Origin: Candidatus Omnitrophota bacterium
GTDB taxonomy: Bacteria > Omnitrophota > Gorgyraeia > JAZDFF01
Direction of reading: 5' to 3'
Length of the DNA: 64,000 bases
NCBI GenBank assembly: GCA_043808095.1
Contig: JAZDFF010000040.1
Coordinates: forward strand, 1,908 to 65,907
The position numbers were made by a program, and so were the translations under genes. Shown here piece by piece: positions 1 to 64,000 of this stretch. Under the pieces are notes generated by a model. It did not search any database. It worked only from the letters and a program-made list of their open reading frames with translations, and had not been told where the DNA came from. Within the stretch, counting starts at the first letter, position 1. Every line of letters starts with the position of its first letter.

Positions 1-149
1 GTGAGAATACCAACTTCTTTCTAAATCTCATCTTTTCCATTTATTTTCAATTATATTTTAAAACAAAACCCTACGCAAGTATTTTACTTACATAGGGTTA
101 TGTTTTAGTGGCTCCCCCGCGAGGACTCGAACCTCGGACATGGTGGTTA

Positions 150-510
150 CAAGTGACCCGAAATTGCTTTCGGACTTGGACTATCTCTTTACCATGACTA
201 ACGAAGCGGCTCCCTCGCTTTCGCTCGGGATAAAACTGTACTTCGTCCAGTTTTAGGTAGTGGGTGCATAGTCTCTGCACCTGCCTTCGCTAAAGCATCG
301 GCAGGCAAGCCTTCTGCCTGCTAGCCTCATGCGAGGATCGGCTCAGGATTACCCCAGCTGTTTCGTTTTGCTGCGCAAAAGCGAAACAAAACGACAGGGG
401 CTTCCCTGAATTCTCCCACAGTTTCAACTACGGTTTCCCGTAGAAGCTGCGCTTTGTAAGATCCTTCGGGTTTCGCCCTCAGGATGCTCGTCCGCCTTCG
501 GCGGACTCGC
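150..510 (-). ncRNA. Group I self-splicing intron (361 nt) in the anticodon loop of tRNA-Asn, between nt 35 and 36.
   Basis: The 5' exon ends in U and the intron ends in G (omega-G) immediately before the 3' exon. The conserved P7 core strands are present: GCAGAGACTA (R element) and AAGAGATAGTCC (S element). GNRA-type capped helices are also present. No ORF lies inside the intron. Confidence 0.75.
345..396 (-). repeat. A roughly 48-nt imperfect palindromic module (CCCCnGCTGnTTCGTTTTGCTnCGCAAAAGCGAAnCAAAACG..GGGG) inserted in a peripheral loop of the group I intron.
   Basis: A second copy lies at 43982..44033 in the same orientation and carries compensatory substitutions that preserve the hairpin. 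Confidence 0.6.
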
Positions 511-592
511 ACAGCCACCCGCTCTACCAACTGAGCTACAGGGGAATATTAAAAAATCAAATATCAAAAATCAAAAATAAAAATTATAAATA

Positions 593-1192
593 TTAAAAAT
601 CGCGCCTTGACTCTAACGCCTTGGACAAAGTCGGAGAGTCAATGTATTCTAAATTTGCACCCAAAGGAATGCCTACGCCGATACGGGTAAGTTTTACGCC
701 ATACGGCTTGATTACCTTACTTAAATAAAGCGCGGTGGTCTCTCCTTCTGTATCCGCATCAGTAGCAATAATTACCTCTTTGACGTTATTCTGTTTTAGC
801 CGGCTTAAAAGCCCTTCTATGGCCAAATCCCCCGGCCCTCTTCCTTCAAGCGGAGCGATGCTGCCCAATAATACATGGTACAACCCCTTAAAAGACGAAC
901 TGTTCTCAATGGAAATAACATTCTTGGGCTCCTCAACTACGCACAGAAGCGACCTGTCACGGCCCTGGTCCTGACAGATCTTACAGGTATCCTGTTCGCT
1001 TAAATTATTACAGACCTTGCAGAGCCTGGTTTTTGCTTTTGCCTCTGTTATCGAAGAGGCAAGTCCCTCGGCCTGATCTTTGGGGCTGTTTAAAAGATAA
1101 AAGACTATCCTTTCGGCGCCCCTCTTGCCGATACCGGGCAGTTTTACTAATTTTGCGATCAGCCTCTCTATGGAATCAGGATAGTTGGACAT
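593..1192 (-). CDS. recR: Recombination protein RecR.
   Basis: It has the RecR N-terminal HhH region, a C4 zinc finger (CKVCNNLSEQDTCKICQD) and a Toprim domain. It follows dnaX as in the conserved dnaX-recR arrangement. Confidence 0.93.
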   Translation of the reverse strand: MSNYPDSIERLIAKLVKLPGIGKRGAERIVFYLLNSPKDQAEGLASSITEAKAKTRLCKVCNNLSEQDTCKICQDQGRDRSLLCVVEEPKNVISIENSSSFKGLYHVLLGSIAPLEGRGPGDLAIEGLLSRLKQNNVKEVIIATDADTEGETTALYLSKVIKPYGVKLTRIGVGIPLGANLEYIDSPTLSKALESRRDF

Positions 1193-1196
1193 CTGT

Positions 1197-2849
1197 TTAT
1201 TCCCTTCTAAAGACCCTGCCTCTAAAGGTCTCCAGTGCAGATTTAATGAATGACTCGTCTTCTTTTCTCTCGGTACTGCCTGTTTTTCCTATCTCTGTAG
1301 TTGTAAAATTAATGCGTAATTTTGTATTAAGCAGGTTATTGAGGGTATTCTCAATCAAAGACTTGTTGTCATTCTTCTCTAAAACTTCCCGATGAAGCGA
1401 CGCAGATTTAGCAAAACCAACGGTAAGAAGGCTCTTTTCTATCTTTAACGGCGCGCCTTCCTGAAGATAAGTTGCCGTAGACATTTTAACCTTACCTAGC
1501 TCATTAATCAAGTCCGGCCAGACATTTTTAATCTGGGCGATATCAGTTATATGGGTATTGGCCTCTTCTGCCTTGGGCTCATTTGGACTGTGCGGCTCTT
1601 CGAGAGGCTCCACCAATTTAGCCGCGTTGATTTTAGGCTCCATAATTTTCGGGATGCTCGTTGGGTTTACCGGATTATTCCGGGCCTTCGGCTGTTGGGG
1701 CATTTTAATCGAAGATAGGGTATGGGGGTTATTTTCCTGTTTTTCTTTTAAGGCGCTTGGGCCCGAGTGCGTAAGTTTAACCAATAAGACCTCAAGAGGA
1801 ATCCTCAAAGTCTCTAATCTCTTAGTGGTCTCTCCGGTAGAAATAATAAGATTCATGATATTTAGGAGTTCGGATATAGAGAAAAATTGCGACTGTTTAT
1901 AAATTGTTTCCTGATTTTCTGCGGTCAGATCAATCAGCCCCTTTAGTGAATCTTTGCCGATTTTAGCCACTAAGATATTGCGGAAATGCTCTAATAAATG
2001 GGGAATAAATTGCGCTGTATCTTTACCTTCATTTATCAGCCTATCTAATAATTTCAAGGCACCGAGCGAATCCTTCTTAATAATATATTCCGTTAACTCA
2101 AATAACGACTCTTGCTCCAATATACCAAGAAGAGAGACTACGTCGCTTACCTGTAATTTCTCTTTAGAGAATGATACGAGCTGGTCAAGAATGGATTCTG
2201 CGTCCCTTATGGAGCCGTCAGAGGCCCGGGCAATCGCAAAGAGCACCCTTTTATCGACATTCAATTTTTCGCTTGCCGTTATCTTCTCTAATTTCTCGGT
2301 AATCTTCAAAGCAGGCACGCGCCTGAAATCAAAACGCTGGCAGCGGGAGATTATCGTCGAGATTATCTTATGCGGTTGGGTAGTGGCAAAGACGAATTTT
2401 ACGTGAGCAGGCGGCTCCTCCAGAGTTTTAAGCAAGGCATTAAAGGCGGCATCAGAGAGCATATGCACTTCATCAATGATATAAATCTTAAACCTGCCAT
2501 TAACCGGGGAAAATTTGACGTTTTCGCGTAGTTGCCTTACATTATCGATGCCGGTATTAGAGGCACCGTCTATCTCGATAACATCAAGGCTGCGGCTTTC
2601 GGTAATCTCGCGGCAGGCGACACATTTCTGGCAGGGCTTTACAGTCGGGCCTTTCTCGCAGTTTAAGGACTTGGCGAAAATTCTTGCGGTTGAGGTCTTA
2701 CCTACCCCGCGCGGGCCGCTAAATAAGTAGGCATGGGCCAGGCGGTTATTAAGAATGGCATTCTTTAAAGTTTTAGTGATGTGATCTTGGCCTATTACCT
2801 CATCGAGTTCCTGAGGCCGCCATTTACGTGCGAGGACTATGTAGGACAT
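1197..2849 (-). CDS. dnaX: DNA polymerase III subunit gamma/tau.
   Basis: It has an AAA+ clamp-loader N-terminus (GPRGVGKTS Walker A), a Cys-rich zinc module (CEKG..CQKCVAC) and a SRC motif. Confidence 0.93.
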   Translation of the reverse strand: MSYIVLARKWRPQELDEVIGQDHITKTLKNAILNNRLAHAYLFSGPRGVGKTSTARIFAKSLNCEKGPTVKPCQKCVACREITESRSLDVIEIDGASNTGIDNVRQLRENVKFSPVNGRFKIYIIDEVHMLSDAAFNALLKTLEEPPAHVKFVFATTQPHKIISTIISRCQRFDFRRVPALKITEKLEKITASEKLNVDKRVLFAIARASDGSIRDAESILDQLVSFSKEKLQVSDVVSLLGILEQESLFELTEYIIKKDSLGALKLLDRLINEGKDTAQFIPHLLEHFRNILVAKIGKDSLKGLIDLTAENQETIYKQSQFFSISELLNIMNLIISTGETTKRLETLRIPLEVLLVKLTHSGPSALKEKQENNPHTLSSIKMPQQPKARNNPVNPTSIPKIMEPKINAAKLVEPLEEPHSPNEPKAEEANTHITDIAQIKNVWPDLINELGKVKMSTATYLQEGAPLKIEKSLLTVGFAKSASLHREVLEKNDNKSLIENTLNNLLNTKLRINFTTTEIGKTGSTERKEDESFIKSALETFRGRVFRRE

Positions 2850-3051
2850 GATTTCATTCCCGATGGTTTAAGCAAAACAACGCAGAAATACAAAATTTTA
2901 GTATTCGAACGGCGCCGCGCTCGCTGCGGCTCCTGTCATGTAAGACTCTGGCTCGGGCGGAGCCTCGCCAGAGTCCGTTGTTTCTTTTCTAGTTGTTGTG
3001 AAAAATTATCTTCCTTGCGGGTTGATGATTTTTCGCTTAAGGTAGAAACAA

Positions 3052-3141
3052 CGGAGGAGTTGGGATTTGAACCCAAGGGCCCAGTTTACCCAGGCCAACT
3101 CTTTAGCAGAGAGTTGCTTTCAACCACTCAGCCACTCCTCC
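3052..3141 (-). tRNA. tRNA-Ser(GCU), type II with a long variable arm.
   Basis: Reverse complement: GGAGGAG TG GCTGAGTGGTTGAAAGC AACTCT CTGCTAA AGAGTT + variable arm + GGGTTCAAATCCC AACTCCTCC G. Confidence 0.85.
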
Positions 3142-3154
3142 AAAGAAATTATTT

Positions 3155-4159
3155 CTAGTTATAAAAGCTCTGATAAGCCAAAAGTAAACGTTCGTTGTTA
3201 GAACCTATTTCTTTGAAATAACGTTTTATCTCTAATAAATCATAAATATAAACCCTATTTCCATTTTTTATTTTTGGCGTAAAACCTAAGTTTCTGAATA
3301 TCAGTACTACTGATTTGAATAAAGGTTTAGAACAATTCGTAAAACAAATTCTCAAATATCTATATTGCTTTTCGTTAATCTTGTATGTATGAAAATAAGT
3401 ACCGCCATCTGTATCCATAAGGCCTTTTAAACATGCCCGTTGAAATTCCTTATTTTTTTTAATCCAATTCGGAATATCAATCTTATTTCTGATTTTATCT
3501 CCTATTTTAAACCCCTGGCTATTTAAGAATTTCACTAATTCTACGCTTGAAACAATTATATCAGCTCCATTATTTCCTCTATTAATATGGCGTGTTGAAT
3601 CAAGTAAAAATAATTCTTTTATCAGTTTTGCACAATAATCAGAATAATTTTTATCTTTTATATTATTATATGATATTGCAATCTGGTATTTACTCTTAAC
3701 CCCTCCATCTCCCATAAATATGCCGATAAACTCAGCTAATTTAATAGAAGGAGACGGATAAGAAATTATTTTTTTTACCGTAACCCCAAATCTTTTAAAA
3801 TATTCCGGATTTGTTTTTATTAATTCTTGAGTAGTTAAGCCGCCCTTTTTTCTTCCTTCATAAGTACCCGGATTTCCATATAACTTAAGCCTGGCTTTAG
3901 CGCCTAATCTTCCGGCATTAGAAGAATTCCAAGATTCTGGTAGAAAATTAGCAGTTTTGGGTATTAAAATTCCCGTCAGTTTCTCTAACTTTAAGGCAGA
4001 TTCATAACTCATATTAAATTTTTCTCTTTCCCAATCACATAATGTCCTTGGGTGAATATTACAAATCTTGGTTATCCCGACCCGATGTTTAACTAATTTT
4101 GATTTATTCCTTATTATAAATTCTCTCTGTTTGCCCTTTGGAAATGATAATCTAGCCAT
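3155..4159 (-). CDS. Free-standing double-motif LAGLIDADG homing-endonuclease-like protein with an N-terminal HTH-like region.
   Basis: Two LAGLIDADG motifs are present: LAEFIGIFMGDGGV and ACLKGLMDTDGGTY. The stop codon lies 13 nt upstream of the 5' end of tRNA-Ser(GCU) on the same strand. Confidence 0.75.
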   Translation of the reverse strand: MARLSFPKGKQREFIIRNKSKLVKHRVGITKICNIHPRTLCDWEREKFNMSYESALKLEKLTGILIPKTANFLPESWNSSNAGRLGAKARLKLYGNPGTYEGRKKGGLTTQELIKTNPEYFKRFGVTVKKIISYPSPSIKLAEFIGIFMGDGGVKSKYQIAISYNNIKDKNYSDYCAKLIKELFLLDSTRHINRGNNGADIIVSSVELVKFLNSQGFKIGDKIRNKIDIPNWIKKNKEFQRACLKGLMDTDGGTYFHTYKINEKQYRYLRICFTNCSKPLFKSVVLIFRNLGFTPKIKNGNRVYIYDLLEIKRYFKEIGSNNERLLLAYQSFYN

Positions 4160-4206
4160 TTTTACAACGTTTTTTCTTTCCCGCCTTGCGCTTAGTGCCT
4201 ATTGTG

Positions 4207-4218
4207 GCGGGATCCCGC
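4207..4218. promoter_or_regulatory. GCGGGATCCCGC palindrome, one copy of a six-member intergenic palindrome family.
   Basis: The same 12-mer, or its CGGGATCCCG core, recurs at 40723, 49147, 51631, 53061 and 28752, each 20-100 bp 5' of a minus-strand gene start. Confidence 0.4.
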
Positions 4219-4221
4219 CAA

Positions 4222-4680
4222 CTATTTAGTGCGTTTGCGGGAAAAAAAATCTTTCAGTAAAGAGCTGCTCTCTCTTTCTAAAACACCCTTCGTAACTTTT
4301 ATGCGATGATTTAGTTTTTTGTTGTCTACTATATTGATTACTGAGCCGCACGCCCCTGCCTTAGGGTCGGCTGCGCCGTAAATTAGGCGCTTAATCCGCG
4401 CTAAAACAAGTGCGCCTGCACACATACTGCAGGGCTCAATTGTAACATATAATGATGCCTCGGGCAACCACTTACTAGCCAGGTAATTTGTAGCACTGGT
4501 AAGGGTAATCATCTCGGCATGGGCAGTTGAATCTTTGAGTCTTTCTACCTGATTATGGCCCCGGGCAATGATTTTCCGGTCATGGACAATGACGCAGCCA
4601 ACCGGGACCTCGTCTTCTTCGGCTGCAATATACGCCTCCTTAAGCGCCTCTTGCATATAAATCTCATCAATCTTGCCCAT
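4222..4680 (-). CDS. tadA: tRNA-specific adenosine(34) deaminase TadA.
   Basis: It has the CDA-fold zinc motifs HAE and PCxxC (HAEMITL, PCSMCAGAL). It lies directly beside tRNA-Arg(ACG), which is its substrate. Confidence 0.9.
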   Translation of the reverse strand: MGKIDEIYMQEALKEAYIAAEEDEVPVGCVIVHDRKIIARGHNQVERLKDSTAHAEMITLTSATNYLASKWLPEASLYVTIEPCSMCAGALVLARIKRLIYGAADPKAGACGSVINIVDNKKLNHRIKVTKGVLERESSSLLKDFFSRKRTK

Positions 4681-4713
4681 AACCCTTAGTTCTTAGTTCT
4701 TAAATCTGAAGTA

Positions 4714-4760
4714 ATGCGCCCGGCTGGAATCGAACCTGCAACAACTTGCTCCGCCCCTCG
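4714..4760 (-). pseudogene. Degenerate 3' portion of a tRNA-Arg(ACG)-like gene: variable loop, T-arm and acceptor 3' strand.
   Basis: Reverse complement GGAGCAAGTTGTTGCAGGTTCGATTCCAGCCGGGCGCA aligns with positions 36-73 of the intact tRNA-Arg, with a mismatch in the T-stem. It is preceded by a CCTCG..CGAGG hairpin. Confidence 0.55.
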
Positions 4761-4800
4761 CTTTTACATTTAGCGGAATCCCGAGGTTTTATCAATAAAG

Positions 4801-4874
4801 TGCGCCTGGCTGGATTTGAACCAGCAACAACCAGCTCCGTAGGCTGATGCTCTATCCAGTTGAGCTACAGGCGC
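4801..4874 (-). tRNA. tRNA-Arg(ACG).
   Basis: Reverse complement: GCGCCTG TA GCTC AACTGGATA GAGC A TCAGC CTACGGA GCTGG TTGTT GCTGG TTCAAAT CCAGC CAGGCGC A. No CCA is encoded. Confidence 0.88.
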
Positions 4875-4899
4875 ATTAAAATTATTACAAATAACTAAC

Positions 4900-5092
4900 T
4901 CAGCTCGGGACGGAGTGCAAATAAAAACCGAGGGACTCCGTAGGCTGATGCTCTATCCTTCGCCGTAGGCGAATCCGCCTGCGGCGGAAATTGCCCGCCA
5001 CTAAAACTTTGCCGCCACAAATCTTAGGCGGCTCGCCAATGAATTGTGGCGAGGCGGGTCCGCCAATCTTTGTGGCGGAAGCTACAGGCGCA
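4900..5092 (-). pseudogene. tRNA-Arg(ACG)-like 5' portion carrying two inserts: a 120-nt insert in the D-loop and a 32-nt insert after the anticodon loop. It has no T-arm.
   Basis: Reverse complement: TGCGCCTGTAGCT [120-nt insert] GGATAGAGC A TCAGC CTACGG [AGTCCCTCGGTTTTTATTTGCACTCCGTCCCG] A GCTGA. The insert pairs with the anticodon (ACGGAGT/ACTCCGT), as pre-tRNA introns do. Confidence 0.55.
4960..5079 (-). repeat. A 120-nt multi-hairpin insertion element, copy 1. It is built from CCGCCA-loop-TGGCGG hairpins.
   Basis: It is near-identical (about 3 mismatches) to 16212..16331, and both copies interrupt the D-loop of a tRNA-Arg-like 5' fragment at exactly the same position. Confidence 0.7.
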
Positions 5093-5103
5093 AACGTAAT
5101 TAT

Positions 5104-5397
5104 TTAGCCAAATTTAGCCAGCTGAATCAAATTAATACAATTGACTAAAGATAACGCTGCAAGTATCGGGCCAAATATAGCCCTTTTTTCAAATATCCAG
5201 TCATCAATAACATTAATCTCGCCTTCGATTGACGATAAAAGTATTGTCCCTGAGCCAAAATTTATATTGAGAATCTCTTCTAATTTCGTATATGTCTTAG
5301 GCGAAAACATATAAATCAAAATTAATACAAATGAGGCCATGGAGGCCAGGAAAAGAAACACCGTTAACATCTGCAAGATACTATCTATGCCAAACAT
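5104..5397 (-). CDS. Small hypothetical membrane protein with two or three predicted TM helices.
   Basis: It is an ORF with hydrophobic segments, and I found no recognisable domain. Confidence 0.4.
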   Translation of the reverse strand: MFGIDSILQMLTVFLFLASMASFVLILIYMFSPKTYTKLEEILNINFGSGTILLSSIEGEINVIDDWIFEKRAIFGPILAALSLVNCINLIQLAKFG

Positions 5398-5452
5398 ATA
5401 ATTTTACCTTAAATTTAATTTGAAGCAAATTTTCCCTTTTCGGAAAAATCAG

Positions 5453-5540
5453 CGGAGGGAGTGAGATTCGAACTCACGTGAGCCTTACGACCCAACCGCT
5501 TTTCGAGAGCGGCCCGTTATGACCACTTCGGTATCCCTCC
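5453..5540 (-). tRNA. tRNA-Ser(CGA), type II.
   Basis: Reverse complement: GGAGGGA TA CCG AAGTGGTCATAA CGG G CCGCT CTCGAAA AGCGG + long variable arm + GAGTTCGAATCTC ACTCCCTCC G. Confidence 0.82.
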
Positions 5541-5897
5541 GAATTTGTCGCGGTTTTCCCCTCGTCACTTCGTTCCTCGGGACTCCGCTCACTCCGTTCG
5601 CTTCGCGAGACCGCTAATTTGCCTTTGTTTAACCCATGCAAATTATCCCGAGATTATCGAGGGGCGCATTCGACCGCCCGCCATTAATACTTTGGCGGGC
5701 GTCCGCCTAAGTTTTAGTGGCGGACGCTCTGCCAACTCTCCAAAAATTTATTTCATGAATTTTTGGATCCTGAATCCCGATATAATCGGGATGAAAGATC
5801 TTTCAAAACTCTTGGCTTACCGTTCGGCTACCCTCGCTGCGTAGATCCTTCGCTTTCGCTCAGGATCCGATTTGCTTTCCATTAAGGGAGAAAAAAT

Positions 5898-5984
5898 CGG
5901 AGGCGGAAGGATTCGAACCCTCGGTGGACTTACGCCCACAACGGTTTTCAAGACCGCCGCTTTCAACCGCTCAGCCACGCCTCC
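5898..5984 (-). tRNA. tRNA-Ser(UGA), type II.
   Basis: Reverse complement: GGAGGCG TG GCTGAGCGGTTGAAAGC GGCGGT CTTGAAA ACCGT + variable arm + GGGTTCGAATCC TTCCGCCTCC G. Confidence 0.82.
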
Positions 5985-6058
5985 CAAAAATTGCTTTTTA
6001 ATTTTTGGGACTTCGAATCCCGCCATAGGCGGGACGAGAAGTCTTTGCTGAATGTTTT
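5985..6058 (-). promoter_or_regulatory. Conserved tRNA-proximal 5' element: a GTCCCGCC-loop-GGCGGGAC hairpin followed by a CCAAAAATT..AATTTTTGG palindrome.
   Basis: It directly abuts the 5' end of tRNA-Ser(UGA). Near-identical copies lie at 7770..7842 and 8201..8277, and a diverged copy at 5745..5822. It is probably a promoter or leader region. Confidence 0.5.
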
Positions 6059-6081
6059 TTAGATCTCTCTATTCGTTATAA

Positions 6082-7419
6082 CTACATCAGATCTTTCCTC
6101 TTACAGCCTATAGATTTCAAAGCCCCTTCAGGATCATCATTATAGGCGCGGCAAAAAGTTGTTACATCCTTCATCAGGCGGATATTTTTATCTTTTAGAA
6201 TCCTCAATATCTTAGCGCGTATATTGGTTTCCTCTATTACCTCTCTGGGGCTTATCCCCTTAATCTCAGAAAGCCTCTCGCGGAACATCCCGCTTACGCC
6301 GCTATTTACAAATTCTTTTTTTGCAAAATCAAATGACCAGATGCAGGTAAGTAATACCATCTTCTTTTCCATGCCTCCGGTCTCATGAATTTCGGCAACC
6401 ACCCGATGAATTCCGTGCTCATCCTGGAATCTTCTCATTACCACCAACACATCTATCAAACTCACTAATGCCTCAGGCACATTCATGGGTTCATTCTGAA
6501 GCCTGATAATAGTCTCTCTGGCAGTGCTGGCGTGTATTGTGCCGATACAGTATTTACCTATATTCATTGCCGTCATCATATCTTTGGCTTCTCTGCCGCG
6601 TACCTCGCCCACGATTATCCTGTCCGGACGCATCCTCAGGCTATTTTTAACCAAATCCTCAAGGCTCAGATGTTCATCGCTTTCTAAGCGCGAGCAATTC
6701 TCCTCTAAATCCGTATTAAGTTCTAAGGTATCTTCAATTATTACCAACCGTTCGCTGCGCGGGAGAAAACTCAAAATGGCATTTAAAAGAGTAGTCTTAC
6801 CCGAGCCCGGCCCGCCTGAAATAAGGATATTGGCCGGCTTCATAGCTAAACCCTCAACATAAATCCAGAAATGCGCGGCTAAATCATAGCTCAAGGTCCC
6901 GTTTTCGATAAGTTCGATAATACTTAGAGGTATTTCCTTCGCCCGGGTTATGGTGATTTGGGGGCCGTAAGGAGAAAATATGATATTAACCCTTCCTTTG
7001 ACATCCCTTAATTCAATGTTGTTGATTTTACGGATCTCGCTTCTTCCTGAAAATATCACCAATTTCTTGATAAATAGATTTAACTCATCATTATTTGTAA
7101 ACCCGGCCTCGGTCTTTACCAGGCCGTATTTGGTCTTATGGATAAATATGGGGCTTAAGCCATTAATGATAATATCCTCAACCTGAGGGTCATTTAAAAA
7201 TTCTTCGATAGGGCCGTAAGACAAAAATTTCTCAAAAAATGCCTCTATATCCAACCCCTTTATCTTCTTCAAGATGTTTTTGCCTTTGGCGGTATTGTAG
7301 ACTTCCAAAAAATGATTAAAGATTACGCCTTTTTTTTCTTGAGGATCCTGGTTTAAGGTAATTTTTCCGGCAACACGATCCAGAACTTCGTTTTCCATAT
7401 TTAAGAAATCTCTATCCAT
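6082..7419 (-). CDS. CpaF/TadA/VirB11-family type II/IV secretion ATPase.
   Basis: It has Walker A (GGPGSGKTT), an Asp box, and the His box and IIVGEVRG motif typical of CpaF/FlaI-type ATPases. It is an orphan gene between tRNA-Ser genes. Confidence 0.85.
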   Translation of the reverse strand: MDRDFLNMENEVLDRVAGKITLNQDPQEKKGVIFNHFLEVYNTAKGKNILKKIKGLDIEAFFEKFLSYGPIEEFLNDPQVEDIIINGLSPIFIHKTKYGLVKTEAGFTNNDELNLFIKKLVIFSGRSEIRKINNIELRDVKGRVNIIFSPYGPQITITRAKEIPLSIIELIENGTLSYDLAAHFWIYVEGLAMKPANILISGGPGSGKTTLLNAILSFLPRSERLVIIEDTLELNTDLEENCSRLESDEHLSLEDLVKNSLRMRPDRIIVGEVRGREAKDMMTAMNIGKYCIGTIHASTARETIIRLQNEPMNVPEALVSLIDVLVVMRRFQDEHGIHRVVAEIHETGGMEKKMVLLTCIWSFDFAKKEFVNSGVSGMFRERLSEIKGISPREVIEETNIRAKILRILKDKNIRLMKDVTTFCRAYNDDPEGALKSIGCKRKDLM

Positions 7420-7496
7420 ATTATCTCCTCAAATGACCCCGACGAAACGTCGGGGTTATACATTATTATATGTTTTAATCTGGCGCCTAATTATTA

Positions 7497-7685
7497 GTGG
7501 CGGCGCCGCGCTCGCTGCGGCATCCGCCAAAATTTTCCTTGTCGGAAAAAGCATTAAGGGTGCGGCGCCGAAACACATTGTTTCGGCATCCGCCAAAATT
7601 TAAATTGGCGAAAAACATTAAGGTGGCGGGGCCGAAATACATTATTTCGGCATCCGCCAAAATTTAAATTAATTTAAATTTTGGC
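7497..7685. repeat. Three tandem copies of a roughly 64-nt unit, each carrying two hairpins (GCCGAAACA..TGTTTCGGC and GCCAAAATTTAAATTGGC), located immediately 3' of tRNA-Ser(GGA).
   Basis: The periodicity is directly visible. The last unit merges into the tRNA 3' end (..CTCTCCGCCAAAATT). Confidence 0.7.
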
Positions 7686-7769
7686 GGAGAGGGAGGGATT
7701 CGAACCCTCGGACCCTTGCGGATCACATGTTCTCCAGACATGCCGGTTAAACCACTCCCGAACCTCTCC
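7682..7769 (-). tRNA. tRNA-Ser(GGA), type II, with CCA encoded.
   Basis: Reverse complement: GGAGAGG TT CGGGAGTGGTTTAACCG G CATGT CTGGAGA ACATG + variable arm + GAGGGTTCGAATCCCTC CCTCTCC G CCA. Confidence 0.85.
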
Positions 7770-7842
7770 AAAAAATTGCTTTTTATTTTTTGGATTTCGA
7801 GTCCGCCAATGCTTTAATGGCGGACGAGAAATCTTAATTACC
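7770..7842 (-). promoter_or_regulatory. tRNA-proximal 5' element, copy directly upstream of tRNA-Ser(GGA).
   Basis: It is near-identical to 8201..8277 and 5985..6058. Confidence 0.5.
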
Positions 7843-8100
7843 TTTGATCAACGCTAATTTCTTCTTACGGCTAAATCTCTTTACCTCTAATTCTCTTTTC
7901 CTGGCTAAATTATAATTTTCACACAATTCTTTATGTAGCAAAATCAAGGGCTTGCGAAAACGCGTGTAACGACATTTATTCGAAGTATTATGTTCATGAA
8001 TACGTTGTTCTACATTTATGGAAATACCTACATATAAGGTGTTATCTCGACATTCTGCTATATAAACGTACCAGGGTTTAGAATAATTAACCTTAGCCAC
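7834..8100 (-). CDS. Small GIY-YIG nuclease-domain protein of the YhbQ/UPF0213 type.
   Basis: It has the motif block WYVYIAECRDNTLYVGISINVEQRIHEHN. It sits between two copies of an approximately 85-bp direct repeat. Confidence 0.75.
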   Translation of the reverse strand: MAKVNYSKPWYVYIAECRDNTLYVGISINVEQRIHEHNTSNKCRYTRFRKPLILLHKELCENYNLARKRELEVKRFSRKKKLALIKGN

Positions 8101-8182
8101 GAATTTATATTAGAAACTATCTAATTTAGATCTCTCACCATGACTGTGTCAGGGTTCGAGAACATTTTCGTTTATGCGAAAA

Positions 8183-8277
8183 TGTCCACTCCCGAACCTC
8201 TCCAAAAAATTGCTTTTTATTTTTTGGATTTCGAGTCCGCCAATGCTTTAATGGCGGACGAGAAATCTATTTTCCCT
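8183..8277 (-). repeat. Second copy of the tRNA-Ser(GGA) 5' end (GGAGAGGTTCGGGAGTGG) plus the tRNA-proximal element. Together with 7752..7842 it forms an approximately 85-bp direct repeat flanking the GIY-YIG gene.
   Basis: The sequence identity to 7752..7842 is directly visible. The tRNA fragment is followed by an unrelated hairpin (ACATTTTCG..CGAAAATGT) rather than a D-arm. Confidence 0.7.
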
Positions 8278-8280
8278 ATC

Positions 8281-8949
8281 TCAAAAAAGCTGTTTAAATA
8301 CGGCGTATAGGATATTGTCAGCCACACGGATAAAATCAACGAAGAAATTGGTTAAAGAAAATCCATCAAAGATGAGTTTTATCAGAATGGCAAGTAATAC
8401 CAGGTTAAGGATATAAATTACAGAAAAACCGAAGACATAACTTACCCTTAGGAATTCTCCTTGTTTAGAACGTAGCGATTTCGCGCTAAAGACAAGATGA
8501 AGGCATATAGTAAAACCAAAAAGAAAGAAAAAATATTTAACCAGGTCTAAGGATTTAAATGTTAATGATAGTATTAAATACGCAAGAAACAGGACAATAG
8601 TATAAATGGGTAATAGATACGGCGCTACCTTTATCAATGGTTTAAAGAAACCAAACGTCAGCTCTAATAATTTCTGGCCCCTGGCATAAACAATTTGTGG
8701 CTCCCAGATGAATGCATAAATTATCAAAAAACTGACGAGCCCCGCCCAGAAATAATTCTGAAAAGGAGCTTCAATAACACTAAATTCACGCAAAAACGCT
8801 ACAGTTACGGAATAGACAAACGGCAAGAGGCACATCCCCAATAAAAACTTAACTACCGCAAAAATTTTGCCTGTCAAGCCGGATCTTTTGACTGATGCGC
8901 TATCTTCTTTTTTAGGAGATATTTTCTTTTCCATCTTAAATGAGCGCAT
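8281..8949 (-). CDS. Hypothetical polytopic membrane protein.
   Basis: Multiple hydrophobic helices are present. The first five codons (MRSFK) come from the family-A 5'-UTR repeat, so the true start is probably the downstream MEKK. Confidence 0.5.
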   Translation of the reverse strand: MRSFKMEKKISPKKEDSASVKRSGLTGKIFAVVKFLLGMCLLPFVYSVTVAFLREFSVIEAPFQNYFWAGLVSFLIIYAFIWEPQIVYARGQKLLELTFGFFKPLIKVAPYLLPIYTIVLFLAYLILSLTFKSLDLVKYFFFLFGFTICLHLVFSAKSLRSKQGEFLRVSYVFGFSVIYILNLVLLAILIKLIFDGFSLTNFFVDFIRVADNILYAVFKQLF

Positions 8950-9020
8950 AACTTACGGAGCGGAAATCCGCGAAGTAAGTTATTTGCGCGAATTTAATCC
9001 CTCACCTTTTTACCCTACAC
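8936..9020 (-). repeat. Family-A structured 5'-UTR repeat (AACTTACGGAGC..GCGAAGTAAGTT hairpin, then GCGCGAATTAATCCC).
   Basis: Other copies lie at 21786..21858, 38022..38110, 55944..56062 and 60150..60258. Each is within about 100 nt upstream of a gene start. Confidence 0.6.
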
Positions 9021-9070
9021 CTAAACTATCCTGGATAAAGGTGGGGGATAATAATAGGTTTTCTTTTTGA

Positions 9071-10396
9071 TTAAGATATCCTTTCCTTACCATCTAAATA
9101 TGGCCGCAATACTTCAGGGATAATCACCGCGCCGTCTTTCTGCTGGTAATTTTCTAAGATTGCTATCACGGTCCTTGCCAGGGCAATCCCTGAACCGTTT
9201 AAGGTATGCACAAAATCTATTTTTTTAGAATCCTTTCTTCTAAATCTTATATTCGCCCGACGGGCCTGGAAACTCTCTAAATTCGAGCAACTCGACACCT
9301 CAAGCCACTTGTCAATGCCCGCGGCATAGGCCTCAAGGTCATAGCACTTTCCGGCAGCAAAACTCAGGTCCTGTGTTGAAAGGGCAACTACCCTGTAAGC
9401 AAGGCCCAAGAGCTGTAAAACCTCCTCGGCATCTTTGACTAATTTTTCAAGCTCATCATAGGAAGTCTCGGGTTTTACGAATTTAACCAGCTCCACTTTA
9501 TCGAATTGATGCACGCGCATAAGGCCCTTGGTATCTTTCCCGTAAGAACCGGCCTCCCGCCTAAAACAGGCGGTATAGGCAGTGAGGTATTTGGGCAGGT
9601 CTTCTTCATTTAAGACCTCATCCCTGAATATGTTGGTAACCGGTACCTCAGCCGTAGGGATAAGAAATAAATCATCATCTTTTAACCGATACATATCTTC
9701 TTCTAATTTGGGAAGTTGTCCTGTCCCGGTCATTGATGCACGGTTAACCAAAAAAGGCGGAAAGACCTCAAGATATCCGTGTTTTCTGGTGTGTAAATCC
9801 AGCATAAAGTTAATAAGTGCGCGCTCTAATTTTGCGCCCCAGCCTTTAAAAAGGATAAAATTTGAGCCGGTAATCTTGGCGGCGCGGTTAAAATCAATGA
9901 TATCTAAGTGCTGGCTGATCTCTATATGAGTGACCGGCTTAAAATCAAATACAGGTTGCTTACCCCAGGAACGGATAACCTGATTTTTAGAAAGCCCCCC
10001 TACCGGCACAGATGTATGAGGCACATTAGGAATAATTAACAATAACTTATTAAATTCCTGGTCGGATTCTTTTAATTTGTCTTCCAGGGCGTCGATTTTT
10101 TCGGCGATGGTCTTCATTGAGGCGATTTTTGTTTTGGCATCCGCCTTCGCTGAAGCTTCGGCGGATAGTTCTTCGAAGCCTTGGCGAAGGAGAACATCCT
10201 TCTTCTCTTTCAATAACGCGGTGATCTCATCATTAGCCTTGTTCTTTTGGGCGCGCAGGGCCTCGACCTCATTTAAGGTTTTACGCCGGGAATCATCGAG
10301 CTTAATCAAACCTTCTAAATCAATTTTTAACCCGCGGTTTTTAATCGACTGCTTTACTAAATCCAAATTTTCCCGAATAAATTTTATGTCTAACAT
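9071..10396 (-). CDS. serS: Seryl-tRNA synthetase.
   Basis: It has the N-terminal coiled-coil arm and class II aaRS core motifs. It lies among four tRNA-Ser genes. Confidence 0.93.
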
Positions 10397-10485
10397 TTTA
10401 TCCTTTGATTACCCCCAATGGTCGCATCCTCCTTCGCTCTTTGATAAATTTTGTTGTCATTTTGACGAGCTTCGGAGGATTTCGT

Positions 10486-11949
10486 CTAGCCCTTTATTAC
10501 ACCTAAAGGCCTCATCCTGCAGACGCGTTTTGAAATGCCGGCATTATGCACTACATCTACCACATCATTTACATCTTTATAGGCCTGGGGCGCTTCTTCA
10601 ACAATAGTCCCCCGCCCGGTTGCCTTAACTGTAATGCCTTTTGATTCTAATTCCTTTAATAACGCACTCAAATCAATGGTTTTAAGCGCACCACTTCGGG
10701 ATTTAAGCCGGCCTGCGCCATGGCAGGTCGACCCGAAGGTCTCTTCCATTGCCTTTTGCGTACCCACTAAAAGATAGGAATTCCTGCCCATATCTCCGGG
10801 GATAATCACCGGCTGGCCGGTCTTTTTGTATCGGGCAGGTAATGCTGGATTTCCCGGGCCAAAGGCGCGCGTAGCGCCTTTTCTATGGATACATAGATTT
10901 TTCTCTTTACCGTCAACCGTATGCCTCTCCATCTTTGCGATATTATGGGCCACGTCATAAATTAAAAACATGCCCATATCCTGCCAGGAACGGTTAAAAA
11001 ACTTCTCAAATACCTCGCGGGTCAAATGCATCAGGCATTGCCGATTTGCCCAGGCGTAATTTGCCGCGCATCTCATGGCCCCAAAATAAGCCTTACCTTC
11101 GGACGAATTAACCGGAGCACAGGCAAGCTGCTTGTCCGGGACATTGATATTATATTTCGCCAGGCAATGAATCATGGTCTTGAGAGAGTCATCGCAGACC
11201 TGATAACCTAAGCCCCGTGAACCGGAATGTATCATAATCGTAATCTGGCCTTCGGTTAAGCCAAATTCATCGCAAAGATCGCGCTCATACAGCCGGTCAA
11301 TTACCTGGACCTCTATGAAATGATTTCCCGAGCCGAGTGTCCCGGATTGGGCCTTGCCTCTAACATAAGCCCTATCTGAAACTGCCGAAGGATCTGCTCC
11401 GGCAATTGCACCAAATTCTTCGGTACACTCTAAATCATCGCTAGTTCCGTAGCCTTTTTCAACCGCCCACTTTGCACCTTTTACTAAAATTTCTTTTTCT
11501 TCTCTGGTAGTGACCTTTATATCGCCTTTTGAACCTATACCTGTAGGTATGTCATTAAATAGGGCATAGACCAAATTCTTGATTTTATCTTTTATCTCAT
11601 CAAATTGAAAATTAGTTTTAAGGAGTCTTATCCCGCAATTTATGTCATAGCCCACGCCTCCGGGCGAAATTACTCCGCCTTCCTCAGGGTCAGTTGCCGC
11701 TACCCCTCCGATACAAAATCCATATCCCCAATGGATATCCGGCATAGCCAGGGAATAATTTACAATCCCCGGTAAAAATGCGACATTTGCCACCTGTTCC
11801 AGGGCTCTATCCTGGCGGATATCCTTTAGCAGTTTCTCATCGGCATAGATAATTCCCGGAACCCGCATTCCGGGTTTATAACTCTTGGGTATACGCCAAC
11901 GATAATCGTCAATCTTCTCTAATGGTACTTGCCCGATCTCAGACATCAA
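10486..11949 (-). CDS. rtcB: RNA-splicing ligase RtcB (3'-phosphate/5'-OH ligase).
   Basis: Conserved RtcB blocks are present: NCGIRLL, HSGSRGLG and CHGAGR. Confidence 0.92.
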   Translation of the reverse strand: MMSEIGQVPLEKIDDYRWRIPKSYKPGMRVPGIIYADEKLLKDIRQDRALEQVANVAFLPGIVNYSLAMPDIHWGYGFCIGGVAATDPEEGGVISPGGVGYDINCGIRLLKTNFQFDEIKDKIKNLVYALFNDIPTGIGSKGDIKVTTREEKEILVKGAKWAVEKGYGTSDDLECTEEFGAIAGADPSAVSDRAYVRGKAQSGTLGSGNHFIEVQVIDRLYERDLCDEFGLTEGQITIMIHSGSRGLGYQVCDDSLKTMIHCLAKYNINVPDKQLACAPVNSSEGKAYFGAMRCAANYAWANRQCLMHLTREVFEKFFNRSWQDMGMFLIYDVAHNIAKMERHTVDGKEKNLCIHRKGATRAFGPGNPALPARYKKTGQPVIIPGDMGRNSYLLVGTQKAMEETFGSTCHGAGRLKSRSGALKTIDLSALLKELESKGITVKATGRGTIVEEAPQAYKDVNDVVDVVHNAGISKRVCRMRPLGVIKG

Positions 11950-12364
11950 AAATCACCTCAGCCTGCCAACCTGATTTAAGTTCCCTTAATTGCAACTGGT
12001 GATAAGTAGCGGCCTTAATCTCAGTGTTTACTCTGTAATTATTCATATCTTCGCCAACGGCAGTTGCCTGCAGATTGTTTTTATCTAATTTTTCAATCTT
12101 AAAATCCGAGAAAATTAATTCTTTGGCGGCGGATAAAGAAAGTAATTCATTTAGCCAGTTTATGAAAAGCTCCTCTAAATTATCCGCCTTTTGTTTAACC
12201 GTGATATTTCTGGTATCTGGCATCTGGCATCTCGTATCTGGCTTTTTTTCAGCCATAATCTCAAACATTGCCGTGGCGGAATTTTTAAATAATTCTTTTA
12301 AATCTTTGGCCTTTACCCTGATACAGATATCGGCGGTGTGTTCGATTTGTTCGTAGTTTTTCAT
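11939..12364 (-). CDS. Archease, the RtcB activator.
   Basis: It has the N-terminal EHTADI motif. It overlaps the rtcB start as in archaeal and eukaryotic archease-RtcB pairs. It contains a short internal PDTR tandem duplication. Confidence 0.85.
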   Translation of the reverse strand: MKNYEQIEHTADICIRVKAKDLKELFKNSATAMFEIMAEKKPDTRCQMPDTRNITVKQKADNLEELFINWLNELLSLSAAKELIFSDFKIEKLDKNNLQATAVGEDMNNYRVNTEIKAATYHQLQLRELKSGWQAEVIFDV

Positions 12365-12503
12365 AACGCGAATTATCGCTAATCCCTGCCTGACGGTAGG
12401 CAGGAAACGCGAATTATCGTTAATATTATTAGCGTATATTTCCGCCGAAGGCGGATTAGCCTTTGGCTAAAGCGTTAGATTCGCGTAAATTAGCGTTTTT
12501 AAA

Positions 12504-12576
12504 TGAGCCGCGAAGGAATCGAACCTTCAACCCCCAGATTAAGAGTCTGATGCTCTACCGATTGAGCTAGCGGCCC
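12504..12576 (-). tRNA. tRNA-Lys(CUU).
   Basis: Reverse complement: GGGCCGC TA GCTC AATCGGTA GAGC A TCAGA CTCTTAA TCTGG GGGTT GAAGG TTCGATT CCTTC GCGGCTC A. Confidence 0.88.
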
Positions 12577-13240
12577 TTATTCTTTTTACGACACCCTCAA
12601 TCCAACCGAGTATTCTATATAAAAGATTCTTATCGCAGACTTCAATTTTTATTGTCCCTTGATATAAAATATTTTTGCGATGTCCCGTACCTTCTCTTTT
12701 AATATAACTTTTGCCAAATTGTAAAATTGGCAGACCAATTATATCTGACCAGAATTTTTTTATTTTTAATTCATCTTGTCCAGAATGAATATTGAGATAA
12801 ACTTTAAACCTCTCCTCAGGAATATTGCATATCTCCCTAAACCATCTCATCATAAAATGTATCAATTCGGGATCAGAATTAGAGACACCGACTCTATTCT
12901 TTTTATTTCCCTCTGCCCAATATAGCATTATACCAGCTAACTTAAATTCATTTTTGCTCAATAAATCGATGTCTAATTTTGCTTTTTCCTTGATTTCTAC
13001 AATCTCTTTATTTCTTCTTGCCTGCGTAGCTTTCGACCCAAGCAATCTCCCCCTATAACTGCCATCCTTAAAAAGCCTATCCAACCTATCTTTCTGCTTT
13101 GCCGTCAACTCTATATCCCTACACCAATCACTAATTGTACTTTTTGAGATACTGGACGGCATTCTCTGCCCTATCTCTTTATAACTCAAACCTTGCGATC
13201 TCAAGTTTCTAACTAACTTCTGTTTCCGCCAACTTTTCAT
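12539..13240 (-). CDS. Single-motif LAGLIDADG-like homing-endonuclease-family protein with an N-terminal HTH-like region.
   Basis: It has a LAGIMLYWAEGNK block and an HTH-like N-terminus (ISDWCRD) resembling the ORF at 3155..4159. The reading frame runs through the first 38 nt of tRNA-Lys and terminates at the UAA inside the tRNA anticodon loop. Confidence 0.5.
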   Translation of the reverse strand: MKSWRKQKLVRNLRSQGLSYKEIGQRMPSSISKSTISDWCRDIELTAKQKDRLDRLFKDGSYRGRLLGSKATQARRNKEIVEIKEKAKLDIDLLSKNEFKLAGIMLYWAEGNKKNRVGVSNSDPELIHFMMRWFREICNIPEERFKVYLNIHSGQDELKIKKFWSDIIGLPILQFGKSYIKREGTGHRKNILYQGTIKIEVCDKNLLYRILGWIEGVVKRIRAASSIGRASDS

Positions 13241-13329
13241 CGTTTAATATCTTCTACTCTGCCAACCCCGAATGAAATATTTCTGCGAAGTTATACTCCG
13301 GGACCCCGAAGCTTTACTTCTATGAATAA

Positions 13330-13346
13330 CTACATTCGGGATTGAG
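13330..13346 (-). repeat. A 16-17-nt duplicate of the tRNA-Lys(CUU) 5' end (GGGCCATTAGCTCAATC), located upstream of the LAGLIDADG-like gene.
   Basis: It matches positions 1-16 of the intact tRNA-Lys at 12576 with one mismatch and then diverges. Confidence 0.55.
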
Positions 13347-13620
13347 CTAATGGCCCGTTTGTCATATTTTAACACAGATTAGCACAGATGAAAAGAAACA
13401 GATTAGCACAGATGGAGGATAACAAAATACTTTTAAGCGTTTATTTTTCTGATAGATAGCCATTGTTACTCCCTCTCCCTCGACTTCGTCCTTCGACGCG
13501 CTCGCCTTTGGCGAGCTTGCTCAGGAAGACCCTGAGTTTGTCGAATGGGTCGCTCGGGATGGTGAGCGAAGTCGAACCACTAAACTGCTTAATTATTTTA
13601 TAATAAGACTGATAATAGCT

Positions 13621-14877
13621 TCATCGAATTTTTCTCAAAAATGGTTCCCAATTTAGTAAAAAGTCAACAATATCCTCAGCCATGCTGGCGTTTCCAACTT
13701 TATTAGGATGTGGATCAAAATTGTATCTTTGATACTGCCTTCGGGGCTCTATTAAAGAAATTTTGTTGCGTTCGCAAACTTCCTTCAAATCCCTCAAGGG
13801 TCTTTTTAAATCAATTAAATATTCTTGCCCTTTCCAAACTGAACGATCAACACCCCCCACTTGTTCTATTAAATTCCATCTCTCACTGAAGATTCTTAAA
13901 CCGTTTTCACCAGATTCTGAAAAAATTAAAAAGTCAGCATCTATCTTCTCGGAAATTTGTTTCATCTTAATACTTAAAACTTCAAATAAATCCCATGCCG
14001 ATAGCGATTCTTTTGAATGATTAAAAGAACTATGCCTATAAACTCCTTGGGGATTCATAAGAAAAGGTCCCCACTGAAACTTTATTTTTGCCATTTCTTC
14101 CTTAGAAAACCCCTTTACTTTCTCTTCATCTACCCTCTGCAGTGAAATCATTAATCTATTTTTTAATCTAATGGCGTGCCAAACTAAGGCACTTTTATTA
14201 AAAAAACTTCTTATTTTACTGGTTTCGGAAACTTTCTTAGTCTTGGGGTAAAGGTTAATTTTCTCTAACTTACCATCTATCATTTTGTATTTAAATACTT
14301 TGTTATTGTGTAATTTCGTAGAAATTCCTTTTTCGTATGGGAACAAAATTTCTTCGATATCATTTGCACAAAATTGATATATCACAATATCTGGCTGGTA
14401 TTTAATCCCCTCCCTACTTAATGCCTCCAATGCCTGATCAGTTGACCACCCCCCTACGCCTATGGTGATTACTTCAATATTGTCAAATCCTAATCTTTTA
14501 AATAATAGTTCTACTTTTCGAGTATACAAATCATCAATAGCCACAAAACCCCAAGTAATGGAATCACCCAAAAAAAGAATCCTGACAACGCCTTCAGGCT
14601 TTTCAAAGCTATGTTCCACATCCTTCCAACCTTGCGAATTAGTATAAAAATTTATTATTTCGTCAGTATCTGGATTGATAAATTGTATCCGACTGCGAGG
14701 TGGAGGCGCCCATCCGTAAATCTTAGCTTTTGGTGTTGCAGTTGTCCCAACGCCCACCTTTATCGGTGGTAATACATTCCAAAGAATAAACTCTATCACC
14801 AATAAGCTGATAAACACCGATATTGCAATAAGCAGTAAATTTTTGCTAATACTTTTAATCAAGAATCTATAGGCCAT
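13621..14877 (-). CDS. Membrane-anchored SGNH/GDSL-family hydrolase.
   Basis: It has an N-terminal TM helix and the GDSL block ILFLGDSITWGF. Confidence 0.7.
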   Translation of the reverse strand: MAYRFLIKSISKNLLLIAISVFISLLVIEFILWNVLPPIKVGVGTTATPKAKIYGWAPPPRSRIQFINPDTDEIINFYTNSQGWKDVEHSFEKPEGVVRILFLGDSITWGFVAIDDLYTRKVELLFKRLGFDNIEVITIGVGGWSTDQALEALSREGIKYQPDIVIYQFCANDIEEILFPYEKGISTKLHNNKVFKYKMIDGKLEKINLYPKTKKVSETSKIRSFFNKSALVWHAIRLKNRLMISLQRVDEEKVKGFSKEEMAKIKFQWGPFLMNPQGVYRHSSFNHSKESLSAWDLFEVLSIKMKQISEKIDADFLIFSESGENGLRIFSERWNLIEQVGGVDRSVWKGQEYLIDLKRPLRDLKEVCERNKISLIEPRRQYQRYNFDPHPNKVGNASMAEDIVDFLLNWEPFLRKIR

Positions 14878-15117
14878 AGACGCTTTATATAATTACCTAC
14901 ATTACAATGTGTTACAAAATAATTCCATAAAACTTTCATTATCGATTTCTTTCATAACTTAATGAAATATATAAAGTTAGATACAACACCTACGCTCCTG
15001 CCCAACCAACTATTAATTGTTTTTTATTCATTTAAACTGCTCCCTTCGACTCGGCTTCGCCTCGCTCAGGACTAAAAAGAGTCTTCGCTTTGGGGCGGAT
15101 TTGAATTTAACTATATT

Positions 15118-15804
15118 TCATCTATGTTCTTCAATTCCTTTTAATAATTGATTGACATAATCAAGATTACGCTGGTCTGCCAATTTAGTATATAACTCTT
15201 TTGCCTTTAATAAAACAGACTCTGCTGAATCATAATTATTAAGCATAATATAGGCATAGCCAAGATTTGAATAAATGAAAGATAAATGAACATCCTCTGG
15301 AATGCTGAGTGGTTTTAGCTGTGCTGCTTTCTCTAACGCCTTGACCGCTTCTGCATATTGTTGAGTTGTAACATATTCTTTCCCCAGATTTGAATACATC
15401 TCAGCATAGTTAGGATTCATCTCAATGGCTTTCTTATAATTCTTAATTGCCGAATCATAATCTTTCATTGAATTATAAACTGTTGCTAAATTACTATAAG
15501 CTTCAGTATAATTAGGATTTAAACTAATGGCTTTTTCGAAATTTTCTTTCGCTTTATCAAATTGGCTCAAAAATAAATAATTAATTCCTAGATTTAAGAA
15601 AACACCAGGGTCATCTGTTTTTAAAGCAACAGCCCTTTCCAAAAGCTCAATTGCTTTCCCATATGCTTTGTACTGATTTGTGTACACATAAGCTTCTTTT
15701 TTTAACTCTTGCACATTTTGGGTATTATCTGTTTCTGCAAATGCTACTGAAGACGCAAACAATAAAACAAAAAACAACAAAAACTTATTTTTCATATCCA
15801 TCAC
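15118..15804 (-). CDS. Secreted TPR-repeat protein.
   Basis: It has a signal peptide followed by tandem 34-residue TPR-like repeats. Confidence 0.75.
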   Translation of the reverse strand: MMDMKNKFLLFFVLLFASSVAFAETDNTQNVQELKKEAYVYTNQYKAYGKAIELLERAVALKTDDPGVFLNLGINYLFLSQFDKAKENFEKAISLNPNYTEAYSNLATVYNSMKDYDSAIKNYKKAIEMNPNYAEMYSNLGKEYVTTQQYAEAVKALEKAAQLKPLSIPEDVHLSFIYSNLGYAYIMLNNYDSAESVLLKAKELYTKLADQRNLDYVNQLLKGIEEHR

Positions 15805-16011
15805 ACCCTCCTTGTTATCTTCTTATTGCTACTTGCTACTCTCTACTCGCTACTTTACTCTATCTGTGCCCATCTTGTATCTCTTAATCTGTGATAATCT
15901 GTGTATTAAAAATGCGCCTAGCTGGTCTGCTTCGCTCAAATGTTTTCACTTTGAGCTCCGCAGAACCATTTCTACGAAGCTCCCGCATAAAAATGTTGGA
16001 GCGAAGTAGAA

Positions 16012-16034
16012 TGCGCCTGGCTGGACTCGAACCA
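16012..16034 (-). pseudogene. tRNA-Arg(ACG)-like T-loop and acceptor 3' fragment (GGTTCGAGTCCAGCCAGGCGCA) abutting tRNA-Arg(UCG).
   Basis: It matches positions 52-73 of tRNA-Arg(ACG) at 4801..4874, with T-loop variation. Confidence 0.5.
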
Positions 16035-16041
16035 ATTAAAA

Positions 16042-16115
16042 CGCCCCTGGAGGGAGTTGAACCCCCAACGCCTAGCTCCGAAGGCTAGCGCTCTATCCAG
16101 TTGAGCTACAGGGGC
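16042..16115 (-). tRNA. tRNA-Arg(UCG).
   Basis: Reverse complement: GCCCCTG TA GCTC AACTGGATA GAGC G CTAGC CTTCGGA GCTAG GCGTT GGGGG TTCAACT CCCTC CAGGGGC G. Confidence 0.85.
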
Positions 16116-16344
16116 TACTAATTATATCGCGATATCCAGTTCCGTCCCTCGACTTCGCTCGGGATGGAATCCTGAGTTAAACGAAGGATTCCTAAGACTG
16201 GCGCTCTATCCTTCGCCGTAGGCGAATCCGCTTGCGGCGGAAATTGCCCCCACTAAAACTTTGCCGCCACAAATCTTAGGCGGCTCGCCAATGAATTGTG
16301 GCGAGGCGGGTCCGCCAATCTTTGTGGCGGAAGCTATAGGCGCA
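16116..16344 (-). pseudogene. Second tRNA-Arg-like 5' portion carrying the same 120-nt D-loop insert (16212..16331) and a roughly 50-nt insert in the anticodon-stem region.
   Basis: Reverse complement: TGCGCCTATAGCT [120-nt insert] GGATAGAGC G CCAGT CTTAGGA[..GGAATCC..GGATTCC..] ACTGG. The architecture is the same as at 4900..5092. Confidence 0.5.
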
Positions 16345-16346
16345 TA

Positions 16347-17066
16347 CTATATTATCTCGGTTTTATCACCTAAAATCTCTTGAATTTTCTCTAGCTTCTT
16401 TTTATCTACCGCAAGGATCCCCGACTCTGCGGCTACGCGTACCGGCGAATTTAACTGAATCTTATCGGGGTTTATCATATCAATGGCTTCTTTTAATTTC
16501 TTAATCTGCCTTATGTCATCATTTATGCCACTAACTAACATTACCTCAAGCCAGATTTTGCCCTTGAATTCTTTTCTTAGGCTCACTAGGCCTTGAATAA
16601 TACCATCAAGCTTCAAATTTAGCTCGGGTCTATCAATCTTTTGCCAGATAGATACGGACACCGCATCAAGCGAAGGTACGATTAAATCCGCGCCAAGTAA
16701 TTGACTGCGCACCGAAGCCTGACTCAAAAAAGAGGAATTGGTAATAACGGCAACCGGTATATTGACAATCCTTTTAATTTGAAAAATAAATTCTCCTATA
16801 TTTACATTTAAAGTCGGCTCGCCCGAGCCGGAAAGGGTAATGTAATTTACGGTTTTTTGAATCTCATTATTGGCGCCTAACCAGGCCTTTAATTCGTTTA
16901 AGATCTCTTCGATTTTAATATATTCTTTTCTCTCAGTAGTTTTATGAGTCGTATCGCCCAGCTGGCAATATATGCAGTCGAAGGTGCAGGTTTTATAAGG
17001 CGTAAGACTTACGCCTAATGATAGGCCGAGCCTGCGCGATTTAACCGGTCCGTAAATATATTTCAT
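16347..17066 (-). CDS. Radical SAM enzyme of unknown specificity.
   Basis: It has the CxxxCxxC cluster motif CTFDCIYCQ after a GPVxSRRLG N-terminus. Confidence 0.75.
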   Translation of the reverse strand: MKYIYGPVKSRRLGLSLGVSLTPYKTCTFDCIYCQLGDTTHKTTERKEYIKIEEILNELKAWLGANNEIQKTVNYITLSGSGEPTLNVNIGEFIFQIKRIVNIPVAVITNSSFLSQASVRSQLLGADLIVPSLDAVSVSIWQKIDRPELNLKLDGIIQGLVSLRKEFKGKIWLEVMLVSGINDDIRQIKKLKEAIDMINPDKIQLNSPVRVAAESGILAVDKKKLEKIQEILGDKTEII

Positions 17067-17070
17067 AAAT

Positions 17071-17140
17071 CACCAATTATCACGAATTACACACTAATTT
17101 CCACTAATTCATTTTGTGTAAATTTGTGTTTTCTGCCTGT
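17071..17140. promoter_or_regulatory. AATTNGTG / TTTGTGTAAATTTGTGT repeat array immediately 5' of the radical SAM gene.
   Basis: Similar arrays lie at 45518..45603, 54660..54751 and 61197..61300, each directly upstream of a gene start. A related CAGATTAGCACAGAT family lies at 13370..13440, 15855..15910 and 53085..53290. Confidence 0.4.
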
Positions 17141-17228
17141 CGTTGGACAGAGATCAGTGTAGATTCGTGTGTCAAAAAAAGGGATAGATTTTCTATCCCC
17201 GGTTTTATTATGCAAGTTTAGTAAAGGC

Positions 17229-18032
17229 TTAAATACCCACAACACAAATATTATTTTTATCGGCCAAGTTTAGAAAGACGGACTTATCAATAATCAAGGT
17301 TTTTTCCGCCTCGATTGCCAGGCACCTCGCCTTCACTCTGGCTAAAGTCTTTATCGTGCGGGGCCCGACTACAGGAATATCAAAACGCATATCCTGCTGT
17401 GGTTTACTTACTTTAACCACTGCCACCTCGCCCCGGCCAAGCCTTCCGCCTCTAAGGATTGTGGCGTCTGTGCCCTCCATGGCCTCAACTGCAAGAATTG
17501 CCTTATTTTTTACCACAACGGTCTGGCCGATATCTAGGGCACCCATAATCTTGGCGATCTCCATGCCAAAGTAAATATCATTCCAATCATCAAATGTCGG
17601 CTGTTGCCTGCCTAATACGCCTTTTTTGGCCAAAAATTCATCAAGATATAGTGTCGAGTCGAGTAATTCAATGCCTTCAATCTTTAGTCTATCGGCAATG
17701 GACCTGAATATCGTATCTGCCTTTCTATTTTCAATATCTTTAAATATATTCTTGATGTCATCGTCCCATTTTATTTTTTTATCAAATAGATGTTTGGGCT
17801 TAATCTGACCTGCCATCACCACTTTTTTTAGGCCTTCATTTTTAAATATGTTAACTATCTCTTTAAACTCTCCCAGCCTGATCCAGGTAATCTTATCAAC
17901 AACTCGGCCTAGGTCCGGATGCGTCTCGCCTCTAATTGCAGTGGCAACGAGCCCGATGTTGCGGGATCTTGCGGCTTGAGCAAAGATTAAGGGAAATCTT
18001 CCGTTACCGGCAATGAGGCCTAAGCGTTCCAT
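17229..18032 (-). CDS. lpxI: UDP-2,3-diacylglucosamine hydrolase LpxI (DUF1009).
   Basis: It has the GLIAGNGRFPL N-terminus typical of LpxI and lies in the lpx cluster. Confidence 0.75.
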   Translation of the reverse strand: MERLGLIAGNGRFPLIFAQAARSRNIGLVATAIRGETHPDLGRVVDKITWIRLGEFKEIVNIFKNEGLKKVVMAGQIKPKHLFDKKIKWDDDIKNIFKDIENRKADTIFRSIADRLKIEGIELLDSTLYLDEFLAKKGVLGRQQPTFDDWNDIYFGMEIAKIMGALDIGQTVVVKNKAILAVEAMEGTDATILRGGRLGRGEVAVVKVSKPQQDMRFDIPVVGPRTIKTLARVKARCLAIEAEKTLIIDKSVFLNLADKNNICVVGI

Positions 18033-18048
18033 AAAATCTCTCTGGTTT

Positions 18049-18822
18049 TTATCTGGTTATGCCTCTTTCTGAGGCCTTGACGAAGTCGACGAGATGGGAT
18101 ACTTCTTTACAGCCAGTAATCTCTTTTTCTATTTTTTCTAAAGCATGCGGGATAGAAATTTGAGAAAAAAACAGTATCTTAAAGGCATGTTTTAAGACGG
18201 TTATGGTTTCCTTGGGAAAATCGGCTCTTTTTAAACCGACTATATTTATACCAAAGACCTTTGCCGGATGGCCGTCACAAGTTGAATAAGGCGGGATATC
18301 CTGGACTACTTTGGAACAGCCGCCAATAATAGAAAGTGTTCCAATGCGCACAAACTGATGGATCGCAACCAAACCTCCTATTACCGCCTTATCCTCAAGA
18401 GTGACATGTCCTGCTAAGGTGCCATTATTGGCAATAACACAGCCGTTGCCTACCTTACAATCGTGGGCAACATGTGAATAGGCCATGAGCAAATTATTAT
18501 TACCGATTTCAGTCTTGGTATTTTTTTCCGTCGAAAGATTAATCGTAACAAACTCTCTTATGATATTATCATCCCCGATAGAAAGATATGACTCTTCGCC
18601 TTTATATTTTAGGTCTTGAGGAATACTCCCGATAACCGCGCCAGTAAAAATATTACAGCGCGCACCGATAGTAGTATTGCCTTTAATGGTGCAGTGATTA
18701 AGTATTCTTGTGCCTTCGCCAATAATTACCGGATCTTCTATAATAGTATAAGGGCCGACGAAACAACCGTCGGCCAATTTTGCTTTTTTAGAAACAATTG
18801 CCGTGGGATGGATATTTATCAT
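18049..18822 (-). CDS. lpxA: UDP-GlcNAc acyltransferase LpxA.
   Basis: It has left-handed beta-helix hexapeptide repeats and the LpxA C-terminal helical domain. Confidence 0.9.
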   Translation of the reverse strand: MINIHPTAIVSKKAKLADGCFVGPYTIIEDPVIIGEGTRILNHCTIKGNTTIGARCNIFTGAVIGSIPQDLKYKGEESYLSIGDDNIIREFVTINLSTEKNTKTEIGNNNLLMAYSHVAHDCKVGNGCVIANNGTLAGHVTLEDKAVIGGLVAIHQFVRIGTLSIIGGCSKVVQDIPPYSTCDGHPAKVFGINIVGLKRADFPKETITVLKHAFKILFFSQISIPHALEKIEKEITGCKEVSHLVDFVKASERGITR

Positions 18823-18840
18823 AGAAACTTTTTTAGGATT

Positions 18841-20154
18841 CTATCCTTCTACTAACGCAAACAAAAGATCAGCCTCGGCAACGATTTTACCGTCAACCTT
18901 AGCCTGGGTATGGACCTGGCCGGTCTTTGACCTTACCTTCACCAACTCTACCTCTAGAACAAGCTGATCCCCGGGGACAACTGTCTTTCTAAATTTCGCA
19001 TTATCTATGGCCATAAAATAGGCAATCTTACCGGCATTTTGAGACTGAGATAGCATGAGTATCCCGCCGAGCTGAGCCATGGCCTCGATAATAAGCACAC
19101 CAGGCATAACCGGCCGCCCAGGGAAATGCCCGGTAAAGAAATTGTCATTTAGGCTGACGTTTTTAATCCCGACAGCGGATTTGCCTTCTTCAATAGAAAT
19201 TACCTTATCTACAAAAAGAAACGGATAACGGTGGGGTAAAATCTTCATTATCTCTTTTACGTCTAATTCTTTACCCTCGGGTATGTATCCTCCCTTAACT
19301 CCGCCTAATTCGTATCTTTGTTTCTGCTCGTAAATCCTGTTAATTAATTTAATATTAAGCGGGTGCCCGCTTTTTAGGGCTACAACATGACCACAAATAG
19401 GTTCGCCCAAAAGATACAAATCGCCGATTAAATCCAAGACCTTATGCCGGATGAATTCATCTTCACAGCGCAACTTATTTTTGACCACTCCTTTTTTACC
19501 CACGACAAGGGTATTTTCATAATTTGCGCCTTTGCCGAGACCCATATTAACTAAGTCATCTGCCTCATCTTCTAAACAAAAGGTCCGGCTTAAGGCAATA
19601 TTTTTCTCAAAACTATCCTTAGGCAGACTTAAAGATAAAAATTGGGCCTTTAATATAGGGAGTTCGTAATTTAAGGTATAAGAAATCTTAAATTCAGAGC
19701 TCGGTAAAATTGTGATTACCGCACCACCTTCTTCTTCTACAATCGGCTCTTTAATAGAAAAGTATTTACGCGGGATGTCTTGTTCTCTAAGGCCGGCTTT
19801 TTTAAGGGTATCAATAAAGCCGATAGCGCTTCCGTCGAGGCCTGGGACTTCGTTATTATCTATCTCGACTAAGATATTATCTATCCCCAGACCAGACAGT
19901 GCTGCCATCAGATGTTCTATGGTATGAACTTCACATCCGTCTTTTCCTATAGATGTACGACGAGGATTACGATGAATATCCAGGATATTTGTTATATCGG
20001 CCTTTATGGTCGGCCTGTCAGGCAGATCTACCCTGATGAAATTTATGCCTGTCTTAGGACTGGCGGGCTTGAAGGTCATATTTACCTTGTTTCCAGTATG
20101 TAAACCTGTCCCATTTAAACTGATTTCTTTATTTATTGTCTTTTGATATTCCAT
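18841..20154 (-). CDS. lpxC: Fused LpxC deacetylase and FabZ dehydratase.
   Basis: It has the N-terminal LpxC fold (LNGTGLHTG..) and a C-terminal FabZ hot-dog domain (FFTGHFPGRPVMPGVLIIEAMAQ). Confidence 0.9.
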   Translation of the reverse strand: MEYQKTINKEISLNGTGLHTGNKVNMTFKPASPKTGINFIRVDLPDRPTIKADITNILDIHRNPRRTSIGKDGCEVHTIEHLMAALSGLGIDNILVEIDNNEVPGLDGSAIGFIDTLKKAGLREQDIPRKYFSIKEPIVEEEGGAVITILPSSEFKISYTLNYELPILKAQFLSLSLPKDSFEKNIALSRTFCLEDEADDLVNMGLGKGANYENTLVVGKKGVVKNKLRCEDEFIRHKVLDLIGDLYLLGEPICGHVVALKSGHPLNIKLINRIYEQKQRYELGGVKGGYIPEGKELDVKEIMKILPHRYPFLFVDKVISIEEGKSAVGIKNVSLNDNFFTGHFPGRPVMPGVLIIEAMAQLGGILMLSQSQNAGKIAYFMAIDNAKFRKTVVPGDQLVLEVELVKVRSKTGQVHTQAKVDGKIVAEADLLFALVEG

Positions 20155-21181
20155 TTATCTTCTTCTCCAGTTCTTCTATTTTCTTTTTTAATTCATCTAT
20201 GGTCTTCATGGTCGCAGGTAATCTCTGAACACATGCATTTACCCGCTTGGCAATATTGTGAGGTTTGGCCGGATAGCCAGAAACTTTGGTATTGGCCGCT
20301 ACAGTCTTAGTAACCCCGGCCTGGGCTGCTACAATCGCGTTGTCTCCTATACTAATATGCCCGACGATACCGGCCTGTCCGGCCAGTATTACATTGTTCC
20401 CTACCGTAGTACTTCCGGACACGCCGGCCTGGGCAATAATAATAGAATTTTCCCCCACTACAACATTGTGGGCAATCTGCACAAGATTGTCAATCTTTGT
20501 GCCGCGCCCCACAACTGTCTTATCAAACCTGGCCCGGTCAATGGTTACATTAGAACCAATCTCGACATCATCCTCGATAACCACTATCCCAATCTGGGGT
20601 ATACGCTGATGTATGCCCTTAACCTTGGCAAAGCCAAATCCGTCAGAGCCGATAACTGTGCCGCTGTGAATAACCACCCTGTTTCCAATTGTCACCCTTT
20701 CCCTGATAGAAACATTGGGATATATTATGCTGTCCCTACCGATTTTCGTGTAATGGCCAAGGTAACAGCCGGCATAGATAATTGCATTATCGTCAAGTTC
20801 TACCTTATCACAAACAACTACATACGCGCCTAATGCCACGGCCTTACCTAATTTCACGCCCTCTCCGATAATGGCAGTAGGATGAATTCCTTGCGGATAT
20901 TTGACCTCAACAGGCACTACCAGAGACAACATTTTGGCAAAGGCCAAAGAAGGATTCTCGGTGCGGATAATAGGCTTAGGACCTCTTTCAATCTCGGTTG
21001 AGGTGATAATTGCCGAGGCCTCGGTCTCCTGCATAAGGCCTGCATACTTGGGATTAGCCACAAAGGTGATATCGCCTTTTTTTGCCTCTTTTATCCCGCA
21101 GACGCCGGTAATTACGGTTTGAGGGTTTCCAACAACCTCCCCATCCAAAAATTCGGCGATTTCTTTAAGGGTCTTGCGCAT
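20129..21181 (-). CDS. lpxD: UDP-3-O-acylglucosamine N-acyltransferase LpxD.
   Basis: It has the LpxD N-terminal domain, extended hexapeptide repeats and a C-terminal coiled coil. Confidence 0.9.
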   Translation of the reverse strand: MRKTLKEIAEFLDGEVVGNPQTVITGVCGIKEAKKGDITFVANPKYAGLMQETEASAIITSTEIERGPKPIIRTENPSLAFAKMLSLVVPVEVKYPQGIHPTAIIGEGVKLGKAVALGAYVVVCDKVELDDNAIIYAGCYLGHYTKIGRDSIIYPNVSIRERVTIGNRVVIHSGTVIGSDGFGFAKVKGIHQRIPQIGIVVIEDDVEIGSNVTIDRARFDKTVVGRGTKIDNLVQIAHNVVVGENSIIIAQAGVSGSTTVGNNVILAGQAGIVGHISIGDNAIVAAQAGVTKTVAANTKVSGYPAKPHNIAKRVNACVQRLPATMKTIDELKKKIEELEKKINGISKDNK

Positions 21182-21192
21182 AAAAAATATCT

Positions 21193-21714
21193 CTATTGTT
21201 TTTTCTTATAATTATTATTCAGTAGTTTAAGAACGCCTTCTGTGATATCTTTGGCATTATCGCCGTAGAGAAGCACCCTATCATTTAAAATGAAGGCGTA
21301 GTTATTACTCTTGGCAAAATCGCGTACCGCTCCTTCAATATCCTTTAAGATCTCTTTAATCTTTTCATCCCTGTCTTTTTTTATGTCCGTCTGCAACTGA
21401 TTATCCAATTCCATTAAATCTCTGCCCTTGGCATCAATAAGTTTCTGCTGTTTTTCTTTTTCTACGGCCTTTAATAAATCAAGTTTTGCCTGCAACCCTT
21501 TTAACTCATCGATTTTTTTCTTTCTCTCCTCTAATTTTGGACCTTGGGTGGCCTCTAATTTCTTTTCGTAATCAATGGTTTTCTGGTAAGAATCAAAAAG
21601 TTGGCTTAAGTCGACATAACCGATTTTTTCTGCTTCGGCAAAAGCACAACTCGTACCAACCGCCAGAGCCAAAACACATGCAAAAATCATAAGATGCATT
21701 TTAATACTGTTCAT
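21193..21714 (-). CDS. skp: Periplasmic chaperone Skp (OmpH).
   Basis: It has a signal peptide and a coiled-coil OmpH-like region. It lies between lpxD and bamA. Confidence 0.85.
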   Translation of the reverse strand: MNSIKMHLMIFACVLALAVGTSCAFAEAEKIGYVDLSQLFDSYQKTIDYEKKLEATQGPKLEERKKKIDELKGLQAKLDLLKAVEKEKQQKLIDAKGRDLMELDNQLQTDIKKDRDEKIKEILKDIEGAVRDFAKSNNYAFILNDRVLLYGDNAKDITEGVLKLLNNNYKKKQ

Positions 21715-21994
21715 TCCCCCTCCCCTTAATGAGTACTTGATTTATGGAGTCCAAGGGACGACATAAATCAATCTTCCATGAATAACTTCCTTGTTAGTAC
21801 GAATTAATCCCGAAGCTTAAGCTAAAATTATCGAAGAAAATTTTAGCTTGTTTTAAGCGAGGGATATGTCAACTTTGACCCCGTTAAAATAACGCTGCGA
21901 AAATTTATTCTAAATTTTCTTGCAGCTATCGGGGTAAGTTCGGACAGATAACTTATGGAGCCAGAATGGCGACATAAATTATAGTCTCATTTAC

Positions 21995-24325
21995 TTAAAA
22001 GAAACCGTGACTTATGCTAAAATGAAGTCTTCCCTGTCTTTTTGTCTCACCGGGTTCTTTATTTAAAGGATACCCGTAATCTAATCTTAGCGGACCAAGT
22101 GGCGTCTTTATCCTTAGCCCCAGGCCAACGCTTGATTTATATCCGCTCGACCCGAAGTCTTTAACCTTAGACCAGACATTACCCACATCAAAAAATGTTG
22201 CGCCTTTAATATACTCAACCAAAGGAAAAACATACTCTAAATTTCCTATAAGGAGCGCTTCGCCTCCTATGGGATCATCGGTAGCTGCATCTATCGGGCC
22301 CACCTTTCTTTCTCGGTAACCTCTAATAGTATCCGAACCACCGGCATAGAATCTTTCATAAATAGGCACCTCGTCAGAGCTTCCAAATGGCTGAGTGATG
22401 CCTGCGCGTATCTCTGATTGCAATACTGATTTTCTCGTGATAGGAATATAATTACTGAAGCTTCCGATAAATTTGGTAAAATTCTTATCGCCACCTAAAG
22501 GCCCGCCTGCTAATTCAGCTGCTCCAGATAATAACCTTCCTCTAGTCGGCTCAAAGATATTATCGCGAGTATCTCGGTCTAAACCAAACTCTGTGCTGAT
22601 GATTGTATTTTGCCCCTCTTCTTTTTTTAGGTCACTTGAGGCAGCTTCATCAATATTAGTAATCTCGATATTGTCAAATCGCCAAAATAGATGCGCCTTT
22701 AGATATTCGGATAATTCTTTGGCTAAACGCAAATCCCCGCCAGTCCGTTTTTCGTCGTAGGCATAACCTACGTCGGTGTCACGGTAATGTGATCTATTAT
22801 AAAGATCAAATCCGAAAGATAGCGGATAATCGAAAATCCAGGGCTCGGTAAAACTAAGACCGAATTCCTTACGTAAGCTTCCTAACTCGGCGCGAAGACT
22901 TAAATCCTGGCCGCCTCCGGTAAAATAAGGAAAATTTCTCCAGTCAAAGTTCTTCTGCTCAATCTGGGCAAAACCAATGAATTGATCGACGGAACTATAG
23001 CCGCCGCCAAACATAAATTCTCCGGTCTTAGATTCTTTTACCTGGACAATAAGATTCTTTTTGTTCGGTGCGCTGCCGGGCTCTGTGTCATAATTTATTT
23101 CTTCAAAGAAACCTAGGTTATTCAAACGCTCGCGGCTGCGTCTTAGTTTCTCGCCGCTAAACCGATCTGCCGGATAAATCCTTAATTCTCTTCTAATAAC
23201 CACGTCCTTGGTCTTGATATTACCTCTTATCTTAATCATATCCACATAGCCGATTTGGTTCTCAGCGATGTTATAGGTAATATTGACCCTGCCTGTTTGA
23301 GCATCTAAGGAAGTAGACTCTTTAACTTCGGCAAAGATGTAGCCCTTATCAAAGCAAAGGCTCTGGATGTTAGATACGTCCTGTGAAAGCCCATCCTGAC
23401 TAAAGACCTTCCCCGGCAGACATTCGCTTAAGTTGCTTCTGATCTCTTGTTCTTTAACAATACTGTTTCCTTCGATGCTGACCGTTCCCACTACATATTT
23501 AATTCCTTCTTTAATGTTAATAGAAACTGCGACCTTATTTTTCTTAAGTTTTTCTGTACTATATTCTACCTCAACATCCTGATAACCCCCGCGTTTATAA
23601 AATGCCCTGATCTTATCAATATCTTCTTTTAAGGTGCCTTCTTTATAGAGGCCGTTTCTTATGATGGTCAGGGGCCATATGAAAGGCCTGCGCGTCTTCA
23701 TAATACTTAGAACCTTTTTATAGCCGAATGCCGCATTGCCATTGATGGAGATTTTACTTACCATTAATTTTGTGCCTTCATCGATTAAGATGGTTACCTT
23801 AACCTTATTGGTATTTTCATCCAGGTCTGATTTTGAGTCTATGCTGACATGAGAAAAGCCTTTTCTTTGATAAAGCTTGACCAGCCCCTGGATATCATCC
23901 TTCAGCTTTGTCTGCTCTAAAAATTCATCTTTTTTTGTCTTCATTGCGCTTTTTAAGGCGTATTCGCCGATAGCGTGGCGGCCCTGGAAAATTATATTAT
24001 CCACAATCGGCAGTTCTTTAACTGTAAATATCACTTTAACGCCCTTTTCATAGTCTTGGGTATCTACCTCAATATCGCTAAAGAAGCCCAGGGAATACAG
24101 TTTTTTGATATCATCCTTGATCACCTGGTCAGAGAATGTCTGACCTAACTTTACCTTTAATTTAGACAGGATAGTAGCTGTACTGATGGTTTTATTACCA
24201 ATAATATCGATGGCGCTGACTCGCTGAGTCTTTTCTTGCACGCCAACCTGACCCTGGGCTATGACTATGGAATTTGACGCAAGATAGAAAATTCCTATTA
24301 AACTAAATATAATTATTTTCTTCAT
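21995..24325 (-). CDS. bamA: Outer-membrane protein assembly factor BamA.
   Basis: It has a signal peptide, five POTRA-like repeats and a C-terminal Omp85 barrel ending in an aromatic residue. Confidence 0.92.
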   Translation of the reverse strand: MKKIIIFSLIGIFYLASNSIVIAQGQVGVQEKTQRVSAIDIIGNKTISTATILSKLKVKLGQTFSDQVIKDDIKKLYSLGFFSDIEVDTQDYEKGVKVIFTVKELPIVDNIIFQGRHAIGEYALKSAMKTKKDEFLEQTKLKDDIQGLVKLYQRKGFSHVSIDSKSDLDENTNKVKVTILIDEGTKLMVSKISINGNAAFGYKKVLSIMKTRRPFIWPLTIIRNGLYKEGTLKEDIDKIRAFYKRGGYQDVEVEYSTEKLKKNKVAVSINIKEGIKYVVGTVSIEGNSIVKEQEIRSNLSECLPGKVFSQDGLSQDVSNIQSLCFDKGYIFAEVKESTSLDAQTGRVNITYNIAENQIGYVDMIKIRGNIKTKDVVIRRELRIYPADRFSGEKLRRSRERLNNLGFFEEINYDTEPGSAPNKKNLIVQVKESKTGEFMFGGGYSSVDQFIGFAQIEQKNFDWRNFPYFTGGGQDLSLRAELGSLRKEFGLSFTEPWIFDYPLSFGFDLYNRSHYRDTDVGYAYDEKRTGGDLRLAKELSEYLKAHLFWRFDNIEITNIDEAASSDLKKEEGQNTIISTEFGLDRDTRDNIFEPTRGRLLSGAAELAGGPLGGDKNFTKFIGSFSNYIPITRKSVLQSEIRAGITQPFGSSDEVPIYERFYAGGSDTIRGYRERKVGPIDAATDDPIGGEALLIGNLEYVFPLVEYIKGATFFDVGNVWSKVKDFGSSGYKSSVGLGLRIKTPLGPLRLDYGYPLNKEPGETKRQGRLHFSISHGFF

Positions 24326-24338
24326 TGTCTATAAGGTC

Positions 24339-25691
24339 TCATTCGAAGCTCGAAAAATTCTCAAAACGCATATATTCTTTGATAAAAGATAATTTCATAA
24401 TACCGACTGGGCCGTTCCTTTGCTTAGCGATATTTACCTCAGCAATACCTTTATTGTCTTCGTTAGGACTGTAATATTCTTCACGGAGCAACAAAACCAC
24501 TAAATCAGCATCCTGCTCAATTGCCCCTGACTCCCTAAGGTCTGAAAGCTGTGGCCGGTGATCTTGCCTTGACTCAACCGCACGGGACAGCTGGCTAATA
24601 GCGATTACGGGGGACTTCAACTCTCTGGCCAGGGCCTTAAGCGAACGGGAAATATCAGAAATTTCCTGCTGCCTGTTTTCGATGCGTCCGCTTCCGCGCA
24701 CAAGCTGGAGATAATCCAAGACTATCAGCCTTATATCATGCTGTGATTTAAGCCTTCTGGCCTTTGCCCTCAACTCTAAAACCGTCATCGCCGGTGTATC
24801 ATCTATAAAAAGAGAGGTCTCTGAGAGTTTGCTGGCGGCGGTAGTGAGCCTGGGCCAATCAGAAGGCGATAAAAATCCTGTCCTTACTTTATGGGCGTCT
24901 ACCCGGGCATGAGAACAAAGGATGCGCTGGGCGAGTTGCTCTTTAGACATCTCCAGGCTAAAAAAAGCAACCGGTAATTTTTCCGTTACCGCCACATACT
25001 CGGCGATATTAATGGCAAAAGAACTTTTACCCATCGAAGGCCTTCCGGCAATCACAATCAAATCCGAATCCTGCAGGCCTGCGGTTTTGGTATCGAAATC
25101 GATAAATCCCGTCGGAATTCCCGTTACATGGGCCTTTTTCTGGTATAACTGGTCGATCCTCTCGATCGTATCTTTTATGACATCCTTCATCGAGATGCTC
25201 GTGCCAGAAACCCGAAAATCAGATATCTCAAATATCAATCTCTCGGCGCGGTCAAGAATCTCATCGATATTATCCTGGGATTCGTAACTGTCGCTTACTA
25301 TTCTTGTAGCATGATTAATCAATAACCTCAGGAGGCTCTTTTCCTTAACAATGCTGGCATAATGTCCGACGTTTGCGGCGGTAGGAACGGTGTTGGTAAG
25401 GGCAGTCAGATATGCCGCTCCGCCGATCTCATCTAATTGGTTAAGACCGCGTAATTCGTCGCTTAAGGTAATAAGGTCTATGGCCTTACTATTGCTGTAT
25501 AGGTTTACTATGCAGGAAAATATTTTTTTATGCATATCCACGTAGAAACAATCCTCATCAACCATCTCCAGGGCCCGATGGATAGCATCTTCATCGATAA
25601 TCATAGAGCCTAATAAAGCCATCTCTGCTTCGATGTTTTGCGGAGGGATTTTTTCTAACAGGGTTATATTTGACATGCTATTAAAATCCAA
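24339..25691 (-). CDS. dnaB: Replicative DNA helicase DnaB.
   Basis: It has the DnaB N-terminal domain and a RecA-like core (GRPSMGKSSFAINIA Walker A). No intein is present. Confidence 0.93.
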   Translation of the reverse strand: MDFNSMSNITLLEKIPPQNIEAEMALLGSMIIDEDAIHRALEMVDEDCFYVDMHKKIFSCIVNLYSNSKAIDLITLSDELRGLNQLDEIGGAAYLTALTNTVPTAANVGHYASIVKEKSLLRLLINHATRIVSDSYESQDNIDEILDRAERLIFEISDFRVSGTSISMKDVIKDTIERIDQLYQKKAHVTGIPTGFIDFDTKTAGLQDSDLIVIAGRPSMGKSSFAINIAEYVAVTEKLPVAFFSLEMSKEQLAQRILCSHARVDAHKVRTGFLSPSDWPRLTTAASKLSETSLFIDDTPAMTVLELRAKARRLKSQHDIRLIVLDYLQLVRGSGRIENRQQEISDISRSLKALARELKSPVIAISQLSRAVESRQDHRPQLSDLRESGAIEQDADLVVLLLREEYYSPNEDNKGIAEVNIAKQRNGPVGIMKLSFIKEYMRFENFSSFE

Positions 25692-25843
25692 GAATTAAAA
25701 TGACATGTTAGAATCCACGTTTAAGGGATAGCAGGGTGTAGTAAGGGATAGTAAGGGTAAGAAAGGGGGATTTTTAAAATTTTTGCTAACCCCTTCTAAC
25801 CCGTCCTGACCCTTTCTAACCCTTAAATCTTTTGATTTTTGCA

Positions 25844-26287
25844 TTACTTTTTAACTACCCAGACCTTGATCTTGGTCTTGATATCATGGCCTAAATCTAC
25901 GTCTACATCATAAATCCCCAAATCTTCGATGGGGTCTTTTAAGAGAATCTGCTTCTTATCTATTGAAATGCCTTCTTGTCCTAAAACACGGGCAATATCT
26001 AAAGCAGCAACGCTTGCATATAACTTATCCTGTTCGTGGGTCTCAACGCTTATGGTATAAGAGGTATTAGAAATCTTCTGGGCAAGTTCTCGGGCATCAT
26101 TTTTTTCTTTCTCCTCTTTGGCAATTTTGAGCTTTTTTTCCATCTCCAGTCTTTTCACATTTGCCTGAGTCATCACCAAAGCAAGACCTTTGGGGATAAG
26201 ATAATTACGGGCGTAACCTTCTTTCACTATTACATTATCTCCAGTCTTGCCTAAATGCTCAATATCTTTTCGTAATATTACTTCCAT
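25844..26287 (-). CDS. rplI: Ribosomal protein L9.
   Basis: It matches the L9 N- and C-terminal domains and lies in the rpsF-ssb-rpsR-rplI operon. Confidence 0.9.
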   Translation of the reverse strand: MEVILRKDIEHLGKTGDNVIVKEGYARNYLIPKGLALVMTQANVKRLEMEKKLKIAKEEKEKNDARELAQKISNTSYTISVETHEQDKLYASVAALDIARVLGQEGISIDKKQILLKDPIEDLGIYDVDVDLGHDIKTKIKVWVVKK

Positions 26288-26289
26288 CT

Positions 26290-26553
26290 CTATCTTCCTG
26301 TATAAGATAAAACAGCTAGGTATCTAGCTCGTTTTATTGCCTCGGTAAGACGCCTTTGGTGTTTAGCGCAATTACCCGAAAAGCGACTCGATTGCATTTT
26401 CCCTCGCTCAGAAATAAATTTCTCTAATAATTTTATCTCTTTATAATCTATGACAATTTGTTTATCCCTACAAAATCTACAAAAGCGCTTTCTCAATGCC
26501 TCTTTTCCATAAAAACCTTCCCTCTTTTTTTTCTTCTTCTTAATTATCATCAT
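26290..26553 (-). CDS. rpsR: Ribosomal protein S18.
   Basis: It has the S18 core, including CRFCRD. Confidence 0.9.
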   Translation of the reverse strand: MMIIKKKKKKREGFYGKEALRKRFCRFCRDKQIVIDYKEIKLLEKFISERGKMQSSRFSGNCAKHQRRLTEAIKRARYLAVLSYTGR

Positions 26554-26566
26554 TGTCTCCTTAGAG

Positions 26567-27025
26567 CTAAATCTGACTTTTGTCTATATCTTCTTCGGCA
26601 GGAACATCCTCCTGCCATGGAGTCTCGGGCCCTGGCATGGCCTTGCCTTCCTCAGCAGGCCCCTCGACCATTCCGGTTCTGGCCTTTGTATCGCCAGGTG
26701 ACCCTAAGAATTGTATGCGCTCTCCCCTGACTTCTAATACATTTCTTTTTTTGCCCTCGTTATCTTCCCAGGAACGCGACTGCAGCCTCCCTTCAACAAA
26801 TAAGGGCTTTCCTTTCTGCAGATATTGGTTGCATACCTCGGCCTGTTTATCCCAGACCACAACGGTAAGAAAGCAGACATCAGTCTTTGCTTCTCCGGTC
26901 TTATCTTTGTATCGCCGGTTTACTGCCATCCTTAGATTAGCCACTGCTGTGCCCTGAGGCGTATAACGCAGTTCCGGATCCCGGGTAAGATTACCAATTA
27001 AAAATACTTTATTAAAATTTGCCAT
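26567..27025 (-). CDS. ssb: Single-stranded DNA-binding protein.
   Basis: It has an OB fold (FLIGNLTRDPELRYT..) and an acidic C-terminal tail. Confidence 0.9.
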   Translation of the reverse strand: MANFNKVFLIGNLTRDPELRYTPQGTAVANLRMAVNRRYKDKTGEAKTDVCFLTVVVWDKQAEVCNQYLQKGKPLFVEGRLQSRSWEDNEGKKRNVLEVRGERIQFLGSPGDTKARTGMVEGPAEEGKAMPGPETPWQEDVPAEEDIDKSQI

Positions 27026-27037
27026 TATGGTACCTCG

Positions 27038-27328
27038 CTATTTTGTATTTCTTAAAATCATAGATCTTAAGATATTCTCATTCATTAGAAATATTTGTTT
27101 TAATGTCAGCATAGCACTTGGCATAGCGGTAAAACGGGCAAGATAATAGGTGCCCTCGCTGGAACCTTTGATAGGATAGGCCAATTTCTTTTTTGCTGAC
27201 CAGACTTCGGCGCTTAAATTGGCCCCTGTATTCTTTGAAATTGCGTCCTGGATCTGCTTAAAAACTAAATTCAACTGGTCTTCCGCTAAACTCCCCTTTA
27301 CCACAAACATAGCTTCATAATTATTCAC
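27038..27328 (-). CDS. rpsF: Ribosomal protein S6.
   Basis: It matches the S6 family and is the first gene of the S6-SSB-S18-L9 operon. Confidence 0.88.
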   Translation of the reverse strand: MNNYEAMFVVKGSLAEDQLNLVFKQIQDAISKNTGANLSAEVWSAKKKLAYPIKGSSEGTYYLARFTAMPSAMLTLKQIFLMNENILRSMILRNTK

Positions 27329-27332
27329 TCTG

Positions 27333-27917
27333 TTAGACCTCCCTCTTTTGCCTCTGTTTTTTGTTGAACTGCGCCATTGCTTTTTCCGTGCCGTCTTTGA
27401 GCCATGCTAAACAACAATCGGCGGCATTTTCTAAAATCGGTTTAAGTCTTTTTTCCTCATCCGGGCTAAATCTGGATAACACATAGTCGCTTAAATCGCA
27501 GTGAACCGGTTTTCCGATGCCGATTTTTAAACGGGTAAACTCGTGGGTCCCTAAATTTTCGATAACTGACCTTAAGCCCTTGTGCCCGCCGGAACTCCCC
27601 TTGGGACGCAGGCGTAAAGTGCCCAAGTTTAAATCTACATCATCATAAACTACTAAGAGATTTTCGGGCGGAATCCTCTTCTTTGAGGTTATCGATCTTA
27701 CTGCCTGGCCCGATAGATTCATAAAAACAAGCGGCCTGGCTAAAATCACCGTCTTTCCGAAAAACCTGACCCTTGTGACAAAATTTTCTTTTGAGGAATC
27801 TTTCTGAAAAATAACTCCGGCTTCTTTGGCCAAGGCCTCAACAACCCGCGCGCCTAAATTATGGCGATTATCGGCGTAAGCCTTTCCCGGATTACCTAAA
27901 CCCACAATAAGATGCAT
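27333..27917 (-). CDS. pth: Peptidyl-tRNA hydrolase.
   Basis: It has the N-terminal motif LIVGLGNPG..Y..RHN. Confidence 0.92.
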   Translation of the reverse strand: MHLIVGLGNPGKAYADNRHNLGARVVEALAKEAGVIFQKDSSKENFVTRVRFFGKTVILARPLVFMNLSGQAVRSITSKKRIPPENLLVVYDDVDLNLGTLRLRPKGSSGGHKGLRSVIENLGTHEFTRLKIGIGKPVHCDLSDYVLSRFSPDEEKRLKPILENAADCCLAWLKDGTEKAMAQFNKKQRQKREV

Positions 27918-27923
27918 ACTTTA

Positions 27924-28652
27924 TTATTTTTCTGCCTTTTTCTCTTGCTTGGGGGTTGTCTCAGTCTTAGCTTGAGGTTTTTCCTCGCCAGCTTCTGGAA
28001 TTTCTTTCTTTTCCTTAATTACTTCGGGCTCTAATTTTTCTTCTGTGGCCAGTTCTACCTCTGCAGCCGGCACTTCTACCTTAGCAGGCGGCACAACGGA
28101 TAAAACTACTGCCTCTGGATCAGCTGAAACTTTTACTTTAGACGGTAATTTTAAATCTTTAATGTGTATGGCATCACCGATCTTTAAACCAGAGACATCC
28201 ACCTCAACATCCTTAGGCATATCTGTAGGCAAACATTCTATTTCTAGCTCCCAAAGTATGTGGTCTAATACGCCCCCGTCTTGCTTAACACCGACGGCCT
28301 CGCCTTTTGCAACGATAGGAATCTTAACCTTAATTTCCTTAGTCAAAGAAATCTGGCAGAAATCCACATGAACAACATCTTCTGTTAAGGGATGGTACTG
28401 GATATCCTTGATTAAAACCGGAATATCTTTTTGTTTTTTGGCGCCTTCTAAAATATTAAGATTTATAATTACGCTTTCTGCACTATGCGATTGCAGGAAG
28501 TGCATAAAATCCCTTTTGTTTATCTGGATAGCCTGGGATTCCTTTTTTTGCCCATAGACTATTCCAGGGATAAGACCCTTATGGCGCAATGCCGTAATTT
28601 TGCCCTTACCCAATTGATCTCTTTTTTCAACCTCTAGTTTTATTTCTTCCAT
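27924..28652 (-). CDS. rplY: Ribosomal protein L25 / general stress protein Ctc.
   Basis: It has the L25 N-terminal beta-barrel and a Ctc-like C-terminal extension with a Glu/Lys-rich tail. Confidence 0.88.
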   Translation of the reverse strand: MEEIKLEVEKRDQLGKGKITALRHKGLIPGIVYGQKKESQAIQINKRDFMHFLQSHSAESVIINLNILEGAKKQKDIPVLIKDIQYHPLTEDVVHVDFCQISLTKEIKVKIPIVAKGEAVGVKQDGGVLDHILWELEIECLPTDMPKDVEVDVSGLKIGDAIHIKDLKLPSKVKVSADPEAVVLSVVPPAKVEVPAAEVELATEEKLEPEVIKEKKEIPEAGEEKPQAKTETTPKQEKKAEK

Positions 28653-28820
28653 GTGCCCTCGCTGTGCTCGGGAGAAACCAGATAACTGAGCACAGAAACC
28701 AGAATTTTTCTCTGGTTACTGTCCCGAATGAAGCTATTTGATTAGCTATTCTTCGGGATCCCGAAGTGATGCTATAGTAGTTACTACATTCGGGATAATC
28801 TGGTTACTGATTACTCTTAA

Positions 28821-29759
28821 TTAATCAAAAAGACAACTCACTGACTCTTCGTTATGAATCCTTTTTATCGCCTCGGCTAACAAGCCTGCCACTGACAAGA
28901 CCTTTATCCTGGGATGTTTTTTGGAATCTTTAAGCGGGATAGTATCGGTAATGAGTAATTGTTTTAACGGAGATTTATCGATTATGGAGAATGCATTGCC
29001 GGATAAAACCCCGTGAGAAATGGCTGCATATATCTCTTTTGCACCGGCCTTTTTCAATGCCTCAGTTGCCTCAATAAGCGAACCGCCGGTTGCTATAAGG
29101 TCATCAACAATCACTACGCGGGCACCTTTAACCTCGCCGAGTATATTCATAACCTCGGCCTTGTCGGGAGAGATCCTGCGCTTATCCACAATCGCCAGTT
29201 GTACCCCTAATCTCTTAGCATAGGCCCTGGCCATCTTTATTCCGCCTACATCCGGTGAAACTACTACAAAATCTCTTAATTTCATCTTTTGAAAGTATTC
29301 TACAAAGATATTTACCGCAAAAAGATGATCTAACGGTATATCAAAGAACCCCTGGATCTGGCCGGCATGAAGATCCATGGTCAAAACGCGGTTTGCCCCG
29401 GCTGTAGTAATCAGATTAGCCACTAATTTTGCCGTTATGGGCACGCGCGGCTGGTCCTTGCGGTCCTGCCGGGCATAACCAAAATAAGGCACGACTGCAG
29501 TAATCCTTTGGCTGGAGGCGCGCCGAAGGGCATCAATCATAATGAGAAGCTCCATAAGATTTTCATTAACCGGCGGGCAGGTCGGCTGTATAACGAATAC
29601 GTCTTTGCCGCGCGCATTTTCATTAATTTTAACCCGCACCTCTCCCTCGCTAAAACGGGTCACCATCGCATCTCTTAAAGAAACTCCTAGGCGCTGGCAG
29701 ATATCTTTGGCTAATTTTGGATGGGCGTTACCTGTAAATACTAAAAGTTTATCTTTCAT
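28821..29759 (-). CDS. prs: Ribose-phosphate pyrophosphokinase.
   Basis: It has the Prs N-terminal domain and the PRPP-binding loop (VDDLIATGGS). Confidence 0.93.
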   Translation of the reverse strand: MKDKLLVFTGNAHPKLAKDICQRLGVSLRDAMVTRFSEGEVRVKINENARGKDVFVIQPTCPPVNENLMELLIMIDALRRASSQRITAVVPYFGYARQDRKDQPRVPITAKLVANLITTAGANRVLTMDLHAGQIQGFFDIPLDHLFAVNIFVEYFQKMKLRDFVVVSPDVGGIKMARAYAKRLGVQLAIVDKRRISPDKAEVMNILGEVKGARVVIVDDLIATGGSLIEATEALKKAGAKEIYAAISHGVLSGNAFSIIDKSPLKQLLITDTIPLKDSKKHPRIKVLSVAGLLAEAIKRIHNEESVSCLFD

Positions 29760-29762
29760 TTT

Positions 29763-30518
29763 TCACCTGTTCTTTTTTATTGGCTCATCTATAACTGAGC
29801 CATGTAAATAATTTGCTTGGAGAGTATTACTTCCGTCGTATTCTGCGATGATGTCTTCGTTGTCGTAGATATAGCGGGTAATTACTCCATTGACATTCTT
29901 TTCAATCCTTCTTCCTATGCCGTCGTAGGTGTACTCTGCAAAGGTTAAGTCAGGGAAGTCAATGCGGATTAACTGATTCTCGACATCGTAAGTATAGTTG
30001 GTAGTCTCTAAGGTAGATTTGTTCTGCTTAGAAATTAGATTCCCATTGTCATCATAGGCGTAAGTATAGTTATCATCTTCCAGTAGTCTATTGGCCTCAT
30101 CATAGACATAGGTTAAAGGATTGCGGTTACCTACTGGGTCATAGGTGTAGTTTTCAGTAGGAATTGTGGGGTGCGTAGCGCCGATTAGTCGGTATAAATC
30201 ATCATAGCCATAGTCGTGCAGGCCAGTTAAATCAGTCATATCTTCCCGGTTGCCGACGTTATCATAGGTGTAGGTGTATGAATTAATAGTAACCAGATTA
30301 CTGAGCACAGAAACCTGATTATCTGTAGATTCTAGATGCAAGATACCAGATGCTAGTTTATCTCTGGTGACCTTGTGACTTGGTGACGTGGTGACCAAGG
30401 TAAGTAATCTACTTGCTAAGTCGTAAGTGTAGGCGGTTTGAGTGCGATGAATAAGATGATAAAGGTAATAGCTATTGTCTAGGAGTTTATCGGTTGAGAT
30501 ATAGTTTAGGTCTTTCAT
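29763..30518 (-). pseudogene. Orphan internal Rhs/YD-repeat fragment, a diverged duplicate of part of the large rhs gene.
   Basis: Its protein aligns block-by-block with a roughly 250-residue internal region of the 31071..36635 product (YTYDxVGNRE..DLTGLHDYGYDDLYRL..DEPI). Shared DNA stretches include TTCTAGATGCAAGATACCAGAT. Confidence 0.75.
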
Positions 30519-30551
30519 AGATTATTTCGTAATTTAATATGATTTAAGGAG

Positions 30552-31061
30552 TTATCGCGTTCTGACACTGTTTTTTCTGTTTTTTATTTTGTAAAACTTT
30601 AATATTGGCACCAAAAGAAATTTAAATAACTTCAATGCCTTAAATAATCTACTAGTTAAAAAAACTTTCTTGGTAATCTCTTTACTATATTGTTCAGCGG
30701 TCTTTTCCCAACCTTCTTTTTTATAACCATGACCTATTCTCTGAACATGATGACCTATTTCGTGAAAGAGCGTAGTTGCAAGTAATAATTTAGGAATTAT
30801 TGGAAAAATAATAAAAAAAATCCGAGGCATCTTGTAGAACATCCCAGATACATTTAGAACTATCTCTATATTTTTAGCATTTTGATATCCATAATAGAGA
30901 CCCGCAGCATCTTTAACATTTCTCTCTACAGGATAGTCAATTATTGTTATTTTATTTATTTTATACAAATCCTCTTGAGGGACAAATTTGAGTAATTCTT
31001 CAATGTTTTTTCTAAAGTTAAATTTTATACTTTTGTCTAGATTAATGATCTCAATTATCAT
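30552..31061 (-). CDS. Small HExxH-motif protein (LFHEIGHHV) immediately downstream of the rhs gene. It may be an Rhs-associated immunity or accessory protein.
   Basis: The HEIGHH motif is visible. The position relative to the Rhs C-terminal tip is the only other support. Confidence 0.45.
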   Translation of the reverse strand: MIIEIINLDKSIKFNFRKNIEELLKFVPQEDLYKINKITIIDYPVERNVKDAAGLYYGYQNAKNIEIVLNVSGMFYKMPRIFFIIFPIIPKLLLATTLFHEIGHHVQRIGHGYKKEGWEKTAEQYSKEITKKVFLTSRLFKALKLFKFLLVPILKFYKIKNRKNSVRTR

Positions 31062-31070
31062 CTCTGCTAA

Positions 31071-34000
31071 TTAAATTCCAAACACATGACTTAACCATTC
31101 AGCTATATCATCAATCAGTTTTTTCCATTTATCAGGCGGAAGTGGAGGAATAGGATTATGAGTAGCAGGTATCGTTGGTGGAATTTTGTAATATCCTGTC
31201 CTTTTACCTTTACCAGCTCCAGGATATGGTTCAGGTGAAGGGCCTTTAATAGCTTGATACAAAGCGTATCCACCAACTGCGGCAATAATAGCAACTTTCC
31301 CAAACTGTGTAGGTTCGGATAATGCCATTGTCGTACCAACAATAATCCAAGGAGGCATACACATTACGTTACCATAAGGATCGACATAAATTACAGGATT
31401 ATTTAACACATAGGGATAAAGGTTTAATGTGAGGGAATTAGTAAGAAAACCTTTAAACGAGTCTTCCTGCAAAAACCTCCCTATCCTCGCATCATAATAC
31501 CTGGCTCGATAGTAATACAAGCCTGTTTCAGAGTCGAATTCACGTCCAGTATAGGTAAACGGATTAGACAGTGTGCCGGTTTGGTTTACGATATTGCCAA
31601 AGGAATCATAGGTATACGTTCGCACTACAGCGCCGGTATTGTCTGTCAGAGCTGTTATACTGCCTAAGCCATCTACGTGATAGTAGTAAAGTTGTCCTCC
31701 CCTCTCCATCCTCAATGGCTCATCTATCCCAGGGCCGTGGAGGTATTTGGCGGTTAGGGTGTTGGTTACATCATATTCAGCAAGGATATCCTCGTTGTCG
31801 TAGACATAGCGAGTAATTACTTCATTTACATTCTTTTCGATTCTTCTGCCGAGGCCATCATAAATATAGTCAATAGTCGATGGTCCATAGTCAATAGAAA
31901 TTAACTGATTCTCGACATTGTAACCATAGGTAGTAACATCTGACGGATTGCTCTTATTGGTTTTAGTGATAAGGTTGCCGTTGTCGTCATATATATAGGT
32001 ATAAGTCCCATCGTCTACCAGTCGATTAGCGACATCGTAAACAAAACTTGCCGGATTGCGGTTACCCACTGGGTCATAGGTGTAGTCTTCAGTCGGGAAG
32101 GTCGGATGAGTTGCCTGAGTTAGTCTATATAAATCATCATAGCCATAGTCATGCAGGCCGGTTAAATCAGTCATCTCTTCCCGGTTACCGACAGAGTCGT
32201 AGGTGTAGGTGTAAGAGTCAAGAGTTGATTGTGTATCTTTAGATTCTAGATGCAAGATACCAGATACTAGTTTATTGTGTGATTTGGGATTTAAACTTGT
32301 TACCATACTTAACAGCCGGCTGGCCAAGTCGTATCCGTAGGCAGTCTGGGTATTGTTGGCTAAGATTAAGGCAGTCCTGCGAGAAAGCTGGTCATAACCA
32401 AAATGACTAATCAGTTGATCAGCGGCGGTCTTGATGTCGATGAGACGGTTTAGGTCATCATAAATATACTTGGTAACAACTGATTGAGGGTCAGTTAAAG
32501 TAAGGCGATTAGAGTTTTTATCATAGGTATAGCTGATAGTAGTGGCTGGCTGATGTCCCAAATTCGCAGTGGTTGCTTGAGTGAGTCTACCAGCTAAATC
32601 ATAATTCATTGTCAGGCCTGAATCAGGATTGGTTACTGAGGTCAGATTATTTACAGAGTCATAACCATTGGTTACATTTAGACCTGGCCCGGATTTGTTA
32701 GTCAGACGGTTTATCTGGTCATAGGTAAAGCTAATGGTTTGGCCTTTAAAGTCAATGACAGTCCCTAAGTTTCTATTTAAGTCATAGCTAAAGGTCTTGG
32801 TCTTGGTTAGAGGGTTAGCGATGGTTTTAAGCTGGTTTATTTCATCATAAGTAAAGTTTGTTTCGTGGAGTTTCGAATCAATGATTTTTTTCAGGCTCCC
32901 TGCCTCATCGTATTGATACTGGGTAGTTTTATTATCAGCATCTACTACTTTTTTCAGGCGGTTCATTGAGTCGTATTCAAAGGTAGTGGTATTGTTGTCG
33001 GCATCAGTTGAGGAAGTAATGTTACCGGCGTTATCATAGGCCAGGGTAGTGGTATGGCTTAAGGGGTCAGTAATGGTTAAGAGATTTTCTGTAACCGGGT
33101 CATAGGTAAAATTAGTCTCATTTTGAAGCGGGGTGCCAAAGCCAGAGATAATCTTAGACAGAAGCGAATAAGGACTATTATACTCCATCTTGGTAATATT
33201 GCCAAGGGCATCGGTTATCTGGATGGGATTTCCTTTTGTGTCATAATCAATATCAGTAAGATTAGATTCTGGGTCTAAGATGCTAGATACTTGATTAAAG
33301 TTCGGCTCATAGGTAAAGGTAGTGGTGGCGGAGATTGCATTCTCAGTTGAGGTCCGCAGATTACCTTTAGCATCATAAGTCATGGTTACTGTAGAGCTGT
33401 TAGGCCGGGTAATTTTTGTGGGATTATTATTTACGTCCCTTTCGATTGTGGTAGTCTGATTTAAGGCATCAATAATTTTTGCATAAGAGCCGAATTTTGA
33501 GGTCTGGGAGGTGGTTGTGTAGCCTTTGCCGTCGATAATCGTTTCTACGATATCAGCCGGCCGCACTACCGGTGCGGGATTCTGTGGTGTGCCTACACCA
33601 GGCGCTAAATCATTAATCAGGCCTTGCACTTCAGAAGGAAAAAACTGAATTATCTCCTGAGGGCTATTTGGAAAAAGCATCCGATTTACCCGGCCATAAT
33701 TATCATATTGGTATTGGGTGGTGAGATTCCGCTCATTGGTAGCGGCAGTTAAAAAATGACTATTATAGGTAAATGCCTTGGTAGTAGTGTCTGGATTAGT
33801 TATTCCGGATAGGTCGCCACTGGCATCAATGTTAAACTGAGTAATTCTACCTGCAGGGTCTTTTATGGATTGGAGCTTGCCTGATGTATTATAGATAAAT
33901 TCATATTTGCCGCCAGCAGGTAAAATAATCTCACTTATCTCTTCGGCTCTTCCGTCAGAATTGGCATCTATATAAATATATTGCGTAGTGTTGCCATTTC

Positions 34001-36635
34001 GGTCAACCATAGAAGTTTCTAAACCTAGGGCATCAAAATTAATCTTGGTTGCGTCTTTCATTTTACGCACGGAAGTGCCGTCACTATTTAATACAAAGGT
34101 AGAATAATCACCTAAGGCAGTGGTAAAAACATCTTCGGTGGCAATATCTATACCATGTGGTCCGGCACCAACACTAATCCTTGTCAGGATTGAAAAATTA
34201 TCAATATCAATCACTGCTACGCGGCTTGCGTTTCCTTCAGTAACATAGGCGTATTTAGCGTCTGGGCTAAAGGCTAAGCCTATTGGACGCATAATATCCG
34301 GGATGGTTGCGATTACTTCATTGTTTATAGTATCTATAACAGAAACATTATTTGATGAAAAATTGGTTACTAAAACATATTTGTTATCCGGGCTAACTCC
34401 GGCGCTGAGCGGCTGTGAGCCCACGGCAATTGTTTTAATGACCTGCTGTGAAACCAAATCAATCACACTAACAGTATTGCTGGAATTATTCGGCACATAT
34501 AAGAACCTATCGTCATTTGTAATATCAATGACATTGGGATTATTGCCGGTATTTAAAGTGGCGATGACTTCCTTAGTCTGAGTATCAATTACTGAGACTG
34601 TATTACTGTTACGATTTGACACATAGAGCCTGCTTCCGTCGTGGCTATACACAGCGCCGCAGGGTCCGCTTCCCACGTTGATTGTCTGGGTAGGTTCAAA
34701 AGTAACCCCGTCAAGCAAACCCACCTTACCTGAGGCAAGGTCAGATACACATATCTCACCTGTGATAGGACTACTATTAATCCAGCAACTTTGCGATACA
34801 TTGGCATTAATAACTTTTTCTACCTTTTTGGTAGCCGTGTTAATTAAAGAGACATAGGGAGAATATACATGATTAATAAGCGCGTATTTACCGTCAGAAG
34901 TGACGCAAACTCCGTGAGGCGTTCCGCTGATAGGAATGGTGCTAATTACTTCATTCTCCTGGTAATCAATTACAGAGGAATTTCTGCTGGTCCAATTCCC
35001 GGTAAATGCTAGGGGTTGGGGATGTTGACGAATAATTATGGCTGAACCATCGCCCTCGGTCAGAAGAATTGCGCCATCCGGGGAGAAATGTAGGCGCTGT
35101 AAACCCTCTATGCTCCAGCCTGCACCAAAAGGAGAATCTTGCTGGCTGTTAATGGTAAGATACCCATTGACATTGCGTGTCATAGGCACTGGTTCAATAG
35201 TGAGCACGCCGGTATTAGCAATAGGTGCTCCCCCAAAATTAGCGGTGGTCCAATAAGTTGCATTCGTATAATCATTGGAGGCCTCTATGGTGTAAGGATA
35301 ACTTCCCGAGGTAAGTAGTTGGCCCAAAGCATCTTTTCCATCAAAAAGATAGGCGTATCTTACTTTGCCGCTTACTCCCTGATAGGTTGCCTGCGCTTGT
35401 CTACCAGCAATATCAACTTTAAAAGTAGTAGTGGCCGGAATATTGGTAGTAACCGGGTCTAAATCTGTCTCGATAGAGATAAAATTTGAAGGCTGAGCAG
35501 TCAAGGAAGTATAGACAAGTTTTAAGTCATAAGGCCTGCCTAATCGTTTGACTTGCGGCAGGGAATGTTCAAGAGTTAAACTGCCGGATTTAACGCCTAC
35601 ACCAGGGTCTTTTGCCTGCTGGGGTTGAATTTGCGCATCCTGGGTATTGTTTGCAGTCATATTTGATTTTCTATCCTGTGGCGGAGGTACTGCAGGTAGA
35701 TTCAAATCCCAGGGAGAAAAATGATTTATCTGGTATTCTAACCAAAGGCCATCTGCTGAGATATAACCCATAAGACCTGTGTCTTGCCATTGCCCGGTCT
35801 CTTCATTAAAGATACCCGCAGGGATAGGTATGCCGGCAGCAAAGCCGAGGGTATTGGCAACTCTCATAGTTACGGGCTGATTAAAGGTTGCGCCATCTGG
35901 TTGTAAGTCAACTGCATAGGTAAAGAAGGTAGTAGAAGGCAGTTCATCAGGAAGCGCCTGGGATTTTTCGTATTTGGTTGAGACCACATTGATCGGTTCA
36001 GTTACCGCACCTTCTGGAAAGATTAGTTGAATCTGACCTGTAGAGTTAATGTGCGTTCCACCGGAAGGAGTAATCTGAGTAACAACGGAGTCTTGAGGAG
36101 TTAAATATACAGGATTAACTGCAGAATGACGGCCAGTAACTACTTTTACTTGTCGTTGGCAACTGGTAAAGGAGGTTTTTTCAATCTTTATACTTGTAGT
36201 AAATTCATTAGAGCTAGGTGAGAGCTTTTCGATAGTTATAGAGAATCTTCCCTGGCTATCAGAGTAGGCCTGTTCGACCTGGTCAGGGGAGGTAATCAGG
36301 GCATCTTGTAGGGGAAGTTCGGTTGAGGCATCATAGACTATCCCATCCACAAAACCCCTCTTATAATAAGGCCGGCAAGGAGAGGGACCGTTTTTAAAGA
36401 GATAATTTATTAGATACACTACGTCCCCAACATCTACTTTGCCGTCTATATTAACATCGCCAGATTCTAATGGCGCAGGAGCAGGACCATTCTTAAAGAG
36501 ATAATTTACCAGATAGACTACGTCCCCAACATCTACCTTACCATCAGCGTTAGCATCACCGCAGACCCAGGCCCAGGATGGTTGAGCAACTAACAAAATT
36601 AACGCTATCCCCAAAAATAAGATACGCCTTTTCAT
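31071..36635 (-). CDS. Rhs/YD-repeat polymorphic-toxin-family protein (1854 aa).
   Basis: Domain order: signal peptide, two dockerin-like Ca-binding repeats (GDANADGKVDVGDVVYL x2), a carboxypeptidase-regulatory-like domain, tandem YVTN beta-propeller repeats, about 50 YD repeats, and an Rhs-core end (..YVDPYGN) followed by a roughly 100-aa hydrophobic C-terminal tip. Confidence 0.85.
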   Translation of the reverse strand: MKRRILFLGIALILLVAQPSWAWVCGDANADGKVDVGDVVYLVNYLFKNGPAPAPLESGDVNIDGKVDVGDVVYLINYLFKNGPSPCRPYYKRGFVDGIVYDASTELPLQDALITSPDQVEQAYSDSQGRFSITIEKLSPSSNEFTTSIKIEKTSFTSCQRQVKVVTGRHSAVNPVYLTPQDSVVTQITPSGGTHINSTGQIQLIFPEGAVTEPINVVSTKYEKSQALPDELPSTTFFTYAVDLQPDGATFNQPVTMRVANTLGFAAGIPIPAGIFNEETGQWQDTGLMGYISADGLWLEYQINHFSPWDLNLPAVPPPQDRKSNMTANNTQDAQIQPQQAKDPGVGVKSGSLTLEHSLPQVKRLGRPYDLKLVYTSLTAQPSNFISIETDLDPVTTNIPATTTFKVDIAGRQAQATYQGVSGKVRYAYLFDGKDALGQLLTSGSYPYTIEASNDYTNATYWTTANFGGAPIANTGVLTIEPVPMTRNVNGYLTINSQQDSPFGAGWSIEGLQRLHFSPDGAILLTEGDGSAIIIRQHPQPLAFTGNWTSRNSSVIDYQENEVISTIPISGTPHGVCVTSDGKYALINHVYSPYVSLINTATKKVEKVINANVSQSCWINSSPITGEICVSDLASGKVGLLDGVTFEPTQTINVGSGPCGAVYSHDGSRLYVSNRNSNTVSVIDTQTKEVIATLNTGNNPNVIDITNDDRFLYVPNNSSNTVSVIDLVSQQVIKTIAVGSQPLSAGVSPDNKYVLVTNFSSNNVSVIDTINNEVIATIPDIMRPIGLAFSPDAKYAYVTEGNASRVAVIDIDNFSILTRISVGAGPHGIDIATEDVFTTALGDYSTFVLNSDGTSVRKMKDATKINFDALGLETSMVDRNGNTTQYIYIDANSDGRAEEISEIILPAGGKYEFIYNTSGKLQSIKDPAGRITQFNIDASGDLSGITNPDTTTKAFTYNSHFLTAATNERNLTTQYQYDNYGRVNRMLFPNSPQEIIQFFPSEVQGLINDLAPGVGTPQNPAPVVRPADIVETIIDGKGYTTTSQTSKFGSYAKIIDALNQTTTIERDVNNNPTKITRPNSSTVTMTYDAKGNLRTSTENAISATTTFTYEPNFNQVSSILDPESNLTDIDYDTKGNPIQITDALGNITKMEYNSPYSLLSKIISGFGTPLQNETNFTYDPVTENLLTITDPLSHTTTLAYDNAGNITSSTDADNNTTTFEYDSMNRLKKVVDADNKTTQYQYDEAGSLKKIIDSKLHETNFTYDEINQLKTIANPLTKTKTFSYDLNRNLGTVIDFKGQTISFTYDQINRLTNKSGPGLNVTNGYDSVNNLTSVTNPDSGLTMNYDLAGRLTQATTANLGHQPATTISYTYDKNSNRLTLTDPQSVVTKYIYDDLNRLIDIKTAADQLISHFGYDQLSRRTALILANNTQTAYGYDLASRLLSMVTSLNPKSHNKLVSGILHLESKDTQSTLDSYTYTYDSVGNREEMTDLTGLHDYGYDDLYRLTQATHPTFPTEDYTYDPVGNRNPASFVYDVANRLVDDGTYTYIYDDNGNLITKTNKSNPSDVTTYGYNVENQLISIDYGPSTIDYIYDGLGRRIEKNVNEVITRYVYDNEDILAEYDVTNTLTAKYLHGPGIDEPLRMERGGQLYYYHVDGLGSITALTDNTGAVVRTYTYDSFGNIVNQTGTLSNPFTYTGREFDSETGLYYYRARYYDARIGRFLQEDSFKGFLTNSLTLNLYPYVLNNPVIYVDPYGNVMCMPPWIIVGTTMALSEPTQFGKVAIIAAVGGYALYQAIKGPSPEPYPGAGKGKRTGYYKIPPTIPATHNPIPPLPPDKWKKLIDDIAEWLSHVFGI

Positions 36636-36643
36636 TGATTAAC

Positions 36644-38029
36644 TTACCTTTTTGATTTTAATCTTTTGCTGGTTAGCCGGGAAATCTTTTTCTTTAAGAC
36701 CCTTGCCGGAACGCCTACTACAACCGAATAATCTTTAACATTACAACCGGCAGTCACTACGCTTCCTGCTCCGGTTACTGCTTTTTTCCCGACTTTTACC
36801 GGTGCAACTAAAACCGTATCCGAGCCGATAAAAGCGCCTTTTCCGATTTTAGTTACATTTTTCTTACGGCCGTCGTAATTTGCGGTAACAGTGCCTGCCC
36901 CGATGTTAACACTATCTCCTACCTTGGCGTCGCCAAGATAGCTGAAATGCCTTACCTTAGTAAACCTGCCGACTCGCGTGCGGTTCAGTTCCGTAAAATT
37001 TCCGATTGAGGCATCATCTTCTAAGACCGTGCCCGGCCGGAGATGGCTAAAAGGCCCGACGGAACAACGGCGACCGATAACTACATCGTGCTCTATAAAG
37101 GTATAGGGATAAATTACAGAATTCCCGCCAATCTTCACATTCGGATAAATATATGTATTATTGGGGTCTAAGATGTTTACGCCTTTTTCTATAAACCCAA
37201 CCAAAATTCTGCGGCGGATTATATCAGAGGCCTTGTTTAAATCTTCTCTCGTATTAACACCTTGGGCCTGGGTATCGTCTTCTATCCTTAACGCCTGGAT
37301 GTGATAACCCTGACTGTCAAGGCACTCGATTATATCCGTAAGATAATATTCCTTTTTCTGCTCGTTAAGTTTAATATGGCCCAGATTGGAAAATAAGACG
37401 TCCTTCTTAAAGCAGTATACGCCTGTGTTTATCTCGTTTATGCGTTTTTGTTCCGGCGAAGCGTCTTTCTCTTCGACGATCTTTTTGACATCATTATTTT
37501 TGTCTCTGATAATCCTACCGTAACCGGCAGGGTCACCAACCAAGGCAGTCAATAACGTGCAAGCGGCTCTGGTATTAGAGTGGACTTCAATAAGCGAAAA
37601 TAAAGTTTCTTTCCTTATCAGAGGATGGTCTCCGTAGAAGATTAGCACATCCGAAGCATCCTTCTTAAAAAGTCCGGCCGTCGCTTTTATAGCATCAGCT
37701 GTACCTAAAAGCCTCCTCTGAAGGCAAAGCCTTATATCTTTTTTCTTTTGATAATTTTTAATAAATACTTTAACTAAATCTTTTTTATAACCGATAACAA
37801 GAATAATCCTTTTTAATTTGCGGGTGGCGCTTAACAGGTCCAGGATATAGCCTAACATAGGCTTGCCAAAAATAGGCTGAAGGACCTTCGGGATTCCGGA
37901 TTTAAGTCTTGTGCTTTTGCCTGCTGCTAAAACAATTGCATCTAGATCTTGCATTTTAAAAACCTGATACCTAAGAGTTGATTTGTATATTTTAAAAAGT
38001 TGCCCGGTCTGGACTCTTAATGAGACCAC
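36644..38029 (-). CDS. glmU: Bifunctional GlcNAc-1-P uridyltransferase / GlcN-1-P acetyltransferase GlmU.
   Basis: It has an N-terminal nucleotidyltransferase domain (LAAGKSTRLKSGIPKVL) and a C-terminal hexapeptide acetyltransferase domain. The true start is probably the internal MQDLDAIV (about 37954), because the annotated N-terminus overlaps the family-A UTR repeat. Confidence 0.88.
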   Translation of the reverse strand: MVSLRVQTGQLFKIYKSTLRYQVFKMQDLDAIVLAAGKSTRLKSGIPKVLQPIFGKPMLGYILDLLSATRKLKRIILVIGYKKDLVKVFIKNYQKKKDIRLCLQRRLLGTADAIKATAGLFKKDASDVLIFYGDHPLIRKETLFSLIEVHSNTRAACTLLTALVGDPAGYGRIIRDKNNDVKKIVEEKDASPEQKRINEINTGVYCFKKDVLFSNLGHIKLNEQKKEYYLTDIIECLDSQGYHIQALRIEDDTQAQGVNTREDLNKASDIIRRRILVGFIEKGVNILDPNNTYIYPNVKIGGNSVIYPYTFIEHDVVIGRRCSVGPFSHLRPGTVLEDDASIGNFTELNRTRVGRFTKVRHFSYLGDAKVGDSVNIGAGTVTANYDGRKKNVTKIGKGAFIGSDTVLVAPVKVGKKAVTGAGSVVTAGCNVKDYSVVVGVPARVLKKKISRLTSKRLKSKR

Positions 38030-38141
38030 AACTTACGGAGCGTTAACGAACGTAAGTTGTCTGGTCGAATTAATCCCGAGTCCGCCATTGATTCAGTGGC
38101 GGACGAGGGAGAACCAGAACATTTATTTATGGTAAATTTAG

Positions 38142-38213
38142 TTGCCCGGTCTGGACTCGAACCAGAAAAGCGAGACCCAAATTCTCGTGTGTTACCAATT
38201 ACACTACCGGGCA
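38142..38213 (-). tRNA. tRNA-Gln(UUG).
   Basis: Reverse complement: TGCCCGG TA GTGT AATTGGTA ACAC A CGAGA ATTTGGG TCTCG CTTT TCTGG TTCGAGT CCAGA CCGGGCA A. The U1:A72 pair is typical of bacterial tRNA-Gln. Confidence 0.82.
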
Positions 38214-38225
38214 ATAATTTATATA

Positions 38226-38645
38226 TTAATAGCCCGGCTCTCCTAGGTCTTGCGAAGAAGAGACGCTAACTTTAGACTTATCTTTTTCATAGGCCTCCAG
38301 AACCTTTTTCTGCAAGACTTCTCTGAAGGTCTGAGTAATGGGATGGCAGATATCTTTATGCTCTGACTGCGCTGTCTGATTATCGCTTGAAACTGGCCTT
38401 GGGATTACAGGAAGCTGAGCTGCGCACTGGTTACAGAATTTGCTATGCAGTTCATTGCGGAACCCGCATTTAGGGCAAGGCGTCTTTAATCTCCTTGACG
38501 GCATAGCAATAAAAAGACCGCTGTTTCCCTGAATTACCTTGATGTTTCTTACCACAAAGGCGTTATCGAAAGTCACAGTTGCATAAGCTTTTAGTTTTTT
38601 ATCCGGACTTTCCTTCAAAAAAATCCTAACCTCAGTTATCTCCAT
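38226..38645 (-). CDS. spoVG: SpoVG-family protein with a C-terminal zinc-ribbon extension.
   Basis: It has the SpoVG N-terminal block MEITEVRI..KAYATVTFDNAFVVRNIKVIQGNSGLFIAMPS, followed by a CPKCG..CNQC ribbon. Confidence 0.85.
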   Translation of the reverse strand: MEITEVRIFLKESPDKKLKAYATVTFDNAFVVRNIKVIQGNSGLFIAMPSRRLKTPCPKCGFRNELHSKFCNQCAAQLPVIPRPVSSDNQTAQSEHKDICHPITQTFREVLQKKVLEAYEKDKSKVSVSSSQDLGEPGY

Positions 38646-38755
38646 GGCTAGCCCTCCTTATCCAAACCAAACGCAAATCTTGCTTCCTTCGCTTAACCCA
38701 ATAAACAATCCTCAAGCGAAGTCGAAGGATCTCATTTGTTGACAAAGATTTAGCG

Positions 38756-39706
38756 CTACCTAGTCTTTACCACATACGTCTGCCAATCCTTCTTCTGGTT
38801 AAGTACTGCTTGGTACTTCTCGGCCTCCTTTCTTGACTTCAGTATGGCATAAACTGCTGCGCCGCTTCCTGACATGCAGGCGGTATTTATGCCTAAATTT
38901 CGCAAATAATCCTTAATTTGGCCAACTTCAGGGAATTTTTCTAACGTTTCCGTCTCCAGGCTGTTATGGATATACCTAGGAAGGCCGCTAAAGTCTCTAT
39001 CCTTTAAGACACGGACTAGCATTTTAACATCTTTATTGCTATCTGTCAATCCTTCGGTTTTGTCCGGGATGGATTTGAAGTTTAGACCCTGGTAAATGGA
39101 TTTAGTGGAAACCGAAACCGAAGGAACCACCAGGAGATGCCAAAACCTACCTATGCCTCTTAAAGGCTTTATTTCATCTCCCCGGCCCCTTCCCAGGCCA
39201 AACCTATAGCCTAAGACAAAAAAAGCCACATCTGAGCCTAATATTCGTGCGTATTTTAAAAGCTGTTTTCTGCTTAATCTTAAACCCAAAAGCTGATTTA
39301 GGCCTAATAATGTGGCTGCGGCATTACTCGAGCCCCCTGCCAGGCCGCTACCTACGGGTATATTTTTCTTTATCTGGATATCAACGCCGGCTTTGAGACT
39401 AAAATCTTTCTTTAAGATTTCCGCTGCCTGAAAGGCCAGGTTTCTTGCACCTTGCGGCACAGCCTTATCAAGGCAACTGACCCGGATAAGCCCTGAAGAA
39501 TTTAGTTTAAGGCCGACCTCGTCGCAAAGGTCAATTCTTTCAAAGACGGTTTCAATATCATGAAATCCGTCTGCCCTTTTAGCTAATACATTCAGGTAAA
39601 GGTTTAATTTGGCGCAAGATGCGAGGACCAATTTCTTCATAAACGCTAAATCGCCTGCCTGACGGTGAAGCAGGCAGGGCATTTGGCGGTTTTGCGGTAT
39701 AGCCAA
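38756..39706 (-). CDS. ispE: 4-diphosphocytidyl-2C-methyl-D-erythritol kinase.
   Basis: It has the GHMP kinase motif PVGSGLAGGSSNAAA. The neighbourhood is the conserved ispE-spoVG-glmU-prs-ctc-pth arrangement. Confidence 0.88.
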   Translation of the reverse strand: MAIPQNRQMPCLLHRQAGDLAFMKKLVLASCAKLNLYLNVLAKRADGFHDIETVFERIDLCDEVGLKLNSSGLIRVSCLDKAVPQGARNLAFQAAEILKKDFSLKAGVDIQIKKNIPVGSGLAGGSSNAAATLLGLNQLLGLRLSRKQLLKYARILGSDVAFFVLGYRFGLGRGRGDEIKPLRGIGRFWHLLVVPSVSVSTKSIYQGLNFKSIPDKTEGLTDSNKDVKMLVRVLKDRDFSGLPRYIHNSLETETLEKFPEVGQIKDYLRNLGINTACMSGSGAAVYAILKSRKEAEKYQAVLNQKKDWQTYVVKTR

Positions 39707-39710
39707 GTTT

Positions 39711-40643
39711 TCATTTCTTATCTAATATCTTCTTTGCCTGCTTTACGATATCACCAGCAGTAAGATTATATTCCTTTAACAGCTCCTCGCACTCTCCGGA
39801 CTGGCCAAATCTATTTCTTACCCCTATCCTCTCAACCCGAGTAGGAAAATTTTCTAAGACTACATCGTCCACTGCCGAGGCAAGACCTCCAATAATCATG
39901 TGCTCTTCGCAAACTACAATACCTTTAGTCTGGCGAGTGGCATCAACAATGGCCGCTGTATCCAGTGGTTTTATAGTATGCATATTAATAACTCGGCAAG
40001 ATACGCCTTCTTTTTTAAGGATGGATGCGGCATCCAACGCTTCTTTTACCATGATGCCGCAGGCAACTATAGTTATATCCCTGCCATCTTCTAAAATATC
40101 AGCATGACCTAATTTAAAAGGACTCTTTCTTTCTATTGTAGGGACCTTGGGCCTGCCCAGGCGCACATAAACAGGACCGGGGTGTTTTACTGCGGCCATT
40201 ATGGCATCCTTGGTTTGGGGTCCATCGCAAGGCACAATTATTGTCATATTCGCAATTACCCGCATAATGGCAATATCCTCAATCGCATGATGACTTGAAC
40301 CATCGGGCCCGACAGTAATGCCCGCATGCGAGGCCACGATTTTGATATTAAAATTATTGAAACAGACGGTGTTTCGGATCTGCTCCCAGGCCCTGCCTGT
40401 GGCAAATATGGCAAAGGTTGAACAAAATACGGTCTTACCGCAACTAGCCAAACCTGCTGCCGCAGCCATCATGTTCTGTTCGGCGATACCAAAATTAAAA
40501 AATCTATCGGGAAATTCTTTGGCAAAAAGACTTGTGCGGGTTGAACTGGATAGATCCGCATCCAAGACTACAATGTCTTTATTTTCTTTGCCTAATTCAA
40601 CTAAGGTCTTACCGTAAATATCGCGCTGATATAGTAATTCCAT
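39711..40643 (-). CDS. Transketolase, C-terminal (pyrimidine-binding) subunit.
   Basis: It matches the split-transketolase B-subunit family. Confidence 0.88.
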   Translation of the reverse strand: MELLYQRDIYGKTLVELGKENKDIVVLDADLSSSTRTSLFAKEFPDRFFNFGIAEQNMMAAAAGLASCGKTVFCSTFAIFATGRAWEQIRNTVCFNNFNIKIVASHAGITVGPDGSSHHAIEDIAIMRVIANMTIIVPCDGPQTKDAIMAAVKHPGPVYVRLGRPKVPTIERKSPFKLGHADILEDGRDITIVACGIMVKEALDAASILKKEGVSCRVINMHTIKPLDTAAIVDATRQTKGIVVCEEHMIIGGLASAVDDVVLENFPTRVERIGVRNRFGQSGECEELLKEYNLTAGDIVKQAKKILDKK

Positions 40644-40789
40644 GGTTAAATTGCTATATTGTTAAATTGTTATACTGCTATCAATTTGACAATTTTCCCG
40701 CCCATCAATTTAATTACGTGACGGGATCCCGCCACTTTTTATAAAACTGTTTAGGCGGGAAACAGTTTGACAGTTTAACAATTTAAAAG

Positions 40790-41611
40790 TTACTCTAGTT
40801 CTTTAAGCGCCCTTTGGGCCTCTTCGGCAGTCGGTGCCCTGCCGTGAAAGTCTACTACATGCTCCATAAAAGAAACGCCTTTACCTTTTACCGTATGGGC
40901 AATTATGATCGTTGGTTTATCCTTAATCGTCTTGGCCTGGCTAAAGGCATCAAGGATCTGGGCGATATTATGTCCGTCTATCTCAATGGTATACCAGCCA
41001 AAGGCCTTCCATTTTTCCACTACCGGCTCAATATCCATAATGTCCTGGATTTTTCCGTCTATCTGGAAGCCATTGTAATCGAGCATAGCGCAAAGGTTAT
41101 CGCATTTAAAATGGGCTGCGGCCATGGCTGCCTCCCAGATATTGCCCTCTTGAATTTCCCCGTCTCCCATCAGACAATAAATATGGTAGTCCTTTTTATC
41201 GATTTTGGCAGCCAGACTCATCCCCAGCGCCACTGACAGACCCTGGCCTAAAGAACCGCTTGCTACATCTACTCCGCAAACGCCTCTGTCCGGATGACCT
41301 TGTAAGATACTGCCGAGTTTCCTTAAGGTCAGAAGTTCTTCTTTTTTGAAATATCCGCTCTCAGCTAAGACTGCATACCAGAGCGGACAACAATGTCCTT
41401 TAGAAAGATGAAACCTATCCCGGTCTGGCCAATCCGGTTTTTTCGGATCATGGCGCAATACCTTAAAATATAAGCAAGTAATTAAATCTGTAGCAGAAAG
41501 AGACCCGCCCGGATGACCAGAGCGAGCCTCGGCTAACATCTGGATAATCAGCCGGCGGATCTGTTTGGCTTTTGCCTCTAATAACTTGATGTCTTCTTTG
41601 GTATAACTCAT
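40790..41611 (-). CDS. Transketolase, N-terminal (TPP-binding) subunit.
   Basis: It has the TPP-binding motif GDGE..N and the HPGGSLS block. Confidence 0.88.
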   Translation of the reverse strand: MSYTKEDIKLLEAKAKQIRRLIIQMLAEARSGHPGGSLSATDLITCLYFKVLRHDPKKPDWPDRDRFHLSKGHCCPLWYAVLAESGYFKKEELLTLRKLGSILQGHPDRGVCGVDVASGSLGQGLSVALGMSLAAKIDKKDYHIYCLMGDGEIQEGNIWEAAMAAAHFKCDNLCAMLDYNGFQIDGKIQDIMDIEPVVEKWKAFGWYTIEIDGHNIAQILDAFSQAKTIKDKPTIIIAHTVKGKGVSFMEHVVDFHGRAPTAEEAQRALKELE

Positions 41612-41824
41612 TTTATTTACTGATAATTATTCTCAAACGCGAATTTTCGCCAATCAAACGCAAATAGTCGCTAATTTTATTCGCGACCATTAGCGTTCCC
41701 GCCACAAAGATTGGCGGGTCCGCCTCCGCCATAATAATTGGCGGATGCGCCAATATTTGTGGTGCAAAAGAATTGTGGCGGAAGATTCGCGACCATTAGC
41801 GTTAAGAAGATTTTTTCAAAGTAT

Positions 41825-42799
41825 TTATTTTAACTTTTCTATCTTCTCTTTTACTTTATCTTGTTCCGCATCTAATTCTAAAGATTTCTTCCAGCTTTCT
41901 TTGGCCAGGTCCTTGGAATTCAGCTTCAAATACGTATCGCCCAGATGGTCTAAGATAACCGGGTCCTTGACTAAATCCGTGGCCTTTTTAAGTTGTATTA
42001 GCGCCTCATTAAACATCCCTTTTTTATAGAGGGCCCAGCCCAAACTATCTATAAAGGCACCGTTTTGGGGATCTATCGCCAGGGCCTGGTCTATTAAATC
42101 AATCGCCTCATCCAGGTTAATTCCATTTTCTGCGTAAAGATAGCCGAGTGAATTTAAGGCATCGGAATGCTGAGGATTCAGCTCAATTGCCTTTTTTAGA
42201 TTTTTAATCGCCTCGCTGCGCTTGGCTTGTTCTTCATATAAAAACCCAAGATAAAAATAGGCATCGCTGCTTTTGGGGTCAATTTCCAGGATAAATTTAT
42301 ATTGATTAATGGCCATATCAAGTTTTTTCTGATAATAGTATAACTGTCCAAGCGAATGGTAGATCTGCAGGTTTTTAGGGTCTAATTTATTGGCCTTTTT
42401 TAAGACCTCTTCATATTGGCTGGCTGCTTCGTCGAACCTCTTTAAAGAAGCATAAAGGAGGGCAAGTAAAACTCTTGGCTCAATAGCATTGGGGTTAGAA
42501 TTTATTGTCTGTTTTAACTGAGTAATTGCCTGTTCGTACTTTTCTAGCCTGATGTAATCAACTGCCAGTCTTAAACTGATTGAAATAGCTTCGGCATCAA
42601 AGTTGCTGGCCTTTTTATATTCTTCTATGGCCGATTCTAAATCATCGGTTTGCTCATATAAAAGGCCCATCATATAATGGGCAAAGGCCCGGGAATCCTT
42701 TTTTGACTCAGGAGAAGCTTGAGCGCAACCGGTGAAGACAAAAAATATTGTAGCTATGATCCCTAATATAGGCAGGAATCGTCGTAGATTCGATGTCAT
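41825..42799 (-). CDS. TPR-repeat lipoprotein.
   Basis: It has a signal peptide with a lipobox-like Cys (FTGCAQA) followed by tandem TPR repeats. Confidence 0.75.
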   Translation of the reverse strand: MTSNLRRFLPILGIIATIFFVFTGCAQASPESKKDSRAFAHYMMGLLYEQTDDLESAIEEYKKASNFDAEAISISLRLAVDYIRLEKYEQAITQLKQTINSNPNAIEPRVLLALLYASLKRFDEAASQYEEVLKKANKLDPKNLQIYHSLGQLYYYQKKLDMAINQYKFILEIDPKSSDAYFYLGFLYEEQAKRSEAIKNLKKAIELNPQHSDALNSLGYLYAENGINLDEAIDLIDQALAIDPQNGAFIDSLGWALYKKGMFNEALIQLKKATDLVKDPVILDHLGDTYLKLNSKDLAKESWKKSLELDAEQDKVKEKIEKLK

Positions 42800-43033
42800 G
42801 ATTTATTTCTTGCTAAAGACGGATAGGACTTTAACCCCAGGCCCTCTTCTTGAGATGTCTGCGAAGTCTTCGCATCTTTTTTCTCTTGTGGGTGCGGATC
42901 TTTCTTCTTTTTCTTTTTCTACCGCAAGGCATTTTCCCCTCACTCCTTCGTCGTTCGGGAGTAACCAGATAACAGTCTCCAGTAACCTGATTAAATTAAT
43001 TTTTCTGGTTTCTGTAAACTGGTTTCTGGTTAC

Positions 43034-43906
43034 TTAATATATCACCTTATTCAACGGATATTCTACGATTCCCTGGGCGCCGGCCATTTTTAAAGCCGGA
43101 ATTAAATTGCGCACAACATTCTCGTCGATCACTGTCTCAATGGCACACCAGCCTTTTTCTGAAAGATCCGAAATGGTAGGCCTTTTTAAGGCAGGCAGTA
43201 GCGAAATTACCCTCTTTACATTGGTCTTTTTTATATTCATTTTAAGGCCGACCTTTGATTCCGCAAAGAGTGCACCTTTAAGCAAAATAGCAATCTGTTC
43301 AATCTTTTGACGCTTCCATTTATCCTGCCAGCTCTTTCGGTTGGCGATTAATTTTGTCGTCGATTCGCAGACTGTAGCAATCTCTCTTAATTTATTTGCC
43401 TTAAGGCTCCTGCCTGTTTCGGTAAGTTCAACAACGGCCTCAACTAAACCCTGGGCAACCTTAACCTCCGTAGCGCCCCAGCTGAATTCAACATCCGCCT
43501 TTACTTTATTCTTCTTTAGGAAACTCTTGGTGGCATTTACTAGTTCCGTGGCAATCTGTTTTCCTTTCAGGTCCTTTACCGATTTGATTGAAGAGCCTTC
43601 CGGAACTGCAATCACCCAGCGTACCGGCCTTAAAGACTGTTTGGCGTAGATAAGTTCTTCAACCCTAAGGACATTAGAGCCATTTTCCTTTATCCAGTCT
43701 TCGCCGGTGATTCCGCAGTCAAGGTCGCTCTCAACATAGCGGGACATCTCCTGGGCGCGCAGTAAGACCGGCTCAATCTCAGGGTCGTCTATCGATGGAA
43801 AATAAGAGCGCTCAGAGACCGAGATATTAAAACCTGCCTTCCTGAACATGACGAAAGTAGCTTCCTGTAAACTGCCCTTAGGCAGACCTAACTTCAATTT
43901 CTTCAT
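43034..43906 (-). CDS. hisG: ATP phosphoribosyltransferase, long form.
   Basis: It has the HisG catalytic domains and the C-terminal regulatory domain. Confidence 0.9.
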   Translation of the reverse strand: MKKLKLGLPKGSLQEATFVMFRKAGFNISVSERSYFPSIDDPEIEPVLLRAQEMSRYVESDLDCGITGEDWIKENGSNVLRVEELIYAKQSLRPVRWVIAVPEGSSIKSVKDLKGKQIATELVNATKSFLKKNKVKADVEFSWGATEVKVAQGLVEAVVELTETGRSLKANKLREIATVCESTTKLIANRKSWQDKWKRQKIEQIAILLKGALFAESKVGLKMNIKKTNVKRVISLLPALKRPTISDLSEKGWCAIETVIDENVVRNLIPALKMAGAQGIVEYPLNKVIY

Positions 43907-43981
43907 AGAATTTCACTCCTCTTAAAATGCCAAATTATTATACAATTTAACTTCCTGTATGTAAAGGAAAAATTAATGAGC

Positions 43982-44033
43982 CCCCGCTGCTTCGTTTTGC
44001 TACGCAAAAGCGAAGCAAAACGGTGGGGGCGAA
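43982..44033 (-). repeat. Second copy of the approximately 48-nt palindromic module found inside the tRNA-Asn group I intron.
   Basis: CCCCCGCTGCTTCGTTTTGCTACGCAAAAGCGAAGCAAAACGGTGGGGG. On the minus strand it is followed by a T-rich run. Confidence 0.6.
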
Positions 44034-44094
44034 TTATCCCGCCCTTTTTTAGTATTAATATTCTTTCTAAGGACAATTCTTTAAAAGATTCGGA

Positions 44095-44135
44095 ATGTGT
44101 AAAAGGGGCAGGGTCACCTGCCTCACCGGCAGGCA
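44095..44135 (-). terminator. Probable intrinsic terminator downstream of apgM.
   Basis: Minus strand: CCTGCCTGCCGGTGAGGCAGGTGACCCTGCCCC followed by TTTTAC. Confidence 0.45.
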
Positions 44136-44230
44136 GGAATTCAACCAATCCTTGACAAGCTTGTCAAAGAGGTTTCATTTGAGAAAAATCATCACTAAAT
44201 TATGAGCTTATGAATAACTTCGGCAGGAAC

Positions 44231-45514
44231 TTATCCATTGGCAAATTTCACCAGAAGCGGCATAAGGTCTTTGCCGAGGATTCCTTTTATAGAGCCTTCA
44301 GCACAAGTTTTTTCCGAAAAACTCTCCTGGCCATCAGGCTTAATGTTTTTACCGTAGATTAAAAGCGGCACAGGGTCGCTTGAGTGGGCTTTGAGGCTAC
44401 AAGGAGTGGAGTGGTCTGCGGTTACTGCAATGATTGAGTCCTCCTGATTCATCTTAGAAAGGAGGTTTTTAAAAAAATACTTGTCAATTAATTCGATAAT
44501 TTCTTTCTTTTTGCTAAAATCTCCGTCGTGGCCCGGTTCATCTGGGCCTTTGATGTGGATGTAAAGGCCGTCAAATTTTTCTATCTCATCAAGCGCCACT
44601 TTCGTCCAGACACTATAGTCAACATCAAGATGCCCTGTTGATGAAGGGACTTCGACTAGCGACATGCCGGTTAAAAGGGCAATGCCTTTTTCAACCGGCA
44701 TCTGGACAAATGAACCGAATCTCACTTTCAACAAATCCTCTAGCCTGGGAAATTTTGGCAGGTGATCCCCTGCATCGCGCGATAAAATAATATTTGCCGG
44801 CATTTTATTCCCGGAAATCCGCTTCTGGTTTATGAGAGACTCTAAAAGAACCTTGTGCGATTTCTGGGTAAACTCATTTAAAAGAAGGGCCGCCTCTTTT
44901 GCCGGAAGGCTATCTTCGTGGCCGGCCACGGGGCTGGATATAGAAACTAGGTTTTCAAATTTCTCTTTGGCCACGCCAAATACGCCTTCACGGTCATAGG
45001 CCGGGTCAGTATTGGTAATCCAGCCGGAAAGTTTTGAGTGCATGCCCCTTATAACCAATACCCCGCGGTGGCCGATGGTATTTTTGAATTCAAAGGTGGC
45101 ATTTGAAAGCGTGACCTTGGCATTTATCTCTTTAGAAAGGGCGGTCGCCTCTTCCGTAGTTAAATTTCTGCCTACCCGGCGGTCTTTGATGGTTTTCCCG
45201 TCGGAGTCAACCGTGGCAAAATTTACCCTGAGGGCAAGATTACCGTCTTCTACGGCCAGACCCTCGGCAAAGGACTCCAGCGGGCCTCTTCCGGTGTAAT
45301 ACTTACGCGCATCATAACCCAAGAGACTGATAACCGCAATATCCGACTCCGGGGCAATGCCTTTGGCTACCGGATAAAGCAGGCCGAGTTTGCTTTTCTT
45401 GGCTAAACCATCCAGAGTTGGCGTTGATGCGGCCTCAAGAGGAGTTTTATTATCCAAGGCTTTTATGGGAAGGTCACCTAAGCCGTCTAAAACTATGTAG
45501 AAGATTTTTTTCAT
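44231..45514 (-). CDS. apgM: Cofactor-independent phosphoglycerate mutase, archaeal type.
   Basis: It has the ApgM N-terminal block IVLDGLGD and the metal-binding C-terminal block (TADHSTP). Confidence 0.85.
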   Translation of the reverse strand: MKKIFYIVLDGLGDLPIKALDNKTPLEAASTPTLDGLAKKSKLGLLYPVAKGIAPESDIAVISLLGYDARKYYTGRGPLESFAEGLAVEDGNLALRVNFATVDSDGKTIKDRRVGRNLTTEEATALSKEINAKVTLSNATFEFKNTIGHRGVLVIRGMHSKLSGWITNTDPAYDREGVFGVAKEKFENLVSISSPVAGHEDSLPAKEAALLLNEFTQKSHKVLLESLINQKRISGNKMPANIILSRDAGDHLPKFPRLEDLLKVRFGSFVQMPVEKGIALLTGMSLVEVPSSTGHLDVDYSVWTKVALDEIEKFDGLYIHIKGPDEPGHDGDFSKKKEIIELIDKYFFKNLLSKMNQEDSIIAVTADHSTPCSLKAHSSDPVPLLIYGKNIKPDGQESFSEKTCAEGSIKGILGKDLMPLLVKFANG

Positions 45515-45603
45515 CTTTACACTAATTTACACTAATCAAACACTGATATTCACGAATATTTTATTTGTGTTTATTCGTGTGCAATTTGTGGTAATTCGTG
45601 ATT

Positions 45604-48600
45604 CTAACACTTAGAGAAACCACAGCCATGGCATTTGATACAGCCTTCTTCATGACGTAATGCTCCGCCGCAATCAGGGCAAACACCGACGATGTTTCCC
45701 CGATGGGCGCTGTGAACAAGATGCTCTTCGGATTTAAGCAGAGATTCGATTTCTTGGTTTACCTCTGATTCTTTTTGCTTATTATTAAGTAGCCTTTTTT
45801 CGATTACCCTGGCCATAGCATCGGCACAGGAAAAAATCCTCACACCCTTTTCCCAGGAAGGCGAAGGACACCTAATACCATGCAATTGGTCAATTATAGA
45901 CTTTACTTCAATCTCAGAGCGCAGCGCCAAAGAAACGAGCCTGCCTATAGCCTCAAGTTGGCTAGCTGCACATCCTCCGGCCTTACCCATCTGGGTAAAG
46001 ATCTCAAAAGGCCTACCTTCTTCGTCGCTATTTATGGTTACATAAAGATTACCGCAGCCTGTCGGCACCTTTGTAGTTGTTCCGTTAATTACCTCGGGGC
46101 GCGGCCGGGGCGTAATCTTATCAATCTCTGTCTTTTGTTCTTTACGGCCGATGTTTAGGACTTGTTCATCCCTGCTTCTGTCTCGGTAAATAGTCGCACC
46201 TTTACAACCGAGTTTATAGGCACTCATGTAAACCTGGCGCACGTCTTCAACAGTAGCATTTTCCGGGAAGTTCACGGTTTTACTGACTGCATTATCAGTA
46301 TACCTCTGGAATACTGCCTGCATCCTGATATGCCACTCGGGTGCAATATCATGGGCAGTGACAAAAACCCGCCTGATATCTTCAGGTATTTCTTTTAAAT
46401 CTTTGATTGAGCCTTTCTCGGCAACCTTAGACATCAATTCCCGGGAATAAAACCCTCTTTCCTTGGCTACCTCTTCAAATACTGGGTCTACCTCAACAAG
46501 TTTATCATTATCCATCACATTGCGATAATAAGAGACGGCAAATATCGGCTCAATACCCGAGGAGCACGGACCGGCAATAATACTTATTGTTCCGGTAGGG
46601 GCAATTGTGGTAAGAGTAGCATTTCTGAGTCTTAGGCTTTTTTTCTTATCATACATGCTACCAAGAAATGCCGGGAAAACCCCTCTTTCCTTGGCAAGCC
46701 GTATAGACTCTTCTCTTGCCTCTTTAAGGATAAAAGACATTATTGCATTACCGAGTCTTAAGGCCTCATCAGAATCATAAGGAATACCCAATTTTAAAAG
46801 AAGGCTACCCCAGCCCATTACACCAAGTCCGATTTTACGGGTAAGCTTGGTGTTCTCTTCAATTATCGGCACAGGGAATTTATTGATGTCGATGACGTTA
46901 TCCAAGAAATGCACAGCTCCATGAGTTATGTTTTTAAGTCTGGGCCAATCGACGCTAAGTCTGCCATTTTTCTCTTTGACCATTAAGGCAAGGTTAATTG
47001 AGCCCAGATTACAGGATTCATAAGGCAAAAGTACTTGCTCTCCGCAAGGATTAGTCGACTCGTACTTGCCTAATTCCGGTGTGGGGTTAAATTCATTCAT
47101 CCGGTCGATAAAAATTATACCAGGTTCGCCATTTTTATGCGCCTGTTTAACAATCAAATCAAAGACCTCTTTAGCATTCAATTGTTTCAAGGCCTTGGCT
47201 GTATGCGGATCAATTAAATCGTAGTTTTCTGCCTTAGCCACTTTATTCATAAATTCCTTGGTAATGGCAACCGAGATGTTAAAATTAGTGATATCACGAT
47301 TGGATTCTTTGCAGGTTATAAACTCCAAAATATCAGGATGATCCACCCGCAATATCCCCATATTGGCGCCACGTCTGGTGCCGCCCTGTTTTACCGCCTG
47401 AGTGGCTGAGTCGAAAACCTTCATAAAAGAAACCGGTCCCGAGGCAATCCCTCCGGTAGATTGTACGACGCTATTTTTTGGCCTAAGACGAGAAAAGGAA
47501 AAACCAGTGCCTCCTCCACTTTTGTGGATCAATGCAGTAGCTTTGAGTGATTCAAAAATGCTATCCATGGAATCATCGATGGGCAGGACGAAACAATTAT
47601 GAACGGAAACGAAATTCGCAGAATAGGAATGATCTTCTTCAACTTCTAAATTATAGACCTTGCCCTGATAAGACTGTTTTTCAATATAGTCAACAGGACT
47701 AAATAATATTCCCTCCCTCTCGATACTACGGATAAATTCAAAACCATTATGCGGTATTTCTGTTTCTAATAATTCGGCTACAATCTGAGAACCATATCTG
47801 CCCGAAACCTGACATTTCACTGGTCTAACCCGACCCAGACGAGGCATCGAATCAAAATTTAAAGCAGCAAAGGACCCCAAGCGCATCAACATCTGCCAAG
47901 CAGCATAAACCGCATTTGTATTACACATTACTAATTTTGTAGAAAAATTATTCCCATTCTTAAAGACACAACTGTCGCCTCTAAATAATCCGGCAAGAAA
48001 TCCTTTTTGCTTTTTGGCAGGTAAAAGAATAAACCATGGCGGTATAGATTTAGAAGCATAGCCTGTGTTAAATAATTTCAAAAAGAATTCAGCCAATATC
48101 TTAGAGTGAAATCTTAAAGAGATCCATCGACGTTGGGGAGAATCTGTAGTCTCAATTCTAGATGTTATCCCAAATTTATTTTTAACTATGCGCATAACGT
48201 CTTGTGCATATGATTCTTCTTCATTTGAGAAAGTAAATCTTAAAACCTCATTTTCACTAACACAACCCTCAGAAAAATAATATCCAAATAGTCTCATCAA
48301 AGATACATCTAATACTATTTCATTTCTTACGGGATGCACTTGTCTGGATATTTCTCCACTACGATTTCTATTTTGGGTATAAATAGTGCCGTCTTTCCTA
48401 ACATAATACCTAATATCTGCATTTCTTTGATAAAGAACCCCTTCTATTTCAATAAAATCGCTGTTATCAAGATAATCGGAGATTTTAATCGTCTCTCTAT
48501 CCATAGTTTCTTGGGGATAATTTAAAGCCACGTAGTCACCGACGCGCAGATCCGCAGCTTTTAACCAACGAATACTGCTCCCCTGTTTCCTCATAGCTAA

Positions 48601-49167
48601 TACCGGATGTTCACCCGTAACTTTCAAAGTCTGGGTAGGTAATTTGTATATTCCGATTATATACAACAAATCACTAGTCCGCTCAAATTTTTCCAAGACC
48701 CTTTTGAATCTATTTCTATGAGTTAAAATCTCATCTCCAATATTTATATCACTAATGGCCCGGGGGCCATCTTTAGTAATTATTAATTGGTCAGGATGAA
48801 AACACGCCGATAACTGACCGAGTTCTCTTCCCGCATTCATTAAGGTAGGAGAATTGGGCATGAATTCCAAAGAGGCCAATAACCCATAAAACTTCTCTTC
48901 TAATTTTCTTATCTGAGTGCCATTTTTACCATAGGCCCTGTCGGCAGAAGATATGGATTTGGCAATACGCCGAAACATCTGGTCGGGAGATTCAATCACC
49001 TTACCACTTGGGTCCTTTTTAAGATACCTTCTTTCCAGCACCGTTTTGGCATTTAGAGATAAGAACGGTTCCATATCAGGCTCCTTTAATGAACCCCGAC
49101 GTATCGTCGGGACAAATTTTCCCGCTTCAAATCTGTAAAACATAAAGCGGGATCCCGCCACCGTCAA
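45604..49167 (-). CDS. nrdJ: Class II (adenosylcobalamin-dependent) ribonucleotide reductase NrdJ interrupted by a 403-aa intein.
   Basis: The NrdJ blocks NPCGEQ..CNLGSINL and the C-terminal zinc ribbon are present. The intein is inserted at the conserved ..GQLSA|C..HN|CFVLP site. The true start is probably the internal MEPFLSL (about 49074). Confidence 0.9.
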   Translation of the reverse strand: MTVAGSRFMFYRFEAGKFVPTIRRGSLKEPDMEPFLSLNAKTVLERRYLKKDPSGKVIESPDQMFRRIAKSISSADRAYGKNGTQIRKLEEKFYGLLASLEFMPNSPTLMNAGRELGQLSACFHPDQLIITKDGPRAISDINIGDEILTHRNRFKRVLEKFERTSDLLYIIGIYKLPTQTLKVTGEHPVLAMRKQGSSIRWLKAADLRVGDYVALNYPQETMDRETIKISDYLDNSDFIEIEGVLYQRNADIRYYVRKDGTIYTQNRNRSGEISRQVHPVRNEIVLDVSLMRLFGYYFSEGCVSENEVLRFTFSNEEESYAQDVMRIVKNKFGITSRIETTDSPQRRWISLRFHSKILAEFFLKLFNTGYASKSIPPWFILLPAKKQKGFLAGLFRGDSCVFKNGNNFSTKLVMCNTNAVYAAWQMLMRLGSFAALNFDSMPRLGRVRPVKCQVSGRYGSQIVAELLETEIPHNGFEFIRSIEREGILFSPVDYIEKQSYQGKVYNLEVEEDHSYSANFVSVHNCFVLPIDDSMDSIFESLKATALIHKSGGGTGFSFSRLRPKNSVVQSTGGIASGPVSFMKVFDSATQAVKQGGTRRGANMGILRVDHPDILEFITCKESNRDITNFNISVAITKEFMNKVAKAENYDLIDPHTAKALKQLNAKEVFDLIVKQAHKNGEPGIIFIDRMNEFNPTPELGKYESTNPCGEQVLLPYESCNLGSINLALMVKEKNGRLSVDWPRLKNITHGAVHFLDNVIDINKFPVPIIEENTKLTRKIGLGVMGWGSLLLKLGIPYDSDEALRLGNAIMSFILKEAREESIRLAKERGVFPAFLGSMYDKKKSLRLRNATLTTIAPTGTISIIAGPCSSGIEPIFAVSYYRNVMDNDKLVEVDPVFEEVAKERGFYSRELMSKVAEKGSIKDLKEIPEDIRRVFVTAHDIAPEWHIRMQAVFQRYTDNAVSKTVNFPENATVEDVRQVYMSAYKLGCKGATIYRDRSRDEQVLNIGRKEQKTEIDKITPRPRPEVINGTTTKVPTGCGNLYVTINSDEEGRPFEIFTQMGKAGGCAASQLEAIGRLVSLALRSEIEVKSIIDQLHGIRCPSPSWEKGVRIFSCADAMARVIEKRLLNNKQKESEVNQEIESLLKSEEHLVHSAHRGNIVGVCPDCGGALRHEEGCIKCHGCGFSKC
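47596..48804 (-). mobile_element. Intein within NrdJ with an embedded double-motif LAGLIDADG homing-endonuclease domain.
   Basis: The intein begins with Cys after GQLSA and ends VHN, followed by extein Cys (CFVLP). The internal LAGLIDADG motifs are LFGYYFSEG and FLAGLFRGDS. Confidence 0.85.
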
Positions 49168-49342
49168 AAAACTATTGTGCGGGAAAATTTAACCCCTAAG
49201 ATTAATTAGAGGAATTATTTGTTGAATGGGAACAAATGCACTCTACCACAAACAAAATCCCATGTCAATATCTATATACAATATATTGTATATATTTTTA
49301 AAAAGGTACACAACTTATTGTATAACAATCGAATACTGATTC

Positions 49343-50353
49343 TTAGTTTGATTTGGGCGAGGAAGTTGAATCTCTGACCACTAATTTCGTCGGTAGCATC
49401 AGTTTTTTATTGTCTTCTTTAACCTTAGAATTTATTTGATTCAATAACTCTTTTACAGCTATCTGGCACATTTCAATCAAAGGTTGTTTCACGGTAGTTA
49501 ATGCCACCGGGCCAAAACAGCCAGCAGGGTTATCATCAAAACCCACAACTGAAATATCTGAAGGCACTTTTAGACTGTTCTCTATAATTACCCCCTCTAC
49601 CTCTAAGGCCATATCGTCGCTGGCGGCAAATATTGCAGTTGGCGGTGATTTTAGTTTAAGAAGTTCTAGGGTTAAGGTCCGGGCTGAATGCCGGGAATAG
49701 TCCGAGTGCTTGATATATTCTCTGGGCAGGTTAAAACCTTTATTAGATAAAACCTCTTTAAAACCTAAAAGTCGCTCTTCTGCCGCCTGGGTTTTTAAAT
49801 CACCGGTTATATGGGCGATTCTTTTATGACCTAAACTAATCAAATGTTCGGTTGCTTCCTTTGCCCCTTTTTTATTATTGATAGACACACTGGTTATTTC
49901 AAAGTCCTGGGCCGTGTTATTAATTACGACCGAAGGAATTCCTGCGCTAATGACTTCTTTAAGTTGTTCCGTCTCGCCCAGGATGTCTGCAAATATAACC
50001 CCGTCGATACTAGCCAGATTAATCGAGGTGGAGCCATCGGTCAGATGTAAAACCAAATCCAGTTTTTGTGCATCGCAGGCTGTGCCGATACCCCGGATAA
50101 TCTCAATGGCATAAAAAGAATAAAATATGCCTTCGAATCTGGGGATAACTAAGCCTAGGGCACCTTTTTTTCCGCCAGCCAGGCGCTGGGCACTGATATT
50201 GGGTCGGTATTTAAGTTTATGGATGGCACTTTCTACCTTAAGGCGGCTGGTTTTATTAACGGTGGGAATTTTGTTGATCACCCGTGAGACTGTAGTGGTA
50301 GAAACTCCAGCCAAACGGGCAACATCTTCGATCCTTGCTTTTTTAGTAACCAC
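49343..50353 (-). CDS. LacI-family transcriptional regulator.
   Basis: It has an N-terminal HTH (IEDVARLAGVSTTTVSRVIN) and a periplasmic-binding-protein-like sugar-binding domain. Confidence 0.88.
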   Translation of the reverse strand: MVTKKARIEDVARLAGVSTTTVSRVINKIPTVNKTSRLKVESAIHKLKYRPNISAQRLAGGKKGALGLVIPRFEGIFYSFYAIEIIRGIGTACDAQKLDLVLHLTDGSTSINLASIDGVIFADILGETEQLKEVISAGIPSVVINNTAQDFEITSVSINNKKGAKEATEHLISLGHKRIAHITGDLKTQAAEERLLGFKEVLSNKGFNLPREYIKHSDYSRHSARTLTLELLKLKSPPTAIFAASDDMALEVEGVIIENSLKVPSDISVVGFDDNPAGCFGPVALTTVKQPLIEMCQIAVKELLNQINSKVKEDNKKLMLPTKLVVRDSTSSPKSN

Positions 50354-50397
50354 TAGATTTTTAAAATTTAATATCCCGTAAGATTATACGGAATGAA

Positions 50398-51546
50398 TTA
50401 TCTGACTATATCTCCGACGCGGATACGATTATTGGATTCAACCTGCCTTATATCCAAAGCCGAAATATTCCTGCGGGTCTGGATAACTTCCACAATTGCA
50501 ACCTGTTTGTCGGCTCGATATACCTTAAATATATTCCCTATTCTCGCTCCATCAGCCTCGCCTAAATCAACAACGATAAAATTATTTTCTGTGTTTACGG
50601 CTATAACCTTACCTTCCTTGGCCACTACATTAACAGAAGCCCTAGGGCTTCCTTTAACCACGATAGGCGGCAACTCGACCGTCCTGGTACCCGAGGATTC
50701 TTCTTCGCCTTCTCTTGCCTCTTGTATTTCCTTTTTTATATTGACCATCTCGTCCATTTTGCTTTGTATGGCTAAATCCATATCCGTGATTCTGGAATCC
50801 AGAGTTTCCTTATCTGCCTCAATCTTATTTAACCTCTCCATAAGTGCAAGGTTTGCCTTCTCCTTAGTCTTTAACTTAGCACGCATTGCGGAATTGTCTT
50901 TCTGCAGTTCCTTTAATTGAGTAAGCAATGAATTCTTATCTAGTTTTTCCCTCACTAAATCGTTAGATAATGTCTTGGCTAATTTCTCATTGTATTCTAA
51001 CTTTCTCTCTAAATCTTCCCGTACTTTTTGCAGATTAGAAAACTCTAATTCTGTTGCTTGTTTTTCGTCTTTTACCTTGACCAGTTCTAGACGAGAATTC
51101 TTTAAGGCGCCATCTAAATCTTTTAATTGAATCTCGAGCCCCGCCTTCTCTTTAAGAACCTTGGCCCAATATTCATCAGCCATAGGGGCTTCTTTTGCGG
51201 TAGCCACTTCTGTTGTCACCCCGGGTTGTTTCTGTAATTCTTCGGCGAGAACCTCTTTTTCTTTATTAACAAGTTCGAATTTCTGTTTCCAGTCATCGCG
51301 TTCCCTGGCTAGCACATCTAAATCCTTCTGCACGGCTGCCATCTTATCTTGAAGCCGCAGCCTTTCTTGTTCCGCGGATGAAAGATTCTTTACCATATCT
51401 TCGTTTTCTTTTTGCCACTTCTTCTCTTTTTGAGCAAATTCGTTCTGGGAGACCTGTTTCTCATTATAAAGACGCAGCGATATGAATATGCTAACCACAA
51501 ACAATATTGCCAGACCGAAAACTATCACCCGCATCTTTTTATCCAT
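50398..51546 (-). CDS. Membrane-anchored coiled-coil protein, hypothetical.
   Basis: It has an N-terminal TM helix, about 250 residues of heptad-rich coiled coil, and a C-terminal beta-rich domain. Confidence 0.5.
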   Translation of the reverse strand: MDKKMRVIVFGLAILFVVSIFISLRLYNEKQVSQNEFAQKEKKWQKENEDMVKNLSSAEQERLRLQDKMAAVQKDLDVLARERDDWKQKFELVNKEKEVLAEELQKQPGVTTEVATAKEAPMADEYWAKVLKEKAGLEIQLKDLDGALKNSRLELVKVKDEKQATELEFSNLQKVREDLERKLEYNEKLAKTLSNDLVREKLDKNSLLTQLKELQKDNSAMRAKLKTKEKANLALMERLNKIEADKETLDSRITDMDLAIQSKMDEMVNIKKEIQEAREGEEESSGTRTVELPPIVVKGSPRASVNVVAKEGKVIAVNTENNFIVVDLGEADGARIGNIFKVYRADKQVAIVEVIQTRRNISALDIRQVESNNRIRVGDIVR

Positions 51547-51727
51547 ATTGTTTCCCCCTTATTTTTTATATTATACTTAAAGCAATATTTTTGATTACAG
51601 CGATTATCCCGAACAATAGTAAAATATACAGCGGGATCCCGCAAAGCGGGAAAAATCAGATTACAATGATTAGCTTACTTTTTTAAATCACTGTAATCTT
51701 CTTTCAAATCACGGTAATCATTTCCTA

Positions 51728-52957
51728 CTATAACCGGGCAAATATCTGACGAATAACTAGACTGGCCGCACCTAAGGCCACAGAATTTTCTCCTAATCGC
51801 GAAGGAATAATCTTTACGTCTTTGGCCATCTCATCGAATGCCCATTCATTAACCGACTGCCTGACTACATCAAAAAGGATATCGCCTGCCTCTTCAAAGC
51901 CTCCGCCGATAATAACCATCTCGGGATTTAAGAGATTAACCAAATAGGCAATCCTTACTCCAAGACGACTTGCGGCAGCGCGCATCAATTCTTCAGCTAA
52001 CTTATCTTGTTCTCTAACGGCCCTAAATATTTCTTTAAGGGTAATTTTCTCCGGATTGTTTTCGGCAAACTCAAATATTTTTGATTTCGTCCCCTGGTTT
52101 ATTAATCTCCTGGCATCTTCGACTAACCCTAGGTCTGACTCCCAGCGTTTCAATAAACAGGACTTGCCGAATTCACAATTAAAAAGAGCGTCTTGCTTTG
52201 GATTATTTATGGAGACTTCACCCGCAGCACCGGTTGCCCCGCGATAAATTTTTCCGTCTATCATTATACCACAACCAACGCCAGAAAACATGTAGATTAA
52301 ATTCTGGATTTTATAGTCTAAGGTAAGCCACTGTTCGCCAAAACAGGCAACCGTAGCATCATTTTCAATAAAGGCCGGGATGCCGAATTCTTTTTCTAAA
52401 ATCTCGCGCAGAGGTAAAAAGATCGAGGCATACACACAGCCGGTCTTGCCTACTTTTTCCGGCCAACGCACTGTCTCGCCATTTTTATCGATAATTCCGG
52501 CAATTCCGACGCCGATGCCTTTTATCTTTGACTTATCTTCCTTTGACCTTTTGATGATCTCTGAGGCAATATCTATAATTAGGGCTACTATCTCTTTTAC
52601 ACTCGCGGCTTGGCGCTCTCTTTTTACGCGCACAAGTATACGGCCGTCTAAATCTATCAGGACACCAATCATATTCATTAGATTGAGGCCGATACCTATA
52701 GAAATTCCGGCTGAAGGATTTATATCTAAAAGTAAAGGCCGCCTTCCGCCGGCAGATTGATCAAGTTCTTTTTCAAAGACGATTTTTTTGCGCAAAAAAT
52801 CATCAATATAATTTGTGACGGTTGCAACATTTAGGCCAACGAGTTTAGAGATGTCGCTTTTGCTTAAAGGCCCGCTTCTTCGTATCGCCTCTAATATGGC
52901 AAGATTTCTTCTGGCCCTCTCGCTTAACTCTTCGCCCTTAAAGGTAATTTCTTCCAT
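51728..52957 (-). CDS. ROK-family transcriptional regulator (NagC/XylR type).
   Basis: It has an N-terminal winged HTH and a ROK sugar-kinase-like domain (GIGVGIAGIID). Confidence 0.85.
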   Translation of the reverse strand: MEEITFKGEELSERARRNLAILEAIRRSGPLSKSDISKLVGLNVATVTNYIDDFLRKKIVFEKELDQSAGGRRPLLLDINPSAGISIGIGLNLMNMIGVLIDLDGRILVRVKRERQAASVKEIVALIIDIASEIIKRSKEDKSKIKGIGVGIAGIIDKNGETVRWPEKVGKTGCVYASIFLPLREILEKEFGIPAFIENDATVACFGEQWLTLDYKIQNLIYMFSGVGCGIMIDGKIYRGATGAAGEVSINNPKQDALFNCEFGKSCLLKRWESDLGLVEDARRLINQGTKSKIFEFAENNPEKITLKEIFRAVREQDKLAEELMRAAASRLGVRIAYLVNLLNPEMVIIGGGFEEAGDILFDVVRQSVNEWAFDEMAKDVKIIPSRLGENSVALGAASLVIRQIFARL

Positions 52958-53318
52958 TAAAATGTCATAATTTTTCCCGTGGCTTATGTTTTAATCAAAT
53001 TAAAACCACAGATTTTGTCAAAATATCCGTGCCCAGGCAGGCGTATCTTTTCCCGCCGTAGCGGGATCCCGCTGGATTTTTTTATTTTGGTGCGGGATAA
53101 TCTGTGCTAATCTGCGAAATTAAACGATATTTAATCTTTGTAACAAACAATAATTTCAATACCTTATAATATATTTCTTTAATTATAATACTTTTGTAAA
53201 AATAAAGCAAGAAATATTTAAAAAAACACAGATTAGCACAGATTTAGGTATCTGTGATCATCTGTGAAAACGTGAGTTTAACCCGAAATCTTGCGCTTAT
53301 CTGTGTAAATGTATTTTT

Positions 53319-54635
53319 TTACTTCAACCAGAGTTCTTCTAATATATAATATGCCTCTTTAGGAGTTCTTTTGTCTAAACCAGCAGTGTCGCCTGGAGAA
53401 AGCTTGATTATCCCCCACCATTCTTCATTCATATTAAGATTTTTGGGTGCGGCGATATCAAAGAAATATCCGCCATTTGACCAGGAGGCCTCGGTATCCT
53501 GTATTGTCCAGCTACCTGGTCCATATTTCCACCACTCATCCGTCCATTCAAAGAGGCAGGCGCCTAAACAATTACCCAATCCGTCATGGCGATCAAATAA
53601 ATTTTTTTCAATCTCCTTCCACTGGCTTCTTATAAATAAGGCCTGAGTGGCCTCAGAAGGTATGTTTTGTTTTGCATCAAAAGAATCGCATCCGAACTCT
53701 GTAAAGAAGAAAGGACGAGCCCAGGTTATATTAACCTGACGAAATAAAGAACCAAAAGATTTGCCTGCATAATTAGATATTCCTAAAAGGTCGACATCTT
53801 TACAGATAAGCGCTGCCGTATCAAGTCCTCCTAAACCTCCGTTTCCTAAAGCAATGGGGTGAATTTTATCAATCTTTTTTATTTCTCGGGCAATATCGTT
53901 AACGAAGGCATAATAAATCTCAGCCTGCTGTTTCCTCTTAAGATAAGGATCACAGATCTCTTCTAACTGCGGCGTGGTCCAGGGGTTTAAATTTTGCGGC
54001 CCGAAGGAATAATTATTTTCATTGCCCAATACCCACATAAGTATGCCCGGTTCATCTTTAAAGGTCCTGACCATTTCTAAACAATCGCTTTTTATTCGTT
54101 GCCTAAAGTCTTTATCCCCGTATGAAGAACAATGCCCTTCCCAGAAACCTAACCAGTGCCCGAGAATTGTGCGAATCCCGTATTTACGATAAAAATAACT
54201 AATCATCTTTTTGATATTTGCGATATCTTTCCCCGGATGATACAGACGGATAACATTAACCCCGGCCTCAAACATTAAGGGGGCATCTGTCTGCCAAGGC
54301 CGGTGTTTGTCTTGACTCAAATCATAGTCATAACCCTGACCAATTGGGACGGGATTATAACAGGCGCCTTTTATGATAAAGGGTTTGTTATTTACGAGGA
54401 ATTCGAAGTGACCATTAGTGAGTTTTTGGATGGTTATCTTGTCAACACTTCGTATACCCCGATTGGCTTGCTCGGGGCTTGCTTTCTGAATATTCGATTC
54501 TTGGGTATCCTCAGTGTTGACGGGAGCATTTGCCGCCGTAGCCAATAGGCCTGATGATGTCAAAACAAAAAAGAGGCAAGAAATCCAGATTAAATTTTTT
54601 ACCGGATTTCTTGCCTCAATTTTTTTTATATCCAT
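53319..54635 (-). CDS. Secreted glycoside-hydrolase-like protein with a TIM-barrel-type signature.
   Basis: It has a signal peptide and a conserved GNEN block (VLGNENNY). It is paralogous to the C-terminal half of the 56094..58439 product (FEWxDEWWK, EEWWGI). Confidence 0.6.
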   Translation of the reverse strand: MDIKKIEARNPVKNLIWISCLFFVLTSSGLLATAANAPVNTEDTQESNIQKASPEQANRGIRSVDKITIQKLTNGHFEFLVNNKPFIIKGACYNPVPIGQGYDYDLSQDKHRPWQTDAPLMFEAGVNVIRLYHPGKDIANIKKMISYFYRKYGIRTILGHWLGFWEGHCSSYGDKDFRQRIKSDCLEMVRTFKDEPGILMWVLGNENNYSFGPQNLNPWTTPQLEEICDPYLKRKQQAEIYYAFVNDIAREIKKIDKIHPIALGNGGLGGLDTAALICKDVDLLGISNYAGKSFGSLFRQVNITWARPFFFTEFGCDSFDAKQNIPSEATQALFIRSQWKEIEKNLFDRHDGLGNCLGACLFEWTDEWWKYGPGSWTIQDTEASWSNGGYFFDIAAPKNLNMNEEWWGIIKLSPGDTAGLDKRTPKEAYYILEELWLK

Positions 54636-54751
54636 ACTTTATCTGTAAGACTAGCGAGAAAATCATTTTGGCACGAATCTACACGAACCACACACAAATT
54701 TTCACGAATAAATTCGTGTAAATTAGGCTCTTAATTCGTAGGAATTCGTGT

Positions 54752-55954
54752 TTACTCGTATTTTATCTCATCCAGATAGAACGTTGCGCCTTCCGGATTT
54801 ACGTCTACGTTAGTTGCCCAGCAAAAACCGCCGATAATCGAAGAAAGATCCTTTCCTCTTAGATCGATGCTGTATTGCTTCCACTCCTTGGTCAATAATA
54901 CCGGACCAATACCAGCTGAATCACTGTCAGAATATTCGCCGGTAAGACCGCCAATCTTAAATTCTTCAATACGTTCTTTACCGGTGGCGCCTTTTGCCCA
55001 GAAGGTAAGCTTGGTGGCCTTTGTAAGATCATGGCCGGCATCAGTCTGGCCCCAGTTGTTTGCAGGATGCTGCCAGTATAAGCCAGCCCAACGCGCACCT
55101 TGGGAATTTTTCCCGGAATAAACAATCTTTATGCAATTATCTCCCAGATATGGATCTCCGGTTGACGCCTGGTCTAAGGCGATATCGCCGTAATCACCCA
55201 TCCAACCTGAGGGGATAAAATGATTACCCACGGAAGTGCTATCGGCATAAACATAGAAAGGCATATTTTGCGCAGCCTTTACCTGAGGCTTAAGATTAGG
55301 GTCATATTCGAATTTGATATTATCAAGATAAAAACCCATGCCCTTGGGATTGGCATTTGCGGAAGTAACCCAGCCGAATCCGCCGCTTATATAGGTAAGG
55401 TCTTTTCCGGTAAGATTAATGGAATATTGTTCCCATTGATCGCTTAATTCTATGGGGCCGGTCTCAACCTCTGCTGTATCTGGATAAATGCCTTTTATAC
55501 CGCCAACCATGAATTTTTCGATTATTTCACCGCCCTTTGCGCCTTTGGCCCAGAAAGTAAGTTTATTTAGGCCGGTTAAATTAAAACCTCCTTGGCGCGC
55601 CCCCCAGTTATTCGGAGGATTCTGCCAATAGACCCCTACCCAGCCTTGTTTTTGCGTCTTCTTACCAGAATAGGTAAATTTTATGCAGGTCGTGCCAGAA
55701 TGGGGACTATCCATATCTTGGTCACCCATGACAATATCACCGTGATCGCCCATCCAGCCAGCAGGGATGTAGTGATTGTCAGGTGATTTTTTGTCCGTGT
55801 AGACATTAAAAACCTTAAGACTACCCTCTCCCTTTTTGACCGGTTCATCAGTTACCGTTTGGGCAAAAATAGGACTAACCAACAACAGGACTAGCCCTAT
55901 CACTGCAACAAAAGCCAGACATTTTTTCATACTTCCTCCTTTTAATGAGCGCAT
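54752..55954 (-). CDS. Secreted protein made of two tandem, approximately 170-aa, beta-rich modules that may bind carbohydrate.
   Basis: An internal duplication is visible (IPAGWMGDHGDI..CIKFTYSGKK..LTFWAKGAKG versus IPSGWMGDYGDI..CIKIVYSGKN..LTFWAKGATG). The first codons (MRSLK) derive from the family-A repeat, so the true start is probably MKKCL. Confidence 0.5.
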   Translation of the reverse strand: MRSLKGGSMKKCLAFVAVIGLVLLLVSPIFAQTVTDEPVKKGEGSLKVFNVYTDKKSPDNHYIPAGWMGDHGDIVMGDQDMDSPHSGTTCIKFTYSGKKTQKQGWVGVYWQNPPNNWGARQGGFNLTGLNKLTFWAKGAKGGEIIEKFMVGGIKGIYPDTAEVETGPIELSDQWEQYSINLTGKDLTYISGGFGWVTSANANPKGMGFYLDNIKFEYDPNLKPQVKAAQNMPFYVYADSTSVGNHFIPSGWMGDYGDIALDQASTGDPYLGDNCIKIVYSGKNSQGARWAGLYWQHPANNWGQTDAGHDLTKATKLTFWAKGATGKERIEEFKIGGLTGEYSDSDSAGIGPVLLTKEWKQYSIDLRGKDLSSIIGGFCWATNVDVNPEGATFYLDEIKYE

Positions 55955-56093
55955 AACTTACGGAGCACAACGTGCGACGTAAGTTATCTGCGCGAATTAA
56001 TCCCGAAGCTTAAGCTAAAATTATCGAAGAAAATTTTAGCTTGTCTAAGCGAGGGACATGTTAATCCTGACACTAACGTATCTTCGGGGTCAT

Positions 56094-58439
56094 TCACCTC
56101 CATAATTCCTTATACGTAAAATAGCTCTTTCTCGATTGTCTTAAAAACGGGCTTAAAGAGCCGTTGCCTTGGCCGACTATACCCAGCCATTCCTCGTGCA
56201 TAAAGCCGTCGGGAAACGGGCCGGTAAACAGGCCTTTTGTATCATGGACAGATGGTTCATAGGCCTTCCACCATTCATCCAGCCATTCAAAGAGTATTGC
56301 GCCTAAGGCATTACCGAAACCGTCTTGGCCCGTCATATTCAAAGAGGTATCCTCCCATGCACTGCGATGATATTCTGCCTGCAAGGCCTCTGCCTCTTCA
56401 GTAGACTTTCCCTCGGCATAAGCCGAACAGCCATATTCAGAAATAAATGCTGGCTTATCCGTCTGTTCTTTAACCACCTGCCAAAAATCCACAAAACCAT
56501 AACCGCCCCGATAGACATTAGCAGCAAAGATATCTACATCCGGACAATTCTTGGCGAATCTATCTAAAAAGAGTGTATCTCCGTTGGCAATAGCGATGGG
56601 GTGATTTTTATCTATCTTTTTTATTTCTAAAGCTACTTCATTTACAAATTTAAAAAAGGCATCGGGGTCTTTATTGGCATTGCAGGCCACGCCGTAGACA
56701 TTCTCATTGCCCAATAACCACATTAAAACATAGGGCTCGTCTTTAAATTCCAAAACCAGCTTTTTAACCTCGTTTAACATATTCTCGCGGTGCTTGGGAT
56801 TATTGTAATCTGTACCTTCATACCAGCTTGCGCCGCTTCCGATAGCATACTTTCCCAAGAAATCGCCTAAGATTACTCTTATCCCGAATCTATTATACAT
56901 ATCTTGCAATAATTTCTTATCCAGCTTAAAGGGTTGGTGATAAAGCCTTATGGTATTAACTCCCATTTCCTTCATCAGGGTAAAATCGCCTAGTGCAGGC
57001 TCATTGATATCCTGTTTGTTGTTGCGATTTTTGTCGATAAAGGCATCATAAGGACCGTCGCATTTACCATTTTTATTATAATCATATTCCATCCAGTTCT
57101 TTAAGGTGCCGTCGTCAGGGCTCTGACCGACTTTTACCGGCGCATAAGTAATGCCTTTAATTACATAAGGCTTATTATCCACTAATAATTGCCAAGAGCC
57201 GTCGCTATATTGTACCAGACCAACCTTGCCCTGGCCGACTCTTCTTTTTACGGTTTTAAATTGGAATTTATTTAAGAGCGGTTTAAGTCTATCCCAAAAA
57301 GTAACTTCTACGAATCTACCTGGATTGGTAATTACAATATCGTTGTTGATATCGTTGTCAAAACCATTAATCACCTGAATTCGGGCCTCGACTAACTTTA
57401 TTTTAAGTTCGGGGTGTTTTCTGCAGAGATATTTTATCTTGGCTATCGCAGCAGAAGCCACATACCAAGGTGTATGCCAATAAGTCCAGCCGTAACTGTT
57501 CGGGAAGTTAACTACGATGGCATAATAGGCCTTGATGGCATGAGCAATTAGACCTGCGCGTTCTAAAACTAATCCAGTATAAAAAAGCCTTATTCCCTGC
57601 GGCTCGGAGGCGGTGGCCCATTTAAAGAAATTTGCCTGATTATCATCAGTATAAATAAAATCCCAATGGCTGCCGCTTAACCTTCCTTCCTCTTTGGCCT
57701 TAGCATAGGCAAGGTCCCAACGGATGGAGGTGGTATTAGGATAAATACCCTCTCCGACGGCAAGAGAAAGCCCTTCCTGATCTAAAATCTTATAGTGATA
57801 ATCCTTTGTCCCCATACCGGTAAACCTTCCGTATTTAGAATAATCTACAATTGATTCTCTTCCTGGGTCATTAAGGATGAGCGTAGTCTTTGGTCTCTTG
57901 GGTTTTGGGGTTTCTTTAGGTTTAGGCTGCTTTAGAGACGGTTGATTGGTTTGGGTTTCTAACAGTTTATCAATCTTCTCAATTGATAATTTACTTTTTT
58001 CTGCCACTGACCAATACCAACCCCTGGGATCCCAGGCCTCGGCATATTTATATTTTTGTATAATCAATCTAAAAACTACTTTTGCCTCTTCGAATTTGCC
58101 TTGACGCATATAAAACTCAGCCTGGATAAAATAACAAGTGGCGACGTTATTAAGCACATCGTATTTTGATTCTTCTCCTTTAGGCGGAAAATCAGTCATA
58201 TCTGAAGCAAGCCTATCGGACTCATCTTTATAAAGCTCGATGCATTTATTCGTATATTCCAACACCTTATCAAACTTTTTCTCGCCCAGCGCCTCCCACG
58301 CCTTGCCTACATAGTCCTTCGATGAGAGTTGTTCGTCGGAGAAAGCTACGTTGCTGCAAGAAAAACACACACACCAACACAGTAAAGATATTAAATAACG
58401 TGTTAGCCTTTGCATATATAGCGTACGTTGTTTCATCAC
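56094..58439 (-). CDS. Large secreted protein with an N-terminal TPR-like region and a C-terminal glycoside-hydrolase-like domain.
   Basis: It has a signal peptide. Its C-terminal approximately 350 aa are paralogous to the 53319..54635 product (GNEN block, FEWLDEWWK). Confidence 0.6.
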   Translation of the reverse strand: MMKQRTLYMQRLTRYLISLLCWCVCFSCSNVAFSDEQLSSKDYVGKAWEALGEKKFDKVLEYTNKCIELYKDESDRLASDMTDFPPKGEESKYDVLNNVATCYFIQAEFYMRQGKFEEAKVVFRLIIQKYKYAEAWDPRGWYWSVAEKSKLSIEKIDKLLETQTNQPSLKQPKPKETPKPKRPKTTLILNDPGRESIVDYSKYGRFTGMGTKDYHYKILDQEGLSLAVGEGIYPNTTSIRWDLAYAKAKEEGRLSGSHWDFIYTDDNQANFFKWATASEPQGIRLFYTGLVLERAGLIAHAIKAYYAIVVNFPNSYGWTYWHTPWYVASAAIAKIKYLCRKHPELKIKLVEARIQVINGFDNDINNDIVITNPGRFVEVTFWDRLKPLLNKFQFKTVKRRVGQGKVGLVQYSDGSWQLLVDNKPYVIKGITYAPVKVGQSPDDGTLKNWMEYDYNKNGKCDGPYDAFIDKNRNNKQDINEPALGDFTLMKEMGVNTIRLYHQPFKLDKKLLQDMYNRFGIRVILGDFLGKYAIGSGASWYEGTDYNNPKHRENMLNEVKKLVLEFKDEPYVLMWLLGNENVYGVACNANKDPDAFFKFVNEVALEIKKIDKNHPIAIANGDTLFLDRFAKNCPDVDIFAANVYRGGYGFVDFWQVVKEQTDKPAFISEYGCSAYAEGKSTEEAEALQAEYHRSAWEDTSLNMTGQDGFGNALGAILFEWLDEWWKAYEPSVHDTKGLFTGPFPDGFMHEEWLGIVGQGNGSLSPFLRQSRKSYFTYKELWR

Positions 58440-58614
58440 TTATCTTACTAACGCTCCTTGCGCTAATACCCTTCGCGATATACTTCTACATCAATTTATT
58501 CTACTTCGCTAAAGCTTCGTAGAATATTCTCGCCGGAATAATTCTCCGAAGCCTATACCATTGTTTACTATTGGTAAGGCGAAGGAGAATATTTTGGCGT
58601 TTTGATATCGAACC

Positions 58615-60135
58615 CTAGTCCCGTCTTTCTCCTTTTCGCCTTTCTTCTTCTCGTCTCTCTTCTGCTCGTCTTTCTTCTTTTCGTCTTTCTTCTCTTCGTC
58701 TTTCGACCTGCGCACGAATCTCATAGGCTTTATCTTCGGTGATTGAGAAAGTCTTAATGACGAAAATAGCCGCTGCAGAGGTCGCAATCGGAATACCGAT
58801 ATCGCACAAGCGCATATTCAACAACGTCCGCGCTGATTGGCCGAGGCCTAATGCAACATTGAAGCCGGTTAGATTCAAGAGGAATCCGGATATAACCGAT
58901 GAGAATGCGACTCCCACTTTTACCATCCACCAGTAAATAGCCCCAAACATACCTTCTCTGCGCGTGTCAGTGGTAAGTTCATCAAGGTCACAGACATCGG
59001 CTACCATGGAATTGACCAATGTAAAAAGCGATCCCAGGCCGAATGCCATGAATGGAGCAGCGATCAACAGTAAGTACGGATGCTGGGGGTTATATCCAAG
59101 CCATTTCAAAGCATAACCAATGATTGAAAGAGGAATAGTGATAAAAAAAGTGTTTCTTTTCCCAAGCTTTCTGGACAGCCATATGGTTACGTAAATGGCG
59201 CCCATAGTACAAATAGCGCTGAATGTTCCAAAACAACCAAGCAAAAGTCCGCCTCTTGCATAGGCTTGATCGAGAACAGGAGCATTTTTAAAGACATAAA
59301 AGAAAACAACATAAATGGTAAAAGCTGACGCACACATGAATCCGCCAAAGATCAGTAAGGTGAATATGCACAGCTTGAGAAATGGTTTACATTTAAGAGT
59401 AATAAAACCCCCACCAAAGAAGTTTTTCATCACATTCCAGGCACCCTTGATATCAGGCTTTGGTAAGTGGTGGAAGTATTCTTTATTAAAAATAGCTGGC
59501 AGGATTCCACATCCAACTATAATAATACCTATGATGATGGCAAGAAATCGTCCGCCATAAACGATATCTGGAAACCAGGCCTGGTTGTGCATAATAGCCC
59601 AACACCAAGGAGCGATGAGCCATGGCAACTGACCGCCAAAATTACTGGCCCCCTGCAGCCGTGTACGTTCATGATAATCGGGGGTCATCTCATAGCCAAG
59701 GGCAATCCAAGGGATAGAAAAACATGTAAATCCGATAAAATAAAGGGTCTGAATTATTCCGAAATACAAGACATAAAAAAGTTCGCTATGCCCTTTATAA
59801 AGTTGAAACATAAGAGTGTAACAAATCCCACCAGCAATCGCGCCAAAGAATATAAGCGGCCTACGGCGCCCCCAGCGGGTCCGCAGATTATCAGAAATGT
59901 AACCTGTTATAGGATCTGATATGGCATCAATAATACGAGGGAGAGCTCCTACCAAACCCACTAAAGCAGGATTCACGCCTAAGCCGAGGTTTAGAACAAT
60001 TACCATCTGTGAAATAAATGCGGCTTGAGCAGTATTCGCAAATGCCCCTATACTGTATATGGCTTTTTGAAAAAAAGGAATGCGGTCTTCGGGGGCTGTA
60101 ACATGGTGTTTTGACTGAGCAGTTGGTTGTTCCAC
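58615..60135 (-). CDS. MFS-family (GPH-like) sugar:cation symporter with a charged low-complexity C-terminal tail.
   Basis: It has twelve hydrophobic helices and a C-terminal tail RRREERRKEERRAEERREEERRKGERRD. The start is probably GTG. Confidence 0.75.
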   Translation of the reverse strand: MEQPTAQSKHHVTAPEDRIPFFQKAIYSIGAFANTAQAAFISQMVIVLNLGLGVNPALVGLVGALPRIIDAISDPITGYISDNLRTRWGRRRPLIFFGAIAGGICYTLMFQLYKGHSELFYVLYFGIIQTLYFIGFTCFSIPWIALGYEMTPDYHERTRLQGASNFGGQLPWLIAPWCWAIMHNQAWFPDIVYGGRFLAIIIGIIIVGCGILPAIFNKEYFHHLPKPDIKGAWNVMKNFFGGGFITLKCKPFLKLCIFTLLIFGGFMCASAFTIYVVFFYVFKNAPVLDQAYARGGLLLGCFGTFSAICTMGAIYVTIWLSRKLGKRNTFFITIPLSIIGYALKWLGYNPQHPYLLLIAAPFMAFGLGSLFTLVNSMVADVCDLDELTTDTRREGMFGAIYWWMVKVGVAFSSVISGFLLNLTGFNVALGLGQSARTLLNMRLCDIGIPIATSAAAIFVIKTFSITEDKAYEIRAQVERRREERRKEERRAEERREEERRKGERRD

Positions 60136-60352
60136 TAATCGATCTCCGTTTAATGAGCAGATAACTTACGCGAGCAATGTAAACGAGCGTAAATTATAGG
60201 CCGTCAGGCCGTCTGCGAATTAACCCCGAGCCTTCTAGGCGAGGGGTCTAGATAATTTACGCTAGTAGTGCGGCGGCCTTGTTCATTTGTGGCCGCATAA
60301 ATGTGGTAATTATAACAAATAGGCCTGGTGTAAACAAGATTAAACAATTTTT

Positions 60353-61219
60353 TCATCCAAATAGCGCGCCGGAAGTTACTCCTTTGACAATATACTTCTG
60401 CATCAGGAGGTAAACGACGATTATAGGCAGGGCCGTTATAGTAAGTCCTGCCATCAAAAGCGGGTAACGAGTCAGGAACTCTCCCTGAAACACCATCAAC
60501 GCCCGTTGAAGAGGCATCAGGTTTTTACTGTCAAACATTATCAGGGCCAGCACATATTCGTTCCAGACATTGAGCGCATTCAAGACCACCACGACCGCCA
60601 ATACCGGTTTGGCTAGCGGCAGGGCCACATGCCTCCAGATACCCAATTTTGAGCAACCGTCAATACGGGCCGCATCCTCTAATTCCTTGGGCATCTTGTC
60701 AAAAAAAGTCTTCAAAAGAAAAATACTCGTAGATAACCCTACGTTTATCATGCACAAGATATAGCCTATCGCAGTATTCCTCAGGTGCAATTTATTTAAG
60801 AGGACAAATAAAGGCACGAAGCTCCCTGGTATAGGAATCATCATCGCCGCCATAAACATAAAAAAGAGCAGGTTCTTCCCCGGGAAACGCAAGCGTGAAA
60901 AGGCATAGGCAGCCAGGGAGGCCACGATGATTATTCCGATTACTACCGAAACAGTATAAAAGATGCTATTTAAAAAATACCGGCCAAAGCCGCCCTGTTG
61001 CCAGGCGAGGATATAATTCTCAAAATGAAATTCCTTTGGGATTAAAGACATATCCTTGAATATTGTCTCCTGGGTCTTCAAACTTGATGATACCATCCAC
61101 AATAAAGGGCATAGGCAGGTGACTGCTACGGTAATCAAAAATAGATGGATTAATAAATTTATGCTTGTCTTTTTAATCTTGTAGTAAATGGCTGTCTTCA
61201 TCTTGGCACTAATCTCCAC
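60353..61219 (-). CDS. Carbohydrate ABC transporter permease (UgpE/MalG type).
   Basis: It has six TM helices and an EAA loop (DAARIDG..LAKP). Confidence 0.85.
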   Translation of the reverse strand: MEISAKMKTAIYYKIKKTSINLLIHLFLITVAVTCLCPLLWMVSSSLKTQETIFKDMSLIPKEFHFENYILAWQQGGFGRYFLNSIFYTVSVVIGIIIVASLAAYAFSRLRFPGKNLLFFMFMAAMMIPIPGSFVPLFVLLNKLHLRNTAIGYILCMINVGLSTSIFLLKTFFDKMPKELEDAARIDGCSKLGIWRHVALPLAKPVLAVVVVLNALNVWNEYVLALIMFDSKNLMPLQRALMVFQGEFLTRYPLLMAGLTITALPIIVVYLLMQKYIVKGVTSGALFG

Positions 61220-61316
61220 TAATTACACACGAATTCCCACCAATAAAATTCGTGTAAATTTGTGTGAAATTTGTGTTCATTTGTGTAGAAATATTGTTTT
61301 TAAACAGTTTAAATCT

Positions 61317-62195
61317 CTAAGCCTGGCGGTATTTCTTAGAAAATCTGTACTGAATAAATGAAATAATCACTAAAATCACTCCGAAAGTTATGCCCTGGGC
61401 GCAGGCATAACCAAAACGCGATGAACCGCGCATAGAAGCCAAAATCCTTAACACCGGCACCTGCGTATGGTATGCCGGCCCTCCGTCGGTCATAGCGATA
61501 ATCAAAATAAATCCCTGCATCGTGCCTAAAATCGTAAGTATAGCCACTAATACTGCCACGGGTATCATCGAGGGAAAGGTAATCTTTCTAAAACAATCCC
61601 AGGCATTGGCCCCGTCAACGCGCGCGGCTTCATAGAGTTCACGGGGAATAGTCTGTAACCCTGCCAGGAATATTAGGAAACCCCAGCCAAAACCTTTCCA
61701 CGAATGCACAATGGCAACAGTATTAAGTGCGGTCGCCGGATCAGAGAGCCAGTTCCTCGCCAGGTGAGCCAGCCCCAGGTTCGTTAACCAGTGGTTTAAT
61801 AACCCATAATTCCCATCCAGAATCCACTGCCAGACCAGTCCCACCACTACTCCGGATAAAACCGGCGGGATGAAAAAGATGAACCGATAGAAGCGTTTGA
61901 GTTTTATCTCGCGGTCGCAGGCCCAGGCCAAAAGAAAGGCAAGGGCGTTTTGAAAAGTCAGGGCAATCAAGGTAATGTATCCGGCATTGGCCATTGACTG
62001 CCACCAGATTTTATCTTCAAAGAATATTTCTTTAAAATTACCCAGACCCACGAAGGCCTTGGTAGGCAGTATCCCGTCCCATTCATACATTCCCAGTTGA
62101 AAAACCCAGATAAAAGGGATGATGTAGAATGTCACAAAGATTGCTACTGCGGGAAGGACGAATGTGTAATTTTCTAAGGTGGATTTGAGTCTCAT
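61317..62195 (-). CDS. Carbohydrate ABC transporter permease (UgpA/MalF type).
   Basis: It has six TM helices and the EAA motif YEAARVDGANAW. Confidence 0.85.
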   Translation of the reverse strand: MRLKSTLENYTFVLPAVAIFVTFYIIPFIWVFQLGMYEWDGILPTKAFVGLGNFKEIFFEDKIWWQSMANAGYITLIALTFQNALAFLLAWACDREIKLKRFYRFIFFIPPVLSGVVVGLVWQWILDGNYGLLNHWLTNLGLAHLARNWLSDPATALNTVAIVHSWKGFGWGFLIFLAGLQTIPRELYEAARVDGANAWDCFRKITFPSMIPVAVLVAILTILGTMQGFILIIAMTDGGPAYHTQVPVLRILASMRGSSRFGYACAQGITFGVILVIISFIQYRFSKKYRQA

Positions 62196-62316
62196 AATTT
62201 AGAGTATTGGGGTATTAGGATATCGGGATTTGGATATTGGGATATTTGGAAATTAGGAATATTTACCTGATCTCCTATTCTCCTAATCACCAAAACCCAA
62301 TTTCCCAATCACCAAA

Positions 62317-63621
62317 TCACCTTTTCTTTGCTAATTCCCGCTCTTTAATCTTCTGCGTTCCCTGCGCTATCTGAACAGGCGTCTTCTCGCCGATAATTAT
62401 TGACTGTATCCCTTTATTAAAGGTTTCTAAAACCTGGGGCGACTCGGATATACTCCATGCATTGGGATGCGTGGTAAGTTCAATATCATCGGCAAACTGC
62501 GCAAGAATAGGAGGAATCTTGCTTAACGCGTCTTTATTTGCCGGCGGGTTCGAAGTTGTTTCTGCTAAATATGCCTGCTGGTCCGCCCCGGTCAACCACT
62601 CTAAAAACTTTACTGCTTCCTCTTTATTCTGAGAGCGGGCATTAATAATAAAAGATGAGCCCGCCCCGCCCCAGATGGTCATGGGATATTTATCTGAAAC
62701 CTGCGGCGGCAACATCACGGCATAATTTAAACCGGGGTTCATGCCTTTATAGACATTTACGCACCATGAACCGTTAAAGGCAAAGACTGCTCTTCCGTTA
62801 GCAAAGAGCTGCTCAGCAGCCTTATTAATCATGATCACCAACCCATTGGACAAAACCCCCGAATCCTGCATCTCCTTAAAGAGCGTTAATACCCTGACCC
62901 AATCCGGGTCAGTATAGGGGACTTCTCCGCGAATGGTTGCCAGAACCTTATCTTCTCCCATAAGATTAAAGGCATAATTATTGGCCAAACATTCAATCAT
63001 CCACACCTCTCCCCATCCGGAAACCAGGCCCTGCATATTGGCCTGTTTAATCTTCTGGCCTATATCTAAGAATTCTTGAAAAGTCAAGGGCGGCTCATTC
63101 GGATCAAGCCCTAATTCCTTAAATAAATCCTTATTATAAAGCATCTGGATGGTCATGATATCTATGGGCGCGCCGTAAATACCCGTCTTGATACCGTAAC
63201 TATTACCGTCGGAAAATGCATTTACTGCCAGGGCCTTGCTAAAGAAATTATTTTTCCATTTACCCGAATCCGCCTCCATGTAGGGCGTTAAATCCAGGAC
63301 ATGTCCGGCCTTGATAAAGGAGGCGAAATCCCACATCTTACCTAATATCCCGAAGATATCCGGAAGGTTTTGCCCTTGCGCCGCAGCGCGCACTTTCTCC
63401 TCATAGGCATCAGAGGGCGCATAGAGTTCAAAATTTACTTTTACGCCGGTTAACCCTGCATATTTTTTAGCCAGCTCCTGGAATGCCGATTCCCTGTCCG
63501 TCATCCAGTGCCAGACGGTCAGCGTAGCCTGGGAGCTGCTTTCCTGTTTGGGCGCGCAACCCGCAAGAGCAAACAGGAAACAGGCAGAGACAAATATACA
63601 CCCCAAATAAAATCTTCTCAT
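62317..63621 (-). CDS. ABC transporter extracellular solute-binding protein, family 1 (sugar).
   Basis: It has a lipoprotein signal peptide (FALAGCAP) and an SBP_bac_1-like fold. Confidence 0.85.
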   Translation of the reverse strand: MRRFYLGCIFVSACFLFALAGCAPKQESSSQATLTVWHWMTDRESAFQELAKKYAGLTGVKVNFELYAPSDAYEEKVRAAAQGQNLPDIFGILGKMWDFASFIKAGHVLDLTPYMEADSGKWKNNFFSKALAVNAFSDGNSYGIKTGIYGAPIDIMTIQMLYNKDLFKELGLDPNEPPLTFQEFLDIGQKIKQANMQGLVSGWGEVWMIECLANNYAFNLMGEDKVLATIRGEVPYTDPDWVRVLTLFKEMQDSGVLSNGLVIMINKAAEQLFANGRAVFAFNGSWCVNVYKGMNPGLNYAVMLPPQVSDKYPMTIWGGAGSSFIINARSQNKEEAVKFLEWLTGADQQAYLAETTSNPPANKDALSKIPPILAQFADDIELTTHPNAWSISESPQVLETFNKGIQSIIIGEKTPVQIAQGTQKIKERELAKKR

Positions 63622-63718
63622 AGACCAGCTTCTCTTAATTTATATCAGATAATTTTTTGTCGATTTATGATCAGGATGCGTATGCACGAAAATTATTGGA
63701 AGGAAAAGGACAGGTACT

Positions 63719-63994
63719 TTATCTTCTCATCCATAATATACGCGCCAGGCCCATCAACTCGGCTTTCTCCAGGCGCACGCCCACACGCTGTCCTTCTCTT
63801 TCGCTAAAAGGCCCGGACCAAACTACTTCTCCGCGCGTATAAAGGGGTTCATGCTGGTCGGGAATATCCAGCCACATCTCTAAAGGCGTCCTGACGGATA
63901 AATTCTGCTGCGCCAGCAGGCCTAAGCCATTGGCGCTGATATCAATCGTATCTGCCCTGCCTTCCTGTCCGCTGGTAGAATCTAAAAATCTCAC
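63719..63994 (-). CDS. PilZ-domain protein, C-terminal part only; the gene continues past the window edge.
   Basis: It has the PilZ signature DISANGLGL and the RxxxR-region context. Confidence 0.55.
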   Translation of the reverse strand: MRFLDSTSGQEGRADTIDISANGLGLLAQQNLSVRTPLEMWLDIPDQHEPLYTRGEVVWSGPFSEREGQRVGVRLEKAELMGLARILWMRR

Positions 63995-64000
63995 AGGGAA

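Follow-up and report, generated by a model that had tools for sequence, protein, structure and literature searches.

Bioinformatic analysis of a 64,000-nt stretch of an Omnitrophota contig, hereafter the window, identifies a 361-nt insert between U35 and U36 of a tRNA-Asn(GUU) gene as a well-formed group I intron without an ORF. Judged from its sequence and predicted fold, we have high confidence that this is a functional ribozyme, and it is very probably self-splicing. The intron is an additional member of a reported and widespread site-specific class, and it combines a typical core with an enlarged periphery.

The interrupted gene, with its encoded CCA, occupies positions 109..545, and all parts of the precursor lie on the minus strand. 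The 5′ exon (545..511; UCCCCUGUAGCUCAGUUGGUAGAGCGGGUGGCUGU) comprises tRNA nucleotides 1–35 and ends in C32 U33 G34 U35, base 511 being U−1; the intron spans 150..510 and ends in the ωG at base 150; and the 3′ exon (149..109; UAACCACCAUGUCCGAGGUUCGAGUCCUCGCGGGGGAGCCA) supplies tRNA nucleotides 36–76, starting with U36 A37 A38. Run in intron mode on the unspliced sequence, ARAGORN reports tRNA-Asn(gtt) i(36,361), a 361-nt intron after position 35. Joining the two exons (545..511 and 149..109) gives a perfect 76-nt cloverleaf with the anticodon loop CUGUUAA, a U1–A72 pair, G73, and the encoded CCA, and at the predicted exon junction GGCUGU is followed directly by UAACCACC. The cloverleaf, the GUU anticodon, U1–A72, and G73 are those of a bacterial tRNA-Asn, and the acceptor pattern UCC...GGA-G is also found in the bacterial members of the tRNA-Asn intron family. 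The original prediction had proposed a group I intron in tRNA-Asn(GUU) at 109–545, inserted as 361 nt between anticodon positions 35 and 36, with U at the 5′ splice site, a terminal ωG, and exons that restore a tRNA with a CUGUUAA loop, U1:A72, and G73; every one of these features was found where it had been placed. Neither default ARAGORN nor the Rfam tRNA model detects the gene, and no further tRNA-Asn gene was found within the window. Since standard tRNA finders miss it, the organism would be annotated as having no tRNA-Asn unless intron-aware methods were used. A gap of 47 nt separates the gene from recR (593..1192) upstream, and a strong intrinsic-terminator-like hairpin with a U-tract (67..99, minus strand) begins 10 nt past the 3′ end of the tRNA.

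Two covariance models recognize the insert. Rfam Intron_gpI (RF00028) matches 468..157 on the minus strand over model positions 1–253 with 61.8 bits, above the gathering score of 50 bits (E = 3e-13 over the whole window); this is the sole Intron_gpI match in the window, and the core is not placed elsewhere. A family model, R1, was built from 19 short family members that were aligned and for which a consensus structure was written. It matches 518..142 over model positions 1–220 with 140 bits (E = 5e-47), its ends lying exactly eight exon bases beyond each predicted splice site (exon −8 and +8), and no second R1 copy was found within the window. For comparison, the loci L041, L002, and L010 score 101–121 bits with R1 (L041, 101 bits). 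RNAalifold, applied to the family alignment, independently recovers the anticodon stem, P1, P2, P4, P5, P7, P9.0, and P9, and the fold of the intron, at −149 kcal/mol, has a z-score of −5.5 relative to shuffled controls. Pairs were counted in 73 homologues aligned end to end, leaving out 27 rows of ORF-containing introns in which the covariance-model alignment had misplaced the 5′ part. Standard pairs fill 93.6% of cells, against 69.9% in shuffles and 33–42% when the 3′ partner is slid, counts that are biased towards the model structure because the alignment was fitted to it. Across the same 73 homologues, both bases have changed in 38 of 52 pairs, and every pair of P2, P9, and the anticodon stem covaries.

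All of the helices P1–P9, P9.0, and the P3/P7 pseudoknot form in the window copy. P2 (428..443; CUACGG-GAAA-CCGUAG) is closed by a GAAA loop and covaries at 6/6 pairs in the family, and P3 pairs GUGGG (415..419, read 419..415) with CCCAC (260..264, read 264..260). P4 (409–404/348–343) encloses P5 (400–398/354–352) and a long P5 extension arm, together spanning 343..409, and P6 (342–340/281–279) with its extended P6a/b arm spans 279..342. J6/7 and the P7 5′ strand (269..278; GCAGAGACUA) contain a bulged A274 and are invariant in 70–71 of the 73 homologues; in P7 itself, bases 275 and 273–269 pair with 183–178. P8 (259–255/194–190) and its extended arm span 190..259, and a third tandem-GA hairpin lies within the arm at 229..212. 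They are followed by J8/7 and the P7 3′ strand (178..189; AAAGAGAUAGUCC). The two P7 core strands that had been proposed are indeed present, as GCAGAGACUA at 278..269 and AGAUAGUCC at 186..178. The last segment (151..177) consists of P9.0 (177–176/152–151, AA/UU), which covaries in the family, and the P9 hairpin (174..157, GCAA loop), after which comes ωG150. The distance from the P7 3′ strand to ωG is 34–37 nt in 106 of 109 introns among the matches listed.

P1 is formed by the exon sequence CUGU and intron G1 (514..510), which pair with CGCAG (451..447), the core of the internal guide sequence GCGCAGCU (445..452), with U511 opposite G450 as a wobble. A clear P1, on which the original prediction had let its case depend, can therefore be drawn, and it is paired in 73/73 homologues: four pairs are invariant, and the fifth, between intron nucleotide 1 and the base 5′ of the guide G, covaries (AU in 21, CG in 19, GC in 18). 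Moreover, GCAGC is present in 107/107 family members among the matches listed. The exon contributes just 4 bp to P1, CUGU/GCAG. An extension of P1 to exon positions −5 and −6 was considered and rejected: in the 73 sequences the base after GCAG (C446 in the window) is always C, while exon −5 is G in 51 and C or A in 22, and covariation is absent. Also rejected was the P1 of the Rfam alignment, which sets GGAUCUU before and AC after the splice site, starts at 468, contains many noncanonical pairs, and ignores the true exon; that alignment is wrong because the model cannot span the 58-nt L1. A P10 conserved across relatives was sought and not found, the bases 5′ of the guide G showing no preference for pairing with U36, and the best option in the window is a nonadjacent pairing of 3 bp, UUA (459..457) with UAA (149..147), that is not conserved in relatives. 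The anticodon stem, GUGG/CCAC, flanks both splice sites; in the 73 homologues it is 100% paired, with covariation at 4/4 counted pairs. In the tRNA introns of Azoarcus and Anabaena, P1 is likewise very short, and the anticodon stem both stabilizes it and aligns the exons (PMC3895272, citing Zaug et al. 1993 for this role). By analogy, it is probably the anticodon stem that aligns the exons in place of P10 in the window intron. The 58-nt L1 insertion could in principle slow P1 docking.

A splicing pathway of the usual group I kind can be proposed on this structure. Exon nucleotides C32–U35 would pair with the guide GCAG (450..447) in the short P1, where the U35·G450 wobble would mark the 5′ splice site, and exogenous guanosine bound in P7 would attack there. 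Next, ωG (base 150), positioned by P9.0 and P9, would take the same pocket, and the freed 3′-OH of U35 would attack the 3′ splice site to yield mature tRNA-Asn with the anticodon loop CUGUUAA. The exons would be kept together by GUGG/CCAC, the stem substituting for a P10 helix.

The enlargement of the periphery affects four elements: L1 measures 58 nt (family median 9), the P5 arm 43 nt (16), the P6 arm 58 nt (25), and the P8 arm 60 nt (44). In the minimum free energy fold, L1 consists of two hairpins, GCGAGUCCGCC-GAA-GGCGGACGAGC (hairpin 1, 486..510, minus strand) and AUCCU-GA-GGG-CGAAA-CCC-GA-AGGAU (hairpin 2, 461..485, minus strand), each with a symmetric tandem G·A, which in hairpin 1 forms an internal loop. 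A two-hairpin L1 with many compensatory changes is present in nine related introns, including L001, L029, and L032 from Omnitrophota MAGs and L121, L123, L124, L127, and L129 from metagenome contigs found via a clade-specific pattern. Hairpin 1 is kept with compensatory changes in all eight of these named loci, and the base of hairpin 2, AUCCY-GA...GA-RGGAU, is kept in relatives with Y–R covariation. Small symmetric tandem G·A hairpins are a recurrent peripheral module of the window clade, found in L1, P6, and P8 (510–461 and 229–212 in the window; the L1 and P6 arms of L129, L124, and L123), and the inner part of hairpin 2 in L129 is nearly the same in sequence as hairpin 1 in the window, which suggests that the modules are reused or shuffled. 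Among individual relatives, L001 has exons identical to those of the window, 86% identity over intron positions 6–170, and a nearly identical P5 arm, and the P6 arm of the window is ∼80% identical to that of L101. The locus L127 is syntenic with the window, with the same dnaX–recR–tRNA-Asn order at 73–77% nucleotide identity; it carries a 269-nt intron at the same site, with exons identical to those of the window and different peripheral arms. This arrangement implies that the intron is older than the split of the two organisms and that the peripheral arms have diverged since. The nearest relatives (L001, L032, and L127) point to Omnitrophota or a related PVC lineage as the probable host.

The original prediction had also described tRNA-Asn as an uncommon host and insertion at 35/36 as unusual, a view that does not hold. 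In Williams 2020 (bioRxiv 10.1101/2020.01.27.920355), the tally of interrupted bacterial tRNAs grew from the four classical ones to 21 tRNA/site classes, one of which, represented by the seed Pam37.Asn.4Ug, has its intron in tRNA-Asn, behind the fourth nucleotide of the anticodon loop, with U−1 and ωG, and Lui et al. (PMC8172020) described group I introns in tRNAs of circularized genomes, mostly from candidate-phyla-radiation bacteria. The window shows the whole set of Asn.4Ug characters, namely a tRNA-Asn(GUU) host, insertion after the fourth loop nucleotide (the 35/36 site), U−1, and ωG. One genome per GTDB species was then scanned for an exact pattern consisting of the P7 3′ strand, a gap of 15–45 nt, G directly followed by UAA, and a tRNA T-arm. 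The scan returned at least 120 loci, and 107 of 120 among the matches listed have a tRNA-Asn 5′ half ending in CUGU and an intron ending in G before UAA; two loci among the matches listed have tRNA-Lys as host (5′ half ending in CUUU). The matches listed include many Patescibacteria lineages, as well as Omnitrophota and Cyanobacteriota (Microcoleus, Tychonema, Phormidium, Hormoscilla), together with Acidobacteriota, Nitrospirota, Planctomycetota, Elusimicrobiota, Methylomirabilota, Margulisiibacteriota, and others. With Asn.4Ug already published and at least 107 further tRNA-Asn loci interrupted at the same site across many phyla, host and site are neither new nor rare. In two cases, L039 (4683–4907, plus strand) and L100 (854–1025, plus strand), the family model has a second match besides the tRNA-Asn intron; ARAGORN reads the host of the L039 match as tRNA-Leu(CAA) with a 207-nt intron. 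In some genomes, two or more intron-bearing tRNAs thus lie near each other.

Within the Asn.4Ug class, the window intron and the cyanobacterial Pam37 seed, which shares 95% identity with L062 (Phormidium) and 93% with L041, have host and site in common and differ in architecture. The seed has an extra P2.1-like hairpin and a P7.1/7.2-type insertion, both of which the window copy lacks, and its guide is UGUA rather than GCAG. Conversely, the window copy has a two-hairpin insertion in L1 and elongated P5, P6, and P8 arms. Comparison with the classical IC3 tRNA introns, those of Azoarcus tRNA-Ile(CAU), Anabaena and chloroplast tRNA-Leu(UAA), tRNA-fMet, and tRNA-Arg(CCU), reveals several likenesses: location in the anticodon loop; a compact P1–P9 and P9.0 core without P2.1, P5abc, or P7.1; GNRA loops on P2 (GAAA) and P9 (GCAA); the J8/7–P7 motif AGAUAGUCC; and support of a very short P1 by the anticodon stem. 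The helix inventory agrees with that of the Azoarcus seed, the likeness to IC3 being one judged by inspection only. In contrast, the host tRNA and the insertion point differ (35/36 in the window, 34/35 in Leu, 36/37 or 37/38 in Ile and Arg), and the P1 loop is much larger in the window than in the classical introns.

The window copy had been described as lacking an ORF, and this proved correct: neither an intron ORF nor an endonuclease remnant was found in it, the longest same-strand ORFs being 67 and 60 aa with no Pfam match. It is an ORF-less derivative of its family. Among the matches listed, intron lengths are bimodal (∼180–345 nt and 510–590 nt), and about 20 of the long introns carry within L1 a conserved protein of ∼100–135 aa with the motif CxxC..HH..CxxCH (carriers include L073, L038, L004, L026, and L119). 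The 3′ end of this ORF runs through the guide sequence, P2, and P3, and the ORF is truncated or frameshifted in several copies (L021, L017, L067, and L109). Pfam HNH aligns with the L1 ORFs over its full-length profile at 17.5–19.1 bits, below the cutoff of 21.4, and an NCBIfam scan of the ORF family gave no matches. A profile of the ORF family matches McrA and, at E = 4e-5, the En (endonuclease) domain of 6me0_C, a group II intron maturase, and it is this En-domain match, along with the CxxC..HH..CxxCH motif, that leads us to assign the protein to the HNH type. We infer that the target of the L1 enzyme is the near-invariant anticodon region of an intron-less tRNA-Asn gene, a target that would explain spread across phyla by homing. 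There is precedent in the Synechocystis tRNA-fMet intron, which encodes I-Ssp6803I (Bonocora and Shub 2001, as cited in PMC3984707) and whose ORF product, as related in PMC3984707, targets the intron-less gene at its conserved anticodon region. Unlike I-Ssp6803I, the ORF product of the window's relatives is HNH-like and not of the PD-(D/E)XK type, and the window copy has no ORF. A separate case is the tRNA-Asn intron of Nitrospira sp. CG24E (L089), which at 1858 nt is by far the longest of the family among the matches listed. The ORFs of its large L1 insertion show no match to the HNH-like family, so the intron may hold a nested element.

Three other readings of the locus were weighed. The host could be tRNA-Thr(UGU) with an intron after position 33, and many family loci are in fact read by ARAGORN as “tRNA-Thr (tgt) i(33,..),” a consequence of ..UUG or ..GUG at the intron end directly preceding UAA. 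We regard this reading as extremely improbable and rejected it, since ARAGORN calls Asn for the window locus itself. In addition, the Thr reading would leave a last intron base other than G and would put G instead of U before the 5′ splice site, it is at odds with the 107 loci, among the matches listed, that have CUGU at the end of the 5′ exon and UAA, preceded by G, at the start of the 3′ exon, and U1–A72 and G73 of the window agree with bacterial tRNA-Asn. A second possibility is that the intron is a decayed, splicing-dead relic in a pseudogene, the cell being served by an intact tRNA-Asn elsewhere. The window covers 64 kb of the genome, so a second tRNA-Asn copy is possible, and the intron has lost the endonuclease ORF of other members and shows unusually large peripheral insertions. 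However, all core pairs, both P7 strands, U−1, and ωG are intact, and the R1 score is high; L001 and L127 have the same exon sequences, the arrangement is shared by the syntenic relative, the terminator directly after the gene suggests that this unit is expressed, and the window yielded no other tRNA-Asn gene. Decay is thus unlikely, and a functional intron within tRNA-Asn remains strongly preferred.

Such an intron might nevertheless need a protein cofactor for efficient splicing in vivo, either a maturase-like homing endonuclease with its gene elsewhere or a tandem-GA-binding protein. Tandem GA is a common protein-binding or tertiary-contact motif, and here the same motif occurs in three hairpins, P1 is very short, no P10 is supported, and a free-standing LAGLIDADG_3 gene lies 2.6 kb away. 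Nothing, however, links that gene to the window intron, and in L032 Watson–Crick pairs replace the tandem-GA loops, which suggests a purely structural role for them. Moreover, classical tRNA group I introns with an equally short P1 are established to self-splice without protein (PMC3895272). Dependence on a cofactor therefore appears, by a small margin of judgment, still less probable than decay, and protein-free self-splicing is the reading we retain.

The window contains other tRNA genes with homing-endonuclease-like or RNA-processing neighbors. Of the free-standing LAGLIDADG genes that had been reported beside tRNAs, in the plural, the search confirmed a single one, a LAGLIDADG_3 gene of 334 aa (3155..4159, minus strand; PF14528, E = 5e-10, two LAGLIDADG-like motifs) that abuts an intact tRNA-Ser(GCU) (3051–3142). 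A small GIY-YIG gene of 88 aa (7834..8100, minus strand) abuts an intact tRNA-Ser(GGA) (7682–7769). A gene for RtcB RNA ligase (PF01139, E = 7e-174) directly followed by one for archease (PF01951, E = 2.5e-37) occupies 10486–12364 on the minus strand and adjoins tRNA-Lys(CUU) (12504–12576). RtcB and archease are an RNA repair and ligation pair, and group I splicing is independent of them. A SpoVG homologue (38226–38645, minus strand) with a zinc-ribbon-like insert (approximately residues 57–78) inside the SpoVG domain adjoins tRNA-Gln (38141–38213).

The same 35/36 intron is also seen on three DPANN contigs, L011 (1883–2215, Pacearchaeota), L021 (893–1390, Pacearchaeota), and L119 (64–647, complement, Woesearchaeota). 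Their exons form an archaeal-type tRNA-Asn with G1–C72 and no encoded CCA, and the neighboring genes include those for aIF2-beta, aIF-1A, MCM with an archaeal winged helix, and TBP, a KH PNO1-like gene adjoining the tRNA in both L021 and L119. The intron cores of the three are 75–85% identical to one another and 74–76% identical to that of an Omnitrophota intron. Nawrocki et al. 2018 (PMC6125680) found archaeal group I introns in no genes other than those for rRNA, and a single Pacearchaeota tRNA case was dismissed as misbinning by Williams 2020 (bioRxiv 10.1101/2020.01.27.920355). The present observations suggest that L011, L021, and L119 are real group I introns in archaeal tRNA genes. We put forward, as a tentative proposal that may well prove too broad, that the window intron belongs to one HNH-mobilized, tRNA-Asn-specific family spread over many bacterial phyla and DPANN archaea, that this family includes the first group I introns in archaeal tRNAs, and that the tandem-GA L1 pair is a new clade-specific peripheral domain at the site occupied in relatives by the endonuclease gene.

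One more tRNA group I intron at a reported site adds little biologically, and just two points go beyond the routine, the unusual module in L1 and the cross-domain reach of the family. The family is of more interest than the window copy: its anticodon-loop target is conserved across domains, it frequently carries an HNH-like endonuclease, and it extends to archaeal contigs. The tRNA-Asn intron family would be a good system for the study of intron homing across phyla and across domains.

Follow-up and report, generated by a model that had tools for sequence, protein, structure and literature searches.

Homing endonuclease genes are commonly accounted for by a splicing element in which they lie hidden, which raises the question of how a LAGLIDADG gene can stand by itself directly in front of a tRNA gene on a bacterial chromosome. 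We addressed this question at a locus of a Candidatus Omnitrophota bacterium, lying in a 64,000-nucleotide stretch of contig that was analyzed as a whole (the window). There, all on the minus strand, a tadA-like tRNA adenosine deaminase gene (positions 4222 to 4680; Pfam MafB19-deam and dCMP_cyt_deam_1) is followed by a free-standing LAGLIDADG endonuclease ORF (3155 to 4159; 334 aa, ATG start, stop codon within the coordinates) and by an intact tRNA-Ser(GCU) gene (3051 to 3142 by ARAGORN; 3052 to 3141 by Rfam, tRNA, 60 bits). The endonuclease stop codon and the start of the tRNA are separated by 12 nt (3143 to 3154, minus strand) with the ARAGORN ends and by 13 nt with those of Rfam, the latter being the distance to the same-strand tRNA given in the original prediction.

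The ORF encodes a two-motif LAGLIDADG protein with an N-terminal HTH-like domain

The protein matched PF14528 (LAGLIDADG_3) in two stretches with an E value of 5.3e-10 and 39.9 bits, above the curated cut-off of 22.5 bits, the strongest stretch being residues 238 to 319 in the second of its two LAGLIDADG domains. The first domain (residues ~139 to 235; 3455 to 3745, minus strand) carries the motif FMGDGGV at residues 148 to 154 (3698 to 3718) and begins with a helix at residues 139 to 151, followed by beta strands; the second (residues ~237 to 334; 3158 to 3451, minus strand) carries LMDTDGGTY at residues 247 to 255 (3395 to 3421). The AF2 model (pLDDT 89.8) displayed the duplicated alpha-beta-beta-alpha-beta-beta-alpha fold, with Foldseek support: I-Tsp061I (2dch) was the top match (E = 1.4e-12, TM 0.75 on target), the TliVMA intein endonuclease domain and I-DmoI were also found, 125 matches had E ≤ 0.001, and LAGLIDADG maturases and WhiA (rank 45) were among the fold matches. 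The ORF itself, both motifs, the Pfam profile and the predicted structure thus all agree with the proposal, made earlier from the letters of the DNA, of an independent gene for a 334-aa double-motif LAGLIDADG protein. Across 36 homologues in the family alignment, G150, D151 and G152 of the first motif and D249, T250, D251 and G252 of the second were unchanged, the catalytic aspartates of both motifs (D151 and D251) being among these invariant residues.

The proposed HTH-like region at the N terminus (residues ~7 to 68; 3956 to 4141, minus strand) was also borne out, although weakly. AF2 placed helices at residues 10 to 23, 29 to 33, 37 to 44 and 52 to 62, forming a helical bundle over residues 10 to 62; the family profile matched XRE/Cro-type HTH proteins (CylR2, P22 C2 and HigA) with E values of 0.03 to 0.8, and some homologues have precomputed PF01381 or PF13384 matches. 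In the family alignment W43 is invariant and G9, Q11, F14, R38, D42 and E46 are nearly so. Together with its linker the domain spans about 130 residues, and it is missing from a clade of short forms (~250 to 260 aa) that occupy the same site. The public annotation of the gene (P0002, 285 aa) begins at Met50 and cuts this domain off; judging from the conservation of the truncated part in the family alignment, the annotated start lies 49 residues too late.

No Hint or intein domain was detected by Pfam in the 334-aa protein, and Rfam found only tRNAs, with no intron RNA or ribozyme, over positions 2800 to 6100. Since the ORF in addition has its own start and stop codons, we ruled out that the endonuclease is intron or intein encoded. 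The sole other LAGLIDADG signal in the window is an intein with LAGLIDADG_3 in ribonucleotide reductase, and outside its family the protein is closest in sequence to the endonuclease domains of inteins (RFC, RtcB and VMA). The composition of the ORF is foreign to the window (GC 30.2%, GC3 23.9%, z = -3.4 against the 40 other window ORFs), its neighbors having a GC content of 44 to 46%.

The gene interrupts a conserved cluster only sporadically

In Omnitrophota the locus belongs to a conserved cluster, tRNA-Arg(ACG)-tadA-tRNA-Ser(GCU)-dnaX-recR, in which the order of the first three genes was kept in 76 of 80 relatives and tadA, as the conserved upstream neighbor, delimits the insertion site on its left. 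Among these 76 tadA-anchored relatives, tadA and the tRNA gene lie no more than 160 nt apart, that is, the site is empty, in 61, while the endonuclease gene is present at the junction in 6 (~8%) and a relic covering only residues 56 to 145 in 1 (L088). The insertion is therefore sporadic, and the gene is far from being fixed at this position in its relatives.

The three closest relatives of the protein (87, 70 and 56% identical) are encoded at the same site, and in the window as in these relatives the insert consists of the ORF alone, about 1.0 kb. In L161 to L165 the ATG overlaps the tadA stop codon (ATGGCTAG). The endonuclease DNA of the window is 90% identical to that of L161, versus 78% for the adjacent end of tadA; some other pairs of loci likewise showed a higher identity for the endonuclease (88%) than for TadA (75%), while in others TadA was 80% identical but the endonuclease only 45%. 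No recombinase gene lies between tadA and dnaX, and terminal repeats or a target duplication around the insert were represented only by short repeats at chance level. Searches of 50,697 phage records, PHROGs and PADLOC gave no match pointing to a phage or plasmid vector or to a defence role, the phage records containing no homologue of the family. Beside the other three tRNA-Ser genes of the window we found no further copies or relics of the gene.

The family is restricted to tRNA-Ser genes

Homologues are present in at least 519 stretches of a one-genome-per-species collection. Of 80 homologue loci, drawn from Omnitrophota, Patescibacteria, Nitrospirota and others, 74 have a tRNA-Ser gene on the same strand that starts within -100 to +55 nt of the end of the endonuclease gene, and in none does a tRNA gene of another amino-acid type take its place. 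This adjacency, with its like geometry from locus to locus, is far beyond chance. Measured from the stop codon of the homologues, the tRNA lies -100 to +38 nt away, and in many of them the stop codon even falls inside the tRNA. All of the isoacceptors GCU, UGA, CGA, GGA and ACU serve as neighbors; protein clades follow the isoacceptor with a few switches, and two different sites (L006 and L036) are occupied in one metagenome-assembled genome. An internal stop interrupts 5 of 86 copies, and in most the ORF is intact. The idea of a family of homing-type elements associated with tRNA genes is thus supported, but narrowed to tRNA-Ser genes of all isoacceptors. Full-text literature searches retrieved no description of a bacterial LAGLIDADG/tRNA-Ser association, and tRNA goes unmentioned in a paper treating the homing endonucleases that reside in rRNA insertions of the candidate phyla radiation.

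A second LAGLIDADG-like gene had been proposed at a tRNA-Lys gene of the window. The neighboring ORF is indeed parked there in like manner, but neither Pfam nor profile-profile comparison nor Foldseek detected a LAGLIDADG signal in its product, of which only the N-terminal HTH resembles the tRNA-Ser family, weakly.

Junctions and upstream tRNA fragments

The presence/absence polymorphism of the gene extends to a near-isogenic pair of loci, L107 and L126, which share 94.6% identity over 2863 nt until their homology ends at nucleotide 28 of the tRNA. The L107 tRNA differs from that of L126 along its whole length, and beyond the tRNA the two loci differ throughout, so that the right-hand junction in L107 cannot be placed. 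Of 90 copies, 22 have a fragment of a tRNA-Ser 5' end immediately before the ORF, compared to 5 of 450 control windows. Only 8 to 16 of 20 positions of these fragments agree with the intact tRNA next to the gene, indicating that many of them are old and were inherited with the gene rather than freshly formed. Upstream of the copy in the window, no tRNA remnant rose above background; the 6 nt ATGGCT found there equal nucleotides 7 to 12 of tRNA-Ser, a match too short to count. With regard to co-conversion of flanking markers, a variant of the tRNA-Ser(GCU) D arm was present at 11 of 20 occupied versus 6 of 60 empty sites, in related hosts and with ancestry not factored in.

The palindrome upstream of the gene is an unrelated dispersed repeat

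A palindrome had been placed at the promoter of the endonuclease gene. The palindrome itself (GGCGGGATCCCGCC, positions 4206 to 4219) is real, but it is held in a 64-nt repeat module (4179 to 4242, minus strand) which adjoins the gene without being part of it and which provides the present tadA stop codon. The module folds as a long hairpin (-32.7 kcal/mol, z = -3.6), and the palindromic repeat is dispersed in the window in five intergenic copies, versus 0.12 expected by chance. The empty site of locus L105 has the module as well, and the two closest occupied loci (L161 and L162) lack it; it is therefore not a feature of the endonuclease gene, and a role as its promoter or operator was ruled out.

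Proposed explanation and its alternatives

We conclude that the gene probably encodes a free-standing monomeric homing endonuclease with two LAGLIDADG motifs, predicted to cleave DNA, which was inserted bare between tadA and tRNA-Ser(GCU) and belongs to a large family lodging at the 5' end of tRNA-Ser genes. Transcription would be provided by read-through from the upstream unit, as suggested by the overlap of the ATG with the tadA stop codon in the closest relatives, and the downstream tRNA would be freed from the joint transcript by normal 5' processing through RNase P. Such a release would make the insertion cheap for the host, as splicing does for intron-borne genes. The enzyme may cut tRNA-Ser alleles lacking the endonuclease gene in or near the 5' third of the tRNA gene, and repair from a copy bearing it would then bring in both the gene and tRNA sequence. 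The HTH domain could add DNA contacts or repress expression of its own gene.

The strict same-strand adjacency across several phyla could also be read as that of a domesticated LAGLIDADG protein serving tRNA-Ser, either an HTH-guided transcription regulator or a maturase-like RNA-binding helper, kept beside its client. The intact ORFs of most copies would also fit such a useful gene, as do the HTH domain and the presence of maturases and WhiA among the fold matches. However, at this site the gene is present in only ~8% of close relatives, the rest managing without it; relatives differ in which tRNA-Ser gene hosts the copy, the base composition is that of a foreign gene, some copies are relics or have internal stops, WhiA Pfam domains are lacking and the catalytic aspartate pair is invariant, whereas WhiA and pure LAGLIDADG maturases have lost their catalytic acidic residues. 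The domesticated tRNA-processing or regulatory factor that the original prediction offered as its alternative is thus disfavored, and we consider it unlikely.

Also unlikely is that the gene is what remains of an intein or intron endonuclease in decay, or a once-mobile endonuclease, now immobile, that hitch-hikes in a neutral intergenic spot. Although the kinship with intein endonuclease domains and the LAGLIDADG_3 intein of the same window would suit an origin of this sort, the full-length ORF with its conserved catalytic residues, the graded series of relatives at the same site, the size and coherence of a family with an N-terminal domain of its own and the lack of Hint remnants all argue against it. 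It is very improbable that the gene was carried in by an integrative element or transposon that targets tRNA genes, owing its movement to a recombinase and not to its own nuclease. tRNA genes are classic integration sites, and in L107 and L137 serine-recombinase genes do abut the 3' end of tRNA-Ser(GCU); but the insert in the window and its closest relatives is a lone ORF without integrase, transposase, terminal inverted repeats or target duplication, and it adjoins the tRNA on the 5' side, whereas integrases use the 3' end as their integration site.

Starting from the preferred reading, a bare homing endonuclease gene, we tentatively put forward a wider one, which as a whole we regard as possible but rather doubtful, namely, that these genes are homing elements of bacterial chromosomes of a kind not described before. 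The family would break tRNA-Ser genes in their 5' third, in the D-arm region; the host gene would stay working not by splicing but because the element brings along either a new 5' segment or an entire tRNA-Ser; the old 5' fragment would be left upstream, where in many lineages it would now be the source of the start codon; and RNase P processing would part the mRNA from the tRNA. An unrelated second protein family would be lodged likewise at tRNA-Lys(CUU), and small GIY-YIG genes perhaps at other tRNA-Ser genes, in which case nuclease genes of these phyla would quite generally be parked in tRNA 5' leaders.

Comparison with known systems

The window protein shares with the monomeric two-motif enzymes of archaeal introns and of inteins, such as I-Tsp061I, I-DmoI and the VMA intein domain (PF14528), the fold, the two acidic motifs and a core of ~200 residues. 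Those enzymes are encoded inside rRNA introns or inteins, where splicing hides the insertion, whereas the gene studied here is free-standing, lies before a tRNA gene and, unlike those of the I-Tsp061I type, encodes the additional N-terminal HTH domain. WhiA, which is vertically conserved in Gram-positive bacteria, combines a LAGLIDADG scaffold with an HTH domain as well, but has the latter at its C terminus, while the family described here has it at the N terminus, keeps its aspartates and is patchily distributed; with these residues invariant and no WhiA Pfam domain present, we ruled out that the protein is WhiA.

Comparable in lifestyle is SegB of phage T4, a free-standing GIY-YIG homing endonuclease encoded in the T4 tRNA gene cluster, whose site includes a conserved tRNA motif, the T-psi-C arm common to many tRNAs, and which drives inheritance of itself and of the neighboring tRNA genes (PMC2330249). 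A free-standing endonuclease gene among tRNA genes is common to both, and the SegB mechanism matches the one proposed here, including a possible co-transfer of tRNA; in contrast to the GIY-YIG phage gene, however, the present family is of the LAGLIDADG type, chromosomal, and restricted to the tRNA 5' end of a single amino-acid class. T4 SegF, SegG and MobE and F-CphI are likewise bare ORFs between conserved genes, patchy in distribution and presumed to spread by double-strand-break repair, and the same trait, a bare ORF between conserved genes that is absent from relatives, was seen here. Those are phage genes, none of them LAGLIDADG, whereas the present ones reside in cellular chromosomes of uncultured phyla.

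Significance

Our analysis corrects the late start of P0002 in the public annotation and, beyond this single gene, describes a large LAGLIDADG family that apparently persists in cellular chromosomes without intron or intein, at one class of tRNA genes. If its target lies in the tRNA-Ser gene, the family would offer a natural set of enzymes, one per isoacceptor, for studying how specificity drifts, and a route for the exchange of tRNA genes between uncultured lineages. It would also represent a novel means by which a selfish gene becomes harmless, namely duplication of a gene segment combined with tRNA processing.

The endonuclease gene at tRNA-Ser(GCU)

The endonuclease ORF occupies 4159 to 3155 of the minus strand (ATG start, 334 aa), and tRNA-Ser(GCU), on the same strand, starts 12 nt past its stop codon (3051..3142 by ARAGORN; 3052..3141 by Rfam). 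Its translation carries the motifs FMGDGGV (residues 148-154) and LMDTDGGTY (residues 247-255), and every feature that the original prediction had ascribed to this two-motif ORF was found in place. The profile search that it had called for gave a Pfam LAGLIDADG_3 match above the cut-off (E=5.3e-10; 39.9 versus 22.5 bits), and the only NCBIfam matches were partial ones, covering the endonuclease regions within models of intein-containing RFC, RtcB, and V-ATPase. The family alignment was used for an AlphaFold2 model (mean pLDDT, 89.8), which shows the LAGLIDADG fold; Foldseek matched it in the PDB to I-Tsp061I (E=1.4e-12), the TliVMA intein endonuclease domain, I-DmoI, I-AniI, members of the I-OnuI family, and the bI3 maturase, with WhiA lower in the list; the family profile matched the same proteins by sequence. 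Residues 13 to 68 of this profile also matched XRE/Cro-type helix-turn-helix (HTH) proteins, although weakly (E of 0.03 to 0.8), in line with the predicted N-terminal HTH-like region. Pfam detected no Hint/intein domain in the protein, and Rfam, run over 2800-6100, found tRNAs only and no intron or ribozyme around the gene. By every test that could be run, the endonuclease belongs to the LAGLIDADG_3 group, and its gene is free-standing.

The database search for relatives of the protein yielded 188 homologues. Among those listed, lengths are mostly 320 to 356 aa, with a subset of about 241 to 288 aa; those with a named source were from Omnitrophota and were labeled either "LAGLIDADG family homing endonuclease" or "hypothetical protein." The public annotation of the window's endonuclease, P0002, is 100% identical but starts at Met50. 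Since the 49 upstream residues align with conserved family positions (W43 invariant; G9, Q11, F14, R38, D42, and E46 nearly so), we consider the 334-aa form to be real and the Met50 start too late. G150, D151, G152, D249, T250, D251, and G252 were invariant across 36 aligned sequences, indicating that both catalytic acidic residues are retained.

Composition and occupancy of the site

The gene is flanked, all on the minus strand, by tRNA-Arg(ACG) (4800-4874) and a tadA-like deaminase gene (4222-4680) on one side and by dnaX (1197-2849) and recR (593-1192) beyond the tRNA on the other. Its base composition is foreign, with a GC content of 30.2% and a GC3 of 23.9% against 44 to 46% and 47 to 50% in the neighbors (z=-3.4 versus 40 other window ORFs).

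We then surveyed related genomes for empty sites with TadA as an anchor, using 80 metagenome loci whose TadA is 63 to 79% identical to that of the window (related loci carry L numbers). tadA was followed by tRNA-Ser(GCU) in 76 of the 80, and in 61 of these 76 the gap was at most 160 nt, often 0 to 30 nt; the site was thus empty, and the gene is not fixed. An endonuclease homologue was present in 6 of the 76 (L101, L107, L142, and L158 to L160), only a relic (residues 56 to 145) in L088, and no detectable homologue in 8 loci with gaps of 178 to 1597 nt, 3 of which were inspected and harbor a 500-aa membrane-protein ORF. In L001 and L017, which were fetched via the endonuclease, the GCU site is empty and the gene lies at another tRNA-Ser. 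The same site is occupied in the three loci with the closest homologues (87, 70, and 56% identical), where the gene order is tadA-gene-tRNA-Ser(GCU)-dnaX-recR.

tRNA-Arg(ACG), a substrate of TadA, lies directly upstream of tadA in 67 of the 80 relatives, with tRNA-Ser(GCU) directly downstream; gaps this short leave no room for separate promoters and suggest a single tRNA-Arg(ACG)-tadA-tRNA-Ser(GCU) transcription unit. In the window, partial copies flank the intact tRNA-Arg(ACG): a downstream 3' half, 85% identical, and an upstream D-arm/anticodon-arm piece (4715-4753 and about 4935-4960). An older tRNA-Arg seems to have been interrupted by a segment that brought a complete one. The downstream 3'-half copy occurs in only 2 of 86 related loci.

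Association of the family with tRNA-Ser

In a scan of one genome per species, at least 519 stretches encoded a relative of the endonuclease, and the best 80 loci, from Omnitrophota, many Patescibacteria lineages, Nitrospira, and MAGs with other labels, were analyzed. A same-strand tRNA-Ser started between -100 and +38 nt from the stop codon in 72 of these 80. Including L011 and L049, where the ORF reads through a tRNA-Ser that begins 5 to 55 nt past the end of the protein match, 74 of the best 80 have tRNA-Ser at the endonuclease 3' end; together with the 61 empty sites, this supports the proposal of a tRNA-gene-associated homing-type element. tRNA-Ser is adjacent in a different arrangement in L037, L047, L058, and L074; L002 stops at a contig edge, and no tRNA was called in L031. 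None of the best 80 loci had a neighboring tRNA of another amino acid, and all serine isoacceptors (GCU, UGA, CGA, GGA, and ACU) are represented there. The unusual ACU anticodon was called by ARAGORN in L018, L020, L029, L041, L061, L065, L072, and L076, mostly labeled Patescibacteria, the gene lying directly 5' of this tRNA in L041 and L061. Endonuclease sequence was also seen downstream rather than upstream of tRNA-Ser(GCU), as a C-terminal fragment in L146 (4182-4406) and a near-complete copy in L074 (2372-3178).

In a neighbor-joining tree, the proteins clustered by isoacceptor site with a few switches (e.g., L024, L017, L080, and L041/L061), and one MAG harbors copies at two sites, CGA (L006) and GCU (L036). 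Internal stops were found in 5 of 86 copies. Some endonuclease pairs were closer than the adjacent TadA proteins (88 versus 75%; 84 versus 72%), while conversely hosts with 80% identical TadA had endonucleases only 45% identical, both patterns being as expected of transfer. The window gene is 90.2% identical in DNA to that of L161, as against 77.9% over the comparable 77 nt of tadA.

Junctions and tRNA fragments

Throughout the family, the 3' end of the ORF is flush with the tRNA. The frame can meet stop codons within conserved tRNA sequence, so that negative stop-to-tRNA distances form clusters at -15, -23, and about -50. On the 5' side, the endonuclease ATG of the closest relatives overlaps the tadA stop (ATGGCTAG), an arrangement that suggests read-through transcription and coupled translation.

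Comparison of occupied L107 with empty L126 (94.6% identity over 2863 nt) placed the end of homology exactly at nucleotide 28 of tRNA-Ser(GCU). In L107, the endonuclease ORF has its GTG start within this 28-nt fragment and continues straight after it, and past the ORF comes a whole tRNA-Ser(GCU) of different sequence; the right-hand junction could not be mapped, since the sequence past the tRNA differs from L126 too. The fragment agrees with its host lineage and appears to be recent.

We searched for further fragments by running a weight matrix of tRNA-Ser nucleotides 1 to 16 over the 80 nt surrounding each ORF start, with controls inside genes. Scores above the 99th percentile of controls were obtained in 22 of 90 copies versus 5 of 450 control windows, at positions clustering 16 to 58 nt upstream of the conserved N terminus, and in many Patescibacteria copies the start codon lies within the motif GGAGATATGGCTGAG. 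These fragments match the adjacent intact tRNA at no more than 8 to 16 of 20 positions, indicating that most are old and were carried along with the gene. By this scoring, no fragment above background precedes the window's own copy. At Omnitrophota GCU sites, the D-arm variant GCCGGAG...CGGAG was present in 11 of 20 occupied versus 6 of 60 empty sites, counts that disregard host kinship. In L107 (6326-7210, minus strand) and L137 (2402-4126, minus strand), a recombinase-like ORF adjoins tRNA-Ser(GCU) at its 3' end and extends into the tRNA; this tRNA is thus used 3' by integrative elements and 5' by the endonuclease gene.

A dispersed repeat next to the gene

The palindrome that had been predicted at the promoter, GGCGGGATCCCGCC, is indeed present (4206-4219), within a 64-nt module (4179-4242) that sets the window apart from its closest relatives, provides the present tadA stop, and is predicted to fold into a long hairpin. 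The window contains five occurrences of the module core, compared with an expectation of 0.12, and each lies within intergenic DNA or at its edge (copies of about 64 nt at 4179-4242, ~40675-40780, ~49100-49205, ~51585-51690, and ~53015-53120), and the module is also found at the empty site of L105. We therefore rejected the promoter role and regard it as an independent repeat. All copies share the layout CCCGC / GCGGGATCCCGC / GCGGG, or more fully TTTTCCCGC - ~18 nt - GCGGGATCCCGC - ~18 nt - GCGGGAAAA, which looks like a REP- or MITE-like element.

Other genes parked at tRNA genes

The original prediction also named a second LAGLIDADG-like gene, at tRNA-Lys(CUU) (12504-12576), which the called ORF (12539..13240, minus strand) enters by 38 nt. 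Its protein (221 to 233 aa; N-terminal HTH; invariant YWAEGxK motif) has more than 1,200 homologues at 53 to 80% identity. In the window, L006, and eight further loci, the gene lies between tRNA-Arg(UCG) and tRNA-Lys(CUU), its end overlapping the tRNA, while in L003 and L015, which lack it, the two tRNAs are only 54 to 62 nt apart; the second gene is therefore parked alike and is equally sporadic. Distant relatives lie upstream of tRNA-Ser(CGA) (L009) and tRNA-Arg(GCG) (L046). Parking at tRNA genes is a real phenomenon, but the LAGLIDADG label of this second gene gained no support: the protein has no Pfam domain, PDB and Pfam profile searches found nothing, its model (pLDDT, 84.7) matched no LAGLIDADG structure and had no recognizable fold match, and profile comparison with the LAGLIDADG family aligned the N-terminal HTH alone, weakly.

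The second gene belongs to a low-GC stretch (12577-15804; 31 to 35%) that also encodes a GDSL-like lipase (13621-14877) and a TPR protein (15118-15804) and is bounded by tRNA-Arg(UCG) (16042-16115) and tRNA-Lys(CUU); given the short spacing in L003 and L015, it looks like an inserted block. A small GIY-YIG protein (7834-8100, minus strand; 88 aa; GC, 33%) is encoded 64 nt upstream of tRNA-Ser(GGA) (7682-7769), with homologues 42 to 78 nt upstream of tRNA-Ser genes in L027 and L059 and just upstream of the LAGLIDADG gene in L024. The ribonucleotide reductase (45604-49167, minus strand) harbors an intein (Hint, Intein_splicing) with a LAGLIDADG_3 domain (residues ~122 to 524); RtcB has an intein of like kind in L166 and L168, and the window RtcB (10486-11949) appears intein-free, judging by its length (487 aa).

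Interpretation of the element

The evidence supports the interpretation of the endonuclease gene as a homing element. The element combines an apparently intact nuclease gene, bare-ORF insertion, empty sites, relics, pseudogenes, and isoacceptor-specific clades, with one recent case of a recombination break inside the tRNA (L107/L126). The enzyme would cut tRNA-Ser alleles lacking the gene, in or near the 5' third, and double-strand-break repair from the filled allele would copy the gene together with the adjacent tRNA, in part or in full, using the upstream tRNA fragment as one homology arm and the downstream tRNA as the other. One way in which the adjacent intact tRNA might escape cutting is through variant D-arm sequences. 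The gene may be expressed from the upstream transcription unit, and release of the tRNA by RNase P would make the insertion nearly neutral. The HTH domain could extend DNA recognition or repress the endonuclease gene itself, as I-TevI represses its own expression; a short-form clade of the family lacks this domain, which is therefore not essential for persistence.

Strict adjacency to tRNA-Ser would also be in keeping with a domesticated tRNA-processing or regulatory factor, the alternative raised originally, but this does not fit an occupancy of only about 8% among relatives, the fact that related genomes carry the gene at different tRNA-Ser genes, the low GC of the gene, the existence of relics, and the invariant catalytic residues. 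These residues form part of a sequence conservation that makes a dead relic unlikely. For the window, an island carried by an integrase can be excluded: the locus contains neither a recombinase nor att-type repeats, and the insertion is at the tRNA 5' end.

Compared with described LAGLIDADG cases, the present homing-type family is free-standing in bacterial chromosomes and has an N-terminal HTH domain, but the main difference is its family-wide association with tRNA-Ser only, at the 5' end of the tRNA gene. In function, the closest parallel is SegB of phage T4, a free-standing GIY-YIG enzyme of the T4 tRNA cluster whose site holds a conserved tRNA motif and which spreads neighboring tRNA genes along with itself (PMC2330249). 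We found no report of a LAGLIDADG/tRNA-Ser association in the literature searched, the coverage of which was incomplete, so that an earlier description is possible. The specificity for tRNA-Ser and the tRNA-fragment junctions are unexpected and directly testable.

Follow-up and report, generated by a model that had tools for sequence, protein, structure and literature searches.

Why should an intact tRNA gene lie between the two halves of another gene for the same isoacceptor? The question is raised by locus 1 (minus strand, 5091-4715) in a 64,000-nt stretch of DNA from a Candidatus Omnitrophota bacterium, hereafter the window, in which an outer tRNA-Arg(ACG) encloses an intact inner tRNA-Arg(ACG) at 4874-4801. 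A first-pass annotation, made from the sequence alone, had offered three origins for this arrangement: a relic of repeated insertion at the tRNA gene, a tRNA-derived miniature mobile element with the acceptor stem as its inverted repeats, and a fragmented or permuted pre-tRNA whose maturation would need an RNA ligase. The sequence features that it listed are all present on the minus strand (Table 1), and the first of its options comes closest, as the outer pieces represent a resident gene split by insertions. The reading preferred here, to which as a whole account we assign a probability of roughly 0.55, is that locus 1 is the scar of the replacement of a tRNA gene by a site-specific insert carrying a tRNA.

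Table 1. Features of the two tRNA-Arg loci and of a further array copy in the window
Feature	Position	Strand	Remark
Locus 1, outer tRNA-Arg(ACG) pseudogene, 5' start GCGCCTGTAGCT: acceptor 5' strand, positions 8-9, D-stem 5' strand (GCGCCTG TA GCT)	5080..5091	-	12/12 identical to inner tRNA
Locus 1, D-loop insert: GC-rich hairpin array in place of CAACTG	4958..5079	-	122 nt
Locus 1, outer tRNA middle part GATAGAGCATCAGCCTACGGAG: D-loop end, D-stem 3' strand, anticodon stem 5' strand and loop (GATAGAGC A TCAGC CT A CGGAG)	4936..4957	-	22/22 identical to inner tRNA
Locus 1, anticodon-loop element, left half: arm X TCCCTCG, loop, guide-like ACTCCG(T), arm Y TCCCGAG	4904..4935	-	homologous to L001, L036, L013, L039
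Locus 1, cargo left linker, AT-rich	4875..4903	-	TAATAAT, -10-like by eye
Locus 1, intact inner tRNA-Arg(ACG)	4801..4874	-	ARAGORN; Rfam RF00005, 66.9 bits
Locus 1, cargo right linker CTTTATTGATAAAAC	4786..4800	-	
Locus 1, element right half: arm Y' CTCGGGA, guide-like TTCCGC, spacer, arm X' CGAGGGG, right repeat CGGAG, GCAAG	4745..4785	-	
Locus 1, outer tRNA 3' part: variable loop TTGTT, T-arm GCAGG TTCGATT CCAGC, acceptor CGGGCGC, discriminator A	4715..4744	-	
Locus 2, outer 5' part: GCGCCTA TA GCT, 121-nt D-loop array, GATAGAGC G CCAGT CT TAGGAA, anticodon element	16136..16343	-	
Locus 2, intact inner tRNA-Arg(TCG)	16042..16115	-	ARAGORN, Rfam
Locus 2, 3' remnant: T-arm and acceptor CAGGCGC A	16012..16036	-	intermediate tRNA-Arg generation
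Locus 2, older 3' remnant CCAGC TAGGCGC A	15913..15925	-	
Third D-loop array copy, diverged, colinear	41697..41785	+	intergenic non-tRNA site, flanked by 18-nt direct repeat ATTCGCGACCATTAGCGT

The resident tRNA-Arg(ACG) gene, which occupies the orthologous position, is now a pseudogene, and its two ends are the outer pieces. They are not chance resemblances, because they match the inner tRNA at 12/12, 22/22 and, for the 3' piece including the preceding GCAAG, 29/35 positions, and because the full 379 nt gives a folding z of -5.2 against shuffles, with the outer acceptor strands base-paired. The outer 5' end begins 12 nt past the stop of a 97-aa ORF, a homologue of which (E = 6e-9) lies immediately upstream of the functional tRNA in the relative L025, while the outer 3' end lies 33 nt upstream of tadA, and the order tRNA-Arg(ACG)-tadA-tRNA-Ser(GCT) is kept in 16 of the 16 relatives fetched. 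It is these flanks and this conserved order that identify the gene as the resident one. The acceptor strands therefore belong to the resident gene, following the same upstream ORF as the functional tRNA of a relative, and the proposal that they are the inverted repeats of a miniature mobile element is not supported. The TadA of the window and its radical SAM protein are 100% identical to proteins of an NCBI Candidatus Omnitrophota MAG, so that an origin in the Candidate Phyla Radiation was rejected.

The decay of this outer gene is indicated by its stem mismatches, by the loss of 3' halves in relatives, and by the nearest relatives, which lack the pieces. Direct reading of the stems at locus 1 gives one mismatch in the T-stem (a single A-A) and two in the anticodon stem; the outer 3' half has been lost in L001 and L013, with only a stub in L034; and the pieces are absent from seven orthologous loci of the nearest relatives, representing four TadA lineages, as well as from L033. 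Such absence from the orthologous locus had been named beforehand as a sign against a split tRNA, and the outer pieces are very probably a disrupted, non-functional resident gene, as opposed to a split tRNA.

A 5' piece with its anticodon arm does lie upstream of tRNA-Arg-tadA in the window, L001, L013, L031, and L036, and it might be imagined as a cis-acting tRNA mimic, a leader of the tRNA-Arg-tadA operon to which TadA, ArgRS, or RNase P binds in a feedback loop or to regulate processing. The position of tadA directly downstream would suit such a role, as TadA edits A34 of exactly tRNA-Arg(ACG). However, the same architecture recurs at a tRNA-Arg(TCG) locus that has no tadA, the pieces are missing from the seven nearest-relative loci and from L033, and the anticodon loop of the supposed mimic is disrupted by an insert, so that control by a mimic appears extremely unlikely.

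The resident gene holds two unrelated inserts, a hairpin array in the D-loop and a second insert in the anticodon loop. The former, described at first as 120 nt long, is indeed a multi-hairpin insert, with a length of 122 nt (5079-4958); its counterpart at a second tRNA-Arg locus (16331-16211) is 98% identical, and the third copy, at an intergenic site, is diverged. GC-rich hairpins of the same kind form 25 clusters in the window, as against about 2.4 in shuffles, and a 19-mer of the array is common to hairpins beside tRNA-Ser in two other Omnitrophota MAGs, a scan of genome contigs with this 19-mer having returned 2 relevant matches and 10 chance GC-rich ones. The array belongs to a dispersed family of GC-rich palindromic repeats and resembles REP/BIME, MITEs, Correia, and Rickettsia palindromic elements in being non-coding, hairpin-forming, multi-copy, and dispersed, with a diverged copy at a non-tRNA site and hairpin modules scattered across the window, in line with the occurrence at many non-tRNA sites that the first-pass annotation had named as the mark of an ordinary MITE. 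Short palindromic repeat elements can lie inside genes, RNA genes included.

The anticodon-loop insert is larger than it had seemed. It had been parsed as a 32-nt intron, whereas it reaches as far as CGAGGGG, near 4750, and has the inner tRNA within it. A 32-nt intron at 37/38 was rejected on the evidence of the inserts in L001, L036, L013, and L039, which reach CGAGGGR-CGGAG and are followed by the true 3' stem strand. The letters A GCTGA are present after the 32 nt as reported, but comparison with relatives shows that they are not the anticodon-stem 3' strand: at locus 1, GCTGA takes the place of a hairpin loop, and the decayed 3' strand is the GCAAG at the right end, a strand also found in the functional tRNA of L029. 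The complementarity between the trailer of the 5' piece and the leader of the 3' piece likewise stands, and it represents the hairpin at the centre of a conserved element of the anticodon loop.

This element, here called the shell, is palindromic and about 70 nt long, with 7-bp inverted arms (TCCCTCG ... CGAGGGR) around the central hairpin (TCCCGAG/CTCGGGA), and is bounded by a 5-nt direct repeat, CGGAG, corresponding to tRNA positions 35-39; at locus 1, the left copy of the repeat terminates the outer segment at 4936..4957, and the whole insert comes to about 190 nt and encodes no protein. The repeat tracks the target allele, reading CGGAA where position 39 is A, as at locus 2 (where the right copy is intact and the left has mutated to AGGAA), and CGGAG at the other sites. 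Internal blocks, CTCCG on the left and TTCCG on the right, complement the two NCGGAG copies, the block ACTCCG(T) at locus 1 being the complement of ACGGAG(T), and in an alignment of the shells 94% of the cells for this guide pairing are paired, compared with 25-52% when the partners are slid. The guide pairs read ACGGAGT/ACTCCGT at locus 1 (the anticodon/insert pairing recognized in the first-pass annotation), TCGAGT/ACTCGA in L039, GGAATCC/GGATTCC at locus 2, and CGGAGTCC/GGACTTCG in L001, and the right-side pair is C-G, U-A, or U-G across shells. Formal covariation analysis gave one compensatory pair, which is not significant with so few sequences, and the other guide changes rest on direct reading.

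Six shell copies are found in five genomes. A covariance model of the shell gave significant matches, across the 64-kb window and 58 kb of relatives, only at tRNA-Arg anticodon-loop sites and in the tRNA-sense orientation; in the window, these lie at 4899-4941 (left half) and 4749-4840 (right half) of locus 1 and at 16140-16194 of locus 2. In three other lineages (L001, L036/37, and L013), an upstream copy of tRNA-Arg(ACG) has an empty shell, with the central loop CGAAA, in its anticodon loop, and in L013 the shell is doubled in tandem; a filled shell is found in a fourth lineage, L039/40, in a tRNA-Arg(TCG) at another locus of another genome, where TCCCGAG and CTCGGGA again flank the inner tRNA. 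A metagenome scan with the tRNA and the start of the shell as the query returned 1 true match and 10 chance matches. In an Rfam search of positions 4500-5300 (E <= 10), no RNA family or ribozyme was detected in the insert, RF00028 included, and literature searches on nested tRNA genes, Omnitrophota tRNA introns, and anticodon-loop palindromic elements brought up nothing comparable. The shell looks like an undescribed tRNA-targeting element.

Comparison with known systems places the shell near several of them. Its terminal inverted repeats, target-site duplication, and lack of an ORF are those of a MITE, but it is not dispersed over unrelated sites in both orientations in the sampled DNA (64 kb and 58 kb); it keeps one orientation and one target, carries target-complementary blocks, and can hold a tRNA. 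In IS200/IS605 elements and PATEs, cleavage sites are recognized via pairing with internal guide sequences. The shell resembles these in being rich in hairpins, in its fixed orientation to an asymmetric 5-6-nt target, and in its internal blocks, which pair with the left flank (CTCCG/CGGAG) and the right end (TTCCG(N)/(N)CGGAG). It differs from them in that its repeat tracks the target allele as a true duplication would, whereas that family makes none, and in having one central hairpin instead of two subterminal ones. A scan of 46 ORFs of the window revealed no transposase, integrase, reverse transcriptase, or Y1/HUH enzyme. Group I introns also occur in the anticodon loops of bacterial tRNAs (surveyed in PMC13011429). 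With these the shell shares the anticodon loop and an internal block that pairs with the 5' exon end in the manner of P1, as in the guide pairs of locus 1, L039, and L001, but at about 70 nt it has neither a catalytic core nor an RF00028 match and is flanked by a direct repeat, although the RF00028 model does detect a group I intron in the tRNA-Asn at 157-468 of the same window.

At the second locus (16343-15913), the layout recurs, with tRNA-Arg(TCG) as the inner gene. Its anticodon element is internally deleted (TCCTTCG..AGGATTCCA TCCCGAG CGAAG T CGAGGGA, then CGGAA CTGG), its inner tRNA is placed at position 43/44, and the TAGGCGC of the older 3' remnant pairs perfectly with the outer 5' strand GCGCCTA. 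If the preferred reading holds, locus 2 would record at least three generations of replacement at the tRNA-Arg(TCG) site. The differences in the anticodon stem between the two loci were considered as compensatory proof of selection and set aside, as the same variants occur in functional tRNAs of relatives: L025/L030 carry the CCAGT/ACTGG stem in tRNA-Arg(ACG), L041 carries it in its two tRNA-Arg(TCG) copies, and L029 has GCAAG.

The cargo within the central hairpin of locus 1 is 118 nt long and consists of the AT-rich linker, the complete tRNA-Arg(ACG), and a short trailer. The presence of an intact tRNA between the pieces, as first proposed, is confirmed by both ARAGORN and Rfam, and this inner tRNA is taken to be the functional gene. 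A sigma-70 consensus scan of locus 1 found no promoter-like site, the -10-like boxes of the linkers being recognized by eye only. The case for replacement is made by the distances between inner and outer alleles, both in the L001 clade and in the window. The outer alleles of the L001 clade differ by 1-4 nt from the sole tRNA of the piece-free L033/L034 and the inner alleles by 7-12 nt, and the window inner tRNA differs by 5-6 nt from the inner tRNAs of L001/L031 and by 7-14 nt from the tRNAs of the nearest relatives. The cargo is not tied to the shell, because the inner tRNA sits elsewhere at locus 2 and in the L001 clade, where it lies in another hairpin, GTCCCGAC/GTCGGGAC, that takes the place of the T-arm. 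In both filled shells, the cargo isoacceptor is that of the target (ACG in ACG, TCG in TCG), a match that fits local duplication as well as travelling cargo.

The nesting could, then, have arisen by local rearrangement without any mobile element, if a tandem duplication of the tRNA gene preceded illegitimate recombination or template switching at palindromes, which are prone to breakage in replication; one copy would thereby have come to lie within a hairpin of the other, and the hairpins would be no more than hot spots. Tandem intact and pseudo copies do exist in L041 and L013, the inner tRNA is found in three places across lineages, two of them hairpin loops, and the nesting of hairpins within hairpins is general in this genome. 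The constant match of isoacceptors also agrees with such an origin, as does the 5' piece, the complete identity of which to the inner tRNA requires gene conversion or recent duplication. What rearrangement leaves unexplained is the recurrence of the same shell, repeat, and orientation at one position in the anticodon loops of ACG as well as TCG genes, across two loci and five genomes, and the fact that inner and outer alleles are as far apart as alleles of different clades; we therefore regard it as decidedly unlikely.

The tRNA-targeting integrative elements, for which Williams in 2002 reportedly set out sublocation classes covering tyrosine-integrase islands and prophages in tRNA genes, offer a closer parallel. 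They share with locus 1 the insertion into tRNA genes, often at the anticodon loop, the short duplication at both junctions, the retention of an intact gene, and the tRNA fragments left behind; they differ in that the insert here is about 190 nt without a protein, a whole tRNA instead of a partial one is nested in its central hairpin, and the two halves of the disrupted gene, exactly complementary, remain where they were. Tyrosine-integrase elements that entered tRNA-Arg repeatedly, each regenerating an intact gene from its own partial copy, and were then lost imprecisely could have left attL/attR-type fragments. In the strain variant L027, tRNA-Arg(ACG) has the C-terminus of a tyrosine integrase (Pfam, 7e-17) immediately at its 5' end, the homology between L027 and L025 stops exactly at that end, and stand-alone 3' remnants are common (16036-16012, 15925-15913, a copied tRNA-Gln 3' end at 38016-37999, and a tRNA-Ser 3' copy in L005). 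The junction CGAGGGR-CGGAG-TCCCTCG, which circularization of the insert would create and which is present in L013, moreover resembles a recombinase core with 7-bp arms and a 5-nt overlap. However, the distance between the pieces and the inner tRNA is just 15-66 nt, leaving no element body between them, and an integrase lies beside tRNA-Arg(ACG) only in L027. Within a single hairpin, the breakpoints of the 5' and 3' pieces complement each other exactly, both at locus 1 and independently in L039, which argues for one insertion instead of two integrations. The tRNA arms around CGGAG are unlike the arms of the element, contrary to what shared core-binding sites would require, and neither the attP-like sequence of the circular junction nor the shell's right half had a match in the viral contigs scanned. 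Past integrase activity is accordingly an unlikely source of the pieces.

The remaining question is whether the interrupted gene might be functional at the RNA level. Archaeal tRNA genes can be interrupted by multiple introns, split, or permuted, with bulge-helix-bulge (BHB) junctions and joining by RtcB, as reviewed in PMC4090602 and PMC3978253. The likeness to locus 1 lies in the interruptions of the D-loop, anticodon loop, and T-arm, in the complementary trailer and leader, and in the presence of RtcB (10486-11949) and archease (11939-12364), the nearby encoding of which, noted at first sight, was verified for both by Pfam. The differences are that the host is a bacterium, that no BHB is formed, that the outer copies are decayed or truncated, and that an intact isoacceptor is always present. 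Folded empty shells have an 8-bp closing helix beside the anticodon stem and a 7-nt/3-nt internal loop, or alternatively two guide hairpins, with no 3-nt bulges 4 bp apart.

A functional pre-tRNA would be transcribed together with the inner gene and have the inner tRNA freed by RNase P and RNase Z, its shell and array removed by an endonuclease, and its halves joined by RtcB-archease into a second tRNA-Arg. Consistent with this, RtcB and archease are encoded nearby, L039 and L041 retain the order radical SAM - tRNA-Arg(TCG) - tRNA-Lys - archease, the inserts lie in loops as do archaeal non-canonical introns, and the shell is pseudo-twofold symmetric, each NCGGAG being paired with a guide block in a way reminiscent of the symmetry of splicing-endonuclease substrates. 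The outer tRNA of L039 is the one sound example, with four perfect stems and a reconstructed sequence that ARAGORN calls as tRNA-Arg. The outer gene of the window, in contrast, has mismatched stems and a 122-nt D-loop array that is a dispersed repeat, and the missing 3' halves of L001 and L013, the piece-free nearest relatives, and the ever-present isoacceptor also tell against function. RtcB does not accept the ends that RNase P and RNase Z leave (3'-OH, 5'-P). A 3-4-3 bulge-helix-bulge cannot be drawn, the 46 window ORFs scanned yielded no EndA domain, and Rfam detected no ribozyme at the locus. The earlier suggestion of a fragmented pre-tRNA in need of RtcB thus finds no support in the window, given its mismatched stems, D-loop array, nested isoacceptor, and lack of a BHB, and a functional pre-tRNA is very unlikely.

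A related possibility, which we consider quite improbable, is that the shell is a guide-directed element or protein-dependent intron that homes to NCGGAG in the tRNA-Arg anticodon loop through the pairing of its two guide blocks with the target, with the neighbouring, conserved RtcB-archease joining the ends and an optional tRNA cargo in the central hairpin; fresh copies such as that of L039 would then be functional and the window copies old and decayed, and excision would be symmetric, at the level of RNA or single-stranded DNA. If the shell were spliced as RNA, it would be the first bacterial tRNA intron that does not splice itself and would provide a housekeeping substrate for bacterial RtcB-archease, a long-standing question.

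In the replacement reading preferred here, the insertion mechanism that we infer is as follows. The shell would be a site-specific insertion element entering the anticodon loop of tRNA-Arg genes, possibly targeted via its guide-like blocks. Each insertion would destroy an essential gene and could persist only where a replacement tRNA-Arg had arrived, as cargo or nearby. The inner gene would then serve as the working tRNA, while the outer gene would decay and gather hairpin repeats, and ligation of the outer halves would be neither needed nor expected. If this reading is correct, a selfish insert can occupy an essential single-copy tRNA gene by bringing, or being rescued by, a complete tRNA, and the host becomes dependent on the newcomer allele. 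This would be a compact way for uncultivated bacteria with small genomes to turn over their tRNA genes horizontally, and would explain the large differences in tRNA-Arg alleles between close Omnitrophota relatives. The target-complementary blocks suggest that the site is chosen by nucleic-acid guidance, which, if real, would be of mechanistic and possibly practical interest. Such pseudo-pieces, together with the group I intron-bearing tRNA-Asn that ARAGORN missed, also distort the tRNA inventories of MAGs.

Free-standing homing endonuclease genes occur in tRNA clusters, as exemplified by SegB of phage T4, and provide a further parallel as a possible route for repairing a broken tRNA gene with a foreign allele, differing from the present case in that no endonuclease gene lies within the tRNA-Arg insert. 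Elsewhere in the window, a GIY-YIG ORF sits as an insert at the tRNA-Ser(GGA) D-loop, accompanied by a duplicate of a 5' tRNA fragment, and a LAGLIDADG ORF adjoins tRNA-Ser(GCT).

At locus 1, a resident tRNA-Arg gene is split by an insert containing an intact tRNA-Arg(ACG), the sole tRNA called there by ARAGORN and Rfam. The nested arrangement described in the first-pass annotation is borne out by comparison with this inner gene, to which the outer 5′ piece is identical at 34/34 comparable positions and the outer 3′ piece at 29/35, and by folding of the full-length locus (z = −5.2 against shuffled sequence), in which the outer acceptor strands pair. Locus 2 has the same layout around a tRNA-Arg(TCG), and because its farther 3′ remnant, not the nearer one (CAGGCGC), pairs perfectly with the outer 5′ strand, it represents at least three generations. 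The genes of the window are bacterial (RecR, DnaX, TadA, SerRS, lipid A enzymes, BamA, DnaB and others), and all its tRNA genes and Pfam-assigned ORFs lie on the minus strand. Its TadA and radical SAM protein show 100% identity to proteins from a Candidatus Omnitrophota MAG in NCBI.

Features of the nested loci and related sites (window positions unless a locus from another Omnitrophota genome, L001–L041, is named)
Feature	Position	Strand	Sequence or remark
Locus 1, outer 5′ end	5091-5080	minus	GCGCCTG TA GCT
Locus 1, GC-rich hairpin run	5079-4958	minus	122 nt
Locus 1, following segment	4957-4936	minus	GATAGAGC A TCAGC CT ACGGAG
Locus 1, left shell arms	4935-4904	minus	TCCCTCG-loop-ACTCCG-TCCCGAG
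Locus 1, linker		minus	AT-rich, between TCCCGAG arm and inner tRNA
Locus 1, inner tRNA-Arg(ACG)	4874-4801	minus	intact
Locus 1, directly after inner tRNA		minus	CTTTATTGATAAAAC
Locus 1, right shell arms	4785-4745	minus	CTCGGGA-TTCCGC-spacer-CGAGGGG-CGGAG-CAAG
Locus 1, outer 3′ piece	4744-4715	minus	TTGTT GCAGG TTCGATT CCAGC CGGGCGC A
Locus 2, inner tRNA-Arg(TCG)	16115-16042	minus	
Locus 2, farther 3′ remnant	15925-15913	minus	TAGGCGC, perfect partner of outer 5′ strand GCGCCTA
L001			upstream tRNA-Arg copy, empty insert
L013, Hainich groundwater contig			upstream tRNA-Arg copy, empty insert in tandem duplicate
L036/37			upstream tRNA-Arg copy, empty insert
LAGLIDADG_3 ORF	3155-4159	minus	334 aa, between tadA and tRNA-Ser(GCT)
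GIY-YIG ORF	7834-8100	minus	88 aa
92-nt direct repeats	7752-7843, 8186-8277		96% identical
L001 small GIY-YIG ORF	2344-2604		adjoins tRNA-Ser(GCT)
L027 integrase C-terminus	2-382		
L027 tRNA-Arg(ACG)	359-434		
Third D-loop array copy	41697-41785		intergenic, non-tRNA site
Pseudo tRNA-Ser 5′ piece	5741-5646	minus	GGAGAGTTGGCAGAGC; D-loop hairpins GTCCGCC..GGCGGAC and GCCCGCC..GGCGGGC
Pseudo tRNA-Lys 5′ fragment	13356-13254	minus	GGGCCATTAGCTCAAT; 75-nt D-loop hairpin CCCGAATG..CATTCGGGG
ORF after pseudo tRNA-Lys	12539-13240		233 aa
Hairpin upstream of pseudo tRNA-Lys	13476-13559		TCCCGAG..CGAGGGA around nested hairpins
Pseudo T-arm 3′ of intact tRNA-Gln	38120-37999	minus	T-loop insert in parentheses: CTGGTTC(TCCCTCG TCCGCCA..TGGCGGA CTCGGGA TTAA)TTCGACCAGAC
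Second copy of tRNA-Gln last 18 nt	38016-37999		exact
L005, 3′ of tRNA-Ser(TGA)	6540-6800		like tRNA-Gln pseudo T-arm and 3′ copy
Interrupted tRNA-Asn(GUU)	109-545	minus	
Group I intron	150-510		361 nt, at position 35/36
Intron hairpin modules	490-506; 211-230		GTCCGCC..GGCGGAC; TCCCGAGCGAAAGCGAGGGA
Heptamer-like arrays	17071-17129, 41638-41696, 45520-45578, 54672-54730, 61207-61265; also 12380-12500		CACGAAT, CACTAAT, CGCTAAT, CGCGAAT
26-nt repeat	8936-8961, 38016-38041, 55941-55966, 60149-60174		TTAAATGAGCGCATAACTTACGGAGC and variants
Diverged direct repeats	29763-32225		72-76% identical, spacing 1935 nt

The order tRNA-Arg(ACG)–tadA–tRNA-Ser(GCT) is conserved in every relative fetched, and the nearest relatives by TadA (79–85% identity; L024–L030) carry one clean tRNA-Arg(ACG) at the orthologous locus, free of flanking pieces. 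The L025 tRNA comes directly after a small ORF homologous to the 97-aa ORF of the window, and since the outer 5′ end in the window occupies the equivalent position, the outer gene is the resident one and the whole stretch separating its halves is inserted sequence. More distant Omnitrophota (66–68% TadA identity to the window) possess an upstream tRNA-Arg copy with the same anticodon-loop insert, which in its empty form reads ACGGAG, then TCCCTCG .. GGACTTCG TCCCGAG CGAAA CTCGGGA TTCCG .. CGAGGG, then ACGGAG. Compared with the empty copies of L001, L013 and L036/37, locus 1 is this insert with the inner tRNA replacing the CGAAA loop, so that the 32-nt intron followed by A GCTGA that had been proposed is a mis-parse. 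The orthologue of locus 2 in L039/40 is filled exactly as in locus 1, but with tRNA-Arg(TCG), and all four stems of its outer tRNA are perfect. L041 instead has an intact tRNA-Arg(TCG) with a pseudo-copy in tandem behind it, which carries a two-hairpin insert of 63 nt at the D-loop position of the window loci. L031/32 and L036/37 have their inner tRNA within a different hairpin (GTCCCGAC/GTCGGGAC) that takes the place of the outer T-arm, and the outer acceptor 3′ strand comes after it. The outer copy, degenerate in the window and absent from the nearest relatives, is truncated in two others, L001 and L013. The outer 3′ part is lost in L001, L034 has just a stub, and L033 is without outer pieces.

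The outer alleles of the L001 clade differ by 1–4 nt from the sole tRNA-Arg(ACG) of L033/L034, reported as piece-free relatives, and its inner alleles by 7–12 nt; the inner tRNA of the window is 5–6 nt from those of L001/L031 versus 7–14 nt from the tRNAs of the nearest relatives. At the low resolution of 74-nt sequences, these distances fit a newcomer allele nested inside the resident gene. Stem variants that seemed compensatory between the window loci were rejected as evidence; all are found in functional tRNAs of relatives and are therefore uninformative on selection acting on the pieces.

The ~70-nt palindromic insert, or shell, is found repeatedly at a single target. A covariance model derived from five copies and searched against the 64-kb window and 58 kb of relatives matched significantly only at tRNA-Arg anticodon-loop sites, always in tRNA-sense orientation, with no dispersed copies in the sequence searched. 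The shell lies between two copies of tRNA positions 35–39, a 5-nt direct repeat that tracks the target allele. At locus 2, whose target has A at position 39, this repeat reads CGGAA, preserved on the right and mutated to AGGAA on the left; otherwise it reads CGGAG. The shell has the arms X (TCCCTCG), X′ (CGAGGGR), Y (TCCCGAG) and Y′ (CTCGGGA), and its CTCCG block complements the NCGGAG on the left, its TTCCG block that on the right. Two mutually exclusive foldings are each fully formed in 5/5 copies: a rod (X/X′ and Y/Y′) that is 100% paired and invariant, and a guide hairpin that is 94% paired, versus 25–52% with partners slid, and contains one compensatory pair (C-G/U-A/U-G), non-significant at n = 5 sequences. 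By direct reading, the left guide tracks its flank, as ACGGAGT/ACTCCGT at locus 1, TCGAGT/ACTCGA in L039, whose flank has one G fewer, and GGAATCC/GGATTCC at locus 2; such pairings could form in RNA or in single-stranded DNA.

The first-pass annotation had also considered a fragmented pre-tRNA whose maturation needs a ligase. RtcB and archease are real and, in relatives, syntenic with the tRNA-Arg(TCG)/tRNA-Lys cluster, the order radical SAM–tRNA-Arg(TCG)–tRNA-Lys–archease(–RtcB) being kept in L039 and L041; however, a bulge-helix-bulge cannot be drawn, the outer stems in the window carry mismatches, 3′ halves are missing in other loci, and an intact isoacceptor is present in every case. Neither an EndA-like endonuclease domain (46 window ORFs scanned) nor a ribozyme (Rfam) was found, and the ends made by RNase P and RNase Z are unsuited to RtcB. 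A functional split tRNA formed from the outer halves in this window is thus highly improbable. A wider proposal, in which the shell is either an intron at the RNA level or a guide-directed element, is unlikely, and is kept alive by the perfect outer tRNA of L039.

The shell would rather be a present or former site-specific insertion element, of which only those insertions that come with a replacement tRNA are predicted to survive, with the outer gene decaying afterwards. Among the 46 window ORFs scanned, only a LAGLIDADG ORF and a small GIY-YIG ORF are mobile-element-like. In no relative fetched does the former intervene between tadA and tRNA-Ser, which there lie a few tens to ~110 nt apart; it resembles a free-standing homing-endonuclease gene that has entered the tRNA cluster. 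The latter lies between direct repeats that each comprise the upstream region and first 18 nt of tRNA-Ser(GGA), and is a local example of tRNA D-loop insertion with a 5′ fragment left upstream of the intact gene; a small GIY-YIG ORF is present in L001, too. In L027, which represents one strain variant of a close relative, the tRNA-Arg(ACG) 5′ end directly adjoins a tyrosine integrase in place of the small membrane ORF of L025/L026/L028, and homology with the sister contigs stops exactly at the tRNA 5′ end. Classical integration is a probable contributor to stand-alone tRNA remnants. It leaves unexplained the two independent cases in which both halves end at complementary points of a single hairpin.

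The D-loop array, distinct from the shell, is a dispersed repeat. The arrays of loci 1 and 2 are 98% identical, the adjoining tRNA parts being far more different, and a third copy, colinear but diverged, is flanked by 18-nt direct repeats. Across the window, perfect GC-rich hairpins with the same types of module group into 25 clusters, versus ~2.4 in shuffles; the third copy places the "120-nt element" at a non-tRNA site as well. A 19-mer from the array also occurs in hairpins adjoining tRNA-Ser genes in two other Omnitrophota MAGs, and similar hairpins break up the D-loops of pseudo tRNA-Ser and pseudo tRNA-Lys and pseudo T-arms 3′ of tRNA-Gln and of the L005 tRNA-Ser. The pseudo tRNA-Ser piece is followed by CCCCTCG ATAAT CTCGGGA and later by GGAGTCCCGAGG..CGAGGGG immediately 5′ of tRNA-Ser(CGA), and the pseudo tRNA-Lys fragment lies immediately 5′ of an ORF without a Pfam match.

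Literature searches turned up no precedent for an insert in a tRNA anticodon loop with a hairpin that houses a second tRNA gene, and no description of elements of this kind in Omnitrophota. Parts resemble tRNA-targeting integrative elements, palindromic repeats and guide-using IS200/IS605 derivatives, and comparison with the defining features of these kinds gave full agreement with none. This is a genuine, recurrent and unusual architecture, but its copies in the window are scars in a decayed state, and we infer the mechanism.

The tRNA-Asn(GUU) gene, missed by ARAGORN, is interrupted by a group I intron (RF00028, 61.8 bits) and, once this is spliced out, is called as tRNA-Asn(gtt). The hairpin modules of the intron belong to the same families as those of the tRNA-Arg inserts. 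Patescibacteria are reported to carry group I introns in tRNA-Asn (PMC13011429). Iterated heptamer-like units form intergenic arrays 5′ of several genes and may be regulator binding sites or another repeat family. One copy of a 26-nt repeat overlaps the duplicated tRNA-Gln 3′ end. Long diverged direct repeats within an RHS-repeat gene region, which adjoins an 1854-aa ORF, may represent a polymorphic-toxin-type cassette duplication.
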